Sequence record: OK272470.1
Length of the DNA: 64,000 nucleotides
Reading direction: 5' to 3' (one strand)
From: Escherichia phage JLBYU50
This document shows positions 1 through 64,000 of this stretch, in pieces. Made by a program: the position numbers and the translations under genes. How positions within the stretch are numbered: position 1 is the stretch's first letter; every line of letters starts with the position of its first letter. Below the pieces are notes generated by a model, which had not been told where the DNA came from, did no database searches, and saw nothing but the letters and a program-made list of their open reading frames with translations.

Positions 1-106
1 CCACAACAAAATCCAGCGGTTTGTCTGTTACTGTGTTCAGTGCGGAAATAGACAGACCATCACCAGAAATCAGGGTTACGCAAGATTTGAAATTTTTAGC
101 AAACAT
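1..106 (-). CDS. hypothetical protein, N-terminal fragment (gene continues beyond left edge)
   Basis: ATG at 106..104 on minus strand preceded by GAGGAG (rc of 113..118, 6-nt spacer); frame open to position 1; absent from ORF track because truncated. Confidence 0.4.
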   Translation of the reverse strand, partial: MFAKNFKSCVTLISGDGLSISALNTVTDKPLDFVV

Positions 107-116
107 AGTTTTCTCC

Positions 117-395
117 TCAAATAATAACTACAAAATATTTTACACCATCATATTCGACAATATGATCAGGATATTTAAATCCTTTATAAGATTTACCAAA
201 CAGACTAACAGCCTCATTAGCTTTGTTTTGCGGATTACTCAGCCACTGTTCTTCTGTGTAAAACTTAAACTCTGTTCTCTTACCTTCTTTTTCTAAACCA
301 ACAATTTCCTGTGTGATATCTTCAATACCTGCATTCTTCAAGGATTTGATTACCTGACGCAAACCGTGTTTAAAGATATCTTCTGCTGTTAACAT
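117..395 (-). CDS. hypothetical protein (92 aa)
   Basis: ORF track; GGAGG RBS 8 nt upstream of ATG on minus strand. Confidence 0.55.
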   Translation of the reverse strand: MLTAEDIFKHGLRQVIKSLKNAGIEDITQEIVGLEKEGKRTEFKFYTEEQWLSNPQNKANEAVSLFGKSYKGFKYPDHIVEYDGVKYFVVII

Positions 396-407
396 AATAC
401 CTCCAAC

Positions 408-431
408 AAGCCCCCGAAGGGGCTTTATTTC
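408..431. terminator. GC-rich stem-loop AAGCCCC-CGAA-GGGGCTT followed by TATTTCTT
   Basis: perfect 7-bp stem with tetraloop; U-tract lies on the + strand although flanking genes are on minus. Confidence 0.4.
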
Positions 432-1154
432 TTAAGCAATGATTGCTGCGATATTAGGTTTAACAAAGGTAGATGGTTTCATAATTTTACCTTTGTCATC
501 AAAGAATACGTACACCTTTTGAACTTCGTTATATACAGCATGTACCCCAGTATAAGAACCTTCTGCACGATCTTTGCTTCGCATCTCGATAGCATCGCAC
601 TCTTTTTCAAGAGCTTCAATAATATCCTTAGTTTCCCAAATAGCCAGGAGTTGCTTCTTGGTAGGATACTTGGACTCATTGCTATTCAACACTTCACGCA
701 TAACCTTCTTCTCGTTATAAACAGAACGCACCAAAGTATCTCGTGCCATACGTGTAAGTGTAAGAGACATTAAGGCAAATTGCAAGTCATTTTCTACCAT
801 TTTATCAAATTCAATGATAACATCGTAAATGTTTTCTGCCAGAACATCGCCTGTCGGCATTTCCAGAGCTTTATCAACACCTTCTTTACCAAAGAACATA
901 AATGCCAGATAGGATGCTACCACAAAAATATCTGCTGCTGCATCAAGTAATTCAACGTGATCATTTTCCTGTGCTGCTGCTTGAAACTCTTTAAGTTCTT
1001 CTCGTACAAAAGAAAGTTGAGCTTCAAACATCTCTTGAGTAAATTCTGGGGTTACTCCACCGCGTGCCTTAGCATTCCAAGCAACAATTTGATCGGCAGC
1101 TTTGATAAAGAAGCTATTGTCCACTTTTACTTGTTTGAAAAAATTCTCGATCAT
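432..1154 (-). CDS. hypothetical protein; possible all-alpha NTP pyrophosphohydrolase (MazG/HisE-like)
   Basis: ORF track; AAGGAG RBS; acidic motif REELKEFQAAAQENDHVELLDAAADIF resembles the EExxE...E..D metal-binding signature; product weakly supported. Confidence 0.45.
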   Translation of the reverse strand: MIENFFKQVKVDNSFFIKAADQIVAWNAKARGGVTPEFTQEMFEAQLSFVREELKEFQAAAQENDHVELLDAAADIFVVASYLAFMFFGKEGVDKALEMPTGDVLAENIYDVIIEFDKMVENDLQFALMSLTLTRMARDTLVRSVYNEKKVMREVLNSNESKYPTKKQLLAIWETKDIIEALEKECDAIEMRSKDRAEGSYTGVHAVYNEVQKVYVFFDDKGKIMKPSTFVKPNIAAIIA

Positions 1155-1351
1155 TGTTTCTCCTTATTTAAAGTATTGTTCTAACAAAACACTAATGCGA
1201 ACTACCGATTCGCCCATATACGCCCCAGCACAGAGGAAAACAACAAATCTACAAAAATTGCAGTACCATTTGTCCACTGGAAACGAGGTTAACATTATAA
1301 TTGCAATAGCAATTAACATCATAAAAACTGTTACTAATACCATATTACCTC

Positions 1352-2467
1352 TTACTCTGCTGGTTCCCAAGTACCTGGAATCATCTTACGTACACGTACC
1401 CCAACAGGCTTGGTAGGAATACCTTCGTCTGAAAATTCTTCGTACTCTATTTCAACAAATTGACCAATAAGTATCAAAGCATTTTCTTCTTTACGATAGT
1501 TAATGGTTTCATCTGAATCCTTACGCATCAGGAATTCGACTACTTTACCATTTTCCATCTCACCTGTCAATACCCCGTCACCATTTTTATCACGTTTTGC
1601 ACTTACCACCTTAACTTCCAGCGTCTGCCGTGGTTTACGTTTAATAACATCATAAGAACGTTTATCAAACTCGTAAACACCTTGTGCATTACGATACACA
1701 ACACCTTCCGCTTTCTCACGCAGAGCTTTTGCATAGAATTCATCAAACTGCTCTTGGTTTTCAATGTACTCTGTATGTACTACACAAATAAGTTCATCTA
1801 AACCTTTATCTTCAACAACGTCTTTTAGAGCAGCCAAAACTTCAACCCTCTTCTCAAATGGTACAGATGGCACAGGAACATCATATACATAGTATTTAAG
1901 AAGCGGAGTGTTAGCATTATGCTTTTTCCACGCACTATTAATTTGTTGAAGGCTAAGGACACCCAAACCAGCAAAAACTTCACCGTCAAGAGGATGACCA
2001 ACTACTTCTTTAATGAAGGTTGGAATTTCTTTCCAGTGAGGTGGAAGTTTATATACTTCCCCAGCTTTAGATAAACATTCACCTTGCATGTTAATCATTG
2101 AACGTAGACCATTCAATTTATATTGTGCATAACCTGGGAACAAAACACGATCAGCATAATCTTTATAATCCTGACATTTCATGGGTGTGGAAGGAACATG
2201 GTTTTCAGCTTCCTCTTTTGTTTTATAATACCCATTCTTAAGTTGTTTTGTCCATTTGGCAAGAGCTTCTATTTCAGCTTGTTCTTCTGCTGTTGTTTCA
2301 TTTGAGCGACCAATATTTTTAGGTTCTGCTGTATAAGATTTGCTAGTAATCTTTCCACCTAATTGACCATGAGCAACAGTTACAACACTACCTTCGGTAT
2401 AGACTGACCACTGTTTAATTTTACCTGTAGAAGTTTTACCATACAATGTAGGATTAGTTTGTTTCAT
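1352..2467 (-). CDS. ATP-dependent polynucleotide ligase (DNA ligase-like; covalent nucleotidyltransferase superfamily)
   Basis: motif I variant KLNGLR, motif III LDGEVF, motif IV EGVVYR, motif V KRK plus C-terminal OB-like region; start moved to ATG at 2467 (MKQTNPTLYGK) with GGAGG RBS rather than the ORF-track ATG at 2515. Confidence 0.6.
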   Translation of the reverse strand: MKQTNPTLYGKTSTGKIKQWSVYTEGSVVTVAHGQLGGKITSKSYTAEPKNIGRSNETTAEEQAEIEALAKWTKQLKNGYYKTKEEAENHVPSTPMKCQDYKDYADRVLFPGYAQYKLNGLRSMINMQGECLSKAGEVYKLPPHWKEIPTFIKEVVGHPLDGEVFAGLGVLSLQQINSAWKKHNANTPLLKYYVYDVPVPSVPFEKRVEVLAALKDVVEDKGLDELICVVHTEYIENQEQFDEFYAKALREKAEGVVYRNAQGVYEFDKRSYDVIKRKPRQTLEVKVVSAKRDKNGDGVLTGEMENGKVVEFLMRKDSDETINYRKEENALILIGQFVEIEYEEFSDEGIPTKPVGVRVRKMIPGTWEPAE

Positions 2468-2657
2468 CTTTAACCTCCAGTTGCGAAAGAACCCATTTAG
2501 CCATTTCAATTTCACCGTGTAGTCTGCCTAGTTCATAGGCATCATCAATATTACCACCAGTGTAATCATCCACCATAAAGTAAGGATCTTCACTACTGTT
2601 AGGTGCGTTTGCAATTCTCGTTAGTTCTTCAATAAATGTCATAGTTAACCTTACCAA
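2454..2657 (-). CDS. hypothetical protein (67 aa)
   Basis: ORF track; part of tightly packed minus-strand operon. Confidence 0.4.
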   Translation of the reverse strand: MVRLTMTFIEELTRIANAPNSSEDPYFMVDDYTGGNIDDAYELGRLHGEIEMAKWVLSQLEVKDETN

Positions 2658-2875
2658 TTATACACAAGAGTTTGAATTTCTTCCATCAAGTCTTCAAGAT
2701 CTGTATCAACATATTCAGAAGATGTTGCCATAAAGTATGTAATCATTGTGAACCCTTCCGAAGAAAGGGCATCAAGGATATCATTAAACATATCTTCCAT
2801 TTCAGTATTTTCACCAAACGAGAATAACATTTGTTGATCTTCGCTTACACCTTTAACATAGATAGCTGTACTCAT
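2651..2875 (-). CDS. hypothetical protein (74 aa), acidic
   Basis: ORF track; overlaps neighbours by a few nt (operon-style coupling). Confidence 0.4.
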   Translation of the reverse strand: MSTAIYVKGVSEDQQMLFSFGENTEMEDMFNDILDALSSEGFTMITYFMATSSEYVDTDLEDLMEEIQTLVYNW

Positions 2876-2878
2876 ATA

Positions 2879-3199
2879 TTAATCCTTAAGACGTTCATTT
2901 AAATCTGCAATAACATCACCTAAATCTTCACATTCCAGTGTTAACTCTGAAACTTGTTCATTCAAACAAGAAACTTCTTCATTTAGATCTGAAATAATGT
3001 TTTCTAATGAATCTACTTGGTCATCATATGAACGTTTTGTTTCTTCAAGTTCTTCCGTAAGATCATTAATCAAACGGAGCAAAGATAAGATATAGCCGTC
3101 TCCTGTCTCGTTCCTCCACTCACTTCCGTAGCGATAAATAATAATTTCACCATTATCGACTACTGTAAAATACTTACCTTCACCAGAATAAATTTCCAT
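2879..3199 (-). CDS. hypothetical coiled-coil protein (106 aa)
   Basis: ORF track; heptad-rich C-terminal half (LNEEVSCLNEQVSELTLECEDL). Confidence 0.45.
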   Translation of the reverse strand: MEIYSGEGKYFTVVDNGEIIIYRYGSEWRNETGDGYILSLLRLINDLTEELEETKRSYDDQVDSLENIISDLNEEVSCLNEQVSELTLECEDLGDVIADLNERLKD

Positions 3200-3208
3200 A
3201 TACTCTCC

Positions 3209-3613
3209 TTATTGTAGTTTAAGTGAACTGCGAAGACGTTTCTCTTGCTGATCACGAATATGTTGTGGAACCTCATGAATTGAATCGTTACCGTGCCTAT
3301 TTTCAACTACTAAAGAGATAACTTGATAACCAAACTCTTCAGCAAGAGTTAAATAAGGTTTAAGTTCTTTCTCTGTGGTTGAAGTGTTAGAGACAATAAT
3401 CTTTTTAATATTAGATGCCATAGCATCACGAACAATACTCTGACACCATGCGTGTGCTTTACCTACATTCTCTGGCTTCCAATCGTAAACACCACTTTCT
3501 GTGTAATGATATTGATCTGCCTCACAGATAGGCCAATAACCTTCAGAAATAATTTCTGCTACTGTAGATTTACCTGCACCTGAAACACCACGTAAGATGA
3601 TAAGTTGTTTCAT
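3209..3613 (-). CDS. P-loop polynucleotide 5'-kinase-like protein
   Basis: Walker A GVSGAGKST near N-terminus; small single-domain kinase; abuts RNA ligase gene (stop/start adjacent at 3613/3614). Confidence 0.6.
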   Translation of the reverse strand: MKQLIILRGVSGAGKSTVAEIISEGYWPICEADQYHYTESGVYDWKPENVGKAHAWCQSIVRDAMASNIKKIIVSNTSTTEKELKPYLTLAEEFGYQVISLVVENRHGNDSIHEVPQHIRDQQEKRLRSSLKLQ

Positions 3614-4546
3614 TTAGCCTCCAAAGAAGTTTTCTATTTCTTTACGTCGCTCTTGTGGATCTAAAGCAGCCCATTGAGTCTTAGTAAAGTTGTTTCGAAG
3701 CCATTCTAGCAAAGTATAATATTCTTCGTCAACAATTTGTTTAGCATTGTTTGGGTTGTCCCAAATCATATCCCACTTCTTATTGCCACCACGCATAAGG
3801 AATTTTTTAGCAAGATAGTATGGTGACTTAATCTTTAACAGTAAGTTAAACGGGTAGTTTGTTTCACGAACAACAAACCCTTCGTGTTTACAATGTTTAG
3901 ACATTTCAACAACATCTGAAAATTTAATCATCGGATAAACTTCAGGACGTTTAAATTTTGTAATAGATGCAATCCCATCAAGAACACCTTCAGGTAGCAT
4001 GAAACTTGTCCCATCAGGATTTTGAATCCTTGCTCCGATTAAGTATGCGCCTGGTTCTTCTTCAACAATATGTGGATCAGAAGGATCACAGATTTCAAAA
4101 AGAAAAGTTGCTTTTGCACTTTCTGTCCACTTAATGAAATACTCTATGTCGTCACACTCGGAAACAATACGGTTCTTTGCCATAATTGCGAAATCTGATT
4201 CTAGGCTCCCTGTTGTTGATACAACAAGTTTCCCTTTGTACACACCTACAGATGCCATAAAACCGTTTACTTTACGGACAGCATCTACAATTTCGTCTGC
4301 TGGAAGATTTGTACCATTTTCAAAACGATTAAAGATTTTAGTAAAAGGCCAAATAACAACATTGTCTTCTGAGTCAACAACCAACCCACGACAATCTAAA
4401 AGTCGTTTGTCAACGTTCCACAAGTTATCCCAGAATACATTGTTTTTGTATTTAAGTACAGCAAGACCAGCATACTCTCCAGATTTAACTTCTTTTTTAT
4501 GCACTAAACCTTTTGCAATCAGGTCATCACAATTGAACTTAGCCAC
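3614..4546 (-). CDS. RNA ligase, T4 Rnl1-like
   Basis: LLDCRGLVV...KIFNRFENG matches T4 Rnl1 N-terminal block (ALECRGIMF...KFFNLNE); adenylation motif KVNGFM; FLFEICDP and LLKIKSPYY blocks. Confidence 0.75.
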   Translation of the reverse strand: MAKFNCDDLIAKGLVHKKEVKSGEYAGLAVLKYKNNVFWDNLWNVDKRLLDCRGLVVDSEDNVVIWPFTKIFNRFENGTNLPADEIVDAVRKVNGFMASVGVYKGKLVVSTTGSLESDFAIMAKNRIVSECDDIEYFIKWTESAKATFLFEICDPSDPHIVEEEPGAYLIGARIQNPDGTSFMLPEGVLDGIASITKFKRPEVYPMIKFSDVVEMSKHCKHEGFVVRETNYPFNLLLKIKSPYYLAKKFLMRGGNKKWDMIWDNPNNAKQIVDEEYYTLLEWLRNNFTKTQWAALDPQERRKEIENFFGG

Positions 4547-4547
4547 C

Positions 4548-5099
4548 TTAATCTCCTTTGATTATCTTATGATGATCTACAACAATAATATCACGCTTAT
4601 CCATAATAGAGATGATTTCGTCAAAATGCAAGATTTTCCCGTGTGCATCCCAACCAACATCCAACATTTTCCCATACAAATGATCAGGGAATGATCCGTG
4701 AGAGTGTCCGTGTAGCATGATTGATCCATGCCCTTGTTTATTCCAGGCAGCCATAGGGTAATGGCTTAAGACGAAAAACAGCTTCTGATATTTCACTTCG
4801 TCATAATAAACCACTTCTCCATACTCTGCAAGCACTTTTCTGTGTTTACTGTAATCATGGTTCCCAACACAGTAAGTAATATCCCCTTGGAGACGGGAAG
4901 CAATCTTACGGGTATCTTCTTCAGTCCCGAAACAGAAGTCCCCAAGATGGTACATCTTTACTCCTGGTGTTGTGGCACATTTATTCCATGCTTCGATCAG
5001 TGCTTCTGTCATATGCTCCATATCTTCCCACGGACGATATTCAGGAGCAAACTCTCGGATACGTTTGTGCATAAAATGCAAATCACTTGTAATAAACAT
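4548..5099 (-). CDS. calcineurin-like metallophosphoesterase
   Basis: complete metallophosphatase signature: SDLHF, HLGDF, VGNHDY, LHGHSHG. Confidence 0.75.
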   Translation of the reverse strand: MFITSDLHFMHKRIREFAPEYRPWEDMEHMTEALIEAWNKCATTPGVKMYHLGDFCFGTEEDTRKIASRLQGDITYCVGNHDYSKHRKVLAEYGEVVYYDEVKYQKLFFVLSHYPMAAWNKQGHGSIMLHGHSHGSFPDHLYGKMLDVGWDAHGKILHFDEIISIMDKRDIIVVDHHKIIKGD

Positions 5100-5458
5100 T
5101 AGTATAATCCCTCGCTGAATAGTTCACTGTTGTGACCATTTCTTTCGTAATTAATTTGTTTGGCGTTATCTGCAATGATATAAGCATCTTTGCGACTCCA
5201 CCAGTTATAATACTGGTCAATAAACCCTTGATTATCAGGTAAGCAAAACAGTTTATCAATCAATCCTGCATCTTTTAAAACATTAAGTTGTGCAGATAGT
5301 ACAGGATTTGCATGCCTAACACAAGGAATAATTAACTCTTTGCCATTGTTGAGAATATACTTATTCGCAGCGCAGACTATAACACGTTGAGCATAGTGAT
5401 CCTCACCAATCCAAGTAAGAGGTTGGTAACAAATATCATGTTGATTAGTAGCGCACAT
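5099..5458 (-). CDS. hypothetical protein (119 aa)
   Basis: ORF track frame; start placed at ATG 5458 (ORF track used TTG at 5461). Confidence 0.45.
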   Translation of the reverse strand: MCATNQHDICYQPLTWIGEDHYAQRVIVCAANKYILNNGKELIIPCVRHANPVLSAQLNVLKDAGLIDKLFCLPDNQGFIDQYYNWWSRKDAYIIADNAKQINYERNGHNSELFSEGLY

Positions 5459-5607
5459 CAATTTTCTCCATACTCTTTTAATTTATCAGCGAAAAAACTG
5501 TAATCAGGAAGTAAAAGATCATTACTCGTATCGCTACAGTTTTCTTCCTCTTTATAGATAAAATGCCCTTCATCCTCTTCTTGCTCTGACCAAACTGAGT
5601 AATGCAT
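5458..5607 (-). CDS. small acidic hypothetical protein (49 aa)
   Basis: below ORF-track size cut-off; ATG at 5607..5605, stop TGA overlaps ATG of downstream gene (ATGA-type coupling); weak RBS. Confidence 0.3.
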   Translation of the reverse strand: MHYSVWSEQEEDEGHFIYKEEENCSDTSNDLLLPDYSFFADKLKEYGEN

Positions 5608-5616
5608 AATACCTAC

Positions 5617-5991
5617 TTAATAGTTAACACGTTTAATTTCAACACCATAGGATGAAATAAAATTTTCCTTAGCTAACATATATTTACCAGCAGCAGAAGG
5701 ATTTGATGTATGAACATAGATAGTTTTAAGAGCATCCCATTCACCCGCGTACAACATACATTCTACGTCTAAGAACGCATGATATCCTTCTTGATCTTCT
5801 CCAAGATCATTATCGAAGTGTATCTCTGAGATATTATTGAAATTATCTTCATCTGAAACAAAAGATAACCAATCCTCAAAAGATTTTAACCAAATGGCAT
5901 CCTCATAACCATAATCTTTAGGATCTCTTAAATCGTCTAACCAAAGAATTTTAGCCACTATCAACCCCCTTCCTGTTTCTCTTCTTTCCAA
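5617..5991 (-). CDS. hypothetical protein (124 aa)
   Basis: ORF track. Confidence 0.45.
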   Translation of the reverse strand: MERRETGRGLIVAKILWLDDLRDPKDYGYEDAIWLKSFEDWLSFVSDEDNFNNISEIHFDNDLGEDQEGYHAFLDVECMLYAGEWDALKTIYVHTSNPSAAGKYMLAKENFISSYGVEIKRVNY

Positions 5992-6152
5992 GTTTTACCA
6001 TTATCTACCAACTTCTTAGAAACAGCAAATCTTTCTCCATTGATATAAAACAAATAAAGAATAAAGGATTTTCCTATAGTTACAGTATCTGCTACTTCTA
6101 CACGCTTTACACCTTGCATGTATTTGGCTTTACCTGAATAAATAAGAAACAT
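5961..6152 (-). CDS. hypothetical protein (63 aa)
   Basis: ORF track; overlaps neighbours. Confidence 0.3.
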   Translation of the reverse strand: MFLIYSGKAKYMQGVKRVEVADTVTIGKSFILYLFYINGERFAVSKKLVDNGKTWKEEKQEGG

Positions 6153-6430
6153 TACTTATTCCTTTTGTTGTTGATCACATCTAAAGCTGTGTAAGGTTTG
6201 TTTGTACCGCTGTATTCAAGAATAATTGGTGCATGTTCATAGACCAACTCAAAAGTACCATACACAGAATCTGCAACTGAAATAAGCATTTCAGTGCCTT
6301 CATCGTTCTTAATTAATGAAAACCTTGCCCCTGGTTTATTTAGCACTTCATATTTCTTACCTGCTGTCAGCAAACCTGAATACCATTCATTTTGCACAAC
6401 AGACAAACACTTCAGATAGGTTTTTCTCAT
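6152..6430 (-). CDS. hypothetical protein (92 aa)
   Basis: ORF track. Confidence 0.4.
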   Translation of the reverse strand: MRKTYLKCLSVVQNEWYSGLLTAGKKYEVLNKPGARFSLIKNDEGTEMLISVADSVYGTFELVYEHAPIILEYSGTNKPYTALDVINNKRNK

Positions 6431-6768
6431 TTCTTTTTGCTCCTTCTTTTAGGCTTCTCGTATAAACCTAACACAGCAGACTCTTTTGCACAGATAGGAA
6501 CTGACTTCATTCCTCGTTTTTTAGCTTCTGGTAGATTCAAAACCCACCAGCCAAACCAGTACAATTCATCTTCTGTGAAAGGATCTGCCATAGGATCTGC
6601 ATCACGTGCTTCAAATTTAGCAAGAGCTTCTTCTATCTTTTCTATTGGAGTATCAAAGACAAAAGCCTCTGTGTCAAATTTTTGTTTCTTAGGAGCGGCT
6701 TTTGCCGCCCCATCTTTAGATGCGCGCTTTGTTACGGATCGCTTCTTCGGTGTTTTCGCCATCAACAA
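6427..6768 (-). CDS. hypothetical protein with highly basic N-terminus (possible nucleic-acid binding)
   Basis: ORF track; KKRSVTKRASKDGAAKAAPKKQK lysine-rich tail and KRRSKKK C-terminus. Confidence 0.45.
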   Translation of the reverse strand: MLMAKTPKKRSVTKRASKDGAAKAAPKKQKFDTEAFVFDTPIEKIEEALAKFEARDADPMADPFTEDELYWFGWWVLNLPEAKKRGMKSVPICAKESAVLGLYEKPKRRSKKK

Positions 6769-6955
6769 CCTCCATGCGGTGTAAGAAATCTTGCTGGAAT
6801 CGCCAATACTGTTGACCAGTCCTTACATCTTCGTAGATCACAACAGGATCAAATACTTTAGATACACCCGCTGGTTTAGGAAAGCCAACTACACGATATA
6901 AACCGCCTTTGCTAATACAAGAATATGTTACATCAGTTAAAATTTCTTTTTTCAT
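6716..6955 (-). CDS. hypothetical protein (79 aa)
   Basis: ORF track. Confidence 0.4.
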   Translation of the reverse strand: MKKEILTDVTYSCISKGGLYRVVGFPKPAGVSKVFDPVVIYEDVRTGQQYWRFQQDFLHRMEVVDGENTEEAIRNKARI

Positions 6956-7149
6956 TTCTTAATAAACTCCAATACAGGTACGTGATCAGCAGTTAAAGTT
7001 ACACAATTGTAACTTACCTTTTCAACTTCAGAGAATGCTTCAACCCATAGCAAGAAATTCTCTTTAGCTTCTTCATAATTCAATGTTGACTTAACAACAT
7101 GGAACTCACCAAGGATGACTCTATAGATTGTTTGCATAGTTTGATTCAT
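6952..7149 (-). CDS. hypothetical protein (65 aa)
   Basis: ORF track. Confidence 0.4.
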   Translation of the reverse strand: MNQTMQTIYRVILGEFHVVKSTLNYEEAKENFLLWVEAFSEVEKVSYNCVTLTADHVPVLEFIKK

Positions 7150-7215
7150 TTATTTTTCCTTTGTTTAAAATGTGTTAAACAATCGCAAATGCTTGTGACG
7201 CACTTTGTGATCCCA

Positions 7216-7584
7216 CTAATTAATGTCAGCACTATGATTGTTGAGAGTATAGGATACTCCATCGCCCAAGTCAACATGAATCTCAACTCCTAACTGTCTT
7301 TCTAATGGTAAACGTTTTGAGAATTGATAATTACAAAGTTTACAGTCTAAGTCAAGCAACTCATGTTTGCTTAAACCTGGGATGATAACTTTGCTTCCCA
7401 CTGTCCACTCAATACCTTCAAAGTTATCTCTTCTTTTCAAAATGTCAAGTAAGAAGATGATTTGTTGCCATTCCGTAGACAAGTCTTCTTCATAGAACGC
7501 AGAACAAAAAGTTTTATCATCGTAGAAAGCATACATTATGCCTCCATCTATTGTTTCACTTCTAACGTAACGTGTGACCCTCAT
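7216..7584 (-). CDS. hypothetical protein (122 aa), first gene of minus-strand operon
   Basis: ORF track; AGGAGG RBS directly upstream on minus strand. Confidence 0.45.
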   Translation of the reverse strand: MRVTRYVRSETIDGGIMYAFYDDKTFCSAFYEEDLSTEWQQIIFLLDILKRRDNFEGIEWTVGSKVIIPGLSKHELLDLDCKLCNYQFSKRLPLERQLGVEIHVDLGDGVSYTLNNHSADIN

Positions 7585-7715
7585 TATTTCCTCCTGTACG
7601 GCTCTGTAACGAGCTAATAGCCTCTAAGATATGCAACCACCTTACCTCACAGTAAAACTCGTTACAATCGTTTTTAGGAGGTTTAGGTTGTACTTAAAAA
7701 TAATCTAAAAAGGTG

Positions 7716-7744
7716 TTGACAAACGCAAAAAAGTATGCTACCCT
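7716..7744 (+). promoter_or_regulatory. sigma70-like promoter (TTGACA-N17-TGcTACCCT)
   Basis: perfect -35 hexamer at 7716-7721, extended -10 at 7736-7744. Confidence 0.4.
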
Positions 7745-7925
7745 AACCCCCGAAAAACGCCGAGCGCAGCGAGGGGGTGTTATCTAATCTTGTGATACAT
7801 GATCTAACAGACAACTTAGTAGTCTACATATAGCACTATGTTATGTCTATAATACTAACATACATGCTCTATACTAACAATAGATTCTTTATTAATTTTA
7901 TTATTAATTAAATAATAAATATCTA

Positions 7926-7954
7926 TTGACTTTAGATCTATCTGTATGTAGAGT
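7926..7954 (+). promoter_or_regulatory. sigma70-like promoter upstream of Prs-like gene
   Basis: TTGACT at 7926-7931, 17-nt spacer, TAGAGT at 7949-7954; followed by AAGGAG RBS. Confidence 0.5.
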
Positions 7955-7993
7955 AGAGAACATAAAGTCCTAACTCAACTAAGGAGATAAACA

Positions 7994-8887
7994 ATGAAAG
8001 TTAGTATTCTGCATGGTGTTGACTGTTATGTTACTGATGTAGACGTTAAAGTCTTTACATTCTCTGGTGGAGAACAGCATGTTCAACTAGATACGAATCT
8101 ATCAGGTTTCAATCATGCTACAGACAGAATCTTACTCACTTTAGAAGTAAGATCTGCTAAAGACTTGATGACTTTGGTTATGACTAAGAATGCATTGGAC
8201 AATATGCTATATCATAAACCATATTGTGTTGATTTGCTCATGTTGTATGTGCCGTATGCACGACAAGACAGAGTGTGTGAGCCTGGGGAAGCATTCGGAG
8301 TTAAAGCCTTTGCTTCTATAATTAATTCATTAAATTTCTCACGTGTTATCGTTGCTGATCCACATAGTGATGTTACGCCAGCAGTGTTTGACAGACTCTG
8401 TGTAATACCTCAAGAAGAGATTGCTTACGAAACTTTAAAGTGGAAGTTACGTATGGAGAATTTTGCTCTTGTTAGTCCTGATGGTGGTGCTCTTAAGAAA
8501 ATATTTAAATTATCTAAGAAAATGTCTTTAGATGTGTTCTGTGCAGAGAAGGTTAGAGATACTGCAACAGGTGCTATTGTTCGTACAGACATTTCTGTAC
8601 AGGATTTCAATAAGCGTAACCTGATGATCGTAGATGATATCTGTGATGGTGGTAGAACTTTTATCGAATTGGCTAAAGTGCTACGTGCTCGTAACGCAGG
8701 TAAGATTGAGTTATATGTTACACACGGTATCTTTTCTAAAGGTCTTAAAGAGTTAAGTGAGCACTTTGACTGCATTCATTCTCTTAATGTGTGGGAAGAT
8801 AACATCCAAGAAGATTCCGGTGTTCTTGTTAAGAATCAGCCAGATTTGCAACAACAAATTGTATCTCCATACGTGTGGAATTTTTAA
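7994..8887 (+). CDS. ribose-phosphate pyrophosphokinase (Prs)-like protein; candidate PRPP or ADP-ribose pyrophosphokinase
   Basis: YVPYARQDR, VIVADPHS, VSPDGGAL and PRTase-type nucleotide loop LMIVDDICDGGRTF; strong RBS. Confidence 0.8.
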   Translation: MKVSILHGVDCYVTDVDVKVFTFSGGEQHVQLDTNLSGFNHATDRILLTLEVRSAKDLMTLVMTKNALDNMLYHKPYCVDLLMLYVPYARQDRVCEPGEAFGVKAFASIINSLNFSRVIVADPHSDVTPAVFDRLCVIPQEEIAYETLKWKLRMENFALVSPDGGALKKIFKLSKKMSLDVFCAEKVRDTATGAIVRTDISVQDFNKRNLMIVDDICDGGRTFIELAKVLRARNAGKIELYVTHGIFSKGLKELSEHFDCIHSLNVWEDNIQEDSGVLVKNQPDLQQQIVSPYVWNF

Positions 8888-8897
8888 ATAATAAGTG

Positions 8898-8926
8898 TTG
8901 ACAATAGGGAGTATGCTTAGTAAGAT
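8898..8926 (+). promoter_or_regulatory. sigma70-like promoter upstream of Nampt-family gene
   Basis: TTGACA 8898-8903, 17-nt spacer, TAAGAT 8921-8926. Confidence 0.5.
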
Positions 8927-8958
8927 ACTCCCACACTAACAAACAAGGAGACATAACT

Positions 8959-10692
8959 ATGAATATTTTTGCACCTTTTGCTACTGATTGGTATAAACCT
9001 GGTCACAAGCAGATGTACAACCAAAATACAAAACTCATTTTCTCTAATTTAACTCCTCGTAATGATAAAAACTTTGCACACTATGCAGATCGTGAAGCAC
9101 GTGGTGTGATTGTTTTAGGTATTCGTCGAGCAGTTACTGATGCTCTTGTAACTATGTGGGATGGCTTCTTTAAAATGTCTCGTAGTGCAGCAGTAAATAA
9201 ATTTTATCGTATGTCTAAGAATGCATTAGGTGCTTCTGCTCCTTCTGCTGAATGTTGGGGAGAATTGCACGATTTAGGTTATCTTCCGCTAGAAGTTCGA
9301 TCTCTGCCAGAAGGTGTTTTGTGTCCTATTGGTGTTCCTGTGTTTACTGTGCATAACACTTTAGAAAAATTCTTTTGGTTAACTAACTATGTGGAAACAC
9401 TCTTGTCAGATGAAACTTGGAAGACAATGACTAATGCCACAGCAGCTTTTCAGTATAAGCGTATCGCTATGGCGTATGCGATGGCAACGTGTGATAACAT
9501 TGATCACGTTAATTTCCAGTGTCATGATTTTAGTCTACGTGGCTTAAGCAATATCGAAGATGGTTATAAGAGTGGTATCGCTCATTTGGCATCTTTCACA
9601 GGAACAGATAATATTCTGGCTATTGAAACTGTGCATGATTACTATGGTATTGATTATGATCAATTTGTTGCAGGTTCTATTCCGGCAACAGAACATTCAG
9701 TAGCAACGACTAATATTGGAGCTATTGTTGAAGATCTGAAGAAACATTTCCCACATCTTAAAGATGATGTTGATGGGCTTCGTTATGTAGCAGAGAAAGA
9801 GTTTCTTCGCCGCTATATTGAAGAAATTGTTCCAGAAGGTTTTTGTTCATATGTAGCAGATTCTTATGATTACTGGGCTGTCTTGACTCGCATTCTGGTA
9901 GAATTGAAAGAGTCCATTATGTCACGAAATGGTCGTCTTGTTATTCGTCCAGATTCAGGAGATCCGGTTAAAGTTGTTGCAGGATACAATGTTGAATCTT
10001 TTGATAACTATGAAGACCTTTTAAATAATGGTATTGCGACAGCTACTGAAGTAGTTCATTTGGCTGATGTTAATAAGTATTACAATGTTCTTCAGGATTG
10101 TAGCGTTGCTGATTGTATTGATGAAACTTATGAGATTCCTTATTGTGAAGCAGTAGGTTCTATTCAAATCCTTTGGGAAGTGTTTGGCGGTACTATCAAT
10201 CGAAAAGGCTACAAGGTTCTTGATCAGCACATCGGTATGATTTATGGTGATTCTATTACTGTTGAACGAGAACACGAAATCTTACTCCGACTGAAGAAGA
10301 AAGGCTTTGCTGCTTCCAATATTGTATTTGGTGTTGGTAGTTATACTTATCAGTTCAATACACGAGATACTTTTGGTTTTGCTGTTAAAGCAACAGGTAG
10401 TATCATCGGTGAACACGAAATTTTGGTAAGTAAGGAGCCTAAAACTGATCCTGGTAAACGCTCTGCAAAAGGTTTTATTAAGGTTGTTAAGGATACAAAT
10501 GGTAAACTTTCTCTTGTGGATAATCTTTCTTTTAAAGATATTCAAGATGAAGACAATGAGTTAAAAGTTATCTTCAGGGATGGTACGGTTATTACACCAC
10601 AAGTAGAAGGACGTGATGAAACATTTACTGATATCCGCAACCGTGTTGATGTAGAGGTTCTTCGTACTATGGGAACCATCCAGGTTGACTAA
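8959..10692 (+). CDS. nicotinamide phosphoribosyltransferase (Nampt)-family protein
   Basis: block-by-block match to Nampt: ATDWYKPGHKQ, LPEGV..FTVHNT..FWLTNYVETLL, HDFSLRGLS, FTGTDN, PATEHSV, ADSYDYW, VIRPDSGDP, IVFGVGS..NTRD, DPGKRSAKG. Confidence 0.85.
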   Translation: MNIFAPFATDWYKPGHKQMYNQNTKLIFSNLTPRNDKNFAHYADREARGVIVLGIRRAVTDALVTMWDGFFKMSRSAAVNKFYRMSKNALGASAPSAECWGELHDLGYLPLEVRSLPEGVLCPIGVPVFTVHNTLEKFFWLTNYVETLLSDETWKTMTNATAAFQYKRIAMAYAMATCDNIDHVNFQCHDFSLRGLSNIEDGYKSGIAHLASFTGTDNILAIETVHDYYGIDYDQFVAGSIPATEHSVATTNIGAIVEDLKKHFPHLKDDVDGLRYVAEKEFLRRYIEEIVPEGFCSYVADSYDYWAVLTRILVELKESIMSRNGRLVIRPDSGDPVKVVAGYNVESFDNYEDLLNNGIATATEVVHLADVNKYYNVLQDCSVADCIDETYEIPYCEAVGSIQILWEVFGGTINRKGYKVLDQHIGMIYGDSITVEREHEILLRLKKKGFAASNIVFGVGSYTYQFNTRDTFGFAVKATGSIIGEHEILVSKEPKTDPGKRSAKGFIKVVKDTNGKLSLVDNLSFKDIQDEDNELKVIFRDGTVITPQVEGRDETFTDIRNRVDVEVLRTMGTIQVD

Positions 10693-10763
10693 ATAAAAAC
10701 TTCGTGATAAGATTAAGGTAAGGAGAGCCTGCAACTGCCCTGGATGGGCTTCACGAAGGATTT

Positions 10764-10985
10764 ATGAAACAACATAATTTTTATTTTCGTTGCCGAGCCT
10801 GTAACAGACACTTGACTAATCACTCCCGTAGAGACAGGAATGGTAATATTCAAGAGTCGGATCTATGCTCGATTTGTACAAGTTTGGCATTCGACGACAG
10901 TCCCGAAAGGGTTTATCAACATCAAAGTGTAACTGATCTTCTTCTAAATTACACAGCACCAGAGGAGGAATTAGATTTCACATAA
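10764..10985 (+). CDS. small Cys-rich (zinc-ribbon-like) protein
   Basis: ORF track; CRACNRH...CSIC four-Cys arrangement; GAAGGA RBS. Confidence 0.45.
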   Translation: MKQHNFYFRCRACNRHLTNHSRRDRNGNIQESDLCSICTSLAFDDSPERVYQHQSVTDLLLNYTAPEEELDFT

Positions 10986-10998
10986 TTAAGGAAACAGT

Positions 10999-11109
10999 AT
11001 GTCTACAGAAATTATTTTTGGCTTATCTGTTTTTATTGCTATTGTATCTTTTGTATGCGGTTATACACTAGGTTACAGATCAAGAAAAAATATTGTAAAA
11101 ACTAGTTGA
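10999..11109 (+). CDS. possible 36-aa single-pass membrane peptide
   Basis: below ORF-track cut-off; AAGGAAACAGT-ATG; hydrophobic core IIFGLSVFIAIVSFVCGYTLGY then basic tail. Confidence 0.25.
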   Translation: MSTEIIFGLSVFIAIVSFVCGYTLGYRSRKNIVKTS

Positions 11110-11135
11110 CAACATAGCTAGTTATTTGCTAAGAT
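11106..11135 (+). promoter_or_regulatory. sigma70-like promoter
   Basis: TTGACA 11106-11111, 18-nt spacer, TAAGAT 11130-11135; upstream of 11165 CDS. Confidence 0.45.
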
Positions 11136-11164
11136 AAGCACAAGTTAAACAAAAGGAGAAAACT

Positions 11165-11431
11165 ATGACAGAAAATACTTATGGTAAAGAATTGATTGAG
11201 AAGCACGTATTGATTGATAATAAAGGTGGAGCAATCTTTCTTTTTGATCCTGAATCAGTTCTTACTGAAAACGAAAATGGTAGCGTTAGCCTTAAAACAG
11301 AAAGTTTGGTAATTGACTTCCTTGCTCTTCTGGATGAAATGGGGCTTCCTCACGAAGAAGAAGCAGCTATTGCTTTGATTACAGTTCTTCTGGAGAAACG
11401 CGAAGCTGGTGAAATGACCCAGTATGCTTAA
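11165..11431 (+). CDS. hypothetical protein (88 aa)
   Basis: ORF track; AAAAGGAG RBS. Confidence 0.5.
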   Translation: MTENTYGKELIEKHVLIDNKGGAIFLFDPESVLTENENGSVSLKTESLVIDFLALLDEMGLPHEEEAAIALITVLLEKREAGEMTQYA

Positions 11432-11438
11432 TATTCAA

Positions 11439-11514
11439 GGTTCCATAGCTCACTGACGAGAGCGCACACCTCATAAGTGTCGAGGGCAGGGATTGTAACC
11501 CTGGGGAACCACCA
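11439..11514 (+). tRNA. tRNA with CAT anticodon (Met/Ile-type), non-canonical D- and T-loops
   Basis: complete cloverleaf: acceptor GGTTCCA/GGGAACC, D-stem GCTC/GAGC, anticodon loop CTCATAA, T-stem CAGGG/CCCTG, encoded ACCA; T-loop is ATTGTAA rather than TTCRANY. Confidence 0.45.
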
Positions 11515-11545
11515 TTTAAAAGGAGGTGCTATGCATCTCCTATAT

Positions 11546-11631
11546 GCAAGTGTGGTGGAATTGGTGATACACATTGTGCTTAAAACGCAACGCTTAAATG
11601 CTTGAGGGTTCGAATCCCTCCACTTGCACCA
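11546..11631 (+). tRNA. tRNA-Leu (anticodon TAA)
   Basis: acceptor GCAAGTG/CACTTGC, anticodon loop CTTAAAA, long variable arm, T-loop GGTTCGAATCC, ACCA encoded. Confidence 0.8.
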
Positions 11632-11647
11632 ACACCTAAAAAAATAT

Positions 11648-11677
11648 CTTGACATTTACTTAGTTTTTTGTTATAGT
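11648..11677 (+). promoter_or_regulatory. sigma70-like promoter inside tRNA array
   Basis: TTGACA 11648-11653, 18-nt spacer, TATAGT 11672-11677. Confidence 0.45.
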
Positions 11678-11687
11678 TACTATGAAA

Positions 11688-11769
11688 ACGGGGTGTATCT
11701 CACCTGACTTCTAATCAGGCGTTAACCGAGTAATTGGAGTATGCAGGTTCGAATCCTGTCACCCCGGCC
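11688..11769 (+). tRNA. atypical tRNA-like gene, anticodon hairpin reads TCT (Arg-type)
   Basis: perfect acceptor CGGGGTG/CACCCCG, canonical T-arm GCAGG-TTCGAAT-CCTGT, GCCA 3' end, perfect hairpin CCTGA-CTTCTAA-TCAGG; no conventional D-arm fits between acceptor and this hairpin. Confidence 0.4.
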
Positions 11770-11787
11770 AAAAAGTTTTAAAAACTA

Positions 11788-11817
11788 CTTGACAAGCAAG
11801 ATAGTTTTATGTTAGAT
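11788..11817 (+). promoter_or_regulatory. sigma70-like promoter inside tRNA array
   Basis: TTGACA 11788-11793, 18-nt spacer, TAGATT 11812-11817. Confidence 0.4.
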
Positions 11818-11833
11818 TTAAAGTATAATAACT

Positions 11834-11923
11834 GGAAGGTAGGGCGCAGCGGTGCGCAACCAGGTTTGAACCCTGGCCCATTGTAGCGATACGGTGATGG
11901 TTCGACTCCATTATCTTCCTCCA
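11834..11923 (+). tRNA. tRNA-Ser (anticodon TGA)
   Basis: acceptor GGAAGGT/ATCTTCC, anticodon stem CCAGG/CCTGG with loop TTTGAAC, long variable arm, T-loop TTCGACT, TCCA 3' end. Confidence 0.7.
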
Positions 11924-11929
11924 AATTCA

Positions 11930-12094
11930 ATGAGTGATTTTATGAATTATAAAACTATTGGACAGGTTGTTACCGGAGTTAAGATTGTAAATAATAAAGT
12001 TGTTTATGAGTATTCTAATCTTCAACAATCTGAAGATGGTAAGAATATTCGTATGGTAAAAGAAGAACAAAAAGATTCCGGTTGTTTTGAATAA
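11930..12094 (+). CDS. possible small protein (54 aa) between tRNA genes
   Basis: ORF-track ORF 11894..12094 starts inside the tRNA-Ser; first ATG after the tRNA is at 11930; no clear RBS. Confidence 0.25.
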   Translation: MSDFMNYKTIGQVVTGVKIVNNKVVYEYSNLQQSEDGKNIRMVKEEQKDSGCFE

Positions 12095-12102
12095 TTAAAA
12101 AC

Positions 12103-12188
12103 GGTAGATTGGTGAAATGGTAGCCACAACAGTTTGCTAAACTGTCGTCGGAAACGGCGTGTAGGTTCAAGTCCTACATCTACCGCCA
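12103..12188 (+). tRNA. tRNA-Ser (anticodon GCT)
   Basis: acceptor GGTAGAT/ATCTACC, anticodon stem ACAGT/ACTGT loop TTGCTAA, long variable arm, T-arm TAGG-TTCAAGT-CCTA, GCCA. Confidence 0.8.
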
Positions 12189-12315
12189 AGTTATCTTTAA
12201 TGTAGCTTGTCATCTTACTTTAATAGAGTAAACTTTCGGCAGATGGCCCCCCACCATCTTACCGATATCCCATAGTCAAGTGCCGCAAACACTGGCTATT
12301 TTAAAGATAATTTAT

Positions 12316-12391
12316 ACATCGTTAGCTTAGTTGGTAGAGCAAGGGGCTTTTAACTCCAAGGTCGAAGGTTCGAATCCTTCACGATGTACCA
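12316..12391 (+). tRNA. tRNA-Lys (anticodon TTT)
   Basis: acceptor ACATCGT/ACGATGT, D-arm TAGCTTAGTTGGTAGAGC, anticodon loop CTTTTAA, T-loop GGTTCGAATCC, ACCA. Confidence 0.75.
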
Positions 12392-12396
12392 AACAC

Positions 12397-12483
12397 GTAG
12401 GTATCGCATAGCGGCAATTGCTGGAGACTGTAAATCTCTTGCCCTTCGGGGCTTCGTTGGTTCGAGTCCAACTACCTGCACCA
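12397..12483 (+). tRNA. tRNA-Tyr (anticodon GTA)
   Basis: acceptor GTAGGTA/TACCTGC, anticodon loop CTGTAAA, long variable arm, T-arm GTTGG-TTCGAGT-CCAAC, ACCA. Confidence 0.75.
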
Positions 12484-12490
12484 AATTAAA

Positions 12491-12575
12491 GATGGATTGG
12501 CCTAGTGGTTGGGCGACGGACTGTTAATCCGTGAACGAAAGTTCTAGCAAGGTTCAAATCCTTGATCCATCGCCA
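12491..12575 (+). tRNA. tRNA with GTT anticodon (Asn-type) carrying a long variable arm
   Basis: acceptor GATGGAT/ATCCATC, anticodon stem ACGGA/TCCGT loop CTGTTAA, 15-nt variable hairpin GAAC-GAAA-GTTC, T-loop GGTTCAAATCC, GCCA. Confidence 0.55.
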
Positions 12576-12580
12576 AATAG

Positions 12581-12646
12581 TGCTTGTAGAGTTAATAGAA
12601 ACCTCTAGAATTTTCTAGAATTGTAGGTATCAAATCCTACCAAGCA
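12581..12646 (+). other. degenerate tRNA-like remnant
   Basis: acceptor-like TGCTTG/CAAGCA and T-arm-like GTAGG-TATCAAAT-CCTAC, but no foldable anticodon arm and no CCA. Confidence 0.25.
12604..12620. repeat. tandem direct repeat TCTAGAA-TTT-TCTAGAA
   Basis: two copies of TCTAGAA (each containing palindromic TCTAGA) separated by TTT, read directly at 12604-12620. Confidence 0.7.
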
Positions 12647-12654
12647 AATATTTT

Positions 12655-12729
12655 GCTCCTATCGTATAACGGCTATTACGGTTGCCTTGTAAGCAACTTA
12701 TCAGGGTTCGAGTCCTTGTGGGAGCACCA
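12655..12729 (+). tRNA. tRNA-Thr (anticodon TGT)
   Basis: acceptor GCTCCTA/TGGGAGC, anticodon stem GTTGC/GCAAC loop CTTGTAA, T-loop GGGTTCGAGTCC, ACCA. Confidence 0.8.
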
Positions 12730-12751
12730 ATTTAACTCTAAAGGAGTGTAT

Positions 12752-13075
12752 GTGACAGAAAAAGAGTTAGAGGAATATTTTAATATCAATGTTTTCGATG
12801 GTTTTGATGATATTGAAGATGTTGAAAGATATTATGAAGTAGAGTTAGATAAGGATAACATTGTAATTCTTTCTGCAACTTATGATTGTGCATATTATGA
12901 AGGCGAATCTCACGTTTATTTTTATGATATGAAAACATCTTTGTTTTATGAAGTACACGCATATCATTGTTCTTGTTATGGCTTAGAAGGTCAGTGGGAA
13001 CCTGAAGAAATAGGTGATTTGGACTTTACTATTGCATATCTAAACAGACGTGGTGCATCTACTATTTTAAAATAA
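12752..13075 (+). CDS. hypothetical protein (107 aa)
   Basis: ORF-track ORF 12653..13075 starts inside tRNA-Thr; start re-set to in-frame GTG at 12752, 5 nt after AAGGAG. Confidence 0.4.
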   Translation: MTEKELEEYFNINVFDGFDDIEDVERYYEVELDKDNIVILSATYDCAYYEGESHVYFYDMKTSLFYEVHAYHCSCYGLEGQWEPEEIGDLDFTIAYLNRRGASTILK

Positions 13076-13089
13076 ATATCAAAAGCCTC

Positions 13090-13119
13090 TTGACAAAGGG
13101 GCTAATAATATGTTAGAGT
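13090..13119 (+). promoter_or_regulatory. sigma70-like promoter inside tRNA array
   Basis: TTGACA 13090-13095, 18-nt spacer, TAGAGT 13114-13119. Confidence 0.4.
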
Positions 13120-13130
13120 AATATTGTTAA

Positions 13131-13205
13131 GCGGGTATAGTGTTAATGGTAGCATATGAGGTTTCCACCCTCCAGGTGCAGGTTCAAGTCCTGTTACTCG
13201 CTCCA
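13131..13205 (+). tRNA. tRNA-Gly (anticodon TCC)
   Basis: acceptor GCGGGTA/TACTCGC, anticodon loop TTTCCAC, T-arm GCAGG-TTCAAGT-CCTGT, TCCA. Confidence 0.75.
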
Positions 13206-13304
13206 AGATTATTTAAATGGAATCGCTAGAGAAAATTTCTCTTTTCGCTCATGGTTTTCTCCTTCAAACTCTAGCGGTTCTTTTTAAGTGATTTTTAGTT
13301 TTAT

Positions 13305-13379
13305 TGGAGATTAGCCTAGTGGGAAGGCAACGGCCTTTGAAGTCGTGATGACTAGGTTCGATTCCTAGATCTCCAGCCA
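13305..13379 (+). tRNA. tRNA-Gln (anticodon TTG)
   Basis: acceptor TGGAGAT/ATCTCCA, D-arm GCCTAGTGGGAAGGC, anticodon loop CTTTGAA, T-arm CTAGG-TTCGATT-CCTAG, GCCA. Confidence 0.8.
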
Positions 13380-13386
13380 ATATTTA

Positions 13387-13462
13387 CAGTGCGTAGCGCA
13401 GTTGGTAGCGTGGGAGCCTTGGACGCTTCAGGTCGCAGGTTCGAGTCCTGCCGCACTGACCA
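13387..13462 (+). tRNA. tRNA-Pro (anticodon TGG)
   Basis: acceptor CAGTGCG/CGCACTG, D-arm GCGCAGTTGGTAGCGT, anticodon loop CTTGGAC, T-arm GCAGG-TTCGAGT-CCTGC, ACCA. Confidence 0.8.
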
Positions 13463-13467
13463 AATTT

Positions 13468-13542
13468 GCAGAGATAGCTGAGACGGATTAGTGCTACCCT
13501 GAAAAGGTAGAAAGGATGGATCGTTACCATCTCTCTGCACCA
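13468..13542 (+). tRNA. tRNA-Phe (anticodon GAA)
   Basis: acceptor GCAGAGA/TCTCTGC, anticodon stem CTACC/GGTAG loop CTGAAAA, T-stem GATGG/CCATC (loop ATCGTTA), ACCA. Confidence 0.7.
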
Positions 13543-13617
13543 AATATCACCATCCAAGGAGTAGACTTGGTTAACTGTCAATAGCACATTGAGGCTTCTT
13601 ACAGTGGTGTATTTTAT

Positions 13618-13702
13618 GGCTAAGTGGTGGAATGGTATACACGATACGCTTAGAACGTATTGCCCCAAGGGATTGTGAGTTCGAGTCTCACCTTAGCTAC
13701 CA
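13618..13702 (+). tRNA. tRNA-Leu (anticodon TAG)
   Basis: acceptor GGCTAAG/CTTAGCT, anticodon stem ATACG/CGTAT loop CTTAGAA, long variable arm, T-arm GTGAG-TTCGAGT-CTCAC, ACCA. Confidence 0.8.
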
Positions 13703-13780
13703 TATCTAAGAGATATCATAGGGTTTGCAACGGATATCTACCGTCCTGTTAAGGATACCACGCCAAGACGGGTTATAAAG

Positions 13781-13856
13781 GGTTAGCCATTGATAGTGTG
13801 AAGCTGGCGTTTCGAGTGCTTTCATAAGGCATTGCGAGAAGAGTTCGATCCTCTTA
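13781..13856 (+). tRNA. tRNA with CAT anticodon (Met or Ile-lysidine type)
   Basis: perfect acceptor TGATAGT/ACTATCA, anticodon loop TTCATAA, T-arm AAGAG-TTCGATC-CTCTT, ACCA. Confidence 0.65.
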
Positions 13857-13871
13857 CTATCAACCAAATTA

Positions 13872-13950
13872 TTACAGATTGTGCGGGATAGAGGAGTCTG
13901 GTCGTCCTCGCCAGTTTCATATGCTGGAGATCATCGGTTCGAATCCGATT
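13872..13950 (+). tRNA. tRNA with CAT anticodon (Met or Ile-lysidine type), 1:72 mismatch
   Basis: acceptor TGCGGGA/TCCCGCC with unpaired first position, anticodon loop TTCATAT, T-arm ATCGG-TTCGAAT-CCGAT, TCCA. Confidence 0.6.
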
Positions 13951-13994
13951 CCCGCCTCCAATAAATACCTCCCTTCTGGTGTAATGATTAAGTT

Positions 13995-14091
13995 ACATTG
14001 ACACTTCAAGGAACTCATAGCCGGGTAGATTTAAAAGAGTATGGTACTCAATATGGCTCCAAACCATAGATCAGGGGGTTCGATTCCTCAC
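13995..14091 (+). tRNA. tRNA-like element with Trp-type anticodon arm (CCA); 5' half non-canonical
   Basis: perfect anticodon arm TATGG-CTCCAAA-CCATA, T-loop GGTTCGATTCC, GCCA 3' end; no 7-bp acceptor partner at the expected distance, only a 5-bp CAAGG/CCTTG pairing about 40 nt upstream. Confidence 0.35.
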
Positions 14092-14106
14092 CTTGCTGCC
14101 AATTAT

Positions 14107-14182
14107 TGTGGTATCGTACAGATGGTTAGTACACTCGACCGATAATCGAGAAACAACGGTTCGACTCCGTTTACCACGACCA
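14107..14182 (+). tRNA. tRNA-Ile (anticodon GAT)
   Basis: acceptor TGTGGTA/TACCACG, D-arm GTAC-AGATGGTTA-GTAC, anticodon stem CTCGA/TCGAG loop CCGATAA, T-arm AACGG-TTCGACT-CCGTT, ACCA. Confidence 0.75.
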
Positions 14183-14293
14183 AACTCCGTGCCAGCGGTG
14201 TCTTCGAAGAACAAGCCTAGTTCCTTCTGAGATGGAGGGGTGCGACTCCTTAACGCACAATATACTACTACTAAATACTTATCAGGAGATATC

Positions 14294-14563
14294 ATGTATA
14301 CTTTAAAAGTAATTCGCAAGTTTCCTCAAGAAGAGGAAGTAAGAATTTATAACACTGTACCATTCGTAGTAAATGAAGAAGAATTCTTTTATTGCTTAGA
14401 AGATGAAGTAATTATTCAATATCATTGGGAAGGTTACGACAGACAAGATGGTGTTGTAGCTTCTGTGCTTGCTGGTGATAGAGTGTTATTCATTCACAAG
14501 ACTGAATCAGCATATCTAATGAATGATAAAGGACAAACTGTTAAAGTAATTAACAGACCATAA
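14294..14563 (+). CDS. hypothetical protein (89 aa)
   Basis: ORF-track frame; start re-set to ATG 14294 preceded by AGGAGA RBS. Confidence 0.5.
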   Translation: MYTLKVIRKFPQEEEVRIYNTVPFVVNEEEFFYCLEDEVIIQYHWEGYDRQDGVVASVLAGDRVLFIHKTESAYLMNDKGQTVKVINRP

Positions 14564-14574
14564 AGAATTTTATA

Positions 14575-14607
14575 AAAGCCTCCTTTTTGGAGGTTTTTTA
14601 TTATCTA
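14575..14607 (+). terminator. rho-independent terminator
   Basis: GCCTCC-TTTTT-GGAGG stem-loop followed by TTTTTTATTAT. Confidence 0.6.
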
Positions 14608-14669
14608 TAAAATAAAGATCTTTACAAAACGTATAAAATATGTTATCCTTAAGTAAGGAGGTGCATATT

Positions 14670-14960
14670 ATGCCTAAATTGAAAAGAGGTCGAGGTAGAC
14701 CTACAGCCGAAATGCAACAGATTTATGCTATGGATGCTGCACAGGCGCAAGTAAAAGAAATTTTTGCTGGTCGTTATTTAGATGCTATGCGTTACATTGC
14801 AGATCTTGTTGTAGATGAAAAGGCTTCTGCTAATATTAAGTTGACTGCTTCTAAGATCATCAAAGAACAAGTAGAAGAATGGCTGGAAGAACATTATGAA
14901 TCTATGGAAGAAGAAGATATTCTTCCAGAAAATTCTCCCCCTCAAAAAATCGTTATCTAA
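14670..14960 (+). CDS. small protein with AT-hook-like KRGRGRP motif (possible DNA-binding protein)
   Basis: ORF-track frame; start re-set to ATG 14670 after AAGGAGG RBS; PKLKRGRGRPTAE near N-terminus, acidic C-terminus. Confidence 0.5.
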   Translation: MPKLKRGRGRPTAEMQQIYAMDAAQAQVKEIFAGRYLDAMRYIADLVVDEKASANIKLTASKIIKEQVEEWLEEHYESMEEEDILPENSPPQKIVI

Positions 14961-14972
14961 TTCTCCTCTCTT

Positions 14973-15040
14973 GGGAACTTTGTTCCCCCTCTCCTTGTTA
15001 ATTAACACCCCTTTCCGAAAGGTTAGGGGGTTTTTTATTT
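14973..15040 (+). terminator. tandem stem-loops ending in a U-tract
   Basis: GGGAAC-TTT-GTTCCC (14973-14987) then CACCCC...GGGGG hairpin followed by TTTTTTATTTT (15008-15040). Confidence 0.55.
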
Positions 15041-15098
15041 TATACCTATTGCTTTTATATATGTTTTTATGATATGATTAATACAGGAGGACTATAAA

Positions 15099-15272
15099 AT
15101 GAGAAACTATGTAGCTAAACACGATTTTAATAGGGCTTCTTATCACAGAGATAAGAAGAACAGTTATTCGCGTAAATGGGATCTGGAGGAAGAGTTAGAC
15201 TATGATTACAGAAGAACAATGGAAGGAGATTTTGGAGAATGCACAACCGATGGTAGTGAAGAAGATAGTTAA
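15099..15272 (+). CDS. small hydrophilic protein (57 aa)
   Basis: below ORF-track cut-off; ACAGGAGG RBS 8 nt upstream of ATG. Confidence 0.35.
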   Translation: MRNYVAKHDFNRASYHRDKKNSYSRKWDLEEELDYDYRRTMEGDFGECTTDGSEEDS

Positions 15273-15307
15273 TAATTCACCAAATCTGCCTAAAGTAAAA
15301 TTTAAAG

Positions 15308-15739
15308 ATGATGATACTGACTATGTTAATAAACCTACTGAAGAATAAATGGGTTAGGTATTTTGTTCTTATTATAGCACTATTTGGTGGTTTGTATGTT
15401 GGTTTAAACAAATTACACGATGACGTGTATGCACAAGGCTACAACGCAGGTGTTGCTAAACAAGAACAAATATTACAACAAAACCAAATTAAAGCAAAAC
15501 AGCAATTCGATATCTTACAAGCAAAAGCAGATTCAGAAAGATCTAAATTGAATGAAAAAATTCATTCATTAACGAAAGAAAGAAATGATCTTCTTACACA
15601 ACTGGATAAGAAGAGTAATAACATAACACAAGAGAGAATAGATTATGCGAAAACATCTTCTGGCGCTATGTCTTGTTTTAGCCCTAATGATGACGGGTTG
15701 CGCATCATCAACAACAGCTTCCCAGCCTCTACTGATTGA
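15308..15739 (+). CDS. i-spanin (Rz-like): N-terminal TM helix plus periplasmic coiled coil
   Basis: TM segment YFVLIIALFGGLYVGL followed by Q/K-rich heptad region; 3' end overlaps the lipoprotein ORF in another frame; exact start uncertain. Confidence 0.5.
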   Translation: MMILTMLINLLKNKWVRYFVLIIALFGGLYVGLNKLHDDVYAQGYNAGVAKQEQILQQNQIKAKQQFDILQAKADSERSKLNEKIHSLTKERNDLLTQLDKKSNNITQERIDYAKTSSGAMSCFSPNDDGLRIINNSFPASTD

Positions 15740-15974
15740 GCAGTGTAAAGCTGTAGCAACACAACAAATAAAAGCCCCTGATTCTGTCAGTATGGAAAAA
15801 CCATCTACCCCTGTTTTATATACCCCTAATCAAATAAAGAAAGGAGTTACAAGATCAGAGGTAGTTGAGAATCAAACTTTAAACAACGCTTTGTGGGAAA
15901 AAGATAGGATAAAACTTATCAGTTTACAAAACTATATTAAAACATTACAAAGTGAAGGAATAATTTCTAATTAG
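15645..15974 (+). CDS. o-spanin (Rz1-like) outer-membrane lipoprotein
   Basis: signal peptide MRKHLLALCLVLALMMTGC with lipobox Cys; gene starts inside the preceding ORF (15645-15739 overlap). Confidence 0.55.
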   Translation: MRKHLLALCLVLALMMTGCASSTTASQPLLIEQCKAVATQQIKAPDSVSMEKPSTPVLYTPNQIKKGVTRSEVVENQTLNNALWEKDRIKLISLQNYIKTLQSEGIISN

Positions 15975-15982
15975 GAGGAGAT

Positions 15983-18067
15983 GTGGCAAGGAAACCTGTC
16001 AAACAATCTTTTGAAAATGTAGATATTGAAGTTAAAGCCCAACCTGGCAAACAAACACTAGCTATGGATCTTATGCCTGAAGTAATGATTTATGGTGGTG
16101 CGGCAGGTTGTGTTTCAGCAGAAACAGAATACCTAACAAGAGACGGTTGGAAACAAATAAGTGAATATGATGGTGAGGATATTTATCAATACAATCCAAG
16201 AAATAAACGTCTTGAATTAGTTACACCATCTTTTGTAGAATATGATGCTAAAGATAATCTGTATTGTATCACAAACGGAGTAGGTGTCTTCCAAGAATTA
16301 AGTATGGAACATCGCTTTGTTTTCTACAAGAAGAAAAAATCCAAAAAACATTTTGAAATTCTTGTTGGGGATCTTATTGCACTACAGCAAGCAGGACACC
16401 CATTACGAGGATATATTGAAAATCCTTTTGGTAAGCGTGTTCCGTTTAACATTCAAGGTAAACCTAGCACATACCTAAAAATTCATGAGGTAATGACAAG
16501 TGATGATAAGAAATATTGCTTTGAAACTCCAAGCAGTTATGTCGTGTTTAGACGTGGCGATCACATCTTCGTTACTGGGAATAGCGGCAAAAGCCGTCTG
16601 CTACTTCTAAAGGCACTTAAATACGCATATAAAGATCCACTGTTTGGTGGTATTCTTTTCCGTAAAAATACAACAGCTTTACGTAAATCTGGTGGTTTGT
16701 TTACTGAAGCTAAAAAACTTTATCTACCATTAAAGCCTCACGTAAGAGAACAGGCTATGGAGATGGAGTTCAGAGCCACAAAAGGTGGTACACTTAAATT
16801 TGACCATCTTGAAAATGATAACGTAACTGCTGAAACTAACCATCAAGGTACACAGTATTCGATGGTGGGGTTTGACGAACTTACACATTTTACACAATAT
16901 GAAATGCTATATCTGTTAGGGCGTATGCGTTCTGAATCAGAAACGTCTTTTATGCTGTGTACTTGTAACCCTGATGCGGATAGTTGGGTGTTAAAGTGGG
17001 TACTTCCTTATTTGGATGAAGCTGGTTATCCACGAGAAGATATGTGTGGCAAACAGCTATACTTTCTTATTGTACAAGATGAACCAGTATTTGCTGAAAC
17101 AGCAGAAGAGTTGAAAGAAAAGTATCCTGAAAACTGTTTTATGCAAAACCCGAACACAGGTGAAACAGTGGTTATTGAACCACAAACATTTGTGTTCATT
17201 GGTGGTACTATCTTTGATAACCCTGAACTAATAAGACTTAACCCTAAATACTTAGCTTCTTTGAAGGCTCAAACCGCCGTTAAGAGAGCACAGCTTTTAG
17301 ATGGTTGTTGGTTTGCTCGTGCACAAGAAGAGAGTTTCTTTAACAGAGAATGGTTACACGTTATCAAGTTTAAAGATTTACCAAACAATCTTAAATATAT
17401 GCGAGCGTGGGATAAAGCAGTATCTGTTCCAACAGAATCTTATCGTTATCCTGACTACACAACATCTGTTAAAATGGCTAAAGACTCGGATGGAAATTAT
17501 TACATTTTTGGTGATTATGATTATGATGCTCACGATGAAGGTAGTAAGATTTTTGGTAGATTCAGAAGACTACCAGGTGACAGAGATAATTTAATTCTAA
17601 ACCAATGTAAGATTGATGGAGATGAAGTTACAGTTGTATTGCCAAAAGATCCTTCTGGTGCTGGTTTGATTGAATATACAGAATCAGCTAAAAAACTAAT
17701 TGCTGAAGGGTTTGTTGTTAAACCAGATGCTATGCCTGGTAACAAGAAAAAATTACAACGCTTTATGCCATTTAGTAGTGCTTGTCAAAATGGTTTTGTT
17801 TATATTGTAGAAGAATCTTTCCCTAACAAAGAAACTCTTGATCATTTCTATAAAGAGATGGAGTCATTTAATGGAGAAAGATCTACGGCAACATTAAAAG
17901 ATGATATTCCAGATGCTGCTGCATCTTGCTTTAATACTTTGTCAAAAGAACAGATGTTTAAAGCAGTAGCAATACCTTCTGCAACAAATGCATTAACAGG
18001 GTACGGTAAGATGGGTGGAAGATCAAGAAACTCTTTATCTTCTCCATACAGTATCAGAGGAAGATAA
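15983..18067 (+). CDS. terL: terminase large subunit (intein-containing precursor)
   Basis: 694-aa ORF first in the packaging/head block, GTG start after AGGAGG; Walker A GGAAG/SGKS is split by an intein-like insert. Confidence 0.75.
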   Translation: MARKPVKQSFENVDIEVKAQPGKQTLAMDLMPEVMIYGGAAGCVSAETEYLTRDGWKQISEYDGEDIYQYNPRNKRLELVTPSFVEYDAKDNLYCITNGVGVFQELSMEHRFVFYKKKKSKKHFEILVGDLIALQQAGHPLRGYIENPFGKRVPFNIQGKPSTYLKIHEVMTSDDKKYCFETPSSYVVFRRGDHIFVTGNSGKSRLLLLKALKYAYKDPLFGGILFRKNTTALRKSGGLFTEAKKLYLPLKPHVREQAMEMEFRATKGGTLKFDHLENDNVTAETNHQGTQYSMVGFDELTHFTQYEMLYLLGRMRSESETSFMLCTCNPDADSWVLKWVLPYLDEAGYPREDMCGKQLYFLIVQDEPVFAETAEELKEKYPENCFMQNPNTGETVVIEPQTFVFIGGTIFDNPELIRLNPKYLASLKAQTAVKRAQLLDGCWFARAQEESFFNREWLHVIKFKDLPNNLKYMRAWDKAVSVPTESYRYPDYTTSVKMAKDSDGNYYIFGDYDYDAHDEGSKIFGRFRRLPGDRDNLILNQCKIDGDEVTVVLPKDPSGAGLIEYTESAKKLIAEGFVVKPDAMPGNKKKLQRFMPFSSACQNGFVYIVEESFPNKETLDHFYKEMESFNGERSTATLKDDIPDAAASCFNTLSKEQMFKAVAIPSATNALTGYGKMGGRSRNSLSSPYSIRGR
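16109..16582 (+). other. mini-intein (158 aa, no endonuclease domain) in TerL P-loop
   Basis: begins CVSAETEYLT (Cys1), block-B-like SMEHRF, ends HIFVTGN with +1 Ser; excision would give GGAAGSGKSRLL. Confidence 0.7.
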
Positions 18068-18070
18068 ATC

Positions 18071-18100
18071 TTGACAAAACTATTTAAAATATGTTAAAGT
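18071..18100 (+). promoter_or_regulatory. sigma70-like promoter upstream of portal gene
   Basis: TTGACA 18071-18076, 18-nt spacer, TAAAGT 18095-18100. Confidence 0.4.
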
Positions 18101-18164
18101 AGCATTATATGTCTACCCCTTCAATTGGGTAGAGTCATTTGTCCAGCATTAGCGGAGGTTCTGA

Positions 18165-19733
18165 GTGTCTACAGGTAAGCGTAAGTACACTAAAAGATCG
18201 GATTACTGGAACAAAGGCTCAACTGAAAAAGCTGCACTGTCTCCAACACAAAGTGCAACTAAAGAGAAGAACTTGGTACTTTCACCAGAAATAGGTACTA
18301 TTGGTCTTAATTCGATTAAAGCCTTTACGAACTTCATGCAACCGTATGAAACTCGCTTCCCAGAAAACATCCGAACATACAAAGAAATGGGTGAAGACCC
18401 TGACGTAGCTACTGCTCTTGATGCTACGTACATCTTTGTAGATAGAGCATTCTTTGATTTTAAAATAAAATACAATGTTAGTTCAGCTAAGTCAAGACGT
18501 GCTGCAAAGTTTGTAGACTACACACTTCGCAACATGAATGCACCACTAAGACAGTATGTACGCTCCTTGCTAACATATAAGCAATTTGGGTTTGCATTTG
18601 CAGAGAAGGTGTATGAACTTGATGAAGATCCAAAAAGCCCGTATTTTGGTTATTACCGTCTTGTTAAATTGGCGTTTAGACCCCAGGATACAATTGATTT
18701 GGCACAACCTTTCACTTATTCTGATGACGGTCGCACTATTCTTACGGTAAACCAAAACATTACTAATGGAATGGTAAGCCCTGGTACTAACGCTACTCTA
18801 ATAGGAAGAAAAGAAATTCCTATGGAGAAAGTTATTTACGTAGGGAGCAACATTACAGAGAATAATCCATTAGGTGTAAGTCCACTTCTTGCAGTATATA
18901 GAAGTTGGCGTGAAAAATCTCTGATTCAAGAATACGAAGTTGTTGGTGTTTCGAAAGACTTAGGCGGTATGCCAGTGTTGATGGTTCCAAGTGATATTCT
19001 CAACAGGGCATCACTAAACCCAAGCGGAGATGAAGCACAATCTTTACGTGTTCTACAAGCAAATATCGCTAACTTACACGCAGGTGAACAATCTTATATG
19101 GTGTTACCTTCTGATGTTTACGAAGGTACTGTTATGCGCCAATATGATCTTGTATTCCAAGGTGTTGAGGGTAGTGGTAAGCAATTCGATACACAGGCTC
19201 TAATAAAACAACGTAAATTAGATATCTACAACAGATTTGGTGCAGGTGTTCTGATTATGGGTGATGGAGAAGGTGGTAGTTATTCTTTGTCAGATAACAA
19301 ACAAACTCTTCTTTCACATTTTATTGAGCGTGATGTAGATATTATTACAGAAGCACTAAATACTCAAGTAATTCCCCAACTTCTACGTTTGAATGGTATT
19401 TTCTTATCTCAAGAAGATATGCCTAAATTTGTTAGTGATGATATCGGTGATCCTGATATTGAAGTTAATGCTAAGGCAATCCAACAAATCGTAGCTGCTG
19501 GTGCAATACCATTAACGCCAGAAGTGATTAATGAATTCTTCGAACGTTTAGGTTTCAATTATAGAATACCTGATGATATTGTTGCTGATCCAGATAAGTT
19601 CCAAGAATACCTTGAGACTTTTATGCCAGACAAGACTTCAAGATCTGGTGATGGTTTAGCGGCTGGTGCTGGTAATGGAACGTCAACATCTCCTGCTGCA
19701 TTAGATACATCGGCAGCAAATTTGGCAAATTAA
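18165..19733 (+). CDS. portal protein (by position and size)
   Basis: 522-aa ORF immediately after TerL; GTG start after GCGGAGG RBS. Confidence 0.55.
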   Translation: MSTGKRKYTKRSDYWNKGSTEKAALSPTQSATKEKNLVLSPEIGTIGLNSIKAFTNFMQPYETRFPENIRTYKEMGEDPDVATALDATYIFVDRAFFDFKIKYNVSSAKSRRAAKFVDYTLRNMNAPLRQYVRSLLTYKQFGFAFAEKVYELDEDPKSPYFGYYRLVKLAFRPQDTIDLAQPFTYSDDGRTILTVNQNITNGMVSPGTNATLIGRKEIPMEKVIYVGSNITENNPLGVSPLLAVYRSWREKSLIQEYEVVGVSKDLGGMPVLMVPSDILNRASLNPSGDEAQSLRVLQANIANLHAGEQSYMVLPSDVYEGTVMRQYDLVFQGVEGSGKQFDTQALIKQRKLDIYNRFGAGVLIMGDGEGGSYSLSDNKQTLLSHFIERDVDIITEALNTQVIPQLLRLNGIFLSQEDMPKFVSDDIGDPDIEVNAKAIQQIVAAGAIPLTPEVINEFFERLGFNYRIPDDIVADPDKFQEYLETFMPDKTSRSGDGLAAGAGNGTSTSPAALDTSAANLAN

Positions 19734-19764
19734 AAATATTTTTAAAAATTTTTTAATTTAGGTA

Positions 19765-19793
19765 TTGACAAATAAGCAAATATCCTGTAGACT
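19765..19793 (+). promoter_or_regulatory. sigma70-like promoter
   Basis: TTGACA 19765-19770, 17-nt spacer, TAGACT 19788-19793. Confidence 0.4.
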
Positions 19794-19829
19794 AAGATTT
19801 ATGGGATATTTGTTTTTATGAGGAACCGT

Positions 19830-20309
19830 ATGGAACTTAATAAAGACACGCTTTGGGAACTCTATAAAACGTTCAGTGGAACGAAAGAGAAAAAGCAAAC
19901 CCAACAAAATTCCACTCCAGAAGAAACACCTGCTACTATCGTCAAACAAAATAAATTTGACGAAGAAAAAATGCAAGTGATTGAAGTGATGTATTGTCCA
20001 CCAGAACACGATGACCTCCACGGTGAACGTATGTCTGAAATTGAAATCAGAAAGATGGTTGACAACTTCAACGCAAATATTACTAACGTAAGTGGTAATC
20101 TTGGTCATATCAAAAACACCGATAAATTTAAACCAGTTAAGGCTTGGGTTAATGAAGTCGATTGTTATATTGGTGACGAGTTTGTTGTTGAAGGAACACC
20201 ACTCGTTAAAATTCAATTCTATGATCCTGAACTGTATGAAGCAAGAAAGAACGGCGTTCTTAAAGGTTTAAGTATTGGTGCAGTAGGATGTAAAGTGAAG
20301 AAGGATTAA
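19830..20309 (+). CDS. head morphogenesis protein (possible prohead protease)
   Basis: ORF-track frame; start re-set to ATG 19830 with GAGGA RBS; sits between portal and scaffold-like gene. Confidence 0.35.
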   Translation: MELNKDTLWELYKTFSGTKEKKQTQQNSTPEETPATIVKQNKFDEEKMQVIEVMYCPPEHDDLHGERMSEIEIRKMVDNFNANITNVSGNLGHIKNTDKFKPVKAWVNEVDCYIGDEFVVEGTPLVKIQFYDPELYEARKNGVLKGLSIGAVGCKVKKD

Positions 20310-20311
20310 TT

Positions 20312-21427
20312 GTGGCACATACATATCTAGCTGACGTAGACTTTTCGGGTAAAGCTACGGAAGATTCTTGCGGAGCACACATTGCTTACACCTTCGATTT
20401 TCAAGGTGGTGCTGCTTCTGGCTTTAATACCCCTCTACTTTTTAAATCTGGCGACAACCCAGACATTAGCTTCACTAAATTAGAAGCTCTAGAAAAAATG
20501 GGTGAAGACGTTACTGAATTACGTAAATCATATATGAACCAACTTATGGGATCATTATCTGATGCCGTTCGTGAAAAATACGAGTCTGGTTGGGATTGGG
20601 TTTATGTAGTCGATGCCGATTTTGATAATGGCATTGTTATTTTCTGTTCTGACTATGGAATGTTCTCTACCGATTTTACCATTAACGGACTTCTTGTTGA
20701 AGTTGGTGATGTTGCAAAACCAGTGGTACAAACAACGGACTATGAAGTAGTAGACGGTGATGTTTTAGTTTCCCTGGATTTCTTTGATAACTTGATTGAT
20801 GATGCTCTAGGTGATTTAGTTAAGAGCGCAATTAAGTTTGATCACGTAAAAGATTATTTAGTAAAAGCTCACGAAGCTCGTACTAATAAAGACTCTGTGA
20901 TTGCAGAGGATAATCCAGCAGATCTTGAATCTGCAAACACAACCGATATAAATAAAGGAGATACCCCTTTGGAAAATATTAACAAAGAAGAATTCCTGAA
21001 ATCTGCTGAGGTGCAAGACCTTATTAAAGCACAGATTGCAGAAGCGGTAGAAAAAGCTGCTGCTGAAGCTCGTGCAGAGGCAGAAGCTAAAGCACAGGAA
21101 GAAATCAACAAAGCTAAGGCAGAAGCCGAAGAACTTCGTAAAGCAGAAATTGCTCGTATCGAAGAAGACTATACCAATGTAATTAAGTCTTATGGCTATG
21201 TTGAAGAAGACAAAGTTGAAGCACTTGTTAAATACCTAGTAGATAACAAAGAAATTGCTGAAACTGTTGTTACCGCATTTGAAAAAGCTCGCGAAGAAGT
21301 TGAAACAGTTAAGAAAGAATTTGGCAAAGAAGTAGGTGTTGATGTTGAAAACAAAGAACCTGTTGCTAAATCTGCTTCTGAACTGATTCGTCAAAAAGCT
21401 GCTGAACTTAAAAAAGCCCAGAAATAA
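20312..21427 (+). CDS. scaffolding-like protein
   Basis: acidic protein with long Ala/Glu/Lys coiled coil (AEAVEKAAAEARAEAEAKAQEEINKAKAEAEELRKAEIARIEE); GTG start. Confidence 0.55.
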   Translation: MAHTYLADVDFSGKATEDSCGAHIAYTFDFQGGAASGFNTPLLFKSGDNPDISFTKLEALEKMGEDVTELRKSYMNQLMGSLSDAVREKYESGWDWVYVVDADFDNGIVIFCSDYGMFSTDFTINGLLVEVGDVAKPVVQTTDYEVVDGDVLVSLDFFDNLIDDALGDLVKSAIKFDHVKDYLVKAHEARTNKDSVIAEDNPADLESANTTDINKGDTPLENINKEEFLKSAEVQDLIKAQIAEAVEKAAAEARAEAEAKAQEEINKAKAEAEELRKAEIARIEEDYTNVIKSYGYVEEDKVEALVKYLVDNKEIAETVVTAFEKAREEVETVKKEFGKEVGVDVENKEPVAKSASELIRQKAAELKKAQK

Positions 21428-21445
21428 TCTAAGGAGATTTAATTA

Positions 21446-21838
21446 ATGGCAACTGGAATTTCTTTATCAAACTACCGCCAGGAATTTGGACACCTTGTTC
21501 TGGGTGGAGTATTTAGTTCTGACCTAGGTCACTGTGTTCGTGAAGTGAACCTGGTTAAAACTGCAACCATGAAAATTGGTTCTGTACTGAAAGCTGACAA
21601 CACAGAAGCTACTGCTGCTGGTGAAGCTGTTAAAGTTCTGCTGTGGACTGACGCACTGTTCGGGATCGATGATGTTGCAGTAGGTGACACTTTCACCGCA
21701 GTTGTTGGTGTACGTGACCTGACTCTCAACCGCTATGCAGTTTACTACAAGAGTGGTGATCTGATTGATGACGCTGGCGTTGCAGCACTGGAAACTCACG
21801 ATCTGAAACTGACTGAAAAAGTTGTTTTCACTTCTTAA
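21446..21838 (+). CDS. small head protein (possible decoration protein)
   Basis: 130-aa ORF directly upstream of major capsid gene; AAGGAG RBS. Confidence 0.35.
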   Translation: MATGISLSNYRQEFGHLVLGGVFSSDLGHCVREVNLVKTATMKIGSVLKADNTEATAAGEAVKVLLWTDALFGIDDVAVGDTFTAVVGVRDLTLNRYAVYYKSGDLIDDAGVAALETHDLKLTEKVVFTS

Positions 21839-21859
21839 TTTTTAATAGGAGATTTATAC

Positions 21860-22861
21860 ATGCCAGCTATTATCTTAGATCAGGTTGTTGACTTTAGCCC
21901 AATGATTGAGCTACAAGAAACTCCTGATACACTTATCGCAAGTCTGAACCTGTTCGATGTTCAGTACCATGCTACCACTGCTATCGAAATTGGCAGACAG
22001 AAAAATGCAGATGGTCTGATCCCAGCACGTGAACGTGGTGGTGAGCGTAACTTCCTGACTATGGACGCTCCTAGCGTTAAAGTCTTCCGTATTCCGTTCT
22101 TCCCTCTGGATAAGAACATTAAGGCACAGGATATTCAATCCTTCCGTAGCTTCGCTATGGGTGGCATCAATGATAACCTGCGTACCGAAGCGGAAGTTGT
22201 TAACCGCTATATGACTCAAATCCTGCGTGATGTTGCAAAAACTAAAGAAAAAATCTTTGCAGAAGCAGTAATGGGTCGTGCATACAATGGTGTTGGTGGT
22301 GCAGCTAACTCTGCATACAACTGGTACACAGAATGGGGTGCTACCCAGAAATCAGTATCTGTAGATTTCGCTTCTACTACTGTTTCTCCGGCTGCTACCA
22401 TTGAGAAAGAAGCTCGTGCATACATCATCGATCAGAAACAAGACGGTTCTACCGCTACTCGTATCGTTGCTCTGTGCTCTCGTGAGTTCTTTGCTTCTCT
22501 GGTTAACTCTCCGTTTGTTCGCCAGGCTTATCAATACTTCCAAGGTACTCCGAACCTTCTGCGTGACCGCCTAAGCGGTAATATGGACGTTCAGGTATTC
22601 GAATGGAATGGTGTAACCTACATCGAAGATATCCACGGTAACATCCCTGCTGGTGAAGCGTTTGTTCTGCCAATGGGTATTCCAGATATGTTCCAGGCGC
22701 ACTATGCTCCAGCGGATACTCCAGAACTGGCTAACACTGTTGCTCGTGATCTGTATACCTTTATGGTATCTGAACACCGCACTGTACAGCTACAGTCTGA
22801 ATTCTCCCTGCTGGCGGTTAATACCCGTCCAGAACTGGTAGTTAAACTGACTACTGCTTAA
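21860..22861 (+). CDS. major capsid protein (by position, size, codon usage)
   Basis: 333-aa ORF after scaffold/decoration genes, strong RBS AGGAGA, followed by strong terminator. Confidence 0.6.
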   Translation: MPAIILDQVVDFSPMIELQETPDTLIASLNLFDVQYHATTAIEIGRQKNADGLIPARERGGERNFLTMDAPSVKVFRIPFFPLDKNIKAQDIQSFRSFAMGGINDNLRTEAEVVNRYMTQILRDVAKTKEKIFAEAVMGRAYNGVGGAANSAYNWYTEWGATQKSVSVDFASTTVSPAATIEKEARAYIIDQKQDGSTATRIVALCSREFFASLVNSPFVRQAYQYFQGTPNLLRDRLSGNMDVQVFEWNGVTYIEDIHGNIPAGEAFVLPMGIPDMFQAHYAPADTPELANTVARDLYTFMVSEHRTVQLQSEFSLLAVNTRPELVVKLTTA

Positions 22862-22880
22862 TCCTTAACGGGATTCTAAA

Positions 22881-22912
22881 AAGCCTGCCCCTTGCGGGTG
22901 GGCTTTTTTATT
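22881..22912 (+). terminator. rho-independent terminator after capsid gene
   Basis: GC-rich hairpin GCCTGCCCC...GGGTGGGC followed by TTTTTTATT. Confidence 0.6.
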
Positions 22913-22946
22913 ATGTGTCCCACTAACAATGAGAGGAAACACGATT

Positions 22947-23297
22947 ATGGGTAACGCTGTACTGAAAACATATTTTAGCTACCATGAAATGATTATGGAT
23001 TTTGCTTCACTATCTCCTGCCTTAGATGCAGGTAAGACACTTAGTGTTGCTCCACCTATGTCATTCTATACTACAGATGGTAGAGTAGCTCTTGGCGGTA
23101 ACTTTATTCACTTCTTAGTTCGTCTACGTGAAGAGACAGGGATTCAGGTTCATCCTTTCGGAAGTGAAGAACATCCTGGCTACTATCTCGTTAGCTATGA
23201 AGATTATGCCCCTGTAGAATTAAAAACGCAAGATAAAATTGAAGTTAAAGCAGTAGACACACCAGCAAAGAAACGTGCACAGCGCACTAAAAAGTAA
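22947..23297 (+). CDS. hypothetical structural protein (116 aa)
   Basis: ORF-track frame; second ATG chosen (GAGGA 11 nt upstream). Confidence 0.4.
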   Translation: MGNAVLKTYFSYHEMIMDFASLSPALDAGKTLSVAPPMSFYTTDGRVALGGNFIHFLVRLREETGIQVHPFGSEEHPGYYLVSYEDYAPVELKTQDKIEVKAVDTPAKKRAQRTKK

Positions 23298-23309
23298 CAG
23301 GAGGTTTAC

Positions 23310-23858
23310 ATGCTTGTAGCTAGTGACCTTGTACCTATGATCCGCATATTGGTGTTTAATCCTTCACAAGAAACGCTTCCTGATGCAATGATTGAACAGA
23401 TCATTCAAACGTGGATAGATGTGCTAGGAAATGATGATGCCAATAAATGTGCCGTATTGTGGAACAGTCTGATCTCTGTACTTGAATATTTGTGGAATAC
23501 AGACGTACTAAATCATAATACACAGACAGGTGGTGCTCTTTCTAGAAAAGAGAAAGTTGGCGAAGTACAGGTTGAAGTAACCTTTGGTACTGGACAGACA
23601 GAATACATCTCACCTTGGGAAAATATCTATAAAGGATATCTTGATGGTGATATGATGATACCTGGTTGTACTTCTGGTAGAGGTGTAACGAGTAAAGTAT
23701 TAGTTGGTGGTGTTGATGCTCGTGAAATTGATCGTGTCAACAGTGATCCTAATTCAGTAAATGGTTTAGGTGGTGTTGGCAGTGTAGATCGACACACGAG
23801 AAATATCAAGTATGCCAGAAACTATGGCCCCATTGGTTACTACAGAAGGGATAAATAA
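23310..23858 (+). CDS. hypothetical head/neck protein (182 aa)
   Basis: ORF track; AGGAGG RBS. Confidence 0.4.
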   Translation: MLVASDLVPMIRILVFNPSQETLPDAMIEQIIQTWIDVLGNDDANKCAVLWNSLISVLEYLWNTDVLNHNTQTGGALSRKEKVGEVQVEVTFGTGQTEYISPWENIYKGYLDGDMMIPGCTSGRGVTSKVLVGGVDAREIDRVNSDPNSVNGLGGVGSVDRHTRNIKYARNYGPIGYYRRDK

Positions 23859-24346
23859 TGAAATGTGAGATCAAACGTGGCGATGATATGTCGTTAGATG
23901 AATATTTTAGTAAAATGCTGGCTCTGGATAATATAGAAATAGATGCTGGTTTTCTTACTGCTGTTCGCCATCCAGAATCAGATCTCACTATCCCTGCAAT
24001 TGCTGCCATACAACAGTTTGGTAATGAAACAAACAATACTCCTGCACGTCCGTTTTTAACGGACGGTGCAGTCCACGCCAGTAAAGAAATACCTAAGCAT
24101 TTTGATGAAGTGTTTAGAAATTATTTACTTCGTGGAAGGGGTTTAGCTGCCTTTGAACCTATTGCAAAAGTTTCACGAGAATCTATTGCTAAAGCGATTG
24201 CTCTGCAACGTTATAGACCGCTATCTCCTGTGACTATTAAAATCCGTAGAGATAAAGGTAACTACTCTTCTCATATTCTTATTGATACTGGACACTTAAT
24301 TAACAGTATTGAATCAGAAATCAAGAAGGGTCGTTCTAAAAAATAA
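23858..24346 (+). CDS. hypothetical head/neck protein (162 aa)
   Basis: ORF track; start overlaps upstream stop. Confidence 0.4.
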   Translation: MKCEIKRGDDMSLDEYFSKMLALDNIEIDAGFLTAVRHPESDLTIPAIAAIQQFGNETNNTPARPFLTDGAVHASKEIPKHFDEVFRNYLLRGRGLAAFEPIAKVSRESIAKAIALQRYRPLSPVTIKIRRDKGNYSSHILIDTGHLINSIESEIKKGRSKK

Positions 24347-24390
24347 CTTGCAATAAGTCTGTTTTTGATGTATACTAAAAAGGAGATACA

Positions 24391-24807
24391 ATGCTATTAG
24401 ACCAATTTACTCTCCTTGATCTAACAACGTATCAGGGTCGTAAAAGAACCTATGTTCAAGATCCTGATTCGCCAATTTCCAATATGGGTAATACAGTAGC
24501 ATACGAAGACTTTACAATAGAGGCTGCAAGTTTGCAACCAATATCAGGTAGAACACTTCAAGCACTGCCAGAAGGATACAGATCTAAGGCACAATATAGC
24601 TTCTGGACAAAAACAGAAATCAGAGGCATCCAGCAAGGATCAGATCAATTATCTGACCAAATACTAATAGATGGACAATGGTTTTCCATTTATTCTTTGA
24701 AAGACTGGACAAGAACATCTTTCTTAAGACACACACATTGTGTTGCTATTCTAGATGACCAGAATAACACCTACTCATATTCTGAGGAGGGTGGTAATTT
24801 TGGCTAA
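24391..24807 (+). CDS. hypothetical neck/tail protein (138 aa)
   Basis: ORF track; AAAAGGAG RBS. Confidence 0.4.
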   Translation: MLLDQFTLLDLTTYQGRKRTYVQDPDSPISNMGNTVAYEDFTIEAASLQPISGRTLQALPEGYRSKAQYSFWTKTEIRGIQQGSDQLSDQILIDGQWFSIYSLKDWTRTSFLRHTHCVAILDDQNNTYSYSEEGGNFG

Positions 24808-25456
24808 TATCTATGAACAAATTGAATTGTATGAAAATACGATATTATTAAATATCGCTAAGTTCTTACAAAGACTAGTGGGGCTTCCGGTTTATGTTAT
24901 GGATAAACCATTTGTTAAACCAACAACCCCATATCTGACATTACGTATTGTATCATCTGATGATTCAGGTGGTTGGTCACAAAAATATTCTTTTAGTGAA
25001 GATGCGTTTTCCTATCTAATGGACAATAAGTATGAAATAGAACTTATGGCTTTTAGAGGAAGACCCATGACACTTTTAAGTTATGTTCTTGCGGCACTTC
25101 GTGGTGCAGATGAATTAAAATACCAGTATCTTTATTCCAAAGGTATTAGCTTCTTATCTGCAACAAATGTTGCACAGGCTAACACTGTTCTGGATGGAGA
25201 TAAAACTGAACAAAGAGCGAGAATATTTCTTACATTCAATACTACGATGGTTATTGAGGATTTAGTAACTACCGAAATTGAAGCAATTAATATGAACATT
25301 CATTCGTTCAGAGATGATTACGATGATCCTACTCCAATAGATCTTCCTTTGGATAAGATTTACATTGTTGCTCACAGAAGTAAAACTTATTACTTTACGA
25401 CGACTGATGATGGATCATTAATTAAGTATATCCCAACGGATAATTCATTGGAATAA
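24800..25456 (+). CDS. hypothetical neck/tail protein
   Basis: ORF-track frame; probable TTG start at 24800, 9 nt after GAGGAGGG, overlapping upstream stop. Confidence 0.4.
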   Translation: MANIYEQIELYENTILLNIAKFLQRLVGLPVYVMDKPFVKPTTPYLTLRIVSSDDSGGWSQKYSFSEDAFSYLMDNKYEIELMAFRGRPMTLLSYVLAALRGADELKYQYLYSKGISFLSATNVAQANTVLDGDKTEQRARIFLTFNTTMVIEDLVTTEIEAINMNIHSFRDDYDDPTPIDLPLDKIYIVAHRSKTYYFTTTDDGSLIKYIPTDNSLE

Positions 25457-25476
25457 AGTTTCTAACAGGAGCATAA

Positions 25477-26883
25477 ATGGCAACTTTTCGTGATAAGGTA
25501 GTTTCCGTAACCCTTACCTACGGTGCTACTTCAATTAGTGAAACACAGTTTGATATCCCTCTAATTCTTACAGGGCATAACGTTACTGGCAATCTTGTAG
25601 ATTATTTCACTTCTTCAGACGCACTTCTGCAAGCAGGTTTTGGCACTGCCGATCCAGCTTATAAAATGGCAAAACTACTATTTGACGGTCTGTTCGCACC
25701 AGAACAAGTTATCGTCGGTAAGCGTGATGTTTCTAAAACAACTCTAACTCCAGTAGTTGAAGATAGTGCAACTTACGTTATCACTATTAAAGCAAATTCA
25801 AAAAGCAAGGACTTCAAGTTTGTTGCCGATGATACTGCAACTGCTCAAGAGATTGTTGTTGGTTTAACAGAAATGATCAACGCAGACGTAGTGTATAAAG
25901 AATTTTTCACTGTGTCAAACGATGGTAGTGTTATCACTGTAACCCCAGTTGCAGGTAAATACGCTACTATGGATAGTTCAGGATTCACAACTAATGTAGA
26001 ATATGCAAATGATATCTTAGAAGATATTGCTAAAATTGCAGACTATGAAAACAGTTGGTTCTGGTTACTATCTGATTCTCACGCAGAACAAGATATTATC
26101 GATCTAGCAGGTTATGTAGAAGAGCACGATAAAGTGTATTTCTTCTCTACCTCGCAACCAGGTGTTCTAACTAAAGAAGAAGATAACATTCTAGAACGCT
26201 TAGGTGATATGGGCTACAATAACACTTGTATGGCATTGTGGATGACTAACGCTGACACAGTGTTCCCAGAGGCTGCTGTAGTTGGTTCTATCTGCTCTGC
26301 AACACCAGGTACTACTACCCTGCATGGTAAAACCCTTGTTGGTATCGAGATTGAAAAACTTGGTCAGACAGCAGAAAACTTTATTGTTCAACAGAATGGT
26401 AATATTTACCGTAAAGAACACGGTGTTCTGTTCTACCGTGATGGCTTCATGGTTAGTGGTTTCTATGTTGACTATGTGGTACACGCTCTGTGGTTCAAAG
26501 CTCGCGTAGAAGAATCTCTGTTCGCTCTATTCAAACAGCAATCTATGCTTGGTAGTGGTGTTAGAGCAACTTCTGCTGGTCTTGCTTTGATTCGTCAGGC
26601 TGTTACTGCAAACCCAATCCAAGTAGGTATTAACAATGGTTCTATTGCCAATGAGGTAGTAACTTCAGAGGAAACAGGACTTCTGGTAAGCCTTAAACCT
26701 ACTATCTATATCCCATCTCGTGCAGATATGACTGATGCTCAAATCAATGCACGTTTGGTTGATGGTATGGTTATTGAATACGTATATGCTGGATTCTTCC
26801 ACTATGTTAAAGTGCAGGTAAACGTTCTGACGAACCGCACTGCAAATAGCCAGAATTCCAATAGCTCTACTGTATCTTCATAA
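25477..26883 (+). CDS. tail sheath protein (by size and position)
   Basis: 468-aa ORF immediately upstream of a 159-aa tube-sized ORF, then chaperone and tape measure: canonical contractile-tail order. Confidence 0.55.
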   Translation: MATFRDKVVSVTLTYGATSISETQFDIPLILTGHNVTGNLVDYFTSSDALLQAGFGTADPAYKMAKLLFDGLFAPEQVIVGKRDVSKTTLTPVVEDSATYVITIKANSKSKDFKFVADDTATAQEIVVGLTEMINADVVYKEFFTVSNDGSVITVTPVAGKYATMDSSGFTTNVEYANDILEDIAKIADYENSWFWLLSDSHAEQDIIDLAGYVEEHDKVYFFSTSQPGVLTKEEDNILERLGDMGYNNTCMALWMTNADTVFPEAAVVGSICSATPGTTTLHGKTLVGIEIEKLGQTAENFIVQQNGNIYRKEHGVLFYRDGFMVSGFYVDYVVHALWFKARVEESLFALFKQQSMLGSGVRATSAGLALIRQAVTANPIQVGINNGSIANEVVTSEETGLLVSLKPTIYIPSRADMTDAQINARLVDGMVIEYVYAGFFHYVKVQVNVLTNRTANSQNSNSSTVSS

Positions 26884-26891
26884 TTAAAAGC

Positions 26892-26912
26892 AGCGGGGGC
26901 AACCCCGCTTAT
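26892..26912 (+). terminator. stem-loop AGCGGGG-GCAA-CCCCGCT (weak U-tract)
   Basis: perfect 7-bp GC stem after sheath gene; downstream tract is TATATG, so more likely attenuator or stability element. Confidence 0.3.
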
Positions 26913-26941
26913 ATGAAAAGTAGTATAAAAGGAGATCCACT

Positions 26942-27421
26942 TTGGATAAAATGCTTACTGGCGTAATGGCCTATGATCCTTCTCAAGTAATCCTGTCTTT
27001 GGGTGGTTGGGAACCTTGGGGTTTCGCCGCAGATACCAAAATTGTTATTAACAAAACTAACGATATTATCAACCCATATTCAGGTACTGATGGTGACGTT
27101 TCCTTGGCGCTTAGTCGTAACCGTTTAGGTACGCTAACAATGTCACTGCAACGTACTTCCCCAGCAAACGAAGTTCTTGCTGCTTATGCACAAACGATGT
27201 ATTCTACTCGTCAAGTAGCATTTAGCGTATATCTAGAAGACCCTCGCGGATATTATATCAGCACAATTGGTTGGATTCAAAGCCAACCGGACGACACTAT
27301 TGGTGAAACTATTCAAGAAAACCAATGGGTAATTGGTCTTAAAGATGCAAGCCTACTTCGTTCTACTGTAGGTGTTGGTGTTAACGCACTTAACTCTATT
27401 AGTGCTCTAACTATTCAGTAA
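26942..27421 (+). CDS. tail tube protein (by size and position)
   Basis: 159-aa ORF after sheath gene; AAAGGAG RBS; followed by terminator. Confidence 0.5.
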   Translation: MDKMLTGVMAYDPSQVILSLGGWEPWGFAADTKIVINKTNDIINPYSGTDGDVSLALSRNRLGTLTMSLQRTSPANEVLAAYAQTMYSTRQVAFSVYLEDPRGYYISTIGWIQSQPDDTIGETIQENQWVIGLKDASLLRSTVGVGVNALNSISALTIQ

Positions 27422-27424
27422 CAA

Positions 27425-27450
27425 AAAGGGCAGAAATGCCCTTTATTTTT
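27425..27450 (+). terminator. rho-independent terminator after tube gene
   Basis: AAAGGGCA-GAAA-TGCCCTTT followed by ATTTTTA. Confidence 0.6.
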
Positions 27451-27464
27451 AAAGAGAGGAAATA

Positions 27465-27947
27465 ATGGAACAACAAAAAGATAATACTATTGCAAAATTT
27501 GCTCGTCCAGAAGTAATGGTTGAAATTGATCTGGATGAAGGACGCAGTGTAAAATTTAGAGTTCTCAAGTGGAGTCCAACTAAAGTTTTTGAAAGGATTC
27601 CAGAACTAGGTAGTGTACTAGCTGTTCCTATGACAATGTATAATACTGCTCTTATGTCAGCAGATGAAGATCTAGAAGCTCGTATTGCTATGGCGCTGAT
27701 CCAGTTATTCAGTGGTCTGGAAGAAAAAAACTTAGCCGCATTCTTACGTAAAATTTTAGATGAAGTTTACACAGAAGCAGGTCACAGTGTTTCCGATAAT
27801 TTTGATGAATTGTTTTTTGCTCACCCAGAATTAGTTGTTGACTTAGCTGCAAAAGTTCTTGAGGTGAACTATGCCCCTTTTTTCAAACGAGGTTTCGGAA
27901 AACTGTTGACCCAATTTCAAGGAATAGAGACTCTAGCGAAGAGTTAA
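27465..27947 (+). CDS. tail assembly chaperone (short, in-frame product)
   Basis: 160-aa acidic ORF between tube and tape-measure genes. Confidence 0.5.
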   Translation: MEQQKDNTIAKFARPEVMVEIDLDEGRSVKFRVLKWSPTKVFERIPELGSVLAVPMTMYNTALMSADEDLEARIAMALIQLFSGLEEKNLAAFLRKILDEVYTEAGHSVSDNFDELFFAHPELVVDLAAKVLEVNYAPFFKRGFGKLLTQFQGIETLAKS

Positions 27948-28222
27948 GTCCGGCAATTAAATCAGCAATTGAAATTGCCTCACAAACCCTTAGCTTGACA
28001 TGGTATGAAGTAATTCTTTGTAAGGTAATTAAGAATACCTCCGAAACCTTGTCCTCGTTAGATAATTACGGTGTAGATTATCTACTTAAAATTTATGAAT
28101 ATTTAACATTTGAAGACTATGTACAAGATCTTCACGTTAAAGATGCGGATATTAAACGTGGTCAACAGAGAACAATAAGAGAACTGGATACGGCTATGAA
28201 AAAATTAATTCCAGATTCATAA
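27465..28222 (+). CDS. tail assembly chaperone, predicted -1 frameshift fusion product
   Basis: joins 27465..27884 to -1 frame 27884..28222 (no stops in the shifted frame across 27878-27995). Confidence 0.4.
27878..27884 (+). other. slippery heptamer T_TTT_TTC (candidate -1 programmed frameshift site)
   Basis: X_XXY_YYZ heptamer in the zero frame of the chaperone gene; the -1 frame is open from here to 28222. Confidence 0.45.
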
Positions 28223-28241
28223 GTAATACGGAGGATTACCC

Positions 28242-30221
28242 TTGTTAGAAATTAACACTTCCAAGATTAAGAATACAGTAACGTTTACTGTAGATAAAGA
28301 CAGTTTAAAAAATACTAAAGACGCAATTAAAAACCTTAAAACTTTTACAGAATCTATTGAACCATCTTTAAATATGACTAAAATGCGTCGTCAGTTTAAA
28401 AGTATGGAAGAGTATGCTAAAAGAATAAGGCAGCAAATGTCAGGTCTTGGCGGCGGTAATCCTCCACCAATCCCACCAACCGGAGGTTCAAGTGGTGGTG
28501 GAAAAGGAGGAAGTGGCAGAGGTGGTTCTGGATCTTCTGGAGGACGTAAGACACCGGAGGAAAGAGCCGCAGAAGCCGCCGCTAAACGTGCAGCACTTGC
28601 TAATATGAAGCAAGACGATTTTAGTTTTAAAGCTATGCCTTTTACAAAAGCAGACAGCAGAATTCTAGAAAAATCTAAAAAGATTGTAGAAGAAACTCTT
28701 GAACTTTATCGTAAAGGCGTGATTACTAGCCAACAAATGAACAATACTTTGGCTAGACAGTTAGAAGAACTACGCAGATCTCATAGAGAGAAGAATGCAC
28801 AACTTCTTGATGAAGAGAGAGCTAGACGTAGAATTGCCCGTCTGCAAGAAGCAGAAGATAAAAGAAGACAGCGTGTTCGAGAAAGAGAAAGAAAGGAGTT
28901 CGAACGTCAGCAAAGGAGAGAAAAAGAAGCAAGACAGCGAGATAGACAACGTAAGCTATCTGGTGTAGGTAATGCTGCTATTGCTCTTAACCCTGCTATG
29001 TTTGGTGCTGCTCTTTTAGGTGCTGGTTTATATCAAGGCATAAGCAAAATAGCTGAAAGTATCACAACTGCGGCAGAACGTATTAATATGGTTAGTAAAG
29101 GTGGTCAGAACGTACAGGTAAACCCTAATGCAATTTTAACAATGCGTACTTGGGGTGAGATGAACGGTGTAGACTCTGCCAGCATTATTAAAGCCATTGA
29201 CAATATTAAAGACGTTCGTGAACGTTTAGGTAATACTGTACTCCACTCTGAATTTGATGAAAAATCAGGTAAATGGAAAGGTGGAGATAGTGGTATTAAT
29301 GAAATCATGAACCAATTTGGTTGGTCGAAAGAAGATGTTGCTAAATTCCAGAACAGACCTTTAGACTTTGTTCAAGCACTTGTTAATGAAGGTCAAAAAA
29401 GAGGAATGAACTCCGCGCAAATTGGTCGTTTGATGGAAAACCTTGGTGATGACTTAATGCACTACCAACGTATGTTTTTGGATAACGGTAAAGAGTACAT
29501 GAAAGTCTTGGATATGTTAAAAAATTCAGGAGCCACTCTTAACGATGAAAACATCAAAGCAGCACAAGATTTTGTTAAGCTAAGAGCACAAATTAGTGCA
29601 GCAGGAGAAGGTTTTACCAATAACTTACTTATAGGATTTATGGATGGTTTAAAATCTGCACCAGATTTTGCAGAGAATATGAAAACTTTCCAAGAAGCTG
29701 CTCGTGGTCTTGGTGAAATGTCTGGTAGTATTGTAAGTAGCCTTGCAAAAATTGCGAAATATTTCCTTGATTTTTCAAATAAGGTTGGGCCAAAAAACAA
29801 TACTAAAGAAGCTGTAAGAGATTATTATAATGGTACGCAGTATGGGTACGATGCACAGGTTGGTGGTAATCCTTGGGCTTATTGGCCTATTGGAAGAGAT
29901 CAACATCTACCTGAAAATCAACCTTTAGGTAACTTTGATAGTAGTTTCTTAACTAGTGCCTTAAACCCAAGTGCTTCTAGTATCGGTTACAATAGACCTG
30001 ATTTAACAGCATCTATGCTAACACCACGCCAAGGTGTTCCAGTACCGTTAAGTGTAGAGAATACGGTTGTTATCCCAGACAACGCATTCCAGATTAATGT
30101 TATTCCAGATGGCTATGGTTTTAGTAATTATCTAGATGCGACAATGAATACCAGTTTTAGTAACTTCTCACAAGGCTTAACTCTTCAGTTAAGCAGTGGA
30201 CAATCTTCTACTGGTGGTTAA
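28242..30221 (+). CDS. tail tape measure protein
   Basis: 659-aa ORF after chaperone pair; Gly-rich tract GGGNPPPIPPTGGSSGGGKGGSGRGGSGSSGG, Arg/Glu-rich coiled coil; TTG start after ACGGAGGA. Confidence 0.65.
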   Translation: MLEINTSKIKNTVTFTVDKDSLKNTKDAIKNLKTFTESIEPSLNMTKMRRQFKSMEEYAKRIRQQMSGLGGGNPPPIPPTGGSSGGGKGGSGRGGSGSSGGRKTPEERAAEAAAKRAALANMKQDDFSFKAMPFTKADSRILEKSKKIVEETLELYRKGVITSQQMNNTLARQLEELRRSHREKNAQLLDEERARRRIARLQEAEDKRRQRVRERERKEFERQQRREKEARQRDRQRKLSGVGNAAIALNPAMFGAALLGAGLYQGISKIAESITTAAERINMVSKGGQNVQVNPNAILTMRTWGEMNGVDSASIIKAIDNIKDVRERLGNTVLHSEFDEKSGKWKGGDSGINEIMNQFGWSKEDVAKFQNRPLDFVQALVNEGQKRGMNSAQIGRLMENLGDDLMHYQRMFLDNGKEYMKVLDMLKNSGATLNDENIKAAQDFVKLRAQISAAGEGFTNNLLIGFMDGLKSAPDFAENMKTFQEAARGLGEMSGSIVSSLAKIAKYFLDFSNKVGPKNNTKEAVRDYYNGTQYGYDAQVGGNPWAYWPIGRDQHLPENQPLGNFDSSFLTSALNPSASSIGYNRPDLTASMLTPRQGVPVPLSVENTVVIPDNAFQINVIPDGYGFSNYLDATMNTSFSNFSQGLTLQLSSGQSSTGG

Positions 30222-30226
30222 TGCAT

Positions 30227-30256
30227 AAAGCCTCGCTTCGGCGGGGCTTTTTATTT
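30227..30256 (+). terminator. rho-independent terminator after tape measure gene
   Basis: AAAGCCTCGC-TTCG-GCGGGGCTTT followed by TTATTT. Confidence 0.65.
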
Positions 30257-30259
30257 GTC

Positions 30260-30289
30260 TTGACAAAGAGTTGTTTTTCGTGATAAAAT
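30260..30289 (+). promoter_or_regulatory. sigma70-like promoter with extended -10
   Basis: TTGACA 30260-30265, 18-nt spacer, TGaTAAAAT 30281-30289. Confidence 0.5.
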
Positions 30290-30336
30290 GAGTGATAAGG
30301 GAGAATGTTTCTTATCACATTAAGAGGTAAAATTAT

Positions 30337-31047
30337 ATGGCAGCAAACACTCCAGAACAACACGTTCAAGCGGTTTATAAAGCGGAACAAGATATAAATT
30401 CTACAAAAAACACAAATAACTCTGCCTCTACTGTGAAAGGGGAGAATGGTTTTTGTATTTTAGCAAGTGTTTACAATAGTGCAAGTGATCAATATATTCA
30501 AAACTACCAAGCTATAGTTTTTGATGCTGTTCCAAATATCGGTGTAAAACGTCAAGCAGATGTAACTAGTTATCCTGTAGAAAATGGAGCTAACGTATCG
30601 GATCACGTTCAAGTTAAAAATAATACTTTCTCTTTATCAGGAATGATTACAGAGACACCTGTAAGATTAATGCGAGATATGCTATATAGTGCTGGTGTTA
30701 ACGGTACTCGTATCAGTCAAGCAATTACTTACTTAGATAAAATATTTGATGAAAGACAGCCTATCATTTTAATAACAGAACATAAGGTGTATGAGAATGT
30801 TATTTTGAAAGGCATATCATATGAATATCAAACAGAATATGCAATGCAATTTGACTTGGAATTTGAACAAGTAAGATTAGTTTCTTACGGGGAAACAAAT
30901 GCTATTGCACTTAAGACAAAACCAAATAAGAATACAGGTGTTAAAAACAAGAAAGGTACTAGTCCAGATGCTGATTTGGATGCAAGAACAGGGAAAGCAA
31001 CTGGCACAGAACATCTTAGTGATCACAGTGCAGATGGTAAAAAATAA
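30337..31047 (+). CDS. baseplate/tail structural protein (236 aa)
   Basis: ORF track; RBS AGAGG; position in baseplate block. Confidence 0.4.
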   Translation: MAANTPEQHVQAVYKAEQDINSTKNTNNSASTVKGENGFCILASVYNSASDQYIQNYQAIVFDAVPNIGVKRQADVTSYPVENGANVSDHVQVKNNTFSLSGMITETPVRLMRDMLYSAGVNGTRISQAITYLDKIFDERQPIILITEHKVYENVILKGISYEYQTEYAMQFDLEFEQVRLVSYGETNAIALKTKPNKNTGVKNKKGTSPDADLDARTGKATGTEHLSDHSADGKK

Positions 31048-31058
31048 GGAGAAAATTT

Positions 31059-31478
31059 TTGGCTATTTCATCTTATTCAAAGATCAGTAGAAGCACATCT
31101 AATAGTGGCTACAATGCAGTATTTATTGATCGAAATTTAGGTTATTATTCTTGGTACTTACCTACAGAACAGTACCCAGACCAAACATATACAGTAACTC
31201 TCGATGGAGTAGATTATGATATACGTTTGAGATGGAATACAAGAGATCAAGCGTGGCAAATGCAATTAGGGTTATCAGGAGACAACCCTAGTGTAACTTT
31301 TAAAGTAACCAATGGTTTAGATCTTCTAGAACCATATAAGTATATAGAATCTGTGCCGGATGGTCAACTTTATTTGGTAGATACTGTTAAAATAAATGGT
31401 AGACCTAATTACTATGACACAGGTGTAGATAAAAGATTTGCTTTGGTTTATATCGACGCTCTTCCATATCAAGCATGA
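31059..31478 (+). CDS. baseplate/tail structural protein (139 aa)
   Basis: ORF track; TTG start after AAGGAGA. Confidence 0.4.
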   Translation: MAISSYSKISRSTSNSGYNAVFIDRNLGYYSWYLPTEQYPDQTYTVTLDGVDYDIRLRWNTRDQAWQMQLGLSGDNPSVTFKVTNGLDLLEPYKYIESVPDGQLYLVDTVKINGRPNYYDTGVDKRFALVYIDALPYQA

Positions 31479-31494
31479 TAAAAGGAGTTTTTAA

Positions 31495-32505
31495 ATGGCA
31501 GAAGAAAGAAATTACACAAAAGCTCCTGCACCCAATCTAAACAGAGCATACAAACTGTTAATAGGTACAGCTACTAATACTAAAGAAAAAAGGACAAAAA
31601 ATTCCTCTTTCAAATCTACAGTAGACTTAGATACTAAACTAGGGGATGCTAAAAAATCAACCCCTAATTTGTATGTTATTACGGAGCACCAAATATCTTT
31701 CACAATAAGAAAAGATAATAATAAAGATCCTAATCAAGCCGAGATAACTATTTATAACCTAAGCGATGATACTGTTAATTATATTAACAAAGGTATTCGT
31801 AACAACTTGGCGGTTGCTTTAGCGGTAGGTTATGAAGGTCAAGAGTTAATTATGATCTTTAAGGGAACGGTGCAATGGGTGAGTGATACTTTTAACAATA
31901 CAGACAGACGTACAGTGTTACATTGTCTGGATGGTGGTATTAACATCTCCGAAGCAAGGACAAGCAGAAGCTATCCGAAAGGTACAAAAGTAAGTAAGGT
32001 TGTTAAAGACTTAGTTAAAGATTTAGGTACTACAGAAGGTAATATTCACGTAGACACAGAGAAAACTTTATCATCTGCAACAGCTATGTGTGGTAACACA
32101 TCACATTACTTAGAAAGTATCTGTAAAGGTATTGATCATAATGTGTCAATACAAGATGGATCTGTTTACGTAACACCAAGATCACAAATGTCTAGTGCAA
32201 GATGCGCATATATTAGTGCAGAAACAGGTTTAATTGGTAGTCCAGAACCTTTCCACAACGATATTAAACCGACACAAAAAGTAACTAAATCTTCCAAGAA
32301 AGCTAAAAAGCCTACAGATGGTGTTAAGTTCAGATGTGAAATGAACGGTGCTATCTTACCAGAAAAAACTGTTTGGCTCAAGAGTCATAACTATGATGGT
32401 GGTTTTAAGGTGGTGTCTGTTGTTCATACAGGAGATAGGGAAGGTAAAGACTGGACAACTGAAGTAGAGTCTGTATCTGTATCTGCAATTATTAAGAAGG
32501 GATAG
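31495..32505 (+). CDS. baseplate/tail structural protein (336 aa)
   Basis: ORF track; AAAAGGAG RBS. Confidence 0.4.
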   Translation: MAEERNYTKAPAPNLNRAYKLLIGTATNTKEKRTKNSSFKSTVDLDTKLGDAKKSTPNLYVITEHQISFTIRKDNNKDPNQAEITIYNLSDDTVNYINKGIRNNLAVALAVGYEGQELIMIFKGTVQWVSDTFNNTDRRTVLHCLDGGINISEARTSRSYPKGTKVSKVVKDLVKDLGTTEGNIHVDTEKTLSSATAMCGNTSHYLESICKGIDHNVSIQDGSVYVTPRSQMSSARCAYISAETGLIGSPEPFHNDIKPTQKVTKSSKKAKKPTDGVKFRCEMNGAILPEKTVWLKSHNYDGGFKVVSVVHTGDREGKDWTTEVESVSVSAIIKKG

Positions 32506-32507
32506 AA

Positions 32508-33245
32508 ATGGATGCTTTAAATTTTGTAACAGCAATCCGTGGATTAATCAACGAGCAAGTTGCGGAAGTACATACATCTTTACCTGTAAGGGTAATTGGT
32601 GTAGATTATGGATCTAAGACAGTAACTTTAGAATCTATCGTAAAAAATACCAGATCTACTGAAGATGAAATAGATTACCCAACATTCCACGATGTTCCTT
32701 TTATGGTAAATGGTGGTGGTACAGGTAGAATTTCATTTCCAATTAAAGCAGGAGATATTGGTGTTGTTGTCTTTTCAGAAAGAGATCCGTCGAATGCTTT
32801 CCAGACAGATGGAGATACAGCCAGCAGCGGAACATTAATTCAACCTTGCGGTTTGTATCCAGCCTGTTTTATTCCTAAGATAGCAACAGCTACAGATTCT
32901 TCAGAAGAAGTAGATTCTGAAAAAGTTGTTATCTCAAATAATAAGCAAACTTACGCTTCGTTTGATCCTAACGGTAATATATCTGTGTACAACACACAAG
33001 GTATGAAAATAGATATGACACCAAACAGTATCGTTCTTACTGATGCAGGAGGAGGAAAACTTACACTGCAAGGCGGGACTATGACATATAAAGGTGGCAC
33101 TGTAAATTTAAACGGTTTAACAATCACACCTGACGGTCGTATGAAAGATAGTGGTGGCATTGGTTTACACACACATACACACCCTGTACGCGGTGTTGAA
33201 ACTGGTGGTAGCACTGTTACTTCCGACAAACCAAATGGAGGTTAA
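32508..33245 (+). CDS. baseplate central spike-like protein with His-rich tip motif
   Basis: 245-aa ORF; C-terminal LHTHTHP (33163-33185), plausible metal-binding spike apex. Confidence 0.45.
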   Translation: MDALNFVTAIRGLINEQVAEVHTSLPVRVIGVDYGSKTVTLESIVKNTRSTEDEIDYPTFHDVPFMVNGGGTGRISFPIKAGDIGVVVFSERDPSNAFQTDGDTASSGTLIQPCGLYPACFIPKIATATDSSEEVDSEKVVISNNKQTYASFDPNGNISVYNTQGMKIDMTPNSIVLTDAGGGKLTLQGGTMTYKGGTVNLNGLTITPDGRMKDSGGIGLHTHTHPVRGVETGGSTVTSDKPNGG

Positions 33246-33248
33246 CAG

Positions 33249-33884
33249 ATGGGAATACCATTTGATTTAAAACTTGATGGTTCTAACGATTTAGTAATGG
33301 TAGATGGTGATTTAACACTAACCACAACTAAAAGTGAAATTGCAGCACAGACGCTTGGAATAACACTTAGAACTTTCCGTGGAGAATGGTTCCTCAATTC
33401 TAATTTTGGGGTTCCATATCTGCAAGAGATTATTGGTGTTGCCAAGAAGAAAGAGATTGTTGATCGCATTTTCTTATCAACTATCGCAAGTAATGTTTAT
33501 ATAGATAATATTAATTCCTACACATCCTCTTATGATAGAGATGATAGGTATTACTCAATGAACGTTACTGTTACAGTTGGTGAACAAGTTGTTAGTGCTC
33601 TATTCAGTACACAGCCGTCTGAAGAATATATCTATCCAGAAGCTGGTGACGATAATGCAGCAATCACTTGTGAAGCATTTGAAATTGTTGAATCTGCAAA
33701 TAGACTCTATCGCTTTATTAACATTGTTGGTCTTCCTAAAGATACTTATTCTACTTGGTGGAATGAGTGGTCTAACGAGGCATTGCTTGAAAAATACCTT
33801 GTTAACGAAGCCAATAAAGGTCTTGCAACCAATTACAACTATGCTATAACAGCAACAATGGGAGCTACAAATAATAATGGCTGA
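33249..33884 (+). CDS. baseplate protein (211 aa)
   Basis: ORF track; AATGGAGG RBS. Confidence 0.4.
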   Translation: MGIPFDLKLDGSNDLVMVDGDLTLTTTKSEIAAQTLGITLRTFRGEWFLNSNFGVPYLQEIIGVAKKKEIVDRIFLSTIASNVYIDNINSYTSSYDRDDRYYSMNVTVTVGEQVVSALFSTQPSEEYIYPEAGDDNAAITCEAFEIVESANRLYRFINIVGLPKDTYSTWWNEWSNEALLEKYLVNEANKGLATNYNYAITATMGATNNNG

Positions 33885-34350
33885 TTTAACTACAATCAAG
33901 GTGTCTGATCTACCTGTAACAACATCTGTTTCAGACACAGATTATTTTGTAACAGATCAATCAGGCATCACTAAGAAAACATCATTACGTGTTCTTCTTG
34001 CGGGTGCTGGTGTTACACGAAATCGTCTTTCTGCAAGGGGTACTGTTACAAATACCCTAGCTTTAGATATTAGCACGGCAGAGTATTTCTCTGCCACTTT
34101 ATCTAGTCCAACTTGCAGTATTTCATTTAGTAATGTTCCAGTTACAACTAACATTGTTCAAAACTTTACACTATCCCTACGTCAAGGCAGTGGAGCAAAT
34201 AAAGTAACGTGGCCTCAATCTGTTAAATGGAGTTTTGGTCGCGCTCCTGTTTTGAGTTATAAACAGGGAGCTACAGATATTTTTGAATTTGTTAGTTATG
34301 ATAATGGAGCTACCTGGATAGGTAGTTTAGTGATGGCAGGAGTGATTTAA
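33877..34350 (+). CDS. baseplate/tail protein (157 aa)
   Basis: ORF track; start overlaps upstream gene end. Confidence 0.4.
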   Translation: MADLTTIKVSDLPVTTSVSDTDYFVTDQSGITKKTSLRVLLAGAGVTRNRLSARGTVTNTLALDISTAEYFSATLSSPTCSISFSNVPVTTNIVQNFTLSLRQGSGANKVTWPQSVKWSFGRAPVLSYKQGATDIFEFVSYDNGATWIGSLVMAGVI

Positions 34351-37226
34351 TGTCAAGAATTAAGCACAGAATTGACAATGTTTTTCAACTGATCGATGGA
34401 CATATTCAGTTCTTAGATCGTAATACAGGTTTAACTGTAGATCCTACAGTGCAACACTATGTATTAAACCCACAAAACGTTCTAGCTAATAACAGACACT
34501 TTATAAACTGGACTGCTCAAGAAGGGCAACCAAACGGGGATGCTACAACAGAAGGTCAATCCGTGCTTATTCTTGGTTGCGCTTATGCATACCTGGCTTC
34601 CGGCGATACAAAGTATTTAGACTCTGCTAAAAAATATTGGCAAGCCTATATAGATTACTTCTTTGGTGGTCAACCTATCCCAGATCCGCCAGCAAAGTAT
34701 CGCCCTAACTGGATTATTAACGGTAAAGAACCACGTCTTGCACATTATCCTCTTACAGATGATGGCTACCCTACACACGGAGGTTTTAAGGGTAGCTTAA
34801 TGACGTGGACTAACGGTAGAACAGTTATTCCTCATGGTGCTCCACATTGGGGAGAATACCTTGACAAAGCATGGTTTGCTTTTAATGGTAATCTAGGATG
34901 GAACTCTGTAAACGCTACAGTATATGCTGTTAATGCAGATGGTACAACAGATTGGTCTAAGAAGGGAGATCAATGGGATGTTGATTGGATCATTGATCGT
35001 CTAGGACGTAAAGTTGATTGGGATGGAAATATCTTAGAAGAAGGTTTTCCAACATCTCAATACGGAACAGTTCAACTAAAAAATACTTCTGTAAATGGTA
35101 CATATAAATTTAACTACGCGACTTGTAACCCTGTTGAACACGGTGGTTATTTAATGGAGCGTAACACTATGTGGCATAACAGACCAGTTAACGTTCCGGT
35201 AGAAATGGGCTTTCAGGATAATGCGTCAGATGCCGAAACTTGGTGGTGTGATGCTAATTACCTGATGTACCAAATTACAGGGGAAAGAAAATATTGGCTA
35301 TGCTGGCAGTCTTCACTGTTAGTGTGTCAAGATTATTCAAACATTGATATGTTTGATAAATTCTTCCGTAAGTCTACATATGCAACTATTCCGTTTACAG
35401 ATGGCATCTCTTACGATTATTCGTATCCATCTACAGCAATACCTAAATATTCAAGAGATACTTTAGGTTATATTGTTATTAGACAAGATGTTGCTGCTCA
35501 AACAACATTAGAACAGCAAGCCATTTGGTTTAAAGTTGATCAGAACTCTAAGTTACGAGTCCAGTTTCAAGGTGTAGATGACGCAGGACAGGGTATTCTT
35601 TTCCGTCCAGAGTTGGAATTAAGTAAGACCAAAGATGAAAATAACACAGTAACTTACCGCTGTGGCTTACCACTAGGTACAGCTAATATGACAAGCATGG
35701 ATATTCCACTATCCAGCTTTATGAGAAGTACCCCTCCTAGTGGTGGAACATATATTATCGCAGATCCGCGAATTATTGTTGACTGGGGTGACAATACTGT
35801 GGTACAATATAAGTATGTAACAGGTATTGCTGGAACTAATAATGACCAGATTGTTACTGCATCAATGGATACGGATGGTGGTATCACTGTTGGTTTTTGG
35901 TTAACTCCTACATCAAAAGCTAATGTTAAGTCTATTACATATAGAACATATGAAGATGACTTTAACATGACTATCACGGATGCTCAAGGTTGGAGATGGT
36001 GGGTTATGCTTCCTAAAACACAAGGAGCATGGAGTACGAAGACTTTATCAGCTTCTGATTTTAAGTTAAGTGCTTACCAGCCTAATCATCCAGATACAGA
36101 TCCTAAACCTTCAGCAATAAATCTTACTGCGGTAGATCAGGTAAATTTAGTTCTTGATACGGCTCCTGTAAATGGTTTAACAGGAACAATAGATTTCTAT
36201 TGTATTAACGATGTACCTGAAAGATATTCGTCATCTTCTGGTGATGATTATACCATGTACTTCCGTATTACTGTACAGGCTTCAAGTCCTCATACTGCTA
36301 AATTAGGTGATTGTACTATTATTGACTATAAATTAAATAGTCTTAATTACACACCAGGAATAATTCCATTCTCTAATATCAGTGACCCAAACACTGCATT
36401 ATACGATGGATGGCGTGGTATTCCATACCCAGGATACCAGTATCCTTCCTTATACTGTTTCGCAGGTAGGGATATTGATTGGACACGTTTAAACAACAGT
36501 ATTGATTTCTTGTATGATGCTCAAATGTGGTTTTATAACACGTTTGATCCTGTGATGCCTGGGCCTATGGCACAAGCATATGTGTGGGATCGTTGGGATG
36601 CAAGAAAATACGGTGAACCTAATACGTTTACAATGAAACACTGGAATGAAAAAGCGTGGGATGGTTATGAAGCTCGTGCATTCTACTGTGCTTGTCATGC
36701 TGTATACGAACTTGTACAAAGAGGAGAAACACCTCCTGAAAAACTAGTAACTGTTTGTAAAAATTGGATCAACTACCTTAAATGGTTCCAAGACAATAAT
36801 GATGGAAGAACACCAACTATCTTTAACCCAGATGGTACAGTTCTTGCTCCTATAGATGACTTTACTAGTCATATGTCTGCACTGTTTATGGCGGGTTGTT
36901 CAATCATGGGCTTGGCAGGTTATGATTCACAAATTCCAAACATTGGTATTGTAGCAGACAGATGTTTTGATCTGATTCAGCAAAACTATATTGTGCTTTC
37001 CCCTAACCATCCGATGAATGGTTCCTGGAGTGTTGCACCACGCCCAGATTCAGATAACGGAATGTTCTTTGGTTTCCATGCTGGAGAACTATTACGTGGT
37101 TTTGGTTTATATGCCTTGTATCGTAAACTAAACCCTCAAAACGCTTTACCAATTTTGGATAATAGTAACATACCAACACTAACTGTTCTAACTATGAATG
37201 ATATTAGTGTTGATGTAACCAAATAA
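34350..37226 (+). CDS. large tail/baseplate protein (958 aa), Trp/Tyr-rich
   Basis: ORF track; AGGAG RBS; start overlaps upstream stop. Confidence 0.45.
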   Translation: MSRIKHRIDNVFQLIDGHIQFLDRNTGLTVDPTVQHYVLNPQNVLANNRHFINWTAQEGQPNGDATTEGQSVLILGCAYAYLASGDTKYLDSAKKYWQAYIDYFFGGQPIPDPPAKYRPNWIINGKEPRLAHYPLTDDGYPTHGGFKGSLMTWTNGRTVIPHGAPHWGEYLDKAWFAFNGNLGWNSVNATVYAVNADGTTDWSKKGDQWDVDWIIDRLGRKVDWDGNILEEGFPTSQYGTVQLKNTSVNGTYKFNYATCNPVEHGGYLMERNTMWHNRPVNVPVEMGFQDNASDAETWWCDANYLMYQITGERKYWLCWQSSLLVCQDYSNIDMFDKFFRKSTYATIPFTDGISYDYSYPSTAIPKYSRDTLGYIVIRQDVAAQTTLEQQAIWFKVDQNSKLRVQFQGVDDAGQGILFRPELELSKTKDENNTVTYRCGLPLGTANMTSMDIPLSSFMRSTPPSGGTYIIADPRIIVDWGDNTVVQYKYVTGIAGTNNDQIVTASMDTDGGITVGFWLTPTSKANVKSITYRTYEDDFNMTITDAQGWRWWVMLPKTQGAWSTKTLSASDFKLSAYQPNHPDTDPKPSAINLTAVDQVNLVLDTAPVNGLTGTIDFYCINDVPERYSSSSGDDYTMYFRITVQASSPHTAKLGDCTIIDYKLNSLNYTPGIIPFSNISDPNTALYDGWRGIPYPGYQYPSLYCFAGRDIDWTRLNNSIDFLYDAQMWFYNTFDPVMPGPMAQAYVWDRWDARKYGEPNTFTMKHWNEKAWDGYEARAFYCACHAVYELVQRGETPPEKLVTVCKNWINYLKWFQDNNDGRTPTIFNPDGTVLAPIDDFTSHMSALFMAGCSIMGLAGYDSQIPNIGIVADRCFDLIQQNYIVLSPNHPMNGSWSVAPRPDSDNGMFFGFHAGELLRGFGLYALYRKLNPQNALPILDNSNIPTLTVLTMNDISVDVTK

Positions 37227-37234
37227 GGAAAATA

Positions 37235-39394
37235 ATGAAACAGGCTATTTTTACTGTAACTCGAAATACGAGAGTAAATGCCAGTTCATTCAGCTATAAG
37301 ACCGTCGATGGAACGGCGGTCGCTGGTAGAGATTATGTAGCTAAACAGGGAACAGTAACGTTCCCTTCTGATGCAGATTCTGCTACTGTAGTGGTTGATG
37401 TATATGAACGTCCGGCAAACTCTTTAGATCTTTATTTTACTCTTGAGATTACTAGCATAAGTCAAAATAACATGATGATCAACGAAGAAATTCGTTGTGT
37501 TATTACGACTGATCAATCGAATACAACCCCACTAACTTGGCCTGTTGTGAAGTCTAGAATGTTTGATCCTAAGTTTTGGACAATAGATTCTCAAGCAACA
37601 GAGAGCTGTTCTATTATCTCTAATGGTGATTCTTTCACAGCAAGAATGGTTAATAGGACAGTGGCTGGTCTTGCTGGGATTATTTGGTCAACTTACGATA
37701 AATATGATCACAAAGGATTAGGCTACCAAGAACATTCTGACTTAAGTAAAGAGAAACTTTGGTTTAAAATGGAACTTAGTCAAGGTGTTCCTGGATTAAA
37801 AGAAGAAAAATTATTGCCATCCTTAACAGTGACACTGAAGGATGAAACAGTTCATTATGTATCTCTAAACTTTTATGCAGAAGAAGTTTCAGAGGACGGT
37901 AAAACAGCAACAATAAAATTAGATTTCTCAAATTTAAAATCTGGGCCAGAAAATGATATTGTTGTTGACACTACACAGATAGATAATATGTTCTTCTCCT
38001 TGATCTCCACAAGGTATCAAGAAATTGAAGATGTTATACCTGTAGACAATATGGATCTTTCCTTTAAGTTTACCATACTAGAGCCTGATACTGGTTACAG
38101 TATGATGAATATGGGTAATTTAAATGTTCCGGCGCACACCATAAGAATGTGTACATCTTATGATGATATGTATAACCTAACCCCAGAGCGAGTTATTTCT
38201 AACACCTATAGATTAGGTTATAGAGATATGATTAACCATTATAATGGTATGTCACACTATTATCAATTTAGTTGGGATGCTGGATCTAATAAATGGGCTT
38301 TGAACAGAACAGAATATTTAAACCCAGCAACAGAAGCCTGGTTTGACAATTTCCACGCTAATGCAAAAGCTATGGGCTACACAGTAATGAACTCCTTAAG
38401 TTTTGAACTTATGAGTACAGTGTGTCCTGTAGAATGGGTACAACATGCTTGGAATGATGATCTTGCTGCTACAGGTTATGAGCCACCAAGTTATGTTTTA
38501 TCTCCTTCAATTGATGAAGGGATGAATTATTTACAAGGTGTAATAAATAAGATAGCTTCTATATCCGCTGCCAATGATCTTCCTGTTATTATTCAGGTTG
38601 GTGAACCGTGGTGGTGGTATAACACAGCTACCAATCTACCGTGTATTTATGATTATACAACCAAAGTTGCATTTAATAATGAAACTGGATTATATGCACA
38701 AGATGTTGGTACAGTTAAGAATTATAAAACTGGTACACCATATGATGAATATTATGCATTCCTATCTAAAACATTAGGACTACGTGTTGCTAAGTTTGCA
38801 ACGGATACTAGATTAGCATATCCTGGAGCGAAAGTTACATTGTTACCATTTGTGCCATCCATTTTGGGTAATGGTATGATGGAGTTTGTTAACTTCCCTA
38901 AAGATTATTATATCCCAGAAAACTTTGACTTTTATTGTTCAGAATGTTATGACTGGTTGTTGGAAGGCAAGATGGAAAGATCTTTCGACGCTATCACAAT
39001 ACCTAATGAGCAACTAGGTTTTAGTTACGATAAGATACATTATCTTGCAGGGTTTGTTCCAGATGCAACTCTAGCACCATTATATGGCTTTGATCCTGAA
39101 TCAAACTATAGAACATATTTGTGGAAAATGATTATAGGCAATATTGTATTGAATGACCAGAAGTTTGTTGGTTTATATCAATACATATGGGCTTACCCAC
39201 AAATAATGCATGATTCAATAACTGTTCTTAATTCAAAATCCCAAGTGTTTTATATGGGTAATGTGCCTTTGAATTGCTACTTGCAAGATATCACTCTTAA
39301 ACAGGTAAATGTTGAGATTGCCACTATAAGTGGAATTACATTAGCCACTAAATCTGGAGAAGATTTAGTAACAACACAAAAATTTTATATATAG
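37235..39394 (+). CDS. tail/baseplate protein (719 aa)
   Basis: ORF track; AAGGAA RBS. Confidence 0.45.
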   Translation: MKQAIFTVTRNTRVNASSFSYKTVDGTAVAGRDYVAKQGTVTFPSDADSATVVVDVYERPANSLDLYFTLEITSISQNNMMINEEIRCVITTDQSNTTPLTWPVVKSRMFDPKFWTIDSQATESCSIISNGDSFTARMVNRTVAGLAGIIWSTYDKYDHKGLGYQEHSDLSKEKLWFKMELSQGVPGLKEEKLLPSLTVTLKDETVHYVSLNFYAEEVSEDGKTATIKLDFSNLKSGPENDIVVDTTQIDNMFFSLISTRYQEIEDVIPVDNMDLSFKFTILEPDTGYSMMNMGNLNVPAHTIRMCTSYDDMYNLTPERVISNTYRLGYRDMINHYNGMSHYYQFSWDAGSNKWALNRTEYLNPATEAWFDNFHANAKAMGYTVMNSLSFELMSTVCPVEWVQHAWNDDLAATGYEPPSYVLSPSIDEGMNYLQGVINKIASISAANDLPVIIQVGEPWWWYNTATNLPCIYDYTTKVAFNNETGLYAQDVGTVKNYKTGTPYDEYYAFLSKTLGLRVAKFATDTRLAYPGAKVTLLPFVPSILGNGMMEFVNFPKDYYIPENFDFYCSECYDWLLEGKMERSFDAITIPNEQLGFSYDKIHYLAGFVPDATLAPLYGFDPESNYRTYLWKMIIGNIVLNDQKFVGLYQYIWAYPQIMHDSITVLNSKSQVFYMGNVPLNCYLQDITLKQVNVEIATISGITLATKSGEDLVTTQKFYI

Positions 39395-39402
39395 GAGTAA
39401 AA

Positions 39403-41976
39403 ATGTCAACTACAATTACTAATTTACCCGAAACATCAAAAGTTAATGGTTCTGATTACCTGGTTTTAGACCAACCTGATAAGACTGTTAAAAGCACAGT
39501 TTCCAACTTTCTTGCTGACACTGGGGTGGTTTTAGCCACCCAGTTGAAAGATACAGATGGAGCAGATTTAATACAATCCTCAAATGGTAATACTGTTCAG
39601 GAAGAGTTGAATAACAATCTTCTTAATGATCGTGAACAGTGGCATCGTAGTCTTGCTGAGGCAGGGTTAACCCTTGTCAACGGTAGCTTTGAAGAAGGGG
39701 CTACAGTAAACAATAAGACGGATGCTGTTTGGCATATTGCTGGTGGGCAGTGCTATACGTGGGGTGGTGAATTTCCTAAAACAGTAGCTGCTGGTTCAAC
39801 TCCAGAAACATCTGGTGGCATTGGTCTTGGTGCATGGGTTAGTGTTGTGGATATGTCATTAAGGGATAATCTTTCAAACTCCAGTAATGATAATTACGGT
39901 GATGCGCTGGTAGCAGTTAAGCAGCCGTATACTACCGCAATAAGTAGAACGCAGCATGATAAAAATGCTGATGTACTTGATATTTCGGATTTTGGTGTAG
40001 ACATAACTGGTGCTTCTGATGAGGGTAGTAAGTTACAACAGATATTTAATGAGTTGGCCGCAGCAGGCAAGACTATTCGTATGCGCGGTTCTGTAAAGAC
40101 TACTATTAACCTAGATATAAGGTGTAACGTGCTGTTTGAGCAGGGTTTCAAACTAACTGGCGTGAAACTAGAAACTGGACCTCAGACTTACATTAATATT
40201 TTTAATCGTAATGTAGATGTAAGCCATATTATCCTAGATGGTATTGTTATGTGTTTCTACCCCGTAAGTTCCACTACTACTGTTAGAAACAAAAGATGTA
40301 TTACGTTTACATCCAACACGTTAGAAGATTCATGTGTTCAGGTGGGCGGTAATAACCTATCTGTACGTAACGTGTTAATTTCTAACAATACTTTTAAGAA
40401 CTCTGGGTCACGTATTCCAACAGCAATTCGCCTAACTAATGTCTCAAATATTGAGGTGAGTTTTAACCTTATCCATGAGTATGGTAGACCTATTTACCAA
40501 ACAGCAACCCGCTCTTTCTCCAACTACAATGTCAATATACACCACAATAATATGGTTTGTGAGTATGGTATAACTCTTGCGGGTACTACTGCTTTTAGGG
40601 TTAGTAAGTTCACAATTGCTGACAATGACATTGTTTGCGAGGTAAGAAATACAGCAACAGGTGGTCGGGATGGTATTGATGTAGTTTATGGTACTAGTGG
40701 TTTGATTACTAACAATAACATAAGGACAAACGGAAGAAGCCTTAGACTGTCTAATACTAAGGTAGATGTACTGTTTAACGATATGATATCCAGCGCAACC
40801 AGTGCATTCTCAGTATTAATGGCGAGTTGTTATGAGTCATCATTTGTTGGTAACACTGTTTTCAATAACTCAACTGCTGAAATTATTGTTGTACATGTGC
40901 AGGATGAAGCTGGTGGGCTTTACCGGAGTAATAACATTCGTGTGGAATCTAATACAATCAAGGGATTTGGTAGGCTGATTCGGGTATTAGATACAAAGGA
41001 TTATGTTGTCATCAATAACAGATTAATCAGAACATCAAACAATGGTAATGCAGTTATTATTGCGGATGGGACTAGTGACAGAGGCCAGGTGCATAGCAAT
41101 GTGGTAGTTGGTCCTGCTGGAGTGGTAGTATCTGATATAGGCGGAACCAACAATGCAACAACCCCTGCTGATACACTGCTGAGTGTTGCAGCTAACAGCA
41201 AGACCATAACAGCCGTGGCGAATGGATTAGTTGATCCAGACTTGAATAATTCGAAGGCATTCATCTTCAATGTTCAGGTGTCTGATGTTCAACTATTACG
41301 TGCGGTATCTTCTACAGGCTCAGGAAATGCTAAAACCGTATCTCAGTTCATGTCGGGTATAACTGGGGCAACTCTGGCATGGAATGGTACTGCCTTCCTA
41401 TCAGAGATGTCTGGACCACCAGATATATTTGTGAATGGTGTACTTCAAGATTCCTATGGTGCAGAAGACTATGTGTTCTACAGATCAGGGATGCTTATTG
41501 ATTCCCAGAATAAACTCAGTGTTAGAGACTTCCAGTGTATTGGGGATGGGGATACCATAAACGATGGGACTGGTAATATGACCCTTCGTAATATGGCAGC
41601 AGCACAATCGGCTGAGGGCGCTATTCACAGTGCTTTCTTCCGTGCTCCTCTTGTTATGAATGGCTCAGTGTATGACCCTACAGTAACAGGTATTGCATCT
41701 TCAGATTTGTTTAGCACAGCTCTAGATCCAAGAATGGCTATAGGACAAAAAGCTGATGGAACCTACGTTATTATTTGTGTTAATGGCAGAAACGCAGATG
41801 GGGTAAGTCCAGGCTGCACTATGCAGCAGCTAGCTTCTAAGTTTGTAGCCCTTGGTTGTATCAACGCAATGAATTTGGATGGCGGCGGTTCAGCTACTCT
41901 TTGGTATAACGGTGCTATCATTAATGACCCGGCGGATGGAAGTGAACGCCCTGTTTACCATTGTATGTATGTGTAA
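39403..41976 (+). CDS. tailspike-like protein: beta-helix body plus C-terminal NLDGGGS domain
   Basis: N/V/I-rich repetitive beta-helix-like middle region; C-terminal ...CINAMNLDGGGSATLWYNGAIINDPADGSERPVYHCM resembles the phosphodiester-glycosidase (NAGPA/DUF2233-type) signature. Confidence 0.55.
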   Translation: MSTTITNLPETSKVNGSDYLVLDQPDKTVKSTVSNFLADTGVVLATQLKDTDGADLIQSSNGNTVQEELNNNLLNDREQWHRSLAEAGLTLVNGSFEEGATVNNKTDAVWHIAGGQCYTWGGEFPKTVAAGSTPETSGGIGLGAWVSVVDMSLRDNLSNSSNDNYGDALVAVKQPYTTAISRTQHDKNADVLDISDFGVDITGASDEGSKLQQIFNELAAAGKTIRMRGSVKTTINLDIRCNVLFEQGFKLTGVKLETGPQTYINIFNRNVDVSHIILDGIVMCFYPVSSTTTVRNKRCITFTSNTLEDSCVQVGGNNLSVRNVLISNNTFKNSGSRIPTAIRLTNVSNIEVSFNLIHEYGRPIYQTATRSFSNYNVNIHHNNMVCEYGITLAGTTAFRVSKFTIADNDIVCEVRNTATGGRDGIDVVYGTSGLITNNNIRTNGRSLRLSNTKVDVLFNDMISSATSAFSVLMASCYESSFVGNTVFNNSTAEIIVVHVQDEAGGLYRSNNIRVESNTIKGFGRLIRVLDTKDYVVINNRLIRTSNNGNAVIIADGTSDRGQVHSNVVVGPAGVVVSDIGGTNNATTPADTLLSVAANSKTITAVANGLVDPDLNNSKAFIFNVQVSDVQLLRAVSSTGSGNAKTVSQFMSGITGATLAWNGTAFLSEMSGPPDIFVNGVLQDSYGAEDYVFYRSGMLIDSQNKLSVRDFQCIGDGDTINDGTGNMTLRNMAAAQSAEGAIHSAFFRAPLVMNGSVYDPTVTGIASSDLFSTALDPRMAIGQKADGTYVIICVNGRNADGVSPGCTMQQLASKFVALGCINAMNLDGGGSATLWYNGAIINDPADGSERPVYHCMYV

Positions 41977-42016
41977 TTATCTGGTGGGACTATGCTAATG
42001 GCGTAGATTTCATAGC

Positions 42017-42045
42017 AAAAAAAAACCCCGCTTCGGCGGGGTAAT
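42017..42045. terminator. GC stem-loop CCCCGC-TTCG-GCGGGG flanked by A-run upstream
   Basis: perfect 6-bp stem; A8 run on the 5' side means the U-tract is on the minus strand although flanking genes are on +. Confidence 0.4.
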
Positions 42046-42071
42046 CATTGAGAATAACAATAGGAGTACAT

Positions 42072-42170
42072 ATGGAATCTCAACTCAGTCAACCTAAGCA
42101 GGTTATCAACGTCAAAGTGAACAAGCAGAGTATCGCTCATGATTTAAAAAGTAATGAGAACGCACTATGA
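42072..42170 (+). CDS. small protein (32 aa)
   Basis: below ORF-track cut-off; AGGAG RBS 6 nt upstream; stop TGA overlaps ATG of next gene (ATGA). Confidence 0.3.
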   Translation: MESQLSQPKQVINVKVNKQSIAHDLKSNENAL

Positions 42171-42412
42171 GAAAATTTTTAATAGGTATGTTCTGTACAT
42201 ATCCTGATAATAAAGTCAGTTCTACTAAAGTTTGGAATGCTATTGGTATGATTGTTATGTCCAGTATGTTTATTTATTTGGGAATTGATAAAGAAATTCC
42301 TGAATGGATGGGCTGGGCTTTTGTTTTTATGATCACACCATCCAGACTAATGAAGAATTTAATAGATTTACGTTGGGGCAGATCACCTGCTCCTGATAAG
42401 GAGGATAACTAA
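42167..42412 (+). CDS. small membrane protein with two predicted TM helices (holin-like topology)
   Basis: 81 aa; hydrophobic segments IGMIVMSSMFIYLGI and WMGWAFVFMITP, charged C-terminus. Confidence 0.45.
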   Translation: MRKFLIGMFCTYPDNKVSSTKVWNAIGMIVMSSMFIYLGIDKEIPEWMGWAFVFMITPSRLMKNLIDLRWGRSPAPDKEDN

Positions 42413-43899
42413 TGGCAGATTATGGTTTAACAGATGCTGGTTTTGTAATTCCAACGTTTGATGATATTTTAAATAATTATATGACAGCATTGAAAAACAC
42501 TTTCGGTGCAGATACAGCTACATCTGAAGATACTGTCTTTGGTCAACTGTTTCGTATTATTGCATATACAGATTACACCCTTTGGGAAGGTATGCAAGGT
42601 GTTTACAATACCCAAACCTTAGATGGTGCAGAAGGTATTTACCTTGATGAAATCTTCTCTAAAAGAGGTTTTTATCGTAAAGCTGCTTCTGCTGGTAGTG
42701 GTTATGCTTATGTTAAATCTAACAATAAGGCAGCTTGGACTTATGAACTAAGCACAGATGTTTATTTTAATGCTGATAACGATTTAACATATTATGTCAG
42801 TGCACCGACAATGTTGAATGCTAAGATTGGAGCATATACCATTTCTAAAGCAAACGCAACAGCTTCTGGTGAAACTTCCATTACTTTCTACATTCAAAGT
42901 GCCATTGATGGTGGGCTTAACAGTAAAACACTAAGTCCTAGCAATACAAACTTTATTGTAGACCTCACGAATTTCATTAAAGCTAACGTATCAACAACAG
43001 ATCGTGCTTTAGTATGGAATGATGCTAGTAATGTTTACATGGGTTATAATCCAGAAGATAATGTTAACCCAGTAGGTCTAGTAACACCAGTGAAATTTTA
43101 CGCATCTATTGCAATAGGTACAAAATGGAGTGAAATTCCAGTTACGTGTTCAGACGTTGGTTATAATCCAGTAGGTACAGAAAGTATTACAGGTATTTCT
43201 TCAACGTTTACAGGCTTTTTAGATACAGGTAACTTCTATCCGTTCTCTCCAGGTACAGATGTTGAAACAGATGCAGAATTCCGTTCTCGTTTCAATGATA
43301 ATATGGATGAAGCTAATGCTGCTACTCGTGCTGCTATTGTTAAAGCTCTATTACTGACAGATGGTGTGACAAAGGTTAAGATTTATGATAACCCTACACT
43401 ACACGATCAGGAACATGCTCCAGCTATGACATTCCAGACTATTGTGTATGGTGGTACAGCAGAAGAAGTTGCACAGGTTATTTATAATACTAAGCCTATT
43501 AACACCTTAACTTATGGTACGACAGCAATTACTATCATAACAGAAGATGGTGGTCAAGAAGTAATTCGTTTTTCTCCTGGGGATAATGCGGAATACTCGC
43601 TTAAACTGGTGTATCAAACTGGCAATGGTAGTGTGTTAAGTACAACAGAAAGGGAAAATATTGTTTCTGCTCTTGCAAACTTACAGGCTTATTTTGAATT
43701 AGGGTCAACAGTAACTAACGACCAGATAAAAGGTGTAATTTATTCTGCACTTGCGTTCGGACGCTTGACTTCTCTCCGTGTTTATGTTAAACTTAATACT
43801 GAGGATGACAGTAAATATAATGAGGGAGATATCACTCCAGCGTACAATGTTGTACCATCCTTTGACCTTGATAATATTTCCTACGAGTACGGAGTCTAA
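42412..43899 (+). CDS. baseplate/tail structural protein (495 aa)
   Basis: ORF track; AAGGAGG RBS; start overlaps upstream stop. Confidence 0.45.
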   Translation: MADYGLTDAGFVIPTFDDILNNYMTALKNTFGADTATSEDTVFGQLFRIIAYTDYTLWEGMQGVYNTQTLDGAEGIYLDEIFSKRGFYRKAASAGSGYAYVKSNNKAAWTYELSTDVYFNADNDLTYYVSAPTMLNAKIGAYTISKANATASGETSITFYIQSAIDGGLNSKTLSPSNTNFIVDLTNFIKANVSTTDRALVWNDASNVYMGYNPEDNVNPVGLVTPVKFYASIAIGTKWSEIPVTCSDVGYNPVGTESITGISSTFTGFLDTGNFYPFSPGTDVETDAEFRSRFNDNMDEANAATRAAIVKALLLTDGVTKVKIYDNPTLHDQEHAPAMTFQTIVYGGTAEEVAQVIYNTKPINTLTYGTTAITIITEDGGQEVIRFSPGDNAEYSLKLVYQTGNGSVLSTTERENIVSALANLQAYFELGSTVTNDQIKGVIYSALAFGRLTSLRVYVKLNTEDDSKYNEGDITPAYNVVPSFDLDNISYEYGV

Positions 43900-43901
43900 A
43901 A

Positions 43902-44531
43902 ATGGCAGTGAGTGTTGACCATGTGACAACGTGGGATAGTATCAATGAAGATGTTAAAGACCTACTGATTGAAGATTTTAAATCTTCTCCGAACATTGTC
44001 AAACTACTCTATATCATTTCTAGCGAAAAACAAAAGATAGATCAGGCAATGATCTATCTTGCCAAACACCGCTTAATCTCTACTGCAACTGGTAAGTATT
44101 TAGATCTTATTGGTGAAGAAATGGGGATGGAAAGAAATGGTGCTACAGATGAAGAGTATCGTACAATATTAAAAATCAGGGCTTATCGTGTTGCGTCTTC
44201 TGGTACGCGAGATGATATCATTGATATGTTCGCTCGTTTTACAGGAACAGAAAAAGAAACGATTAATACATACGTTGGATTAAATAAAACATTCGACGTA
44301 TTCTTTTATAATTTGTGTCTACAATCCGATCAGGCAGTAGCACAGTTACTTAACGTTTTCCCGATCCTAAGTAGTTATCGCTTAGGTGCGAAAGCGGGTT
44401 CAGCCTTTGGTTTCACTTCCTATTATGCCACAAAGCCACCTCATGGTATAGGTGGTTTAGGTTCTCTTTACACAGAGGCTGAAGGAGATGATACAGGGCG
44501 AATGACTATGCTGATAGCTCAAATAGAATAA
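43902..44531 (+). CDS. tail protein (209 aa)
   Basis: ORF track. Confidence 0.4.
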   Translation: MAVSVDHVTTWDSINEDVKDLLIEDFKSSPNIVKLLYIISSEKQKIDQAMIYLAKHRLISTATGKYLDLIGEEMGMERNGATDEEYRTILKIRAYRVASSGTRDDIIDMFARFTGTEKETINTYVGLNKTFDVFFYNLCLQSDQAVAQLLNVFPILSSYRLGAKAGSAFGFTSYYATKPPHGIGGLGSLYTEAEGDDTGRMTMLIAQIE

Positions 44532-44544
44532 GGAGTTACCCTTA

Positions 44545-45528
44545 ATGGCAAAGCCACAATACTACCCTGACTGGGCGACACAAACAGTAACCCTCCCAGG
44601 AACGGGAAACACAAACAAGATTAGACCAAAAGAAACCATCCGTAATGTTGGTATGGACTTTGGTCAGATTATGACTTGTGAAGAAATGAACTGGATCTTA
44701 AACAATATTGGGTCTTGGATTCGCTATATGCAAGATGAATTCTTCCCAACATTGCCTACGACATATCTTCCTATAGTCGGTACTAAAATTACAATGGCAG
44801 GTGATGCTACAGGTGAAGTTACATGGAATGGTAATGCTGCTGTAACATTGTCTATTCAAGTAGTAGATAACAGCCATAATCACTTATCAGCTAACATTAC
44901 AGACGCAACATCAAACCAAGTTGTAGGGAATGTCCTTGTTAAGCGTGATAATGGTGGTGCTATCTATGCAGGTGATATTTACACTTGTGGTACAGGTGCT
45001 ACAGATCCTGCAACATTATTTTTTAGAAACTACAACGGACAAACAGTAGGTAATATGTCCTCTGAACCAGGTGCAGGTGGTCAACTCTATATTTATAGAA
45101 TAAATCCATCTACTGGAGGAACATCTTGTGGAGTCCGTTTGTATGATGCAGGTTATGTTTTAATAGACAATCCTCGTTCTAATTCTGGTCAAGATACTGG
45201 TAATGGTAATGCTCTTGTAAGATTAGATTATCTTAACTCAAGACTAAACTCATTGCAAAGCACACTGCAAAATAATATTAACAACGTTAATAGCAACTTG
45301 CAAGGCCAAATTAATAACATTAACAATAGAGTTTCTTCTGTTGTGTCTGGTATTCGTCTAGGAGCACGTATCCAAGCTGGTGTGTCTGAGTCTCGTTTCT
45401 ATGCTGGTCACGTGATCACAGGTTGGGGCTTTGGTGATAAGAAAGAACTTCGTGGTGCTTGGTATTGGTCAGCCCCGCTACAATATTATATTAATGGTAG
45501 CTGGATAACAGTAACCAACGTTTCATAA
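44545..45528 (+). CDS. tail fibre protein (327 aa)
   Basis: ORF track; AAGGAG RBS; Gly/Asn/Ser-rich repetitive region and N/Q-rich coiled segment. Confidence 0.5.
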   Translation: MAKPQYYPDWATQTVTLPGTGNTNKIRPKETIRNVGMDFGQIMTCEEMNWILNNIGSWIRYMQDEFFPTLPTTYLPIVGTKITMAGDATGEVTWNGNAAVTLSIQVVDNSHNHLSANITDATSNQVVGNVLVKRDNGGAIYAGDIYTCGTGATDPATLFFRNYNGQTVGNMSSEPGAGGQLYIYRINPSTGGTSCGVRLYDAGYVLIDNPRSNSGQDTGNGNALVRLDYLNSRLNSLQSTLQNNINNVNSNLQGQINNINNRVSSVVSGIRLGARIQAGVSESRFYAGHVITGWGFGDKKELRGAWYWSAPLQYYINGSWITVTNVS

Positions 45529-45537
45529 GGAGAGTCT

Positions 45538-46089
45538 ATGAAAAAAGATGTTATTTTTACAGGTTTTGAATTGTACGAACCGGAATTAACAGAGGAAAAC
45601 ATTCTTTATCTTTCTGTTGGCGGTGGTTTTTTGCAAGACAAGGATGGTAATGATTGGTATCAACTTCAAAAAACCTTGATGGCTGAATATCCCGACGCTT
45701 ATTTTATTACCTTAGATGATAATAATATTGTACGTGGTGCTACTAAAGATGTTACTACCTATTTCCCTGCCGGACAATCTATTTTAGTTACATATAATGC
45801 ACCAGATAAAATAGAAGATGAAAGTAATATTGGCTCTTGGCAATATGTTAAAGGTAAATTTGTTCCTCACAATAGTCTTGCTATTGAAGATGCTACTCTT
45901 AAGTTAGAAAAGGAGTTAACTTGGGCTACGAATCAAGTGTCTGCGATTCAAGATTTAGAGGAATTACAAGGTTTATCTGAAGAACAAAAAGATTGGTTAG
46001 GAAAAGTTAAACTCTATCGTGCAACATTAATTCAAATTAACGTTGAAGATGCACCTAATATAACTTGGCCTACAAGACCTAAGAAATAG
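45538..46089 (+). CDS. tail fibre assembly/accessory protein (183 aa)
   Basis: ORF track; immediately downstream of fibre gene; AAGGAGAG RBS. Confidence 0.4.
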   Translation: MKKDVIFTGFELYEPELTEENILYLSVGGGFLQDKDGNDWYQLQKTLMAEYPDAYFITLDDNNIVRGATKDVTTYFPAGQSILVTYNAPDKIEDESNIGSWQYVKGKFVPHNSLAIEDATLKLEKELTWATNQVSAIQDLEELQGLSEEQKDWLGKVKLYRATLIQINVEDAPNITWPTRPKK

Positions 46090-46098
46090 GGGCAATGT

Positions 46099-46440
46099 AT
46101 GGAGCTAACAGAAGTATGGGATATCGCTAAAGAGGCGATTATCCCTCTTATTGGCGTAATCTGGGTGGTCTTCAAACAGAAGATAGATGATATGGCAAGT
46201 GATTTGGATAAAATGGAAGACAAATACCGCGAACTAGAAAAGAAGTTGGTGTTTGTTGAATCCACTTATGCTACCAAAGCGGAACTTGCTCAAATGCTTA
46301 ACCAGATCAACTCTACATTAATGGCAAATAACACTGCCTTAGAACAGAAGATTGAAAAAATAATGGATTTAAAAAATGCTCCTGTTCAATTAATGTTAGA
46401 GGAGATTACGAAGCGCACACAAAGTAAGGACAAAAATTAA
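46099..46440 (+). CDS. small protein with N-terminal hydrophobic helix and coiled coil (113 aa)
   Basis: ORF track; IIPLIGVIWVVF segment then heptad-rich region. Confidence 0.4.
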   Translation: MELTEVWDIAKEAIIPLIGVIWVVFKQKIDDMASDLDKMEDKYRELEKKLVFVESTYATKAELAQMLNQINSTLMANNTALEQKIEKIMDLKNAPVQLMLEEITKRTQSKDKN

Positions 46441-48854
46441 TGGCGAATTTTCCAACATATCCTGCTACGACACTAGAACAAGGTGTTGATCTGGTTATAT
46501 TCTCGTCTAACCAGATGCATGATGTTATTAATGGGGATGCTACAGCAACTGTAGAAACCGAAACAGGTTTAATACCTACACTGCGTAAAGCACTTGTTGA
46601 TAACTTCTTCTTTAAGAGTCCTGTTGCTTGGTCAGCAGGATCAACTGAAACTGTATTTAACCAGTTACGTTATTTTGAAAACGGTATCTTGAGTGGGTAC
46701 TATTATGCCCCATCTGCCACTACTGCGAACCCTGTACCTATGCAGGGAACACCTGTAGGAGACAGTAACTGGACTCTGTACGCTCTTAAAACTGAACAGT
46801 TAGCTTCAGATGTGTATCCTTGGTATTTTAAAGGTGCTACAGGATATGAAACAGAAATCAGTCCTCCTTATATCTTTGATAATGCTATTGTCACCATTAA
46901 CGGTGTAATTCAGATTCAAGGTGAAGCATTTACTATCAAAGATAGTAAAATTATTCTGGCAGAACCATTAGGTTTAGATCCGTCTACTGGTCTACCTAAC
47001 AAATTGTTTGCTTTTATTGGTAAAACAACAGCCTCTACTTCTTACGTAGAGAAAAACCTTTTGTCATCCACCACTGGTGCAGCAATGGTTGGTCTTCCAT
47101 CTGGAGGCAACCTGTTACAAGCTCAATACTTTGTAACGCCTGAGCAGTTTGGTGCAATTGGTGATGGAGTTACCGATGATACTCAAGCAATTTTAAAAAC
47201 CATTACTTTCGCTAACACGAATAACATTCAAGTACGTGCAGATAAGAATTATAGATTCACAAGCTCAATTGCTATGTCTGGTATTCGTTGGTATGGTGGT
47301 ACATTCACTGGTAACGGTGGAACAATGATTTCTACTGTGTCCTGTTGGATGGAAAACGTTCGCTTTGAAAAATGTTATGTTAAGATGTTAGGTGGTGATT
47401 GCCGATTCTATCGTAATATCTTCTCCAATGCAACATCTACAGCAGCATTCTTAATGCAAGCAATGACAAGTGAAGGTACGTTGGACTTCAGTTACAACGA
47501 AATGTATGGTTGTAAATATGCGATCCTGCAACAAGGTACTGGAGAAGTAATGACCTACGGGCGTTACTCTAACAACTATATTCACGATATTAAAGGTGAT
47601 GCTATTGAACTTAACGTAGTTCAAAAACACTACACTGAAGGTTTGATTATCGAGAATAACCACATTGCTAACGTAGATGCTTCTGGACAAGGGGCAAACT
47701 GGGGTATTGGTATTGGTGTAGCAGGTAGTGGCCCATATGGTGTTGATGTTCCTGATTCACAATATGTACGTAATTTCAGTATCGTTGGGAATAGGGTTTA
47801 CAATTGCCGTCAATGTTTACACGTTGAAATGGGTAAAAACTTCACAATACGTGATAATGAAGTTTATCCTAACACAGCAGTTTCAACAGGTACAGGTTTA
47901 ACTACTTGTGGTGTTGCATTATACGGATGCCAAGATTTTGAAGTTGATGGTTTAACTGGTTATCTGCTTAATGATCCATCTGTTTCAACACGCATGGTCT
48001 TTATTGACTGGGGTGTTAACAGTGGAAGATATGCGGGGCCACCAATTAACTTTACAATTAAGAATTTGGATATTCCAGAATCTTCAATTGAGATTGCAAC
48101 ATCTGGATCAGATGACTGGGAAAACTCTACAATTGTTAGTAATATCAATTGTAATGTTTTTAAATGGCGTGGGCTACCATCTAGCTCTACCTTTAATAAT
48201 ATTCGTTGCCGTAGTATTGACTTTATTGGTCAACACGGAAGCGGAGAAGGAAGTGGTGGCGGTTTCTATACTCGCAGCCAATTCACGTATATGAAGTGGG
48301 TAGGATGTACAGCACTTAGCGGAGATGAAACAACAGTTTCTTTTGCTAAAATCTACACTGATCGTTGCGATCAGGTTGGAAATAACTTTGGTGTTCCAAC
48401 TGCTGTTGATGGTACAGGTCATCGTGGGCCAGTTTTAACTACTATTTCTGAACAATATTTTACAGCTTATGATGAATTCCCAGGTGGGCGTGAATTCCCT
48501 ACTGGAACAGTTATTCATTGTGCAAGCGGTAAAAAACATGTTGTTACAGTAGGTGGTGCTTTCTTTAGTGCCAACGAGAAAATAAAAGCAACTGTTACAG
48601 GTCAAACCTATCTACAGTCTAATGCTTTAAACTGGGCTAGTAATGGCTACGCTAAAGCAGCAGGTACTAAGATTGTTATTCCAGGTGCAGGTGCAAATGG
48701 CGGCGATCTTGTGACAACTATAGCACGTGCTACATATGTGACAAATAGTTTGTACACAATAGATATTGCAGATCCAATTGTAACACCTACAGCAGAGAAT
48801 ACACAAATTAAAGCTCTGAACCCTGTTACTTTTGTTACTGTCAATAATGCTTAA
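46440..48854 (+). CDS. tailspike with pectate-lyase-type beta-helix (depolymerase-like)
   Basis: FGAIGDGVTDDTQAI near 47147-47190, hallmark N-terminal cap of pectate-lyase-fold tailspikes; 804 aa. Confidence 0.65.
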   Translation: MANFPTYPATTLEQGVDLVIFSSNQMHDVINGDATATVETETGLIPTLRKALVDNFFFKSPVAWSAGSTETVFNQLRYFENGILSGYYYAPSATTANPVPMQGTPVGDSNWTLYALKTEQLASDVYPWYFKGATGYETEISPPYIFDNAIVTINGVIQIQGEAFTIKDSKIILAEPLGLDPSTGLPNKLFAFIGKTTASTSYVEKNLLSSTTGAAMVGLPSGGNLLQAQYFVTPEQFGAIGDGVTDDTQAILKTITFANTNNIQVRADKNYRFTSSIAMSGIRWYGGTFTGNGGTMISTVSCWMENVRFEKCYVKMLGGDCRFYRNIFSNATSTAAFLMQAMTSEGTLDFSYNEMYGCKYAILQQGTGEVMTYGRYSNNYIHDIKGDAIELNVVQKHYTEGLIIENNHIANVDASGQGANWGIGIGVAGSGPYGVDVPDSQYVRNFSIVGNRVYNCRQCLHVEMGKNFTIRDNEVYPNTAVSTGTGLTTCGVALYGCQDFEVDGLTGYLLNDPSVSTRMVFIDWGVNSGRYAGPPINFTIKNLDIPESSIEIATSGSDDWENSTIVSNINCNVFKWRGLPSSSTFNNIRCRSIDFIGQHGSGEGSGGGFYTRSQFTYMKWVGCTALSGDETTVSFAKIYTDRCDQVGNNFGVPTAVDGTGHRGPVLTTISEQYFTAYDEFPGGREFPTGTVIHCASGKKHVVTVGGAFFSANEKIKATVTGQTYLQSNALNWASNGYAKAAGTKIVIPGAGANGGDLVTTIARATYVTNSLYTIDIADPIVTPTAENTQIKALNPVTFVTVNNA

Positions 48855-48857
48855 TTA

Positions 48858-48882
48858 AAAAGGGGCGAAAGCCCCTTTATAA
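48858..48882 (+). terminator. rho-independent terminator-like hairpin
   Basis: AAAGGGGC-GAAA-GCCCCTTT followed by ATAAAAGG. Confidence 0.5.
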
Positions 48883-48895
48883 AAGGAGTAGTAAA

Positions 48896-50857
48896 GTGAT
48901 TTTAACACGTCCAAATAGTGCCATTGCAGACATGGTAGAGTCTCGCTATAGAAAGCGTAGAAGTTTTGCAAGTGGTTTTACCTTAAGAGATGCTCGTGAA
49001 GCATTGCTCTTTGAAGCTGACGGTAACTACTATCAGTGGAAAGGTTCTCTACCTAAAGTTGTACCTGCTAACTCTACTCCTACATCTACTGGAGGGATTT
49101 CAGATACAGCTTGGAAAAATGTGGGTAATGCAGATGACATTGCTCAAATAGAATCAGAATTAGATGCTATTGAAGCTGAAATTGAAGATCTTAGAGAATC
49201 CATTCCAGAAGCTGGTAAATCAGCTTACCAGATTGCCGTAGACAATGGTTTCCAAGGTACTGAGACAGACTGGTTGGCTTCTTTAAAAGGTGATCCAGGT
49301 GCTCCATTAAAGCTGCTAGGGACGCTATCTAATACCAACCAATTACCTACAACTGGAAACAATGCAGGAGATGCATGGATTGTAGGCGAGAATATGTATG
49401 CTTGGGATGGTACTGCTTGGAGAAAAGTAAACTCACAGGGGCCAGAAGGTAAATCAGCTTATCAAGTTTGGCTTGCAGCAGGAAACCAAGGTACAGAACT
49501 AGATTATCTTGCTTCAATTAAAGGTGATAAAGGGGAACCTGGCCCAGAGGGGCCACAAGGTGTGCCAGGTAACAATGCTAATGGTTTTGATTACCAAGGT
49601 GCAGCTAATTCCGTTTCAGATCTTCCTTCTGCATCTCCTGGAAACACATCTCAAGCATGGAGTATTGGTACATATCTATACGTGTCAAACGGTGTAGAAT
49701 GGATCAATATGGGCGCTATAGTGGGGCCAAAAGGAGATAAAGGCGACAAAGGAGATAAGGGTAACACTGGTGATTCTGCTTATCAAGTCTGGTTAAATGC
49801 TGGTAACGTTGGTACTATTGACGAATATATTGCCTCTCTGAAAGGAGAAAAAGGTGATAAGGGAGACAAGGGTGATCAAGGTGAGCAGGGTATACAAGGC
49901 TTGACGGGGCCAACTGGTGCAGGGTTGACAATTATTGATATTCTGACTGACACTTCTGAACTACCACAAACTGGAGAAGATGGTGATGGTTATCTGATCA
50001 ATAATGAACTTTGGGTTTGGTTGCAAGGAGCCACACAGTGGACAAATGTTGGTCGTTTAGCTGGTACTCCAATCACTGCAAAAGGACACGTTGCGTCTGC
50101 AAGTGCACTTCCTCCTACAGCCAATTACGGTGATGCTTATCTGACGGAAGATACAGGTCATCTTTACATTTACACCTATGATGAACAAACTCAAACTGCT
50201 GAATATGTAGATATGGGTAGTTTGAAAGGTGATAAGGGTGAAAAAGGTGACGCTGGTACTAACGGTACAGACGGTGCAACTTGGATTGTTAAAACAACAG
50301 ATCCAATCTCTAGTGATGGTAAACAAGGTGATTATGCCTTTAATATCTCCACTGGCGAGGTGTTCTTAAAAACATCTGCAACTGCCTGGACTTCTCAAGG
50401 TACACTGCCTAGCATCACAGATGCACCTAGTGACGGTAAAATTTATGCTCGTAAAGATGGAGCATGGGAAGAACTCACTAGTTCTGTAGATGGTCAAGAT
50501 ATAGTTCCAACAAAAGTAACAGCTAATTTTATAGAGGTTACAGCATACACCAACAACTCTGTTACAGGTGACTGGACACCTCCAGGAACACATAACATGA
50601 ATGTGTTGAATCTTACTGGTAACGCTACTATAAAAGCATGGCCTGGTGTCGAAGATAGCACAAAACCTAAACCATTCTCTGCAATAGTTTATCTTATCCA
50701 AGATGCCACTGGGGGTCATACTGTTACTTTAGATCCATCTTACAAAGTAATTGGTTCTAGTGATATTAATACAGATCCTAACGGAGTAACAATACTACAA
50801 CTAACATATTGTGGTATTGGCGATTACGTGGATGCTATTGTTGCTAAACGCACATAA
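48896..50857 (+). CDS. tail fibre with collagen-like G-X-Y tracts and internal triplication
   Basis: GTG start after AAAGGAG; GDKGEPGPEGPQGVPG, GPKGDKGDKGDKGNTGDS, KGEKGDKGDKGDQGEQGIQGLTGPTGAG, GDKGEKGDAGTNGTDGA; three copies of SAYQ.W..AGN.GT..DY.AS.KG. Confidence 0.6.
   Translation: MILTRPNSAIADMVESRYRKRRSFASGFTLRDAREALLFEADGNYYQWKGSLPKVVPANSTPTSTGGISDTAWKNVGNADDIAQIESELDAIEAEIEDLRESIPEAGKSAYQIAVDNGFQGTETDWLASLKGDPGAPLKLLGTLSNTNQLPTTGNNAGDAWIVGENMYAWDGTAWRKVNSQGPEGKSAYQVWLAAGNQGTELDYLASIKGDKGEPGPEGPQGVPGNNANGFDYQGAANSVSDLPSASPGNTSQAWSIGTYLYVSNGVEWINMGAIVGPKGDKGDKGDKGNTGDSAYQVWLNAGNVGTIDEYIASLKGEKGDKGDKGDQGEQGIQGLTGPTGAGLTIIDILTDTSELPQTGEDGDGYLINNELWVWLQGATQWTNVGRLAGTPITAKGHVASASALPPTANYGDAYLTEDTGHLYIYTYDEQTQTAEYVDMGSLKGDKGEKGDAGTNGTDGATWIVKTTDPISSDGKQGDYAFNISTGEVFLKTSATAWTSQGTLPSITDAPSDGKIYARKDGAWEELTSSVDGQDIVPTKVTANFIEVTAYTNNSVTGDWTPPGTHNMNVLNLTGNATIKAWPGVEDSTKPKPFSAIVYLIQDATGGHTVTLDPSYKVIGSSDINTDPNGVTILQLTYCGIGDYVDAIVAKRT
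49520..50280 (+). repeat. collagen-like triplet-repeat coding tracts (GGT/GAT/AAR-rich)
   Basis: repetitive ggtgataarggngan units at about 49522-49570, 49724-49775, 49840-49925 and 50228-50280. Confidence 0.6.
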
Positions 50858-50860
50858 TCA

Positions 50861-50886
50861 AAGCCCCTTCGGGGGCTTATTGTTTA
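50861..50886 (+). terminator. rho-independent terminator
   Basis: AAGCCCC-TTCG-GGGGCTT followed by ATTGTTT. Confidence 0.55.
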
Positions 50887-50896
50887 AGGAGATTAA

Positions 50897-53716
50897 ATGT
50901 ATCCTATTCCTTTATTTATGTCAACAACATCAGCTTCAGTAGTAACAGCTACATCTATAACCACTTCCTCTATTGGTATTGCAATAGTTGGTAGTAAAAA
51001 GCAACTGACATACACAGTTTCACCGGAAGATGGTGCGTTATTTGATATAGCTTTTTCATCTTCAGATAATACCAAAATGGTTATAGATAATAGTGGTATG
51101 ATGGAGTTTGTTGCCGAAGGTGGTTTTGATGCAATAATGACAGCTAAAAATAATTTAGGTGCTGTCTTAACTGATCAATCTGGTGGTTATGCTTCAGAAT
51201 TAAGCGTGTACACTGAAAGTCTATCAGCTATGGATGTAGGCACTACTCAACAGTTGGTTGCTACAATCAGTCCAGAAGGTGCTAAAGATCTTCCAGACAT
51301 GGTAATTACGTACACCACAACAGATCCAGAAGTAGCTACTGTAAGCCCTACAGGATTAATAACTGCTCTTAAAGATGGTAATTGCCGTATAGGTTGTACT
51401 GCAACTTATCAAGGAACAGTGGTGGCCTCTGATAGTTCTTATTTAGGTGTTAATGCTATTCCTGTTATTTCTAATGTAACAGCCGTGGCAAACAGCTATG
51501 GAGACGTTCGTGTTGCTTGGGATGTAGCTGATCCGCTAGATGGTGATACTTATACTGTAGAAGTATTAGATTTAAGTAATAATAGTGTTCAGTGGACTAC
51601 AACAACCACGAATACTTACGCTTACTTTGATATCTCTGACTCTATTCCTCTTTATGGGTTTGCTCCAACATACCTTAAAATTAGCGTTAAGAGCACCAAA
51701 GCAGCAGCCGTTATCTTTAATAACTCAATAGCTACAGATGATTCGTTCATTAAAGAAGTTATTGTTTTTGCTGGACAAGATAACGTAAATGCACACTTTA
51801 CAGAACTATCTGGTGCAAATAAAGCAGCAATGAGTAGCACAACAGCCCGTAATGCATATGCTACGCAACGTGGTTTAGCAAATGCTGAAGTTCTTCCGTT
51901 AAATACAGCTTCTGGATCATCAGCAGCAGATAAATATGCTGACGATAAAGCTGGAACAGGTACACCAGACAACTACTGGTATGATCTGGATAACACAGCA
52001 GATGGGCCATGCTTAACTAACTTTATCACTAAAGTCACACCTTATGCAAGTAAGGTTAAAGCCATTATTTGGGGACAAGGTGAAAATGATGCTGTATCAT
52101 CATCTTCAACTGTTGCAGGTAGATACAGTAACACTACACGTTACCATGATGCTACGATAGCTATCTTTGATAAGATGCGTACAATAGTTCCTGCTTCTCA
52201 AGCAAAAATTGTTTGGCAGATCCTGGGACGTTCTTATTTATATGGTGTAGAAGTTAATGGTGTGGATTGGCAGAAGTACAGAAATGTACAAAGAACCATC
52301 TCTACAGCACGTGATGATGTTATCATTGGTTCTTGGGTAGATGGTGCTGAACGTTACAGTGGTTATGTTTATGAAGAAGGTATTGATGGTCGTATCCATT
52401 ATATTTCTTCTGTATACCAAACAGCAGCTACAAAACTTGCTAAATCAGCAGCAGACGGTACAGACCTAACATCAACGTCACCTGTTTGGGTTGATATGGC
52501 TGTTCCAACTGGAGCAACAGCTACTTCCCAATCTAATCAAGATACAATTTTAGTATGGGATGCTCAAGGCTATAGTAAACACTACTTCCGTAATATTAAC
52601 GTCTTAACAGCATCTGTATTAACTGAACAAACGCTTAATACGAACAGCTATACGTTTACCTATGCAGATCAAGTAGAACAATATGGTTTTGCAGCAGGAA
52701 CTACTATATTTGATGTTGCATATTATGATGAAGCAAATGATGTGTTATCTCCTTTAGTACGTTTTAATGTTAACGTTACAGCAGGAACCGTAGAAGATAA
52801 ACCTGTAGTGATGGATTATGATTTAACACAAGAAACTCTTCCATCAGATGTTAAGGTTAATGGTGGGAACTCTTTTGCTCGTGCTTCTGGAGATACACTT
52901 GTAGCCACTAACACCTTGGTTGCTCCGTTGGAGTATGTTGGCACTACCCCTGTAGGTAGACGTGTAACAGCTAACACAGCTACACAAATTTTTGTCAACA
53001 ACGCCTTAACAAGCGCAAGCCCGTGGGTAAAGACCAACTTAACTGTTTCAACTTCATCTGATAAATCTCCGGCTGGAACTACTGCCAATGTATTCAAATT
53101 AACTCCGACTACAACATCTGGTAGTCATATCTTAACTGCAACATATACTAACGCGTACAACATATATGCCGGACGTAACTGGTCTGCCTCTGTTTTCTTG
53201 AAAGCGAACGGGATTACTAAGGCCAAACTAAGATTAAAAGCAGGAACTGAAGTTAATGAGGGTACTTTTGATTTAGCAGCAGGTACATTTACAGGAAGTG
53301 AAGCTAATATTATATCTATGGGTAACGGTTGGTATCGTGCTATTCTGCATAAAACAGGGATAGCCAAACAGTCCTCCATAAGTTTTGAAATAATTGCCTT
53401 GGATGCAACTGGTGCGGAGATTTTCGCTGGGGATGGTACTAGTAACCTTGCAGTTTGGTTGCCACAGCTTGAAGGTGCTCCTACAGGAGAAACATCAAAA
53501 GCTGGAGCGCCTTATGTCTGCACATATCCTGGAAGTTTAGGAGGAGTATCCTTCACTATACCAAGGAACGGACATACTGGTGTGGATGTTTACTATTCCA
53601 ACGGGGACGTTGTTCGTGACGTATTCTCTGGTACGGCATCTACTTGGACAATAAACTACTCCAGCTTGTACGATTGGGGATCAGTCTTTATTACAGGTTT
53701 GAAATATTACGACTAA
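50897..53716 (+). CDS. tail fibre/adhesin with Ig-like (Big_2-type) segment and SGNH/SASA-like esterase-fold domain
   Basis: 939 aa; VGTTQQLVATISPEG...ATVSPTGLITALKDGNCRIGCTATYQG resembles Big_2; VIVFAGQDN (about 51771) and IWGQGENDA (about 52071) resemble sialate-O-acetylesterase blocks I and III. Confidence 0.55.
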   Translation: MYPIPLFMSTTSASVVTATSITTSSIGIAIVGSKKQLTYTVSPEDGALFDIAFSSSDNTKMVIDNSGMMEFVAEGGFDAIMTAKNNLGAVLTDQSGGYASELSVYTESLSAMDVGTTQQLVATISPEGAKDLPDMVITYTTTDPEVATVSPTGLITALKDGNCRIGCTATYQGTVVASDSSYLGVNAIPVISNVTAVANSYGDVRVAWDVADPLDGDTYTVEVLDLSNNSVQWTTTTTNTYAYFDISDSIPLYGFAPTYLKISVKSTKAAAVIFNNSIATDDSFIKEVIVFAGQDNVNAHFTELSGANKAAMSSTTARNAYATQRGLANAEVLPLNTASGSSAADKYADDKAGTGTPDNYWYDLDNTADGPCLTNFITKVTPYASKVKAIIWGQGENDAVSSSSTVAGRYSNTTRYHDATIAIFDKMRTIVPASQAKIVWQILGRSYLYGVEVNGVDWQKYRNVQRTISTARDDVIIGSWVDGAERYSGYVYEEGIDGRIHYISSVYQTAATKLAKSAADGTDLTSTSPVWVDMAVPTGATATSQSNQDTILVWDAQGYSKHYFRNINVLTASVLTEQTLNTNSYTFTYADQVEQYGFAAGTTIFDVAYYDEANDVLSPLVRFNVNVTAGTVEDKPVVMDYDLTQETLPSDVKVNGGNSFARASGDTLVATNTLVAPLEYVGTTPVGRRVTANTATQIFVNNALTSASPWVKTNLTVSTSSDKSPAGTTANVFKLTPTTTSGSHILTATYTNAYNIYAGRNWSASVFLKANGITKAKLRLKAGTEVNEGTFDLAAGTFTGSEANIISMGNGWYRAILHKTGIAKQSSISFEIIALDATGAEIFAGDGTSNLAVWLPQLEGAPTGETSKAGAPYVCTYPGSLGGVSFTIPRNGHTGVDVYYSNGDVVRDVFSGTASTWTINYSSLYDWGSVFITGLKYYD

Positions 53717-53720
53717 TAAA

Positions 53721-53750
53721 AAAGGAGCCTAATGGCTCCTTTTCTTTTAT
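53721..53750. terminator. bidirectional terminator at convergent junction
   Basis: AAGGAGCC-TAAT-GGCTCCTT flanked by AATAAAAAA upstream and TTTCTTTTAT downstream; separates last + strand gene from first convergent minus-strand gene. Confidence 0.65.
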
Positions 53751-53751
53751 C

Positions 53752-54183
53752 TTAATCAGTGAAAATTACGCTTACATCTTCTTTAGAAAAGAGTTTATGA
53801 TCTTCACCTTTTGTCTCAAGAGTTTCATACAGGTTAAGAAGTTCTGAAACATCTTTCTCTACCAGTTTCTTCAATGTTGCAATTTTCTGTTTGCGATTCT
53901 TAATACGTTCAGCTACAACCTTACGTTGGTATCCAGCAGTACGATAACCTGAGAAAGTTACACCAGTGAGACTTGCAGTTACAGGATCGTAATGACGTTC
54001 AATCTGAAATTTATTAAAAGGTACAGCGTCATCACGAATAATCTTCCCGCCATTACTTACTTGACGAAGACCAGTAACTTGTTCTAGTCGTGCCATAGAA
54101 ATCTTTGGAGACAGACCAGAGTCTAGGTTCATACCATTGTTAATCAGTGCTTTCAGGGTGATTTTGCTGTTCAGTGTACTCAT
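53752..54183 (-). CDS. hypothetical protein (143 aa)
   Basis: ORF track; 5' end overlaps the methyltransferase gene by 44 nt, so the true start may be the internal Met (MNLDSGL). Confidence 0.4.
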   Translation of the reverse strand: MSTLNSKITLKALINNGMNLDSGLSPKISMARLEQVTGLRQVSNGGKIIRDDAVPFNKFQIERHYDPVTASLTGVTFSGYRTAGYQRKVVAERIKNRKQKIATLKKLVEKDVSELLNLYETLETKGEDHKLFSKEDVSVIFTD

Positions 54184-54871
54184 TTAGTCGTTCCTCCGCT
54201 TGCTTAAAAATATTTACATCGGCTTCACAGCCTAAGTATTCTCTACCTGTTAAAAGTGCCGCAACTTGTGTTGTTGCACTTCCAGAGAAGAAGTCTAAGA
54301 CTACATCTCCTTCGTTGGTGTGTATATTAATAAGGTCACAAAACAAAGTCAAGTGTTTTTGTGTTGGATGAAAACGATCTGCTCCTTGATAGATAGGATA
54401 CTCAAACACACCCTTATGGTAGGAAGCATTGAAGGTTGGCTTAGAACCTTTAACACAAACAATAGCCATTTCTTTAGCGTTACTAAGGTAGTTAACACCA
54501 CTGTTGATGGGTACAGGGTTTGTTTTAATCCATTCAATAGTACGGAACATACGAAAACCAAGCGGTTCAAGGATTTCACGTAGCTCCTGGATCTTCCAGA
54601 TATCATACCAAACTATGCAAGTACCACCTTTTCTAAGCACCCTGTAGGCTTCTTTGAATACTTCTTTAAAGTAAGGAATATCTACAACATCCCAATCACC
54701 AAAGTTGTAAGATACACGGAATCTATCCGTATCTTTTCCAGTAGGCTCTCCAGATTGAAAATTTGTGTCACGAGAAATAGCATATGGTGGGTCAGTAAGA
54801 ATCAAATCTACACTATTGCTTTCGAGGGTTTGCAGGTAGTTTAATGCGGTGTTGTTTACAAATTCGCTCAT
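54140..54871 (-). CDS. DNA N6-adenine (amino) methyltransferase, beta-class
   Basis: catalytic DPPY (LILTDPPYAI) near N-terminus, HPTQKHL block, SAM-binding FFSGSATT near C-terminus; motif order IV before I. Confidence 0.75.
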   Translation of the reverse strand: MSEFVNNTALNYLQTLESNSVDLILTDPPYAISRDTNFQSGEPTGKDTDRFRVSYNFGDWDVVDIPYFKEVFKEAYRVLRKGGTCIVWYDIWKIQELREILEPLGFRMFRTIEWIKTNPVPINSGVNYLSNAKEMAIVCVKGSKPTFNASYHKGVFEYPIYQGADRFHPTQKHLTLFCDLINIHTNEGDVVLDFFSGSATTQVAALLTGREYLGCEADVNIFKQAEERLNEYTEQQNHPESTD

Positions 54872-54879
54872 TATATCTC

Positions 54880-54910
54880 CTTCAAAGAAAAGGAGCCGTT
54901 AGGCTCCTTA
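54880..54910 (-). terminator. rho-independent terminator (minus strand)
   Basis: AAGGAGCC-GTTA-GGCTCCTT; on minus strand followed by TTTTCTTTGAA. Confidence 0.55.
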
Positions 54911-54931
54911 TATTCACACAATATTTAACTA

Positions 54932-55879
54932 TTAGAAACAGTGCAGGAAGTTTCGACCATACTGCAAACCAATAGGAGCAAATGGGATATCATCATCGAA
55001 ATCTTGAACAACAGGTTCTGGTTCTTTCGGTGCTGGCTCTTTCTTCTCTACTTTTTTAGTTTCTTTCTTAACTTCTTGTACTGGGGTAGACATTCCACGG
55101 ATAGCAGCAGCTACTTTATCAGACAAAGCAAGAACTTCACGAGCAGCTTCAATAATCTCTTCTGCCGTTACAGTTTTACCTGTATGATCACGACAAGCGT
55201 TAAGAATTGCGTGTCCAACTGAAGCACCAAGATCATAATCAGTCACATCAACGCCACGATCTTTAGCAATTTCTGCTTTCAGAGTAACAGTTGCAGATTG
55301 TACCACACCAGCCAAGTCGAAAGCATCACCTTTCACACCAGCACGTAGAAGCTCCAGAGCGCCGTTTACAGCGTGTCCTGTTTCAATCCCTACGGTATCA
55401 CGTTTTTTGTAGTTAGGCTTGCTACCTTCGTTATTAGATGGCTTATTTCCACCTTTTGAAGAAGATTGTGCTTGCTGAACACCTTCTGTTGAAAGAATAG
55501 TGATTTTACCTTTAGAGGAATTGTAGTATGTTTTGCCATTCCATTCAGAAGGTTTAACATCCATAGTTAGTTCTACACCTTTTTCGATAGTAACCCACTT
55601 GTCACCATCTTTAACTTGCAGGTTTTCATGTTCTGGATGCAGTTTAACTTCACCTAGGCTAACCCAAACACCTTTATCATCAGCACTAGCACCTTTCTCT
55701 TTAATAAGCAGAGATGCTTTGTGAGTTGATTCAATTTTCTTATCTGGCTGACCTGCAACCTTAATATAAGAGACTTTCATTTCATCAAACTTATCCAGTT
55801 TGACATATTCAACGATACCTTCAGCCCAGAATGCTTCTTTTTTAGTACGACGGTCGATTTCAGAATTAATTACTGGCAT
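54932..55879 (-). CDS. ssb: single-stranded DNA-binding protein with internal acidic DFDDDIPF motif
   Basis: OB-fold-like N-terminal half, Gly/Ser/Asn-rich linker, acidic DFDDDIPF identical to bacterial SSB C-terminal tip, followed by 15 extra residues. Confidence 0.65.
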   Translation of the reverse strand: MPVINSEIDRRTKKEAFWAEGIVEYVKLDKFDEMKVSYIKVAGQPDKKIESTHKASLLIKEKGASADDKGVWVSLGEVKLHPEHENLQVKDGDKWVTIEKGVELTMDVKPSEWNGKTYYNSSKGKITILSTEGVQQAQSSSKGGNKPSNNEGSKPNYKKRDTVGIETGHAVNGALELLRAGVKGDAFDLAGVVQSATVTLKAEIAKDRGVDVTDYDLGASVGHAILNACRDHTGKTVTAEEIIEAAREVLALSDKVAAAIRGMSTPVQEVKKETKKVEKKEPAPKEPEPVVQDFDDDIPFAPIGLQYGRNFLHCF

Positions 55880-55895
55880 AAATTCTCCTCTATAA

Positions 55896-56294
55896 TTACA
55901 TTACTTTAACACAAAACTCTCGTAAAAGAGTAGCGTCAGTTTCTTCCAACAGGTATTTACCAAGACCAATACCAAATCCTATTTCACCACTTTCAAAATG
56001 GAGGATTTGTATCTTTTCTCCACCAAGATTAATTACTTTTGCTTTTCCAGGATTATCCAAAACATCTCGTATTGTATCCTGTAGTAGCATAAGCTCACGT
56101 TTTGTGATAGTGGTTTCAGATATCTCTTTGTTTTCTACTCTCACTGTTAAACGATTGTATCCACCAAAGAGACATAGTATTTGAATAAAAAAGGTATTAT
56201 CTTGAGGTTCAACATCTTTTTTGGTTAGCTCAAGACGATTAGTTTCTCTACTGTAGAACGTCTCGACTAAGATTTTAGAACGATTATCTGTCAT
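55896..56294 (-). CDS. hypothetical protein (132 aa)
   Basis: ORF track. Confidence 0.45.
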   Translation of the reverse strand: MTDNRSKILVETFYSRETNRLELTKKDVEPQDNTFFIQILCLFGGYNRLTVRVENKEISETTITKRELMLLQDTIRDVLDNPGKAKVINLGGEKIQILHFESGEIGFGIGLGKYLLEETDATLLREFCVKVM

Positions 56295-56304
56295 TCAAGT
56301 CCTC

Positions 56305-56334
56305 ATAATAACACATAATTATAATGTTTGTCAA
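56305..56334 (-). promoter_or_regulatory. sigma70-like promoter (minus strand)
   Basis: rc reads TTGACA (56334..56329), 18-nt spacer, TATTAT; upstream of 55896..56294 gene. Confidence 0.4.
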
Positions 56335-56337
56335 CAC

Positions 56338-56931
56338 TTAAATCTTAAATTCTTCGTTGTTAAATGAATCTAGTGTACGTACTTCTGGCTCTTTGGGAAT
56401 GAAAACGTCTTTTACAAAGCGGAACATAGGGAAACGTTCTGCCATTTTACGGACGTGTGCTTCTTTACCTGTGTATCGGTGATTAATAGTACAAATATTA
56501 GTTTTCAGTGCAAATTCAAAATCTGGATGATATACATAATTTTGACCATCCCAGTAACACAAGCAAATAGCTACATCAAAGTTCCATACGATTTCACTGC
56601 GTACACCTTCTTCCATGATCATAAAGTTAAACTTAAGATCTTTATAGTATGCTTCAAATACCCATTTCAAATGTGGTAGTTCGGCATAAGTGTGTTCTGT
56701 TTGCTTAGTAAGTTGTTTAACATTACGTGCACCAACACCCAACATCAAAAATTTCTCTACTAGTACGATTGTATTGTGGTTAGGCATACGCAAGTAAATA
56801 TCAATATCTTGCGCAGGTTTCTCTAATCGCCAATCACGTACAGCGCCGCCAGCTACAATTGCAAACGGATCTACCAGTTGGCACATACGTAACACTTCTA
56901 AAGCTCGTACTTTTTGATCTTCAATATTCAT
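56338..56931 (-). CDS. Pol-beta-superfamily nucleotidyltransferase (CCA-adding/poly(A) polymerase head-domain-like)
   Basis: IVAGGAVRDWRL followed by DIDIY: GGxVRD glycine loop plus DxD carboxylates typical of class II tRNA nucleotidyltransferase/PcnB heads; only 197 aa. Confidence 0.55.
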   Translation of the reverse strand: MNIEDQKVRALEVLRMCQLVDPFAIVAGGAVRDWRLEKPAQDIDIYLRMPNHNTIVLVEKFLMLGVGARNVKQLTKQTEHTYAELPHLKWVFEAYYKDLKFNFMIMEEGVRSEIVWNFDVAICLCYWDGQNYVYHPDFEFALKTNICTINHRYTGKEAHVRKMAERFPMFRFVKDVFIPKEPEVRTLDSFNNEEFKI

Positions 56932-56959
56932 ATTTTCTCCTATCTCTTATGGTCTTTGC

Positions 56960-57045
56960 GTTATTCTAGATGTTCAAACATCTAATTATGAAATGGTTTA
57001 AAAGTGTGGAACAACCTTGGCAATAATAGGTTGTCCCACATAAAA
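56960..57045. other. pair of stem-loops downstream of DNA polymerase gene
   Basis: TAGATGTT-CA-AACATCTA (about 56968-56985) and GGAACAACCT...AGGTTGTCC (about 57013-57040). Confidence 0.35.
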
Positions 57046-57068
57046 ACTCCTTTAAAATCAAAGAGATG

Positions 57069-59648
57069 TCAGTGACAACTAGCCCATGAGTTACCAACAT
57101 CGTAACCAGCAGTGAGAGGTACATTAAGATTGTAATACTCACCAGCTTTATTAACAGCAATAGATGCTAATTCTCCAGCACGACTGTAGGCTGTAAACCA
57201 ACCACCTTTCGGAGATTCATGTACGTTAGCCCAAATCTTGCCAGTACGTTTCTCTTCCTCTTCTTTCCAGGTATTAACTTTATCCAAACATTCTTTATCA
57301 ATTTTCTTTTGTTCTTCTGGATCATCAACTTGAGTCCAACCTAAAGATTCTTTAGAGAACCATTTAAAATGCACCAGATCACGAGTTACTTCAAGCTGTG
57401 CTTCATCGTGGTATGCAATCATTTGTTGAACGAATGACTTATTTTTCCAGTCATCAACAAAAAAGTCAACAGCTAATCCTTCTTCTTCGATAAGATCATC
57501 GTAGATAACCATTGCTCTTTTTGCACAAATAACACCACCACTCTGGAACAGAGAGTTAAGTATTGCGTGTGCAGATCGTGTAGGTACTTTCCTTCCATCA
57601 ATACCAAGAATGTATTTCTTACCTGTTTTAACCCAAAAATCATGCAGACGTTCTTTAAGAAGAGCAAGAGGTTTTGCAGCTTCCCAGAAAGCATCGTATA
57701 CAAGCTGTCCTGTATACATATCACTACCAATGGTTTTTGCTACTTTTGCAGCTTGAGCACCATAAGTAATACCATACTTAACAGATTTAGCAGGGCTTCG
57801 TTCAAACTTACGACCAATAGTATCAGAAATACGTCGAGCCATCATTGTATGAACATCATTAGGTTTTTCCAACAATAGAGCATTACAATATTCGTGTGGT
57901 TCCTGCTCGTACCGCCAACAGTAGTGTGATTCTATTTTTGCCTCAAGAGAATCAAAGTCATAACCAATTTGGAAGTATTTTGGAACTTCTACACCAAATA
58001 AGTTACGCATTTCATATCCGTACAGAGATGTTACACGTGGGATATTTGCTACTAACCTATGTTTCATACGAGATGTAGCTGCATCACACGTTGCAGCAGG
58101 AGTTGGTATACGACCATCAGCCCTTACTGCTGCCAGATAACCTTTATCGTAATCCTCTTCATCTTCTTCCCAATCAGCACCACCCCCTAAAATAGAGTTC
58201 CTACGGTGTTTATACGTAAGATACTGCACAATCTGCGTAGCATAAGGAAACTTTTCACCTAGTGCTTCCAAGTTAGGACAAATATCTTTCTCTTGCCCTT
58301 TTGTAAAGGAAGGGTTAGTAAGCACTTTAACACCACGACCTTTAGCTTTAGCAATACGATCTCTTAGTTTCCATTCCAAAGTTTCTGGTGTGCACTCCAG
58401 ATGATCACATCTGTCCTGGCAGAAGTTAGATGCTAATGTTTGATCAACGTAGTCACGAATAGCTTTCTCCATTTGTGCTTCATCTTTCTTAATCTTAGTG
58501 CCAGATTTAAGAGTGATATCTTTATCTTTATATTCAGATGGACTCCAACCTAAACCAACTAACCAGTTTTTAATATGTGTAGTGTCATCTAAAGTAGCAG
58601 GTACTGTAGGATCACAAATAGGTTCTTCTGCTGGAATAGGGAGTTTAAACTCTTTACCTAATGCAAATAACCACCAACCATCTTCTTTTTGTACAAGTTC
58701 ACCAGAATGTTTCTCTGCAAACTTTATCATGTTACTTGAAGGTTCACCATTCTTTTTAAACTGTAGTTTAGGTGGAATGAATGATTTCAAATAACCTTTA
58801 GTAGCAGGTTTGGGAGGTAGTACAGGTTCTGCCTCTAAACGACATGCTTCCATTCGAGCATCCAGATCACGAATATTATCTTCTGCTTGTTTCATATTGA
58901 AAGCAAAGCCACGGTGCTCTTGACGTGTAATAATATCAGCTACACGTTGTTCTAAGTTAAATGGTTCAGACCACTTATTATAATCACCCCACTCTTCCAT
59001 CAAATAACGGAACACTGCGGTGTTAGCTTTGTTATCGTAAATACAGTAATACAGCATATCTGCTGCAAATGTTTTAAATCTTTCAGTTTCAGGAATGTTT
59101 TTTCTAAAATCAATTTTAACATCCCCTCCAGCTTTCTTAGATAACTCTGCCAGACTATGACCACCGAAGCGATCAGGGTTTAGTGTCTTACTTAAGATCA
59201 TAGTATCACAAATTTCAATGTTACTATTACCCCAAGTATTGTACTTAATACTATAGTTGAGTTTAAAAAATAATTTAATTGCCAGTAAGTCGAAGTTAAT
59301 GATGTTGTGTCCAACTACTTTGGTAATTTTATAGTTTGAATTACCTTTAAATTTACCTGTTCCATTTACAAAATCAGGAAAATCTTTAAGAGGGAAATGG
59401 GTATATTCTAAATGCTCATATTCCTCCAGTCGGTATTCATACTTTCCGTCAGTCTCAATATACGGACGACCATCGAAAAGATATTTATCACCATCATGGA
59501 AAGCAATAATCTCTCCAGTATCATGACTTTCGCACACAATACAGTGCATTGCAAAACTATCTTTTAAACGATATGGACTTGCCAAGTAATCTACACTTTC
59601 GTCATTAAGCAAGTTGTTACTTTCAATGTCGAAAGTAAAAGCTCCCAT
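57069..59648 (-). CDS. DNA polymerase, family A, with 3'-5' exonuclease
   Basis: Exo I FDIES near N-terminus; motif A DFDSLEAKI, motif B KSVKYGITYG, motif C YHDEAQ in canonical order. Confidence 0.8.
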   Translation of the reverse strand: MGAFTFDIESNNLLNDESVDYLASPYRLKDSFAMHCIVCESHDTGEIIAFHDGDKYLFDGRPYIETDGKYEYRLEEYEHLEYTHFPLKDFPDFVNGTGKFKGNSNYKITKVVGHNIINFDLLAIKLFFKLNYSIKYNTWGNSNIEICDTMILSKTLNPDRFGGHSLAELSKKAGGDVKIDFRKNIPETERFKTFAADMLYYCIYDNKANTAVFRYLMEEWGDYNKWSEPFNLEQRVADIITRQEHRGFAFNMKQAEDNIRDLDARMEACRLEAEPVLPPKPATKGYLKSFIPPKLQFKKNGEPSSNMIKFAEKHSGELVQKEDGWWLFALGKEFKLPIPAEEPICDPTVPATLDDTTHIKNWLVGLGWSPSEYKDKDITLKSGTKIKKDEAQMEKAIRDYVDQTLASNFCQDRCDHLECTPETLEWKLRDRIAKAKGRGVKVLTNPSFTKGQEKDICPNLEALGEKFPYATQIVQYLTYKHRRNSILGGGADWEEDEEDYDKGYLAAVRADGRIPTPAATCDAATSRMKHRLVANIPRVTSLYGYEMRNLFGVEVPKYFQIGYDFDSLEAKIESHYCWRYEQEPHEYCNALLLEKPNDVHTMMARRISDTIGRKFERSPAKSVKYGITYGAQAAKVAKTIGSDMYTGQLVYDAFWEAAKPLALLKERLHDFWVKTGKKYILGIDGRKVPTRSAHAILNSLFQSGGVICAKRAMVIYDDLIEEEGLAVDFFVDDWKNKSFVQQMIAYHDEAQLEVTRDLVHFKWFSKESLGWTQVDDPEEQKKIDKECLDKVNTWKEEEEKRTGKIWANVHESPKGGWFTAYSRAGELASIAVNKAGEYYNLNVPLTAGYDVGNSWASCH

Positions 59649-59716
59649 TCTCCCTCCTTAAAATATTTCTAAAGTCTTAATTTGTTAATACTGTACCATA
59701 AATTAATTGTTTTGTA

Positions 59717-59745
59717 AAGGGGCTTTCGCCCCTTCTTGTTATTTA
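59717..59745. terminator. GC stem-loop AAGGGGC-TTTC-GCCCCTT with T-rich tract on + strand
   Basis: perfect 7-bp stem between two minus-strand genes; U-tract orientation is + strand. Confidence 0.35.
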
Positions 59746-60134
59746 TTGTCAGCACTTAATTGTACTTTAATAAGGCAATTAGGGACACCATTGGTATTTC
59801 TCAAGCCTACACGTTCAATTTTAACTGTCCCTGTTAAGCCACTAAAAGTGGAAACAATGTTATTAATGTTTTCATCCTTACTAGCGATATCAAGAACAAC
59901 TTTATCACTAACATTTTTCAACATACGATCTACAAGCTCTCCCACAAAACCACTGGTAGTTTGAATGAGAAGGTATAGACAACCATCCTCAAACCACAAA
60001 TGTTCACCATAAGCATAACCGTATGGTTCTAACTCCGATCCATCTTGAAATTTAAACTTAGCAATAGTTTTCGTATAATCATACCCTAACGCAGAAGGGG
60101 ATACCCCATAGAGGATATTTTCGTTGTCTTTCAT
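59739..60134 (-). CDS. hypothetical protein (131 aa)
   Basis: ORF-track frame; start re-set to ATG 60134 (MKDNENILYG) with AAGGAGAG RBS, just downstream of primase-helicase stop at 60145. Confidence 0.45.
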   Translation of the reverse strand: MKDNENILYGVSPSALGYDYTKTIAKFKFQDGSELEPYGYAYGEHLWFEDGCLYLLIQTTSGFVGELVDRMLKNVSDKVVLDIASKDENINNIVSTFSGLTGTVKIERVGLRNTNGVPNCLIKVQLSADNK

Positions 60135-60144
60135 ATTTCTCTCC

Positions 60145-61917
60145 TTAATAAGAACCATCAGGAATATTCTCTGGGTTACTTGTGTATTGATCGTAATCGT
60201 GAAGTGTAGCTGTTTTAATCTCATAGAAGAAACTACCTGCTGCACCAGTCTCTGAGAACTCACGGTTCTTTAGAATGTAGCAATATGTGCGGTTACGTTC
60301 CATAGGATCTTCAGCTTGTTTATCACGCTCCAGCGCAATTGTGATACCAGCACCTTTAGCAAGGAAGCTACTACCCATTGCATCATCTTCTACAATATGT
60401 TCATTACTATTGTTAGAAGACTTTTTAACGTGTGAAATTACAACAATGGTAATTGCGTACTCTTTCATAATGCGTTTGAGCCACGTCGCAAGTTCCTCTT
60501 GTTGTGACACGTCCATACCAGAAAGCAAGTCAGAATAAGGGTCGATAACAAGAATGGTTACTCCGAAATAAATAATCATTTCCAGAACCTTCTCTTTAAT
60601 CACATCTACGTTAGCTCCACGATCATCACAAACATAGAAACGTGGTGTTCCATCTTCTCGTTCGTAAAAATCACGAATCTTTTCTTCATTATCTTTTAAA
60701 ATCTTTTCCTTCTCTTCTTTCGTTTTACGGTGAAGAGGGATATGCAAGAATGAAGACAGTAAGTTACGAGAATACTTCTTATACGTTGCCTCCAAAGATA
60801 AAATACCAAGAGTATGTTCTGGGTGTGCAAGAATAATGTGCTTCGTAATCTCGTTAACCAACAGTGTTTTACCGATACTTGTTTTTGCAAGTATAACAGT
60901 AATTTCTTCTTCTACCAAGCCTCCACCTAACATATTAGAAGCAACACGCATGAATGGAGGAAGGGTGATCATTTTAGCTTCCAGGCATTCCAAGGCTGCT
61001 TCATACAGTACGTTAGAAGCGTAAACACCAGCAGGTGTGTACAGTTTAGCTTTGAAAAAGCGATCAATAAAATGATCAATTTTTCCTTCTACTAGTGCCT
61101 GGTTAGGATCTTTAACATCAGTTAGTTCCATCACGTAAACTTTATTACGTGGTAAGATTTTAACACATTTCTCAACTGCTGCACGTCCAGCGTCATCATT
61201 GTCCATACATAGAACAATCTTTTTAAATTGGTCTAAGAATTTATAACGATGTTGAAGCTGCTTATGCAGAGATGTTTCGCCACAAGTACCAGATACTACA
61301 GCAGGAACAGGATATTTACCACCCTTGTTATAATCTTTTAGCATCTGTGTTGCAGCCAGCATATCGTGTTCACCACCAACGATTAGAATAGTACCGCTGT
61401 GGTTACGATATTTAAACTCCCCAAAAAGATCACAATCCTTTCCTGTTTCACCGATAGGATGTGAGAAATCTTTTGGATCGATACGTTGTTTATACCCCGC
61501 AATATTGTAATCTTTAGTTGTAGGGTATAGTGTTGAAATTACTTCGCCAGTAGCTTCATCGTACATATAACGTACACCGAAAGGCTTAGAGATATCTTCA
61601 CGAATACCGCGATAACCTTTTGGATTAGTTCCAGTGCTGGCTTTTAGTTTATCATGTACTTCTGGATTAAACTCACTACCCAAGATATCCTCCTCTTCAA
61701 TTTCTTCGCCGTGTGCATTTAACCATTTTTGATCAGGGATAGTAAAGCCACAAGAAAAACAATGTGCGCCTCGATGGTCTTCATCGGCATCTAAGCCATA
61801 TACCATCAAATTGTTTTGTGATCGATCACGCCCTCCTTTCATACAACGAGGACACCCAGTATGTCCTTCTTGACTTAGATCAATGTTATACCCATATTTA
61901 TTTACAACATAAGACAC
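60145..61917 (-). CDS. primase-helicase (zinc-ribbon primase fused to DnaB-like helicase)
   Basis: N-terminal Cys4 CPRC...CFSC, central region, C-terminal Walker A AKTSIGKTLL; 590 aa. Confidence 0.75.
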   Translation of the reverse strand: MSYVVNKYGYNIDLSQEGHTGCPRCMKGGRDRSQNNLMVYGLDADEDHRGAHCFSCGFTIPDQKWLNAHGEEIEEEDILGSEFNPEVHDKLKASTGTNPKGYRGIREDISKPFGVRYMYDEATGEVISTLYPTTKDYNIAGYKQRIDPKDFSHPIGETGKDCDLFGEFKYRNHSGTILIVGGEHDMLAATQMLKDYNKGGKYPVPAVVSGTCGETSLHKQLQHRYKFLDQFKKIVLCMDNDDAGRAAVEKCVKILPRNKVYVMELTDVKDPNQALVEGKIDHFIDRFFKAKLYTPAGVYASNVLYEAALECLEAKMITLPPFMRVASNMLGGGLVEEEITVILAKTSIGKTLLVNEITKHIILAHPEHTLGILSLEATYKKYSRNLLSSFLHIPLHRKTKEEKEKILKDNEEKIRDFYEREDGTPRFYVCDDRGANVDVIKEKVLEMIIYFGVTILVIDPYSDLLSGMDVSQQEELATWLKRIMKEYAITIVVISHVKKSSNNSNEHIVEDDAMGSSFLAKGAGITIALERDKQAEDPMERNRTYCYILKNREFSETGAAGSFFYEIKTATLHDYDQYTSNPENIPDGSY

Positions 61918-61929
61918 ATGATTCTCCTA

Positions 61930-62199
61930 CTAAAATGATTCGTTTGTCTCCATAATATATTGCATTTCCAAATCTTCCATATGTTTCTTAAATTGGTAAA
62001 CAATTTCCGATGGGGAAATATCTATATCAAAAAGTTCTTTTGTACCAGAATAAAATCTAATACCATCAACAATAAGACCACCATAATAATCCCAATCACT
62101 TTCTCGTGAGAAAGGGTTAGGTTCTTCATAATAGTAATCTACTTCAACAATAATAGGTTCTTTATTATCTTGTTTATACTCAAAATCAAAAGTGTTCAT
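61930..62199 (-). CDS. hypothetical protein (89 aa), acidic
   Basis: ORF track. Confidence 0.4.
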   Translation of the reverse strand: MNTFDFEYKQDNKEPIIVEVDYYYEEPNPFSRESDWDYYGGLIVDGIRFYSGTKELFDIDISPSEIVYQFKKHMEDLEMQYIMETNESF

Positions 62200-63143
62200 T
62201 ATAAATCCTCGATAAGCAGTCTGCGGGTTTCATTTAAATCATCAATATTGTAGTTATCTCTTACATACTTAGCAAGAGCCAATCCTTTCTCAATACAAAC
62301 ATCAGGGGATTCGATTAAGTATTCTACAATATCTTTCCACTCTTTAACTGAATCAGCAAAGAAGATTAGATCTTTAAATTCTTCAGTATAGTAGTTCTCT
62401 CGTGGTGAACAAACGAGTGGCAAACCTTTAGCACCAGCTTCAAGAATTTTTAAATTACTTTTGGCATTATTAAAATGATTATTTACTAACGGAGCTATGG
62501 AGATTTGATGACCATCGTATGCTTCCATATAGCACTCATAAGGACGAATACCTTCATAAACACAATTTGGTTGAATATCTTCTTTAATTTGCAACCATTG
62601 AGCACTACTTAACTCTTCGTGATCTCTACGAAATCCACATAAAGTTAAATCTTTACCAAAACTAGGAAGAATAGCTAAATCATGTTTATGTGTTTCACTT
62701 CCCGCCCAAACCAGTGGACTTTTAGAATAACGATCTTTAGTAAGAACAAACTGTCCTTCATCAAAAGGTAGTCCGTTAGGCACAATATGTACATTATCAT
62801 TGTATTGGCTTAATTCAACCTTTAATGCTGGAGTTGTTGTAGTTACAAGATCGCTTCTTTCAAGGAACCATTTTAGGTCATCTCGGATTTGATTTTCAAA
62901 TAATCCTTCCAGCATATGCCCTTCAGGAATAATTAAAGAATCATCCAGATCCATTACCAATTTAAACCCAAGTTGTTTAAGAGCCAGGAAACCTGGCTTT
63001 CCACGGGTTGGTACTCCATTGAACACAAAAATATTATGCTTAGGATTAATGGTCAGTTTGCGTTTATATGGCAAAATGATTCTGTGAAAATCACATACAC
63101 TATACTTTTCATTTCCGCGTGTGTCAAGAATAATATTAGGCAT
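62199..63143 (-). CDS. GT-B fold glycosyltransferase-like protein (paralog 1)
   Basis: C-terminal SNLKILEAGAKGLPLVCSP resembles GT-B E-x7-E/Gly-loop donor-binding block; paralogous to adjacent gene. Confidence 0.55.
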   Translation of the reverse strand: MPNIILDTRGNEKYSVCDFHRIILPYKRKLTINPKHNIFVFNGVPTRGKPGFLALKQLGFKLVMDLDDSLIIPEGHMLEGLFENQIRDDLKWFLERSDLVTTTTPALKVELSQYNDNVHIVPNGLPFDEGQFVLTKDRYSKSPLVWAGSETHKHDLAILPSFGKDLTLCGFRRDHEELSSAQWLQIKEDIQPNCVYEGIRPYECYMEAYDGHQISIAPLVNNHFNNAKSNLKILEAGAKGLPLVCSPRENYYTEEFKDLIFFADSVKEWKDIVEYLIESPDVCIEKGLALAKYVRDNYNIDDLNETRRLLIEDL

Positions 63144-63154
63144 ATCGCTCCTTA

Positions 63155-64000
63155 TTAAAGACTTTCAATAACTTGACGACGCAGTTCATTGGCATCTGCA
63201 AGATTATAATTAAGACGAACGTGTTCTGCAAGCATCATACCACGATCTTCTGTGTATCTAGGGTTCCTCATTAGCTTGACAACTTCATAATGCCAAGATG
63301 CTTTAGAGTCTGCATAGATAACAGCCTTTGCATCTACCGGATTGAAGTACGGCAGCACAGGAGAACAGATAATAGGAAGACCCTTTGCACCTGCTTCCAA
63401 AATCTTCAAATTGCTTTTACAGTTGTTGAAGTCATTATCTACCAGAGGAGCAATTGCAATACTGTGACCGTCATACACAGACATATACTCACCTAAATTT
63501 TTAATAGCTGGTTTATACTGTGCATTTGGAATTTTACGTTTTACTTTAACCCACTCCGCAGTAGTTAGATACTGACTATTATTTCCAACAGGTGCAGAAG
63601 GATACACTTCATACCCTGCAATTGTCAATAGTGTATCATCAAATGTATTAGCTACAAGAGATAAATCAGGCTCATGGCTTGCTCCTCCAGCCCAAACAAT
63701 AGGCGTGTCAGAATAACGGTCTTTTGTTAAAGTAAATTGACCTTCGTCGTAAGGCAGTGCGTTTCTAATAACGACAACATTACGATTTAAATGACGAATT
63801 TTGTAAGCTAGGTATTCTGTTGTTACTGTAACAACATCTGCTAACTTAACCATCTCTACAATAGTCTTTGAGTGATTAGTAAATACGCCAGCCATATAAT
63901 GTTCAGGATTAAGCGAATAAAAATCATCTAAATCAACAATAATCTTAACACCTTGTGCCTTCAGGCGTTTAACTTCGTCTGATCCACGAGAATACACTCT
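63155..64000 (-). CDS. GT-B fold glycosyltransferase-like protein (paralog 2; N-terminus beyond window edge)
   Basis: shares LPYDEGQFTLTKDRYS..WAG, YDGH.I.IAPLV.N.FNN.KSNLKILEAGAKGLP with paralog 1; alignment implies about 35 residues lie beyond position 64000. Confidence 0.5.
   Translation of the reverse strand, partial: RVYSRGSDEVKRLKAQGVKIIVDLDDFYSLNPEHYMAGVFTNHSKTIVEMVKLADVVTVTTEYLAYKIRHLNRNVVVIRNALPYDEGQFTLTKDRYSDTPIVWAGGASHEPDLSLVANTFDDTLLTIAGYEVYPSAPVGNNSQYLTTAEWVKVKRKIPNAQYKPAIKNLGEYMSVYDGHSIAIAPLVDNDFNNCKSNLKILEAGAKGLPIICSPVLPYFNPVDAKAVIYADSKASWHYEVVKLMRNPRYTEDRGMMLAEHVRLNYNLADANELRRQVIESL

What the first reader, a model, noticed from the sequence alone, without database searches (positions are those of the whole stretch)
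39403..41976. Two-domain tailspike: beta-helix body fused to a C-terminal NLDGGGS (phosphodiester-glycosidase-like) domain
Seen: the middle region is a repetitive N/V/I-rich beta-helix-like sequence; the last about 150 aa end in ...CINAMNLDGGGSATLWYNGAIINDPADGSERPVYHCM. Established: NLDGGGS is the hallmark of the NAGPA/DUF2233 phosphodiester glycosidase family. Inference: the spike may cleave sugar-phosphate linkages (capsule, teichoic-acid-like or phosphorylated O-antigen) in addition to or instead of glycosidic bonds.
Basis: partly seen in the sequence, partly recalled or inferred. Interest (0 to 1): 0.45.

Follow-up and report, generated by a model that had tools for sequence, protein, structure and literature searches.

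The report
Tailspike with phosphodiester-glycosidase tip domain
This gene of a phi92-like E. coli phage encodes a tail spike whose far end is a complete enzyme domain of the NAGPA family, which cuts sugar-1-phosphate links, so the phage probably digests a phosphate-linked host surface polysaccharide by a chemistry never tested for any phage spike.

Summary
ORF 39403..41976 (+, 857 aa) has a confident beta-helix body and ends in NLDGGGS...ERPVYHCMYV. Pfam NAGPA scores 89 bits (cut-off 25). A pLDDT-89 model of aa 590-857 matches only NAGPA/DUF2233 structures (TM about 0.68). The catalytic DGGGS loop and the phosphate-binding Arg are invariant in 45 relatives. No chaperone (Peptidase_S74) domain is present.

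Corrections: the NAGPA domain is about 260 aa, not 150. The protein has four modules: anchor, Tail_spike_N, beta-helix and NAGPA.

The gene sits in the slot of the phi92 gp143 endosialidase. The beta-helix+NAGPA unit is an obligate pair, because every full-length relative of this beta-helix found and checked among 1.84 billion representatives ends in NAGPA. It is grafted onto phi92-type, CBA120-type, prophage and P22 head-binding anchors, and in a P22-like phage it holds the gene-9 position.

The likeliest function is hydrolysis of glycosyl-1-phosphate bonds in a phosphate-linked O-antigen or capsule. The substrate and the activity are untested. No paper in the searchable library describes such a spike. 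I rate it a new variant of a known kind, of moderate interest.

The parts
39393..39397 (+). Ribosome-binding site AGGAG, 5 nt upstream of the ATG
   Evidence: Read directly from the sequence. The same motif is annotated upstream of phi92 gene 143.
39403..39564 (+). N-terminal virion/baseplate anchor (aa 1-54)
   Evidence: 52 of 54 residues are identical to the N-terminus of the phi92 gp143 endosialidase precursor, and nothing after that matches. The first 445 nt are conserved at 88-95% in 81 phage records.
39676..39849 (+). Tail_spike_N domain (PF18668, aa 92-149). The recombination junction to the specificity module lies just after it, at about aa 150-157.
   Evidence: Pfam gives 68.8 bits. 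PDB phmmer hits fall on the N-terminal domains of CBA120 TSP3, TSP4 and TSP1. Alignment A2 shows that different anchors join the same module at this point.
39865..41190 (+). Neck/cap plus right-handed parallel beta-helix body (aa 155-596)
   Evidence: AlphaFold2 gives pLDDT 80-95 over aa 190-570. Foldseek matches beta-helix tailspikes and glycosidases. Pfam gives a weak NosD hit. An exhaustive HMMER search shows that its full-length relatives all carry a C-terminal NAGPA domain.
41191..41973 (+). Complete NAGPA/DUF2233-type phosphodiester-glycosidase catalytic domain (aa 597-857), running to the last residue
   Evidence: Pfam PF09992 gives 89.2 bits. The domain model has pLDDT 89.1 and pTM 0.90. 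Foldseek against the PDB returns only NAGPA-family structures, with E from 6e-15 to 9e-8 and TM 0.60-0.69, and the next hit is at E=0.5. A profile search matches 6u11 at E=5e-26.
41878..41892 (+). DGGGS catalytic loop (D826-S830), equivalent to human NAGPA D286-S290
   Evidence: Translation. D826, G828, G829 and S830 are conserved in 45 of 45 family members. PMC13474241 describes the motif as invariant and D286 as catalytic.
41947..41949 (+). R849, aligned with the phosphate-binding R316 of human NAGPA
   Evidence: The profile alignment places E848-R849 on CPR316 of the vertebrate enzymes. R849 is conserved in 45 of 45 members.
41791..41793 (+). N797, at the position of human T260 (phosphate hydrogen bond)
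   Evidence: Alignment to 6pku/6u11. The position is T, S or N in 42 of 44 family members.

Best explanation
The gene encodes one of the receptor-binding tailspikes of a Justusliebigvirus (phi92-like) E. coli myovirus, sitting in the exchangeable slot that holds the endosialidase in phi92. Residues 1-54 dock it to the baseplate. Residues 90-150 form the Tail_spike_N domain that also marks the recombination junction. Residues 155-596 form a beta-helix shaft, presumably trimeric, which probably binds the polymer. Residues 597-857 are a complete NAGPA-type enzyme at the far end of the spike. By analogy with the uncovering enzyme, this domain hydrolyses the C1-O bond between a hexose or hexosamine and a phosphate (a glycosyl-1-phosphodiester). 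It would do so in a host surface glycan whose repeat units, or side groups, are joined through sugar-1-phosphate, such as a phosphate-linked O-antigen or a teichoic-acid-like capsule. The products would be a reducing sugar and a phosphomonoester. Cutting or stripping the polymer lets the phage reach the outer membrane. Shown here: domain identity, fold, intact catalytic and phosphate-site residues, the obligate beta-helix-NAGPA coupling, and the tailspike context. Inferred: trimer formation, catalytic activity, endo versus exo action, and the identity of the sugar and glycan.
For: Pfam NAGPA scores 89 bits and Tail_spike_N 69 bits. The NAGPA-domain model has pLDDT 89 and matches only NAGPA/DUF2233 structures over about 285 columns with TM 0.6-0.69. 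A profile alignment to the vertebrate enzymes puts D826GGGS on DGGGS, R849 on R316 and N797 on T260, and these positions are conserved in 45 relatives down to 38% identity. Across the wider family the NAGPA domain is more conserved (38-46%) than the beta-helix (20-30%). The beta-helix has no invariant Asp or Glu but has conserved Arg residues: R415 invariant, R337 and R399 nearly so. An exhaustive HMMER search of the beta-helix against 1.84 billion representatives found only about 14 full-length matches. Thirteen were checked: nine by Pfam here, plus P0001, P0008, P0063 and P0067 from precomputed Pfam. All thirteen end in NAGPA, whereas a control that matched only the cap region does not. The same module sits on phi92-type, CBA120/Kuttervirus-type, prophage and P22 Head_binding anchors. 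In a 40.9-kb P22-like phage contig it occupies the gene-9 tailspike position. The slot corresponds to phi92 gp143 EndoN92, a capsule depolymerase. Glycosyl-1-phosphate backbones exist in E. coli, for example the STEC O181 O-antigen (PMC4380953), and the only close phage relative, PHB05, was isolated on STEC.
Against: No enzymatic data exist for any phage NAGPA-domain protein in the searchable literature. The human residue E226, which reads the N-acetyl group, is not conserved, so the substrate sugar is unknown. The characterised enzyme is an exo-acting uncapping enzyme, not an endo-depolymerase. Beta-helix tailspikes usually carry their own active site, and the alignment at 20-25% identity may hide catalytic carboxylates. 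No lysogen was found in 5,426 complete E. coli genomes, so no host serotype could be tied to the module.
Confidence: 0.6

Rival explanations
1. The beta-helix is the real depolymerase (a glycosidase or lyase acting on glycosidic bonds). The NAGPA domain is an accessory second enzyme that strips sugar-1-phosphate side decorations, as the G7C esterase spike modifies its receptor, or that only uncaps chain ends.
For: Foldseek matches of the body are to catalytic beta-helix glycosidases and tailspikes such as CBA120 TSP3, GH110 and HK620. The characterised NAGPA enzyme removes a terminal GlcNAc cap rather than cutting a backbone (PMC13474241). Non-depolymerising enzymatic tailspikes are known, for example G7C gp63.1 (PMC10743462).
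Against: No invariant acidic residue was found in the beta-helix across 17 family members. The beta-helix evolves faster than the NAGPA domain. This beta-helix lineage was never found without NAGPA.
Confidence: 0.25
2. The NAGPA-like domain is catalytically silent. It serves as a carbohydrate- or phosphate-binding lectin tip, or as a C-terminal trimer cap, and the spike only binds its receptor.
For: Enzyme folds are often reused as binding modules in phage receptor-binding proteins. E226 of the human sugar pocket is not conserved. Oligomer geometry could not be modelled here.
Against: The catalytic Asp, the whole DGGGS loop and both phosphate ligands are conserved in 45 of 45 or nearly all members across 38-97% identity. 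Lectin derivatives normally lose such conservation.
Confidence: 0.1
3. The C-terminal region is an intramolecular chaperone that is cleaved off after trimer assembly, as in phi92 gp143 and other endosialidases and in phi29 gp12.
For: The same slot in phi92 holds a protein with exactly such a cleaved C-terminal domain.
Against: There is no Peptidase_S74 or other chaperone HMM hit. The region folds as a complete NAGPA catalytic core and matches nothing else in the PDB. Only aa 1-54 are shared with gp143.
Confidence: 0.02

Closest known systems
Mannose-6-phosphate uncovering enzyme NAGPA and bacterial DUF2233 proteins (PF09992; PDB 6PKU, 6U11, 3OHG)
   Same: The same fold over the whole catalytic core of about 260 aa (TM about 0.68). 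The same DGGGS loop with the catalytic Asp, and the same phosphate-binding Arg and Thr/Ser/Asn position.
   Different: Sequence identity is only 17-21%. There is no propeptide, EGF stalk or disulfide loop. The E226 contact to the N-acetyl group is not conserved. The domain is fused to the end of a phage beta-helix spike. The presumed substrate is a bacterial surface polymer, not an N-glycan cap.
phi92 gp143 (EndoN92 endosialidase tailspike)
   Same: The same genomic slot after the gp141 and gp142 homologues (958 and 719 aa in both phages), and the same first 54 residues. Both are exchangeable capsule or O-antigen specificity cassettes of a multi-spike myovirus.
   Different: The enzyme is entirely different (a sialidase beta-propeller plus a cleaved chaperone, against a beta-helix plus NAGPA), and no C-terminal chaperone is present here.
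CBA120 (Kuttervirus) tailspikes TSP1-4 and the P22 gp9 tailspike
   Same: The Tail_spike_N domain and the beta-helix body. Relatives of this module are found on a CBA120-type anchor and on a P22 Head_binding anchor in the gene-9 position.
   Different: Those spikes carry their glycosidase site on or between the beta-helices and end in small beta-sandwich domains. None has a NAGPA domain.
NAGPA-domain proteins of Gram-positive phages (SPbeta YomE, Staphylococcus sciuri phage vB_SscM-1, Bacillus phage VMY22, Curtobacterium phage Ayka tail spike and predicted prophage depolymerases)
   Same: The same enzyme family in phage tail or virion proteins. A role on phosphate-containing wall polymers has been proposed from modelling only (PMC9862828).
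   Different: The relationship is distant: 28-48% identity over the C-terminal third to half of the domain only. The architectures differ, without this beta-helix, and the hosts have teichoic acids. None has been tested biochemically in the library searched.
Escherichia phage vB_EcoM_PHB05 gp135 (YP_009984503, annotated 'tail spike protein')
   Same: A full-length orthologue in the same slot, 87% identical in nucleotides and 88% in amino acids.
   Different: The window allele is a distinct variant (NAGPA domain 85% identical, beta-helix 92%). PHB05 has about 590 bp more downstream, carrying two small genes.

Membership tests
NAGPA / DUF2233 phosphodiester glycosidase (PF09992) | Sequence matches the family HMM above its gathering score | tested here: met
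   89.2 bits against a cut-off of 25, E=4.6e-25, profile positions 11-168 of 169.
NAGPA / DUF2233 phosphodiester glycosidase (PF09992) | Fold of the catalytic core (three beta-sheet subdomains) | tested here: met
   The model has pLDDT 89.1. Foldseek against the PDB gives 15 hits at E<=0.001, all from the NAGPA family, with TM 0.60-0.69 over about 285 columns, and the next hit is at E=0.5.
NAGPA / DUF2233 phosphodiester glycosidase (PF09992) | Invariant DGGGS loop with the catalytic Asp (human D286) | tested here: met
   D826-G-G-G-S830. D826, G828, G829 and S830 are conserved in 45 of 45 relatives and G827 in 43 of 45. The motif is defined in PMC13474241.
NAGPA / DUF2233 phosphodiester glycosidase (PF09992) | Phosphate subsite (human R316, T260 and the G289 backbone) | tested here: met
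   R849 aligns with R316 and is conserved in 45 of 45. Position 797 (N here) is T, S or N in 42 of 44. G829 is invariant. This rests on alignment only, without a coordinate superposition.
NAGPA / DUF2233 phosphodiester glycosidase (PF09992) | GlcNAc N-acetyl recognition (human E226 and T227) | tested here: inconclusive
   The loop 758-DPTVTGI-764 aligns with this region. T762 (T, S or N in 38 of 45) may correspond to T227, but no conserved acid sits at the E226 position.
NAGPA / DUF2233 phosphodiester glycosidase (PF09992) | Hydrolysis of a sugar-1-phosphodiester at the C1-O bond | not testable with these tools
   This needs an enzyme assay.
Phage tailspike (beta-helix receptor-binding protein) | N-terminal domain homologous to a virion-attached spike | tested here: met
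   aa 1-54 are 96% identical to phi92 gp143. Tail_spike_N PF18668 scores 68.8 bits.
Phage tailspike (beta-helix receptor-binding protein) | Right-handed parallel beta-helix body | tested here: met
   AlphaFold2 model, and Foldseek top hits 5w6f, 6nw9, 6f7k and HK620.
Phage tailspike (beta-helix receptor-binding protein) | Position in the tail/baseplate gene module | tested here: met
   The gene lies between the gp142 homologue and the baseplate J-like gene. Synteny with PHB05 and phi92 is exact.
Phage tailspike (beta-helix receptor-binding protein) | Homotrimer present in the virion | not testable with these tools
   Only monomer prediction was available, and there are no proteomic data.
Tailspikes with a C-terminal intramolecular chaperone (Peptidase_S74 type) | C-terminal S74 or triple-beta-helix chaperone domain with an autocleavage site | tested here: not met
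   No Pfam hit down to E=0.1. The C-terminus is a NAGPA fold.
Beta-helix glycoside hydrolase or lyase depolymerases | Conserved catalytic carboxylates (or a lyase Lys/Arg-Tyr set) on the beta-helix | tested here: inconclusive
   There is no invariant Asp or Glu in the beta-helix in the 17-sequence alignment A6. The invariant residues are G315, N346, S371, G394, R415, N539 and N566. The alignment is weak at 20-30% identity.

The most novel reading that the evidence does not exclude
The beta-helix+NAGPA cassette defines an uncharacterised enzymatic class of phage depolymerase for Gram-negative hosts. It would be a glycosyl-phosphate hydrolase that cuts phosphate-bridged O-antigens or capsules at the sugar-1-phosphate bond. 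The beta-helix would serve as a polyanion-binding track with conserved Arg residues, not as the catalyst. The cassette moves as one unit among phi92-like, Kuttervirus-like, P22-like, T7-like and lambdoid phages.
Probability: 0.45. Interest if true: 0.62.

Novelty: new variant of a known kind. Interest (0 to 1): 0.5.

Why it matters
The phage depolymerases characterised for Gram-negative hosts, as far as I know them, are glycosidases, lyases or esterases. If this prediction holds, a spike that hydrolyses sugar-1-phosphate bridges would add a fourth chemistry. It would explain how phages handle phosphate-linked O-antigens and teichoic-acid-like capsules, which include STEC and invasive E. coli types. 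It would also provide a specific reagent for typing, cleaving or stripping such polymers. Finally, it would give the large bacterial DUF2233/NAGPA family, whose natural substrates are essentially unknown, a tractable member with a definable substrate. The claim can be tested directly with one recombinant protein and one point mutant.

Tried and rejected
1. I tried to infer the target glycan from lysogens. The prophage copy P0009 lies on a 33-kb draft contig next to int/xis at ybhC. Neither it, the window module nor the P22-like copy matches any of 5,426 complete E. coli genomes, so no serotype link was obtained.
2. The Citrobacter homologue P0076 could not be located.
3. The first full-length AlphaFold2 model was poor in aa 628-741. 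It was replaced by a domain model built on a deeper alignment.
4. MAFFT misaligned the N-terminal half of the domain against generic bacterial NAGPA proteins. I relied on profile alignments instead.
5. NCBIfam gave no hit.
6. The Gorelik 2020 structure paper is not held. Residue roles were taken from PMC13474241.
7. The literature search on 'NAGPA' by word start mostly matched an author name.
It returned mainly generic Verrucomicrobia NAGPA proteins and only one phage-type copy, in Rodentibacter.
9. The chaperone-domain idea was rejected.
Full report
**Observation.** The window holds an 857-codon ORF at 39403..41976 on the + strand. An AGGAG ribosome-binding site lies 5 nt upstream. NLDGGGS is encoded at 41872-41892 and the protein ends ERPVYHCMYV. 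Pfam finds NAGPA (PF09992; E=4.6e-25, 89.2 bits, cut-off 25; aa 680-857), Tail_spike_N (PF18668; 68.8 bits; aa 92-149) and a weak NosD beta-helix signal, and no Peptidase_S74. PHROGs assigns the N-terminal part to tail spike and tail fibre families.

**Genomic setting.** The window comes from a Justusliebigvirus/Phapecoctavirus-type E. coli myovirus. Over 28-50 kb it is 96-99% identical to many such phages. For this gene, however, only the first 445 nt are shared by the 81 matching records. The full length is matched only by Escherichia phage vB_EcoM_PHB05, at 87%. In PHB05 and phi92 the two upstream genes have exactly the same sizes as in the window (958 and 719 aa). The gene that follows them in phi92 is gp143, the EndoN92 endosialidase precursor with its cleaved C-terminal chaperone. 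The window protein shares only residues 1-54 with gp143, at 96% identity. The gene is therefore the exchangeable specificity cassette of this multi-spike phage.

**Anatomy.** A full-length AlphaFold2 model (mean pLDDT 66) gives a confident right-handed beta-helix for about aa 190-570, but it is poor in aa 628-741. Its Foldseek hits are beta-helix tailspikes and glycosidases, with CBA120 TSP3 first and guinea-pig NAGPA further down the list. After collecting more relatives, I modelled aa 590-857 alone and obtained pLDDT 89.1 and pTM 0.90. That model matches only NAGPA/DUF2233 structures in the PDB: 6pku, 6u11, 6pky, 6pkg, 6pki, 3ohg, 5h3k and 6ozd. E-values run from 6e-15 to 9e-8 and TM from 0.60 to 0.69 over about 285 columns, and the next hit has E=0.5. 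The enzyme domain is thus a complete catalytic core of about 260 aa (597-857), not a 150-aa tail.

**Active site.** A 2026 cryo-EM study of human NAGPA (PMC13474241) makes the following assignments.
- It identifies an invariant DGGGS motif with catalytic D286.
- The phosphate is held by R316, T260 and the G289 backbone.
- The GlcNAc is held by E226, T227 and the G287 backbone.
- The reaction cleaves the glycosidic C-O bond with retention of configuration.

Profile alignment of the phage family to the vertebrate enzymes puts D826-S830 on DGGGS, E848-R849 on CPR316, and G795-R796-N797 on G258-Q259-T260. In a 45-sequence alignment of the tailspike-type family (38-97% identity), D826, G828, G829, S830 and R849 are conserved in 45 of 45. 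Position 797 is T, S or N in 42 of 44. Position 762 is T, S or N in 38 of 45. No conserved acid occupies the E226 position. The catalytic and phosphate-binding machinery is therefore intact, and the sugar specificity is open.

**The beta-helix and NAGPA form one unit.**
- Close relatives of aa 230-857 are rare: 9 clusters among 5.8 billion.
- These relatives carry at least five unrelated N-terminal anchors joined at about aa 150-157. They include a CBA120/Kuttervirus-like anchor and an E. coli lambdoid prophage copy that NCBI already names 'phosphodiester glycosidase family protein'.
- A profile search with the domain finds a second tier of 670-770-aa proteins with Pectate_lyase_3/Beta_helix/NosD plus NAGPA, at 38-46% identity in the domain. 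They include phage contigs and prophage remnants of Frischella and Gilliamella, and a 670-aa protein of the T7-like Erwinia phage VL73.
- BLAST shows that the beta-helix of these proteins is homologous to ours but more diverged: 20-30% against 38-46% for the NAGPA domain, and 61% against 76% in the nearer pair P0008/P0009.
- An exhaustive HMMER search of the beta-helix alone against 1.84 billion representatives returned 320 hits at E<=0.001. Almost all of them cover only the first 60-130 residues, the common neck/cap. About 14 cover the whole beta-helix.
- Thirteen of those full-length matches were checked: nine by Pfam here, and P0001, P0008, P0063 and P0067 from precomputed Pfam. All thirteen end in a NAGPA domain at their C-terminus. 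A control that matched only the cap has a K1-lyase C-terminus instead.
- One of the full-length matches, P0165, has the P22 Head_binding domain. It occupies the gene-9 tailspike position of a 40.9-kb P22-like phage contig, between the ejection-protein genes and int/xis. In P22-like phages gene 9 encodes the tailspike that is the receptor-binding protein (my own knowledge), so the cassette appears to suffice there as the receptor-binding and receptor-processing protein.
- In a 17-sequence alignment the beta-helix has no invariant Asp or Glu. Its invariant residues are G315, N346, S371, G394, R415, N539 and N566, with R337 and R399 nearly invariant. This fits a binding track for an anionic polymer better than a glycosidase site, although the alignment is weak at this divergence.

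**Mechanism proposed.** The spike docks through aa 1-54 and projects a beta-helix shaft, presumably trimeric, with three NAGPA domains at its tip. These domains hydrolyse glycosyl-1-phosphodiester bonds of a host surface polymer. The result is either depolymerisation, if the sugar-1-phosphate is in the backbone, or removal of sugar-1-phosphate-linked decorations. Suitable substrates exist in E. coli. The STEC O181 O-antigen has repeat units joined by alpha-Glc-(1-P-4)-QuiNAc (PMC4380953). Teichoic-acid-like group 2 capsules are documented (PMC13171606). ECA-PG is anchored through a phosphodiester (PMC10743462). From my own knowledge, K51 and O152, O172 and O173 also contain hexosamine- or hexose-1-phosphate links. 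PHB05 was isolated on STEC. None of this identifies the actual target.

**Rivals.**
- The beta-helix is the depolymerase and NAGPA an accessory uncapping or debranching enzyme (0.25).
- The NAGPA domain is a silent lectin or cap domain (0.10). The complete conservation of the catalytic loop argues against this.
- The C-terminal region is a cleaved chaperone (0.02). The HMM, fold and alignment results contradict this.

**Comparison with what is known.** The domain is a bona fide member of PF09992 by HMM, fold and motif. Membership in the functional sense, meaning actual activity, is untested. NAGPA-fold domains already occur in phage proteins of Gram-positive hosts: SPbeta YomE, S. sciuri myoviruses, VMY22, LP65 and the Ayka tail spike. 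Curtobacterium prophage 'depolymerases' have been modelled on 6PKU (PMC9862828). Within the library searched, no paper combines 'phosphodiester glycosidase' with tailspike or with phage biology, and none reports an activity. The phage-type domain is rare. It appears in 48 of 50,697 phage records, and among Gram-negative phages only in PHB05 and two Erwinia phages. A pattern-limited scan of 2.9 million IMG/VR contigs gave 33 loci, of which 7 are near full length. Among species-representative genomes there is one full-length copy, in Rodentibacter.

**Verdict.** Annotation pipelines already see the two Pfam domains, so the domain call itself is not new. What is new here is the evidence for an obligate, horizontally mobile beta-helix+NAGPA cassette with an intact phosphate-sugar hydrolase site, sitting in the endosialidase slot of a phi92-like phage and in the gene-9 slot of a P22-like phage. 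I rate it a new variant of a known kind, with interest 0.5.

Noticed in passing
window 37235-39394 (+): The 719-aa homologue of phi92 gp142 carries Pfam Calx-beta, NCTSP_N and TIM-barrel_NCTSP ('non-contractile tail sheath protein') domains (275 bits), although this phage has a contractile tail. Relatives annotate it variously as a tail fibre or as hypothetical.
   Followed up: no
window 41977-42166: The intergenic stretch after the tailspike has a GC-rich hairpin at 42025-42042, preceded by a run of nine A (so it looks like a terminator only on the minus strand). A 31-codon ORF (42073-42168) with its own AGGAG site overlaps the start of the next gene. PHB05 has about 590 bp more here, carrying two small annotated genes.
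   Followed up: partly
window 46440-48854, 48896-50857, 50897-53716 (+): Three further large tail genes lie downstream. By synteny with PHB05 and phi92 they are the colanidase tailspike (804 aa), a tail fibre (653 aa, GTG start) and a tail protein (939 aa). The phage therefore carries several receptor-binding proteins, as phi92 does.
   Followed up: partly
L123 10001-12520 (ENA ERZ27268030 k141_35700): A 40.9-kb P22-like phage contig has Head_binding + beta-helix + NAGPA in the gene-9 position. Its structural genes are only about 77% identical to Salmonella Lederbergvirus phages over 20% of the length, so the host is unknown.
   Followed up: partly
L006 8001-10031 (Frischella perrara-type contig): A 676-aa beta-helix+NAGPA protein without any N-terminal anchor lies directly after an endolysin/spanin cassette in a decayed prophage. 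It is followed by a protein with a faint Peptidase_S74 signal. It may be a free (non-virion) depolymerase or a remnant.
   Followed up: no
window 1-8000 and 54000-64000: GC skew is negative at both ends and positive from about 8 kb to 54 kb. This fits a change of transcription direction at the borders of the structural module.
   Followed up: no
window 39403-41976 compared with P0001 and PHB05: The cassette is mosaic. An unnamed metagenomic protein (P0001) is 97-98% identical in both the beta-helix and NAGPA but has a different anchor. PHB05 has the same anchor but only 92% (beta-helix) and 85% (NAGPA) identity. This suggests recent recombination at the aa 150-157 junction.
   Followed up: partly

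What the first reader, a model, noticed from the sequence alone, without database searches (positions are those of the whole stretch)
42072..42412. Translationally coupled 32-aa ORF plus 81-aa two-TM membrane protein embedded between tailspike and baseplate genes
Seen: a strong RBS drives a 32-aa hydrophilic ORF whose stop overlaps (ATGA) the start of an 81-aa protein with two hydrophobic helices and a charged C-terminus, whose stop in turn overlaps the next structural gene. Inference: holin/antiholin-like pair, or a membrane-targeted superinfection-exclusion or injection-assist protein expressed with tail genes. A GC hairpin with reverse-oriented U-tract (42017-42045) precedes it.
Basis: inference. 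Interest (0 to 1): 0.45.

Follow-up and report, generated by a model that had tools for sequence, protein, structure and literature searches.

The report
Probable holin gene plus tailspike remnant
The 81-residue membrane protein wedged between tailspike and baseplate genes of this rV5/phi92-like coliphage belongs to a small uncharacterised family that in other phages sits between the cell-wall-degrading enzyme and the spanins, so it is most likely the long-unidentified lysis (holin-type) protein of these phages, while the 32-residue ORF in front of it is only the leftover start of a deleted tailspike gene.

Summary
The sequence features are all real. The window is a Justusliebigvirus (phi92/rV5-like) E. 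coli myophage.

**The 32-aa ORF (42072-42170) is not a partner protein.**
- Its RBS and first 22 codons are about 88% identical in DNA to the 5' end of full-length tailspike genes such as Kosakonia phage Kc283 gp51.
- Its last 10 codons are the junction shared by the 49-102-aa truncated tailspike N-domain ORFs of relatives.
- It is absent in VEcB, PATM, phAPEC8 and ESCO5, and frameshifted in KKP_3264.
- At most it serves as a translational-coupling leader.

**The 81-aa protein (42167-42412) is Phi92_gp144, family phrog_1322.**
- It is a single-copy core gene of essentially all rV5-like phages.
- It was not reported in virion cryo-EM or mass-spectrometry studies.
- It is a divergent member of Pfam DUF2644 (hhalign 97.6%).
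- In nine independent lineages outside the rV5 tail module, homologues lie directly downstream of soluble endolysins of five or more catalytic types, and usually upstream of spanin-like genes.
- One rV5-related metagenomic myophage keeps endolysin, the homologue and a spanin-like gene just upstream of the baseplate wedge gene.

Best reading: a holin-class lysis protein. An antiholin or accessory role is not excluded. The idea was raised before on topology alone, and no experiment exists.

The parts
42016..42045 (.). GC-rich hairpin (stem 42025-42031 / 42036-42042, UUCG loop) preceded by A9. It reads as a terminator only on the minus strand. It is part of the tailspike-cassette boundary (hairpin + leader + RBS) shared with other tailspike genes.
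42062..42066 (+). Shine-Dalgarno AGGAG, 5 nt upstream of the ATG of the 32-aa ORF.
   Evidence: Read directly from the sequence. The same leader lies upstream of full-length tailspike gp51 of Kosakonia phage Kc283.
42072..42137 (+). Codons 1-22 of the 32-aa ORF. This is the vestigial 5' end of a tailspike gene (MESQLSQPKQVINVKVNKQSIA).
   Evidence: blastn finds 82-88% identity to the 5' ends of full-length tail spike genes of Kc283, CAU_YEP3 and EK8, and to an unannotated site in SW16-7. Kc283 gp51 starts MESQFRQPKQVINVEVNKQSIARNFG. There is a weak PHROG hit to positions 1-26 of tail spike phrog_11182.
42138..42170 (+). Last 10 codons plus stop of the 32-aa ORF (HDLKSNENAL*). This junction is shared with the truncated tailspike N-domain ORFs of relatives, and its TGA overlaps the ATG of the 81-aa gene.
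   Evidence: The same tail, (R/H)DLKSNENA(L/P), ends the 102-aa (BME3), 101-aa (PaulScherrer) and 49-aa (alia) ORFs. Homology to most relatives starts at window ~42137.
42167..42412 (+). 81-aa small membrane protein (Phi92_gp144 / phrog_1322 / divergent DUF2644). Probable holin-class lysis protein.
   Evidence: phrog_1322 E 4.7e-27. It is 100% identical to the gene that phage PATM annotates as Phi92_gp144. hhalign against DUF2644-labelled proteins gives 97.6%. Homologues lie in lysis cassettes.
42412..43899 (+). Baseplate wedge (Baseplate_J) gene, whose ATG shares one base with the stop of the 81-aa gene. Listed as context and as the downstream coupled gene.
   Evidence: The phi92 gp145-gp146 wedge is described.
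39403..41976 (+). Tailspike (Tail_spike_N plus a C-terminal NAGPA-like domain). Upstream context.
15308..15974 (+). Overlapping i-spanin (15308-15739, N-terminal TMD plus coiled coil) and o-spanin (15645-15974, lipobox MTGC) next to the terminase gene. These are the other identifiable lysis genes in the window.
46099..46440 (+). 113-aa protein with an N-terminal TMD and a coiled coil, located after the tail fibre assembly gene. It is a possible partner. It is the positional and architectural equivalent of rV5 gp31 / PVP-SE1 gp44, which in Vequintavirinae precedes a 4-TMD protein and the family member.
   Evidence: phrog_15210; weak hits to phrog_5345 and to Rz-like phrog_739.

Best explanation
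The 81-aa gene encodes a small inner-membrane helical-hairpin protein of the phrog_1322 / DUF2644 family. This is a lysis-cassette component, and most likely the holin of this phage.

Proposed mechanism:
- The protein is made late from the tail/baseplate operon mRNA. This timing is inferred from gene position.
- It inserts N-in/C-in. This topology is inferred from the flanking charges.
- It accumulates until it permeabilises the membrane, which lets the soluble endolysin reach the cell wall. The spanins at 15.3-16.0 kb then disrupt the outer membrane. This step is inferred from how holins are known to work.

Its position directly upstream of the baseplate wedge gene looks like a relic of a lysis cassette that once sat inside the baseplate operon.

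The 32-aa ORF is the decayed 5' end of a tailspike cassette fused in frame to the old junction. It has no function of its own. It may still deliver ribosomes to the ATGA restart site, because the 81-aa gene has only a weak Shine-Dalgarno sequence here.
For: Evidence on the 81-aa protein:
1. Family and distribution. It matches phrog_1322 at E 4.7e-27. It occurs in 371 phage records, essentially once per genome. Genus by genus, this matches the distribution of the neighbouring DUF2612 baseplate protein, so it is a core gene.
2. Link to DUF2644. A profile-profile comparison of the close family (A1) against 23 DUF2644-labelled proteins (A5) gives 97.6% probability, E 3.4e-12. All 26 members of A2 and all 23 members of A5 hit phrog_1322.
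3. Context of remote homologues. Each is immediately downstream of an endolysin, often with overlapping stop and start:
   - Peptidase_M15_4 (L028, and Pseudomonas phage Bise)
   - a 131-aa M15-like protein (L024; identified by motif only)
   - GH108/PG_binding_3 (L026, L030/31)
   - Amidase_3 (L032/33)
   - Amidase_2 (L037/38, a Mu-like phage)
   - Peptidase_M15_3, one gene removed (L036)
   - Ralstonia phage RS138: ORF26, then ORF27 (the homologue), then an annotated 'Rz protein'
4. What follows the homologue. Downstream genes in most of these cassettes have an N-terminal TMD plus coiled coil (i-spanin-like), and some are followed by lipobox proteins.
5. Need for a holin. None of the adjacent full-length endolysins I read has an N-terminal TMD. 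They are therefore soluble and need a hole-forming holin.
6. A link to this window's arrangement. L032/33 is an rV5-related myophage with the order sheath initiator, Amidase_3, homologue, i-spanin-like gene, wedge, Wedge1, Gp53-like fibre. The homologue lies just upstream of the wedge gene, close to its position in this window.
7. No holin is established for this phage group. [quoted passage not shown] The BME3 authors list this same 81-residue protein as one of two class-II-like candidates.
8. Not seen as a virion component. It is not in the phi92 cryo-EM baseplate or fibre list. In CB7 the flanking genes are noted 'MS/MS confirmed' but the homologue is not. rV5 gp29 has no MS note.

Evidence on the 32-aa ORF: as set out under parts.
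Against: - There is no experimental evidence anywhere for this family.
- Both hydrophobic segments are only marginal, the second especially, and published predictors disagree, giving 0 to 2 TMDs.
- In three cassettes another canonical holin-like gene sits upstream of the endolysin: L024 (67 aa, 2 TMD), L030 (126 aa, 3-4 TMD) and L036 (62 aa, 2 TMD). In those phages the family member could be an antiholin or accessory factor. It occupies the slot that LysA holds in P2 (my recollection of P2, not checked here).
- In Vequintavirinae the gene is adjacent to a 4-TMD protein that could be the real holin.
- In this window the gene is not next to any endolysin. BME3 has a second candidate of 61 aa. 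rV5 and CB7 authors proposed other proteins (gp129; CB7_82).
- No curated Pfam or NCBIfam holin family matches, and the window protein does not reach the DUF2644 threshold.
- The context sample is small and was not drawn at random.
Confidence: 0.55

Rival explanations
1. The 81-aa protein is a lysis component but not the hole-former. It would be an antiholin or lysis-timing accessory, comparable to P2 LysA or P1 LydB, that works with a separate holin.
For: In L024, L030 and L036 a separate canonical holin-like gene precedes the endolysin, while the family member follows it. In Vequintavirinae, PVP-SE1, CB7 and Aeromonas TS9 the gene follows a 4-TMD protein and a 1-TMD coiled-coil protein. A similar trio occurs in the lysis cassettes of L030 and L036. 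The family has weak TMDs and conserved motifs next to the hydrophobic segments (S-H-T-K-x-W and K-x-I-x-L-R-W-G) that look more like an interaction surface than a pore lining.
Against: In L032/33, L037/38, Bise and RS138 I saw no other classic two-TMD holin-like protein in the immediate cassette, although the endolysins that could be read are soluble. The 4-TMD protein is absent from this 64-kb window.
Confidence: 0.22
2. It is a membrane-associated morphogenetic factor, or a minor virion component, of the baseplate and tail-fibre apparatus, as its operon position and its translational coupling to the wedge gene would suggest.
For: In all rV5-like genera the gene lies inside the baseplate/tail-fibre operon. 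It is a core gene and is conserved about as well as the baseplate proteins (36.6% versus 29.4% identity to the rV5 group). Some GenBank records label it 'structural protein'.
Against: Homologues in Mu-like and other phages sit in lysis cassettes that are not adjacent to tail genes. The protein is not listed in the phi92 cryo-EM model. The CB7 and rV5 homologues carry no MS/MS or MS note. The 'structural protein' labels cite no evidence. T4 gives a precedent for a holin gene (t) inside the late tail-fibre gene cluster; this is from my own knowledge and was not checked here.
Confidence: 0.1
3. It is a superinfection-exclusion or injection-blocking membrane protein, like T4 Imm, or a moron.
For: Its size and hairpin topology resemble T4 Imm (from memory). 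PHROGs files the family under 'moron, auxiliary metabolic gene and host takeover'.
Against: It is a single-copy core gene in a late structural operon. It is identical among phages carrying different tailspikes, and it is found with hosts from E. coli to Pectobacterium and Aeromonas. Its remote homologues are embedded in lysis cassettes.
Confidence: 0.04
4. The 32-aa ORF encodes a functional small protein, such as an antiholin or regulator, that acts together with the 81-aa protein.
For: It has a strong RBS, it is held in frame up to an ATGA overlap, and the same ORF is kept in PHB05 and in the Phapecoctavirus AV126.
Against: Only 4 of 50,697 phage records carry it (two of them the same phage, PHB05), and the rest of the 12 matches are to other genes' 5' ends. 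It is a 22-codon tailspike 5' end fused to a junction that other truncated ORFs share. It is absent in VEcB, PATM, ESCO5 and phAPEC8, which have their own Shine-Dalgarno sequences instead. In KKP_3264 it is frameshifted by a 1-nt deletion.
Confidence: 0.04

Closest known systems
Phi92_gp144 / PHROG phrog_1322 'membrane protein' (rV5 gp29, PVP-SE1 gp42, CB7_35, phAPEC8 gp094)
   Same: Direct sequence membership (E 4.7e-27). The protein is 100% identical to the gene that phage PATM annotates as Phi92_gp144. It has the same position upstream of the wedge gene in Justusliebigvirus and Phapecoctavirus.
   Different: Nothing differs. This is the same uncharacterised family. In Vequintavirinae the gene lies further downstream, after the tail fibre assembly gene, in a cluster of three membrane-protein genes.
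Pfam PF10841 (DUF2644), small integral membrane proteins of unknown function
   Same: Profile-profile match of 97.6% (E 3.4e-12). The motifs S-H-T-K-L-W before helix 1 and S-K-F-L-S-L-(K/R)-Y-G after helix 2 are shared. All sampled DUF2644-labelled proteins also hit phrog_1322.
   Different: The window protein itself does not reach the Pfam threshold. It has no hit at E <= 0.1, and the best family members reach only E 0.036. The rV5-like branch carries an extra conserved I-P-E-W-M-G-W loop motif and lies in tail operons rather than next to endolysins.
Class II holins (for example phage 21 S21 pinholin), two TMDs, N-in/C-in
   Same: It is small, has a predicted helical hairpin with a short acidic loop, and has a hydrophilic charged C-terminal tail that varies in length across the family. 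Helix 1 is rich in Gly/Ala/Ser/Thr/Met, like SAR-type segments. Homologues occupy the holin slot next to endolysins.
   Different: There is no sequence relationship to any curated holin family. The second helix is only weakly hydrophobic. No conserved dual-start motif is present. The adjacent endolysins are soluble, so a pinholin mechanism would not be enough. There is no functional test.
P2 LysA (membrane protein encoded between endolysin K and the spanins LysB/LysC, proposed antiholin); recalled from memory, not checked here
   Same: It has the same slot in the cassette, after the endolysin and before the spanins. In some cassettes it coexists with a separate holin-like gene upstream of the endolysin.
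   Different: No sequence similarity was tested or expected. As I recall it, LysA is larger and has several TMDs.
T4 holin gene t in the late tail-fibre gene cluster; from memory
   Same: It is a precedent for a conserved holin gene embedded in a late tail-fibre or structural operon, far from the endolysin and spanin genes.
   Different: T4 T is an unrelated protein of about 218 aa with one TMD and a large periplasmic domain.
Stand-alone or truncated tailspike N-terminal domains (101-102-aa ORFs of BME3, PaulScherrer, nieznany, ZCKP1)
   Same: The 32-aa ORF has the same position, the same ATGA overlap and the same last 10 codons. Its first 22 codons are homologous to residues 1-22 of the same tailspike N-domain.
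   Different: The 101-102-aa ORFs keep the whole ~92-residue domain (phrog_7992 E 1e-62). The window keeps only 22 residues, taken from a different (Kc283-type) allele.

Membership tests
phrog_1322 / Phi92_gp144 family | Significant full-length sequence match to the family profile | tested here: met
   E 4.7e-27, residues 1-80 against profile positions 3-82 of 87. tblastn finds 100% identity to the gene annotated Phi92_gp144 in phage PATM.
Pfam DUF2644 (PF10841) | Score above the Pfam gathering threshold (22 bits) | tested here: not met
   The window protein has no DUF2644 hit at E <= 0.1. Only 2 of 26 family members give weak hits, best E 0.036.
Pfam DUF2644 (PF10841) | Remote homology to bona fide DUF2644 proteins | tested here: met
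   hhalign of A1 against A5 (23 proteins carrying a precomputed PF10841 hit) gives 97.6%, E 3.4e-12, over 71 columns. All members of A5 hit phrog_1322.
Holins (functional class; class II topology) | Small protein with two transmembrane helices, N-in/C-in | tested here: inconclusive
   Helix 22-40 is plausible. The 47-57(-64) segment is short and weak. AF2 gives a helical hairpin at pLDDT 64.6. Published predictions for homologues range from 0 to 2 TMDs. The charge distribution fits N-in/C-in.
Holins (functional class; class II topology) | Hydrophilic, charged cytoplasmic C-terminal tail | tested here: met
   The tail PSRLMKNLIDLRWGRSPAPDKEDN has 5 K/R and 4 D/E. Across the family the tails are hydrophilic and vary in length.
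Holins (functional class; class II topology) | Genetic linkage to endolysin and spanin genes | tested here: inconclusive
   Not met in this window: the neighbours are a tailspike and the baseplate wedge, and the spanins are 26 kb away. Met for remote homologues in nine lineages.
Holins (functional class; class II topology) | Membrane hole formation: lethal on expression, triggered by energy poisons, releases endolysin | not testable with these tools
   This needs wet-lab expression and complementation assays. The literature searches found no experiment.
Holins (functional class; class II topology) | Sequence membership in a curated holin family | tested here: not met
   No Pfam or NCBIfam holin model matches. 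The best is Phage_holin_9 at E 0.13 for one of 26 members. There is no PDB sequence match.
   The upstream ORF is 0, 32, 49 or 101-102 aa long in close relatives, and all versions are tailspike fragments. One relative is frameshifted.
Virion structural protein | Detected in purified particles by cryo-EM or mass spectrometry | tested here: not met
   From the literature only. The phi92 cryo-EM component list lacks gp144. In CB7 the flanking genes are noted 'MS/MS confirmed' and CB7_33-35 are not. rV5 gp29 carries no MS note. Absence of a small hydrophobic protein from MS data is weak evidence.
Superinfection exclusion / T4 Imm-like | Accessory, variable distribution and early expression | tested here: not met
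   It is a core single-copy gene inside a late structural operon. Expression timing itself was not measured.
Tailspike N-terminal (particle-binding) domain, for the 32-aa ORF | Complete ~92-residue N-terminal domain followed by a receptor-binding or catalytic body | tested here: not met
   Only residues 1-22 are homologous. The rest of the gene is deleted, so this is a remnant and not a family member.

The most novel reading that the evidence does not exclude
DUF2644/phrog_1322 proteins are not classical holins. They would be a distinct, widespread third kind of inner-membrane lysis component that acts between endolysin and spanins, as a holin partner, trigger or regulator. In rV5/phi92-like phages the gene has been kept inside the baseplate operon and translationally coupled to a baseplate wedge gene, which would tie lysis timing to tail-gene expression.
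Probability: 0.22. Interest if true: 0.55.

Novelty: new member of a known kind. Interest (0 to 1): 0.38.

Why it matters
rV5/phi92-like myophages (Vequintavirinae, Stephanstirmvirinae) are among the most common broad-host-range therapeutic coliphages. Their holin has never been identified. The LL12 announcement says so explicitly, and different papers guess different genes.

Linking the core gene Phi92_gp144 to DUF2644 genes that sit in the endolysin-to-spanin slot of unrelated phages does two things. It gives a concrete, testable candidate for the missing lysis-timing protein. It also assigns a probable role to a Pfam family of unknown function.

The work also shows that small ORFs at tailspike-cassette boundaries can be recombination scars rather than genes, which is useful for annotation.

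Tried and rejected
**Searches that found nothing useful**
- Direct family searches on the 81-aa protein (Pfam, NCBIfam, PDB sequences) gave nothing above noise.
- AlphaFold2 with 18 close homologues gave only a low-confidence helical hairpin (pLDDT 64.6). I did not run fold searches, because matches to an 81-residue two-helix model would be meaningless.
- The search for related loci with the diverse alignment failed because no stretch was conserved enough.
- A literature search for DUF2644 returned nothing.

**Literature checked for a virion role**
- The phiTE cryo-EM paper does not mention pTE239-241, and its supplements are not held.
- The 2012 phi92 paper is not held.
- The 2026 phi92 cryo-EM paper never mentions gp144.
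- The 'structural protein' labels in ESCO5 and ECGD1 cite no evidence, and the phAPEC8 GenBank record calls the homologue only 'hypothetical protein'.

**Ideas considered and dropped**
- A conserved dual-start motif (M1/M8) was rejected, because position 8 is Leu in several homologues.
- The 4-TMD partner protein seen in PVP-SE1, CB7 and TS9 was sought in the window and is absent.
- The hairpin as a plus-strand terminator was rejected, because the T-run is on the minus strand only.
- The idea that the last 10 codons of the 32-aa ORF are the 3' end of a full-length tailspike gene could not be supported. Every relative examined has at most a 101-102-aa truncated ORF there.
Full report
**1. What is there**

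The window is an rV5/phi92-like E. coli myophage. A megablast search of 41500-43000 finds Justusliebigvirus and Phapecoctavirus genomes, with PHB05 as the best full-length match at 95%.

- AGGAG lies 5 nt before the ATG at 42072.
- The hydrophilic 32-aa ORF runs 42072-42170.
- An ATGA overlap leads into the 81-aa ORF, 42167-42412.
- A TAATG overlap leads into a Baseplate_J wedge gene, 42412-43899.
- A tailspike gene lies upstream at 39403-41976.
- A 7-bp GC hairpin at 42025-42042 follows a run of nine A, so its T-run is on the minus strand only.

The one qualification is that the second 'hydrophobic helix' (47-57) is short and weak. This is true here and across the family. Published predictions for homologues range from 0 to 2 transmembrane domains.

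**2. The 32-aa ORF is a recombination scar**

In close relatives, the ORF that ends at the same ATGA differs from genome to genome:

| Relatives | Upstream ORF |
|---|---|
| BME3, nieznany, ZCKP1 | 102 aa |
| PaulScherrer | 101 aa |
| alia | 49 aa |
| PHB05, AV126, this window | 32 aa |
| VEcB, PATM, ESCO5, phAPEC8 | none; the membrane-protein gene has its own Shine-Dalgarno (GGGGAG, AAGGA, AGAGG) |

- The 101-102-aa versions are complete tailspike N-terminal domains. They match positions 1-92 or 327-420 of many tailspike PHROGs, with E down to 1e-62. The 49-aa version is an internal deletion of that domain.
- All versions share the last ~10 codons, (R/H)DLKSNENA(L/P).
- The hairpin, leader, RBS and first 22 codons of the window ORF are 82-88% identical in DNA to the 5' ends of full-length tail spike genes in unrelated phages (Kc283, CAU_YEP3, EK8) and to an unannotated site in SW16-7.
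- Kc283 gp51, a 793-aa colanidase tailspike, begins MESQFRQPKQVINVEVNKQSIARNFG. Homology to the window ORF stops exactly at codon 22.
- In KKP_3264, which is otherwise 98% identical, a 1-nt deletion in the A-run destroys the reading frame.
- Only 4 of 50,697 phage records carry this leader plus ORF at 96% identity or more, and two of those are the same phage, PHB05.

The ORF is therefore the fossil 5' end of a tailspike cassette joined to an older junction. It is not a conserved partner protein.

In this window the 81-aa gene has only a weak Shine-Dalgarno sequence (GAG). Several independent deletion derivatives nonetheless keep an RBS-equipped ORF in frame up to the ATGA. It is plausible, though only inferred, that the remnant persists because it couples translation into the 81-aa gene.

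**3. The 81-aa protein is a core gene of the rV5-like phages**

- It matches phrog_1322, annotated 'membrane protein', at E 4.7e-27. It is 100% identical to the gene that phage PATM annotates as Phi92_gp144.
- tblastn finds it in 371 phage records, with 373 places in all. Genus by genus, this matches the distribution of the adjacent DUF2612 baseplate protein: Escherichia 218 versus 219, Klebsiella 40 versus 40, Cronobacter 15 versus 15, Aeromonas 15 versus 15, Pectobacterium 10 versus 10.
- It is about as conserved as that baseplate protein (36.6% versus 29.4% identity to the rV5 group).
- In Justusliebigvirus and Phapecoctavirus it lies directly upstream of the wedge gene.
- In Vequintavirus, Seunavirus, Certrevirus and Aeromonas phages it is the last gene of a cluster of three membrane-protein genes. 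The order is a ~104-aa protein with one TMD and a coiled coil, then a ~150-aa protein with four TMDs, then this family. The cluster follows the tail fibre assembly gene.
- rV5 proper has only a 105-bp gap upstream of its wedge gene.
- The 4-TMD protein is not present in this window.

**4. It is probably not a virion part**

- The 2026 phi92 cryo-EM study lists baseplate and fibre components (gp134-139, gp143, gp145-147) and never mentions gp144.
- In CB7 the flanking gene products are noted 'MS/MS confirmed', but the three membrane proteins are not.
- rV5 gp29 carries no MS note.
- The 'structural protein' labels in some records cite no evidence.

Non-detection of a small hydrophobic protein is weak evidence, but nothing points the other way.

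**5. The decisive lead comes from remote homologues**

An exhaustive profile search found only 24 cluster representatives among 1.84 billion proteins. A search with a more diverse profile found 339 proteins, many carrying Pfam DUF2644. Homology between the close family and the DUF2644-labelled proteins is solid. hhalign gives 97.6%, E 3.4e-12, and all of these proteins hit phrog_1322. The shared motifs are S-H-T-K-L-W before helix 1 and K-(F/L)-(L/I)-S-L-(R/K)-(Y/W)-G after helix 2.

The gene neighbourhoods of these remote members are strikingly uniform:

| Locus (homologue) | Gene order |
|---|---|
| L028 (P0057) | Peptidase_M15_4 endolysin, homologue, N-TMD coiled-coil protein |
| L024/25 (P0054) | 67-aa two-TMD protein, 131-aa M15-like protein (by motif), homologue, i-spanin-like gene |
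| L026 (P0063) | PG_binding_3 endolysin, homologue (7-nt overlap), i-spanin-like ORF (ATGA overlap), lipoprotein |
| L030/31 (P0053) | GH108 endolysin, homologue, i-spanin-like gene, lipobox protein |
| L036 (P0094) | M15_3 endolysin, multi-TMD protein, homologue, i-spanin-like gene |
| L037/38 (P0131), Mu-like | Mor, two genes with N-terminal hydrophobic segments, Amidase_2, homologue |
| Pseudomonas phage Bise, Mu-like | Mor, M15_4/VanY endolysin, homologue, lipoprotein |
| Ralstonia phage RS138 | ORF26, homologue (ORF27), annotated 'Rz protein' |
| L032/33 (P0049), rV5-related myophage | sheath initiator, Amidase_3, homologue, i-spanin-like gene, wedge, Wedge1, Gp53-like fibre |

None of the adjacent full-length endolysins has an N-terminal membrane segment, so they need a hole-forming holin.

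The L032/33 arrangement links the two kinds of context. There the homologue lies just upstream of the baseplate wedge gene, close to its position in this window, but it still has its endolysin and a spanin-like neighbour.

In this window the spanins sit next to the terminase gene instead, as an i-spanin at 15308-15739 and an o-spanin with lipobox MTGC at 15645-15974.

**6. Interpretation**

The gene is best explained as a holin-class lysis protein, retained from a lysis cassette that was once embedded in the baseplate operon. Three things fit this reading:
- No holin is established for rV5-like phages (LL12).
- The BME3 authors had already flagged this 81-residue protein, from DeepTMHMM topology alone, as one of two class-II-like candidates.
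- As I recall it, T4 keeps its holin gene t in the late tail-fibre cluster.

The main uncertainty is whether it is the hole-former or an antiholin/accessory factor. Three cassettes also contain a canonical holin-like gene upstream of the endolysin. Vequintavirinae have an adjacent 4-TMD protein. The family's hydrophobic segments are marginal. The slot it occupies is the one that LysA holds in P2 (from memory).

Other authors proposed different holin candidates: rV5 gp129 and CB7_82. No curated holin family matches. Nothing has been tested experimentally.

**7. Novelty and score**

The gene and its family are already catalogued, and the holin suggestion is already in print, though on thin grounds. 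Two things are added here. The first is the homology link to DUF2644 together with consistent lysis-cassette context in nine lineages. The second is the demonstration that the 32-aa ORF is a tailspike remnant. This amounts to a useful annotation and a testable candidate for a minor open question, not a new kind of system. I score interest at about 0.38.

Noticed in passing
L001 (PHB05, NC_052652) ~3478-4067; corresponds to the window junction at 41977-42330: PHB05 carries a ~590-bp tandem duplication. It runs from the last ~150 bp of the tailspike gene through the hairpin and the 32-aa ORF into the membrane-protein gene. This creates a truncated 69-aa copy of the membrane protein and a 51-aa copy of the tailspike C-terminus. 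It could be a real duplication or an assembly artefact.
   Followed up: partly
L002 2723-3031 (BME3), L017 2729-3034 (PaulScherrer), L022 and L023 3196-3504 (nieznany, ZCKP1): Many Stephanstirmvirinae keep an intact 101-102-aa stand-alone tailspike N-terminal (particle-binding) domain ORF, coupled by ATGA to the gp144 gene. Because it is conserved across two genera, it may be functional, for example as a plug or adaptor for an unoccupied tailspike docking site, rather than a decaying pseudogene.
   Followed up: partly
window 46099-46440 (+): A 113-aa protein with an N-terminal TMD and a long coiled coil follows the tail fibre assembly gene. RefSeq/PHROG annotates it as 'lipoprotein', although it contains no cysteine. 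It is the positional equivalent of rV5 gp31 / PVP-SE1 gp44. Analogous proteins combining a coiled coil with one TMD accompany DUF2644 genes in the lysis cassettes of L030 and L036, so it may also be lysis-related.
   Followed up: partly
L006 5201-6270 (PVP-SE1 genes 44-42); L012 4139-5216 (CB7_33-35); L008 5140-6249 (Aeromonas TS9): A conserved cluster of three membrane-protein genes sits inside the tail-fibre module of Vequintavirinae-like phages. The order is a 1-TMD coiled-coil protein, a 4-TMD protein (PF26221 Phage_phiTE_239 in a related metagenomic contig), and a DUF2644-like protein. It looks like a lysis cassette stripped of its endolysin and spanins.
   Followed up: partly
L032/L033 5428-6734 (metagenomic ~100-kb myophage contigs): An Amidase_3 gene, the DUF2644-like gene, an i-spanin-like gene and a 52-aa ORF are embedded between the sheath-initiator and wedge genes of a baseplate operon. 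This is an unusual location for what looks like a lysis cassette.
   Followed up: partly
window 39403-41976 (+): The tailspike combines the usual Tail_spike_N domain with a C-terminal NAGPA (phosphodiester glycosidase) domain (E 4.6e-25). That is an uncommon catalytic module for a tailspike.
   Followed up: no
search results: About 21 GenBank records named 'Campylobacter phage' (for example C7, A13b, C3, B15; 135-150 kb; host given as C. jejuni) match rV5-like and phi92-like coliphages in the genes searched here. Their naming or host assignment looks doubtful.
   Followed up: no
L014 ~3130-3140 (KKP_3264) versus window 42143-42147: A single-base deletion in the A5 run frameshifts the 32-aa ORF in Serratia phage KKP_3264. 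This may be a genuine mutation or a homopolymer sequencing error.
   Followed up: no
window 2879-3199 (-): A 106-aa, highly acidic coiled-coil protein is annotated in PHB05 RefSeq as 'hol-like chemotaxis'. It has no hydrophobic segment, so the name is probably misleading.
   Followed up: no

What the first reader, a model, noticed from the sequence alone, without database searches (positions are those of the whole stretch)
46440..48854. Second depolymerase-type tailspike (pectate-lyase fold), implying dual receptor-degrading specificities
Seen: FGAIGDGVTDDTQAI followed by beta-helix-like repeats in an 804-aa protein, three genes downstream of the other tailspike-like gene. Established: this motif caps the beta-helix of many phage polysaccharide depolymerases. 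Inference: with 39403..41976 the phage carries two distinct enzymatic spikes plus two fibres, suggesting branched receptor-binding apparatus and broad or multi-step host recognition.
Basis: partly seen in the sequence, partly recalled or inferred. Interest (0 to 1): 0.4.

Follow-up and report, generated by a model that had tools for sequence, protein, structure and literature searches.

The report
Phi92-type colanic acid tailspike (known)

Summary
The ORF 46440..48854 (+, 804 aa) and its FGAIGDGVTDDTQAI motif are real. The protein differs at 4 of 804 residues from gp150 of phage phi92, the "colanidase tailspike", whose crystal structure is PDB 6E0V/6E0W. The same gene occurs at 95% identity or more in 55 sequenced phi92-like (Justusliebigvirus) genomes. 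An AlphaFold model matches 6E0V first and then other right-handed beta-helix tailspikes and glycanases, so the fold call is correct. Published biochemistry on gp150 reports hydrolysis, not lyase action. The family signature is GDAIELNV / NWGIGIG / RQxxHxE, which is shared with WcaM of the host's own colanic-acid operon.

The partner spike (39403..41976) is also a beta-helix spike, but it is a swapped cassette. It replaces phi92's endosialidase and carries a C-terminal phosphodiester-glycosidase (NAGPA) domain with an intact DGGGS catalytic loop. Six genes, not three, separate the two spikes. The module holds at least six or seven receptor-binding candidates, not four.

Interest is low. The uncharacterised NAGPA spike is the more novel item nearby.

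The parts
46440..48854 (+). Complete CDS of the colanidase tailspike, ortholog of phi92 gp150 (804 aa)
   Evidence: 99.3% nt identity to phi92. 800/804 aa identical to phi92 gp150. PDB 6E0V match, 1427 bits. PHROG 6117 'colanic acid degradation', E=4.5e-270. Identical to cluster representative P0001.
46426..46430 (+). Ribosome-binding site AAGGA, 9 nt before the ATG. The ATG overlaps the TAA stop of the upstream gene (46438..46440), suggesting translational coupling.
   Evidence: Same RBS annotated in phi92.
46440..46979 (+). N-terminal virion-anchor module (aa 1-180). aa 12-126 are homologous to the baseplate-bound N-terminus of the phiTE long tail fibre.
   Evidence: 9cuy_g residues 15-130, E=9.2e-18. 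The phiTE LTF residues 14-171 bind wedge 2A and the sheath initiator (PMC11972413). The same N-terminal module (PF26208) is fused to many other C-terminal domains in other proteins. Low pLDDT in the monomer model.
47148..47192 (+).
   Evidence: Model elements E242-246 and H248-261. Weak matches to PF12218 and PF12708 starts. Present in only 9/24 family members.
47184..48392 (+). Right-handed parallel beta-helix catalytic domain (aa 249-651), homologous to E. coli WcaM
   Evidence: Model pLDDT about 90. Foldseek: 6e0v_A E=1.9e-84, then AlgE4/6, Sf6, HK620, CBA120 and phi29 gp12. hhalign vs K-12 WcaM probability 100, E=5e-40. TIGR04004 E=1.5e-28.
47595..47618 (+). GDAIELNV motif (aa 386-393) with invariant D387 and near-invariant E390: candidate catalytic acids
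   Evidence: Conserved as GDAIEWNV in WcaM.
47697..47717 (+). NWGIGIG motif (aa 420-426), near-invariant in the family and in WcaM
47808..47828 (+). RQCLHVE motif (aa 457-463) with invariant E463 and near-invariant R457 and H461: candidate catalytic or substrate-binding residues
   Evidence: Conserved as RQLIHVE in WcaM.
48549..48815 (+). C-terminal tailspike Ig-like domain (aa 704-792)
   Evidence: Pfam PF20745 TSP_Ig-like, E=2e-14.
48859..48878 (+). GC-rich hairpin AAAGGGGC-GAAA-GCCCCTTT just after the stop codon, before the RBS (48883..48888) and GTG start (48896) of the gp151-type fibre gene
   Evidence: Not called as a terminator by the scan. Function not tested.
39403..41976 (+). Partner spike in the phi92 gp143 slot. 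It has a conserved N-terminal adaptor (first ~445 nt), a Tail_spike_N domain, a beta-helix (aa ~190-570) and a C-terminal NAGPA phosphodiester-glycosidase domain (aa 680-857; DGGGS at 41878..41892).
37235..39394 (+). gp142-type receptor-binding protein (N4 gp65/gp64-like TIM-barrel; NGR-glycan binder in the literature)
   Evidence: Pfam PF23845/PF23844. 9lc0 matches. bioRxiv 10.64898/2026.04.02.716166.
34350..37226 (+). gp141-type large tail protein (958 aa)
   Evidence: PHROG 2871. Synteny with phi92. No Pfam or PDB match.
44545..45528 (+). gp147-type short tail fibre (fibre III of phi92), followed by its assembly protein at 45538..46089
   Evidence: PHROG 4465 and 136. PMC13450770.
48896..50857 (+). 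gp151-type collagen-like tail fibre with Tail_spike_N domain
50897..53716 (+). 939-aa tail protein with Ig-like and head-spike-fibre domains. It corresponds to phi92 gp152 + gp153 joined, plus two segments absent from phi92.

Best explanation
46440..48854 encodes the Justusliebigvirus (phi92-like) colanidase tailspike, the ortholog of phi92 gp150.

An N-terminal module of about 180 aa anchors a (presumably trimeric) spike to the periphery of the contractile-tail baseplate. The body is a right-handed parallel beta-helix, capped by the helix that follows the FGAIGDG motif. It binds and endo-hydrolyses colanic acid, the Rcs-induced exopolysaccharide of E. coli, Salmonella and relatives. The likely catalytic residues are the conserved acids of the GDAIELNV and RQxxHVE motifs (D387/E390 and E463). 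A C-terminal Ig-like domain closes the spike.

By stripping the slime layer, the spike lets the other receptor-binding proteins (gp142-type NGR binder, variable gp143-slot spike, gp147-type short fibre for the LPS core) reach their receptors. It is therefore the constant 'mucoidy-breaking' blade of a multivalent apparatus, while the gp143 slot is the variable, host-specific blade.

Shown here: identity to gp150, fold, conserved motifs, synteny and modularity. Taken from the literature on a protein 99.5% identical: enzymatic activity and linkage specificity. Inferred: the catalytic residues, trimeric state, attachment site and biological role.
For: Sequence identity:
- ORF and motif present.
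- 99.3% nt identity to phi92 gene 150, and 95% or more in 55 phage records, often annotated 'colanidase tailspike' or 'colanic acid degradation'.
- 4 aa differences from phi92 gp150, none at conserved positions.
- aa 180-804 match PDB 6E0V 'colanidase tailspike protein gp150 of phage phi92'.
- PHROG 6117, E=4.5e-270.

Fold and motifs:
- AF2 model with high confidence over aa 230-800. Foldseek neighbours are all beta-helix tailspikes or glycanases.
- Family alignment gives invariant D387, E463, Y433 and near-invariant E390, H461, R457, W421.
- The whole beta-helix is homologous to WcaM of the colanic-acid operon, with the same motifs.

Context and anchoring:
- Same gene order as phi92 gp141-gp153.
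- N-terminus homologous to a baseplate-bound fibre anchor solved in situ.

Literature:
- gp150 hydrolyses colanic acid at the beta-1,4 Glc-Fuc linkage (Xu 2025, cited in PMC13450770).
- The phi92 multivalent apparatus has at least five RBPs (PMC5380687).
- Colanidase is the most conserved RBP in the genus (PMC12210895).
- Colanidase-bearing phages clear mucoid lawns and help other phages (PMC4179555).
Against: - The position of gp150 in the phi92 virion is still unconfirmed. The 2026 cryo-EM study could not fit gp150 into 'fibre II' density and lists it only as a candidate (PMC13450770).
- The primary papers (Schwarzer 2012, Xu 2025, Kim 2015) were not readable here, so activity and virion association are cited second-hand.
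- Catalytic residues are inferred from conservation only; model coordinates could not be inspected.
- PHROGs files the family under 'moron/auxiliary', not 'tail'.
Confidence: 0.94

Rival explanations
1. The protein is a soluble, non-virion depolymerase released at lysis (an auxiliary 'moron' enzyme), not a structural tailspike.
For: PHROG 6117 is categorised as 'moron, auxiliary metabolic gene and host takeover'. The 2026 phi92 cryo-EM work did not locate gp150 in the particle.
Against: - The gene sits inside the baseplate/fibre module and is translationally coupled to it.
- It has a ~180-aa N-terminal module homologous to a fibre anchor seen bound to a baseplate in situ. That module is reused with many other C-terminal enzymatic domains, as expected of a virion adaptor.
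- It has a C-terminal TSP_Ig-like domain.
- The PDB depositors and reviews call it a tailspike.
Confidence: 0.06
2. It is a true pectate-lyase-type enzyme that cleaves its uronic-acid-containing substrate by beta-elimination.
For: The fold is pectate-lyase-like. There is a weak PF12708 match to the N-terminal cap (E=0.017). Colanic acid contains glucuronic acid (general knowledge). Polysaccharide lyases and epimerases (AlgE, RbmB, K5 lyase) are among the structural neighbours.
Against: - PF12708 is below its gathering score (15.4 vs 27 bits).
- gp150 is reported to hydrolyse the beta-1,4 Glc-Fuc bond, which is not a uronate linkage.
- The conserved residues are Asp/Glu/His typical of beta-helix glycoside hydrolases.
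- The analogous EPS-operon beta-helix enzyme WceF is a hydrolase.
Confidence: 0.03
3. The spike has drifted to another glycan specificity or lost activity, and now acts only as a binding fibre.
For: Some family members do show altered catalytic motifs (P0005: GDAIHLGS, RHCILIE).
Against: The window protein keeps every invariant residue. It differs from the biochemically and structurally characterised phi92 protein at only four non-conserved positions (282, 528, 559, 711).
Confidence: 0.02

Closest known systems
Phage phi92 gp150, 'colanidase tailspike' (PDB 6E0V apo, 6E0W; GenBank CBY99579 / YP_009012482)
   Same: Same length (804 aa), 800/804 identical residues, same genomic slot between the gp149-type gene and the gp151-type fibre gene, same fold.
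   Different: Four substitutions (I282V, S528N, D559A, A711D, window vs phi92), none at conserved positions. The surrounding apparatus differs: the gp143 slot holds a NAGPA spike instead of an endosialidase, and the gp152/153 gene is intact and longer here.
E. coli WcaM (b2043), Tat-exported protein encoded at the end of the colanic-acid (wca/cps) operon; NCBIfam TIGR04004
   Same: The beta-helix domain is homologous over essentially the whole mature WcaM (hhalign probability 100%, E=5e-40). It shares the motifs YAIL(Q/R)QG, GDAIE(L/W)NV, NWGIGIG and CRQxxHVExG.
   Different: Only 32% identity over the core. The score is far below the equivalog cut-off (99.7 vs 794.6 bits). WcaM has a signal peptide instead of a virion anchor and lacks the C-terminal Ig-like domain. 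WcaM's own activity is not established in anything I could read (annotated 'putative').
Pantoea stewartii WceF (Tat-exported, EPS-operon-encoded, tailspike-like trimeric beta-helix stewartan hydrolase; PMC7949094)
   Same: Same logic: a beta-helix glycanase acting on the exopolysaccharide, with an alpha-helix-capped beta-helix and homologues on both the phage and host sides.
   Different: Different substrate. Sequence relationship to gp150 was not tested here. WceF carries a P22-type head-binding domain.
Classical O-antigen/capsule tailspikes: P22, Sf6, HK620, CBA120 TSP1-4, phi29 gp12
   Same: Right-handed parallel beta-helix body, modular N-terminal anchor, enzymatic receptor destruction.
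   Different: 9-16% sequence identity only. Different anchors: gp150 uses the PF26208-type module, not Tail_spike_N or the P22 head-binding domain, although other members of the colanidase family do use those.
Other phage colanidases (NST1 CAE, J8-65; jumbo phages PBECO4/121Q; Phapecoctavirus phAPEC8; Seunavirus)
   Same: The catalytic module is found in 254 phage records across myo- and podovirus-sized genomes of Enterobacterales, at 27-58% identity outside the genus. Colanidase phages make halos on mucoid E. coli.
   Different: Different N-terminal anchors. Direct homology of NST1/J8-65 to gp150 was not tested here.

Membership tests
phi92 gp150-type colanidase tailspikes (PHROG 6117; precomputed Pfam PF26208 + PF27800) | Near full-length sequence match to the family profile and to gp150 | tested here: met
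   PHROG 6117 E=4.5e-270, aa 172-801 vs profile 98-710/711. 800/804 identical to gp150. P0001 carries PF26208 and PF27800.
phi92 gp150-type colanidase tailspikes (PHROG 6117; precomputed Pfam PF26208 + PF27800) | Right-handed parallel beta-helix body as in PDB 6E0V | tested here: met
   AF2 model. Foldseek top hit 6e0v_A, E=1.9e-84, TM (target-normalised) 0.75.
phi92 gp150-type colanidase tailspikes (PHROG 6117; precomputed Pfam PF26208 + PF27800) | Conserved motifs GDAIELNV, NWGIGIG, RQxxHxE | tested here: met
   All present, at aa 386-393, 420-426 and 457-463.
phi92 gp150-type colanidase tailspikes (PHROG 6117; precomputed Pfam PF26208 + PF27800) | Conserved position in the Justusliebigvirus tail module | tested here: met
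   Collinear with phi92 gp144-gp151 at 97% identity.
phi92 gp150-type colanidase tailspikes (PHROG 6117; precomputed Pfam PF26208 + PF27800) | Hydrolysis of colanic acid | not testable with these tools
   Reported for phi92 gp150 (Xu 2025, as cited in PMC13450770). Needs an enzyme assay for this allele.
phi92 gp150-type colanidase tailspikes (PHROG 6117; precomputed Pfam PF26208 + PF27800) | Trimeric spike incorporated in the virion | not testable with these tools
   Only a monomer was modelled. Placement in phi92 is still unresolved. The N-terminal homology to the phiTE LTF anchor is indirect support.
Pectate lyase / Pect-lyase_RHGA_epim (Pfam PF12708) and polysaccharide lyases | Right-handed parallel beta-helix fold | tested here: met
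Pectate lyase / Pect-lyase_RHGA_epim (Pfam PF12708) and polysaccharide lyases | Match to the Pfam model above its gathering score | tested here: not met
   PF12708 15.4 bits vs cut-off 27, E=0.017, covering only the N-terminal cap.
Pectate lyase / Pect-lyase_RHGA_epim (Pfam PF12708) and polysaccharide lyases | Beta-elimination chemistry | not testable with these tools
   The literature reports hydrolysis. The protein should be described as having the fold, not as a member of the lyase families.
WcaM (NCBIfam TIGR04004 / NF007517, equivalog) | Score above the equivalog cut-off | tested here: not met
   99.7 bits vs 794.6: a homologue, not an equivalog.
WcaM (NCBIfam TIGR04004 / NF007517, equivalog) | Shared beta-helix core and motifs | tested here: met
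   hhalign probability 100%, E=5e-40 over gp150 aa 249-651 and WcaM aa 47-458. BLASTP 32% identity, E=1e-26.
NAGPA / phosphodiester glycosidase (Pfam PF09992), for the partner spike 39403..41976 | Pfam match above the gathering score | tested here: met
   89.2 bits vs 25, aa 680-857, profile 11-168/169.
NAGPA / phosphodiester glycosidase (Pfam PF09992), for the partner spike 39403..41976 | Invariant DGGGS catalytic loop | tested here: met
   D826-S830 is invariant in 10 homologues. It aligns with NLDGGGSAT of 6PKU and 6U11. The motif's role is described in PMC13474241.
NAGPA / phosphodiester glycosidase (Pfam PF09992), for the partner spike 39403..41976 | Cleavage of a sugar-1-phosphodiester | not testable with these tools
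   No characterised tailspike of this type was found.

The most novel reading that the evidence does not exclude
The finding itself (the gp150 colanidase) is known. The most novel reading left open concerns the pairing. In this phage the conserved colanidase is combined with a spike (39403..41976) whose C-terminal NAGPA domain, with an intact DGGGS loop, would cleave sugar-1-phosphate diester linkages in a host O-antigen or capsule. To my knowledge and in the searches made here, no tailspike with that chemistry has been characterised.

A second open reading is that the phage colanidase and host WcaM share one catalytic machinery. That would make WcaM an endogenous colanic-acid hydrolase (chain-length or release control), analogous to WceF.
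Probability: 0.4. Interest if true: 0.4.

Novelty: already known. Interest (0 to 1): 0.1.

Why it matters
For the scan, this flagged gene can be closed out as a textbook member of the phi92 multivalent adsorption apparatus. There is nothing new to discover in 46440..48854 itself.

Practically, colanidase spikes matter because colanic-acid overproduction (mucoidy) is a common route to broad phage resistance in E. coli, and such enzymes are used to make colanic-acid oligosaccharides.

Three points from this work go slightly beyond the annotation:
- The catalytic signature of the family is shared with host WcaM.
- The N-terminal anchor is homologous to a baseplate-bound fibre anchor solved in phage phiTE. 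This could help assign the still-unplaced gp150 in phi92 maps.
- The variable slot of this particular phage carries an uncharacterised phosphodiester-glycosidase spike.

Tried and rejected
- **Pfam at default and relaxed thresholds.** No significant pectate-lyase or beta-helix family hit: only TSP_Ig-like, plus sub-threshold PF12218 and PF12708. The fold had to be shown by structure prediction and Foldseek instead.
- **Primary papers.** Schwarzer 2012 (PMC3457257) and Kim 2015 (PMC4292498) are not held, so virion mass-spectrometry data and the NST1 enzyme could not be checked first-hand.
- **Literature on NAGPA tailspikes.** 'phosphodiester glycosidase' + 'tailspike' gave 0 papers. 'NAGPA' + 'bacteriophage' matched author names such as Nagpal and was useless.
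- **Promoter/terminator scan of 39000..54500.** Counts were no higher than in shuffles, and nothing was informative for gp150.
- **Recent horizontal acquisition of gp150.** Rejected: its GC content (0.38-0.395) equals the local background. The NAGPA segment of the partner spike stands out at 0.44.
- **The motif as the enzyme's functional hallmark.** Rejected, because 15 of 24 family members lack it while keeping the catalytic motifs.
- **Solved-structure searches for the gp141-type and 939-aa proteins.** Nothing useful.
- **NAGPA domain model.** Its AF2 model is low-confidence because the alignment had only 10 sequences, so no structural conclusion was drawn for it.
Full report
**Observation.** The window has an ATG-initiated ORF at 46440..48854 on the + strand encoding 804 aa. 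Its translation contains FGAIGDGVTDDTQAI at residues 237-251. An AAGGA ribosome-binding site lies 9 nt upstream, and the start codon overlaps the TAA stop of the preceding gene (TAATG). The core observation is therefore correct. One detail is not: six ORFs separate this gene from the other spike at 39403..41976, not three. These are the counterparts of phi92 gp144 to gp149.

**Identity.** The DNA is 99.0-99.5% identical to a gene present in 55 phage records, nearly all Escherichia phages of the genus Justusliebigvirus (phi92-like, Stephanstirmvirinae). Many of these are annotated 'colanidase tailspike' or 'colanic acid degradation'; phi92 itself is 99.3% identical. The protein differs from phi92 gp150 at four positions (282, 528, 559, 711). 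It is identical to a cluster representative that stands for 180 sequences. Residues 180-804 match PDB 6E0V/6E0W, 'Bacteriophage Phi92 gp150', at 1427 bits. PHROG 6117 'colanic acid degradation' matches with E=4.5e-270. The surrounding 25 kb is collinear with phi92-like genomes, most completely with phage PHB05 (100% coverage, 96.2% identity). The gene order equals phi92 gp138 to gp163.

**Fold.** Pfam detects only a C-terminal TSP_Ig-like domain (aa 704-792). I therefore built a 24-sequence family alignment and an AlphaFold2 model.
- Residues 230-800 are confidently modelled (pLDDT about 90) as an alpha-helix-capped stack of short beta-strands.
- Foldseek against the PDB returns 6E0V ('Apo crystal structure of the colanidase tailspike protein gp150 of Phage Phi92') at E=1.9e-84.
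- The next hits are exclusively right-handed parallel beta-helix proteins: AlgE4/AlgE6 epimerases, Sf6, HK620 and CBA120 tailspikes, phi29 gp12 and exopolygalacturonase.
The 'pectate-lyase fold' call is right as a fold statement.

**What the motif is.** In the model the motif forms a strand (242-246) and the start of the capping helix (248-261) at the N-terminal end of the beta-helix. Only 9 of the 24 family members carry FGAxGDGxxDDT; the others have unrelated sequence there. It is a structural cap variant shared with many beta-helix enzymes, not the signature of this enzyme family. The family signature is GDAIELNV (D387 invariant, E390 in 96%), NWGIGIG, Y433, and RQxxHVE (R457, H461, E463; E463 invariant). 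I propose D387/E390 and E463 as the catalytic acids. This is inference from conservation only.

**Relation to the host.** NCBIfam matched the core (aa 358-551) to WcaM, the last gene product of the colanic-acid operon (E=1.5e-28, far below the equivalog cut-off). A profile comparison of the phage family with E. coli K-12 WcaM (fetched) gives probability 100% and E=5e-40 over gp150 aa 249-651 and WcaM aa 47-458. All signature motifs are shared. WcaM is a Tat substrate (PMC9604234). A direct precedent exists: Pantoea WceF is Tat-exported, encoded in the stewartan operon, has a tailspike-like trimeric beta-helix, and hydrolyses its own exopolysaccharide (PMC7949094). The phage spike and the host's own colanic-acid operon protein thus share ancestry and probably chemistry.

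**Function from the literature.**
- gp150 of phi92 is listed as the colanidase tailspike among at least five receptor-binding proteins of a multivalent apparatus (PMC5380687 citing Schwarzer 2012).
- It has been reported to hydrolyse the beta-1,4 linkage between glucose and fucose in colanic acid (Xu 2025, as cited by PMC13450770).
- Within the genus it is among the most conserved receptor-binding proteins, while the gp143-type spike is the least conserved (PMC12210895).
- Colanidase-carrying phages give halos on mucoid E. coli and improve access for other phages (PMC4179555).
- On K-12, phi92-like phages use the NGR glycan through gp142 and the LPS core through the short fibre.
The colanidase is therefore best seen as a barrier-removing accessory blade. 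I could not read Schwarzer 2012, Xu 2025 or Kim 2015 directly.

**Attachment.** The position of gp150 in the virion is still open. The 2026 cryo-EM study of phi92 assigned gp147 to fibre III and tentatively gp143 to fibre I, but could not fit gp150 to fibre II. Residues 12-126 of the window protein are homologous (E=9.2e-18) to residues 15-130 of the phage phiTE 'putative tail fiber protein' in the baseplate model 9CUY. The residue range fits the phiTE long tail fibre, whose residues 14-171 were modelled bound to wedge protein 2A and the sheath-initiator C-terminal helix (PMC11972413). That chain g is this fibre is my inference from the residue range. The homology supports direct baseplate anchoring and offers a testable placement for gp150.

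The homology search also shows the expected modularity:
- The N-terminal module (PF26208) is fused elsewhere to other C-terminal domains, including esterase-type and other beta-helix domains.
- The catalytic module (PF27800) is fused elsewhere to Tail_spike_N, P22 head-binding or T7 fibre N-termini.
- The catalytic module also occurs in bacterial genomes.
By tblastn the catalytic module is present in 254 phage records from several genome-size classes and Enterobacterales hosts.

**The partner spike and the count of receptor-binding proteins.** Compared with phi92, window 39555..42171 is replaced. Only the first ~445 nt of 39403..41976 are conserved among relatives, and the full length is matched only by PHB05, at 87%. 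Instead of the phi92 endosialidase, the protein has:
- a Tail_spike_N domain;
- a central beta-helix (pLDDT 80-94 over aa ~190-570), closest to CBA120 TSP3/TSP1;
- a C-terminal NAGPA phosphodiester-glycosidase domain (E=4.6e-25).
The NAGPA domain's DGGGS loop (D826-S830) is invariant in its homologues and aligns with the catalytic loop of solved NAGPA structures. Only about eleven database clusters share this architecture. The closest receptor-binding part (95%) sits in the tail-fibre position of a P2-like 42.7-kb element. The NAGPA segment has a higher GC content (0.44) than its surroundings. 'Two distinct enzymatic spikes' is therefore supported.

It also includes a gp141-type protein, the gp142-type NGR binder, the gp147-type short fibre with its assembly protein, the gp151-type collagen-like fibre, and a 939-aa Ig-domain tail protein.

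**Verdict.** However, the object is phi92 gp150: already sequenced, named, crystallised and biochemically characterised. Novelty: already known. Interest: low. The less ordinary items are outside the finding proper: the NAGPA spike, the WcaM link and the phiTE-type anchor homology.

Noticed in passing
window 39403..41976: The spike in the phi92 gp143 slot is not an endosialidase. It is a beta-helix spike with a C-terminal NAGPA (phosphodiester glycosidase) domain that keeps the invariant DGGGS catalytic loop (41878..41892). Full-length relatives are rare: PHB05 at 87% nt identity, and about 11 protein clusters. The closest receptor-binding part (95%) lies in a P2-like 42.7-kb element (L003 10001..12697). 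No characterised tailspike of this chemistry was found in the literature searched.
   Followed up: partly
window 50897..53716: A single 939-aa tail protein (Big_2 Ig-like domain; 'phage head spike fiber' domain at aa 694-863). It corresponds to phi92 gp152 and gp153 joined, plus two segments absent from phi92 (51487..51704 and 52781..53718). The phi92 reference genome therefore seems to carry a truncated or split version of this gene.
   Followed up: partly
window ~57919 (DNA polymerase gene 57069..59648, - strand): phi92 has a 733-bp insertion in its DNA polymerase I gene relative to this window (phi92 locus L001 24325..25056). The polymerase ORF here is 859 aa versus 1104 aa annotated in phi92. 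This may be an intein or mobile insertion in phi92.
   Followed up: no
window 46099..46440: The gene annotated 'lipoprotein' in relatives (PHROG 15210) encodes a 113-aa protein with no cysteine at all, so it cannot be a lipoprotein. It has an N-terminal hydrophobic segment followed by a charged, coiled-coil-like region, and a weak Rz-like spanin hit. Its stop codon overlaps the colanidase start (TAATG).
   Followed up: partly
GenBank MG065639, MG065645, MG065656 (hits H28-H30, H91): Records named 'Campylobacter phage A150/A145/C3' with host Campylobacter jejuni carry this E. coli phage colanidase gene at 99% identity and have phi92-like genome sizes. This is probably a host mislabel or a contaminating coliphage.
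   Followed up: no
protein P0005 (803 aa, 60% identical to the window protein): A full-length relative with the same N-terminal anchor has altered catalytic motifs (GDAIHLGS, GVGYGIRV, RHCILIE). This suggests a changed specificity or an inactive, binding-only spike.
   Followed up: no
E. coli K-12 wcaM (L002 6503..7897, - strand): Host WcaM, annotated only as 'putative colanic acid biosynthesis protein', shares the whole beta-helix and all signature motifs of the phage colanidase family (hhalign E=5e-40). By analogy with WceF it may be an endogenous colanic-acid hydrolase.
   Followed up: partly
window 48859..48878: A GC-rich hairpin (AAAGGGGC-GAAA-GCCCCTTT) lies between the colanidase stop codon and the RBS/GTG start of the collagen-like fibre gene. 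It has no clear T-tract, so it may be a weak terminator or an RNA-stabilising element.
   Followed up: no
window 37235..39394: The gp142-type protein combines a Calx-beta domain with N4 gp65/gp64-like 'non-contractile tail sheath' N-terminal and TIM-barrel domains. Recent work names it as the NGR-glycan receptor-binding protein of these myoviruses, i.e. a third enzyme-like receptor-binding protein in the module.
   Followed up: partly
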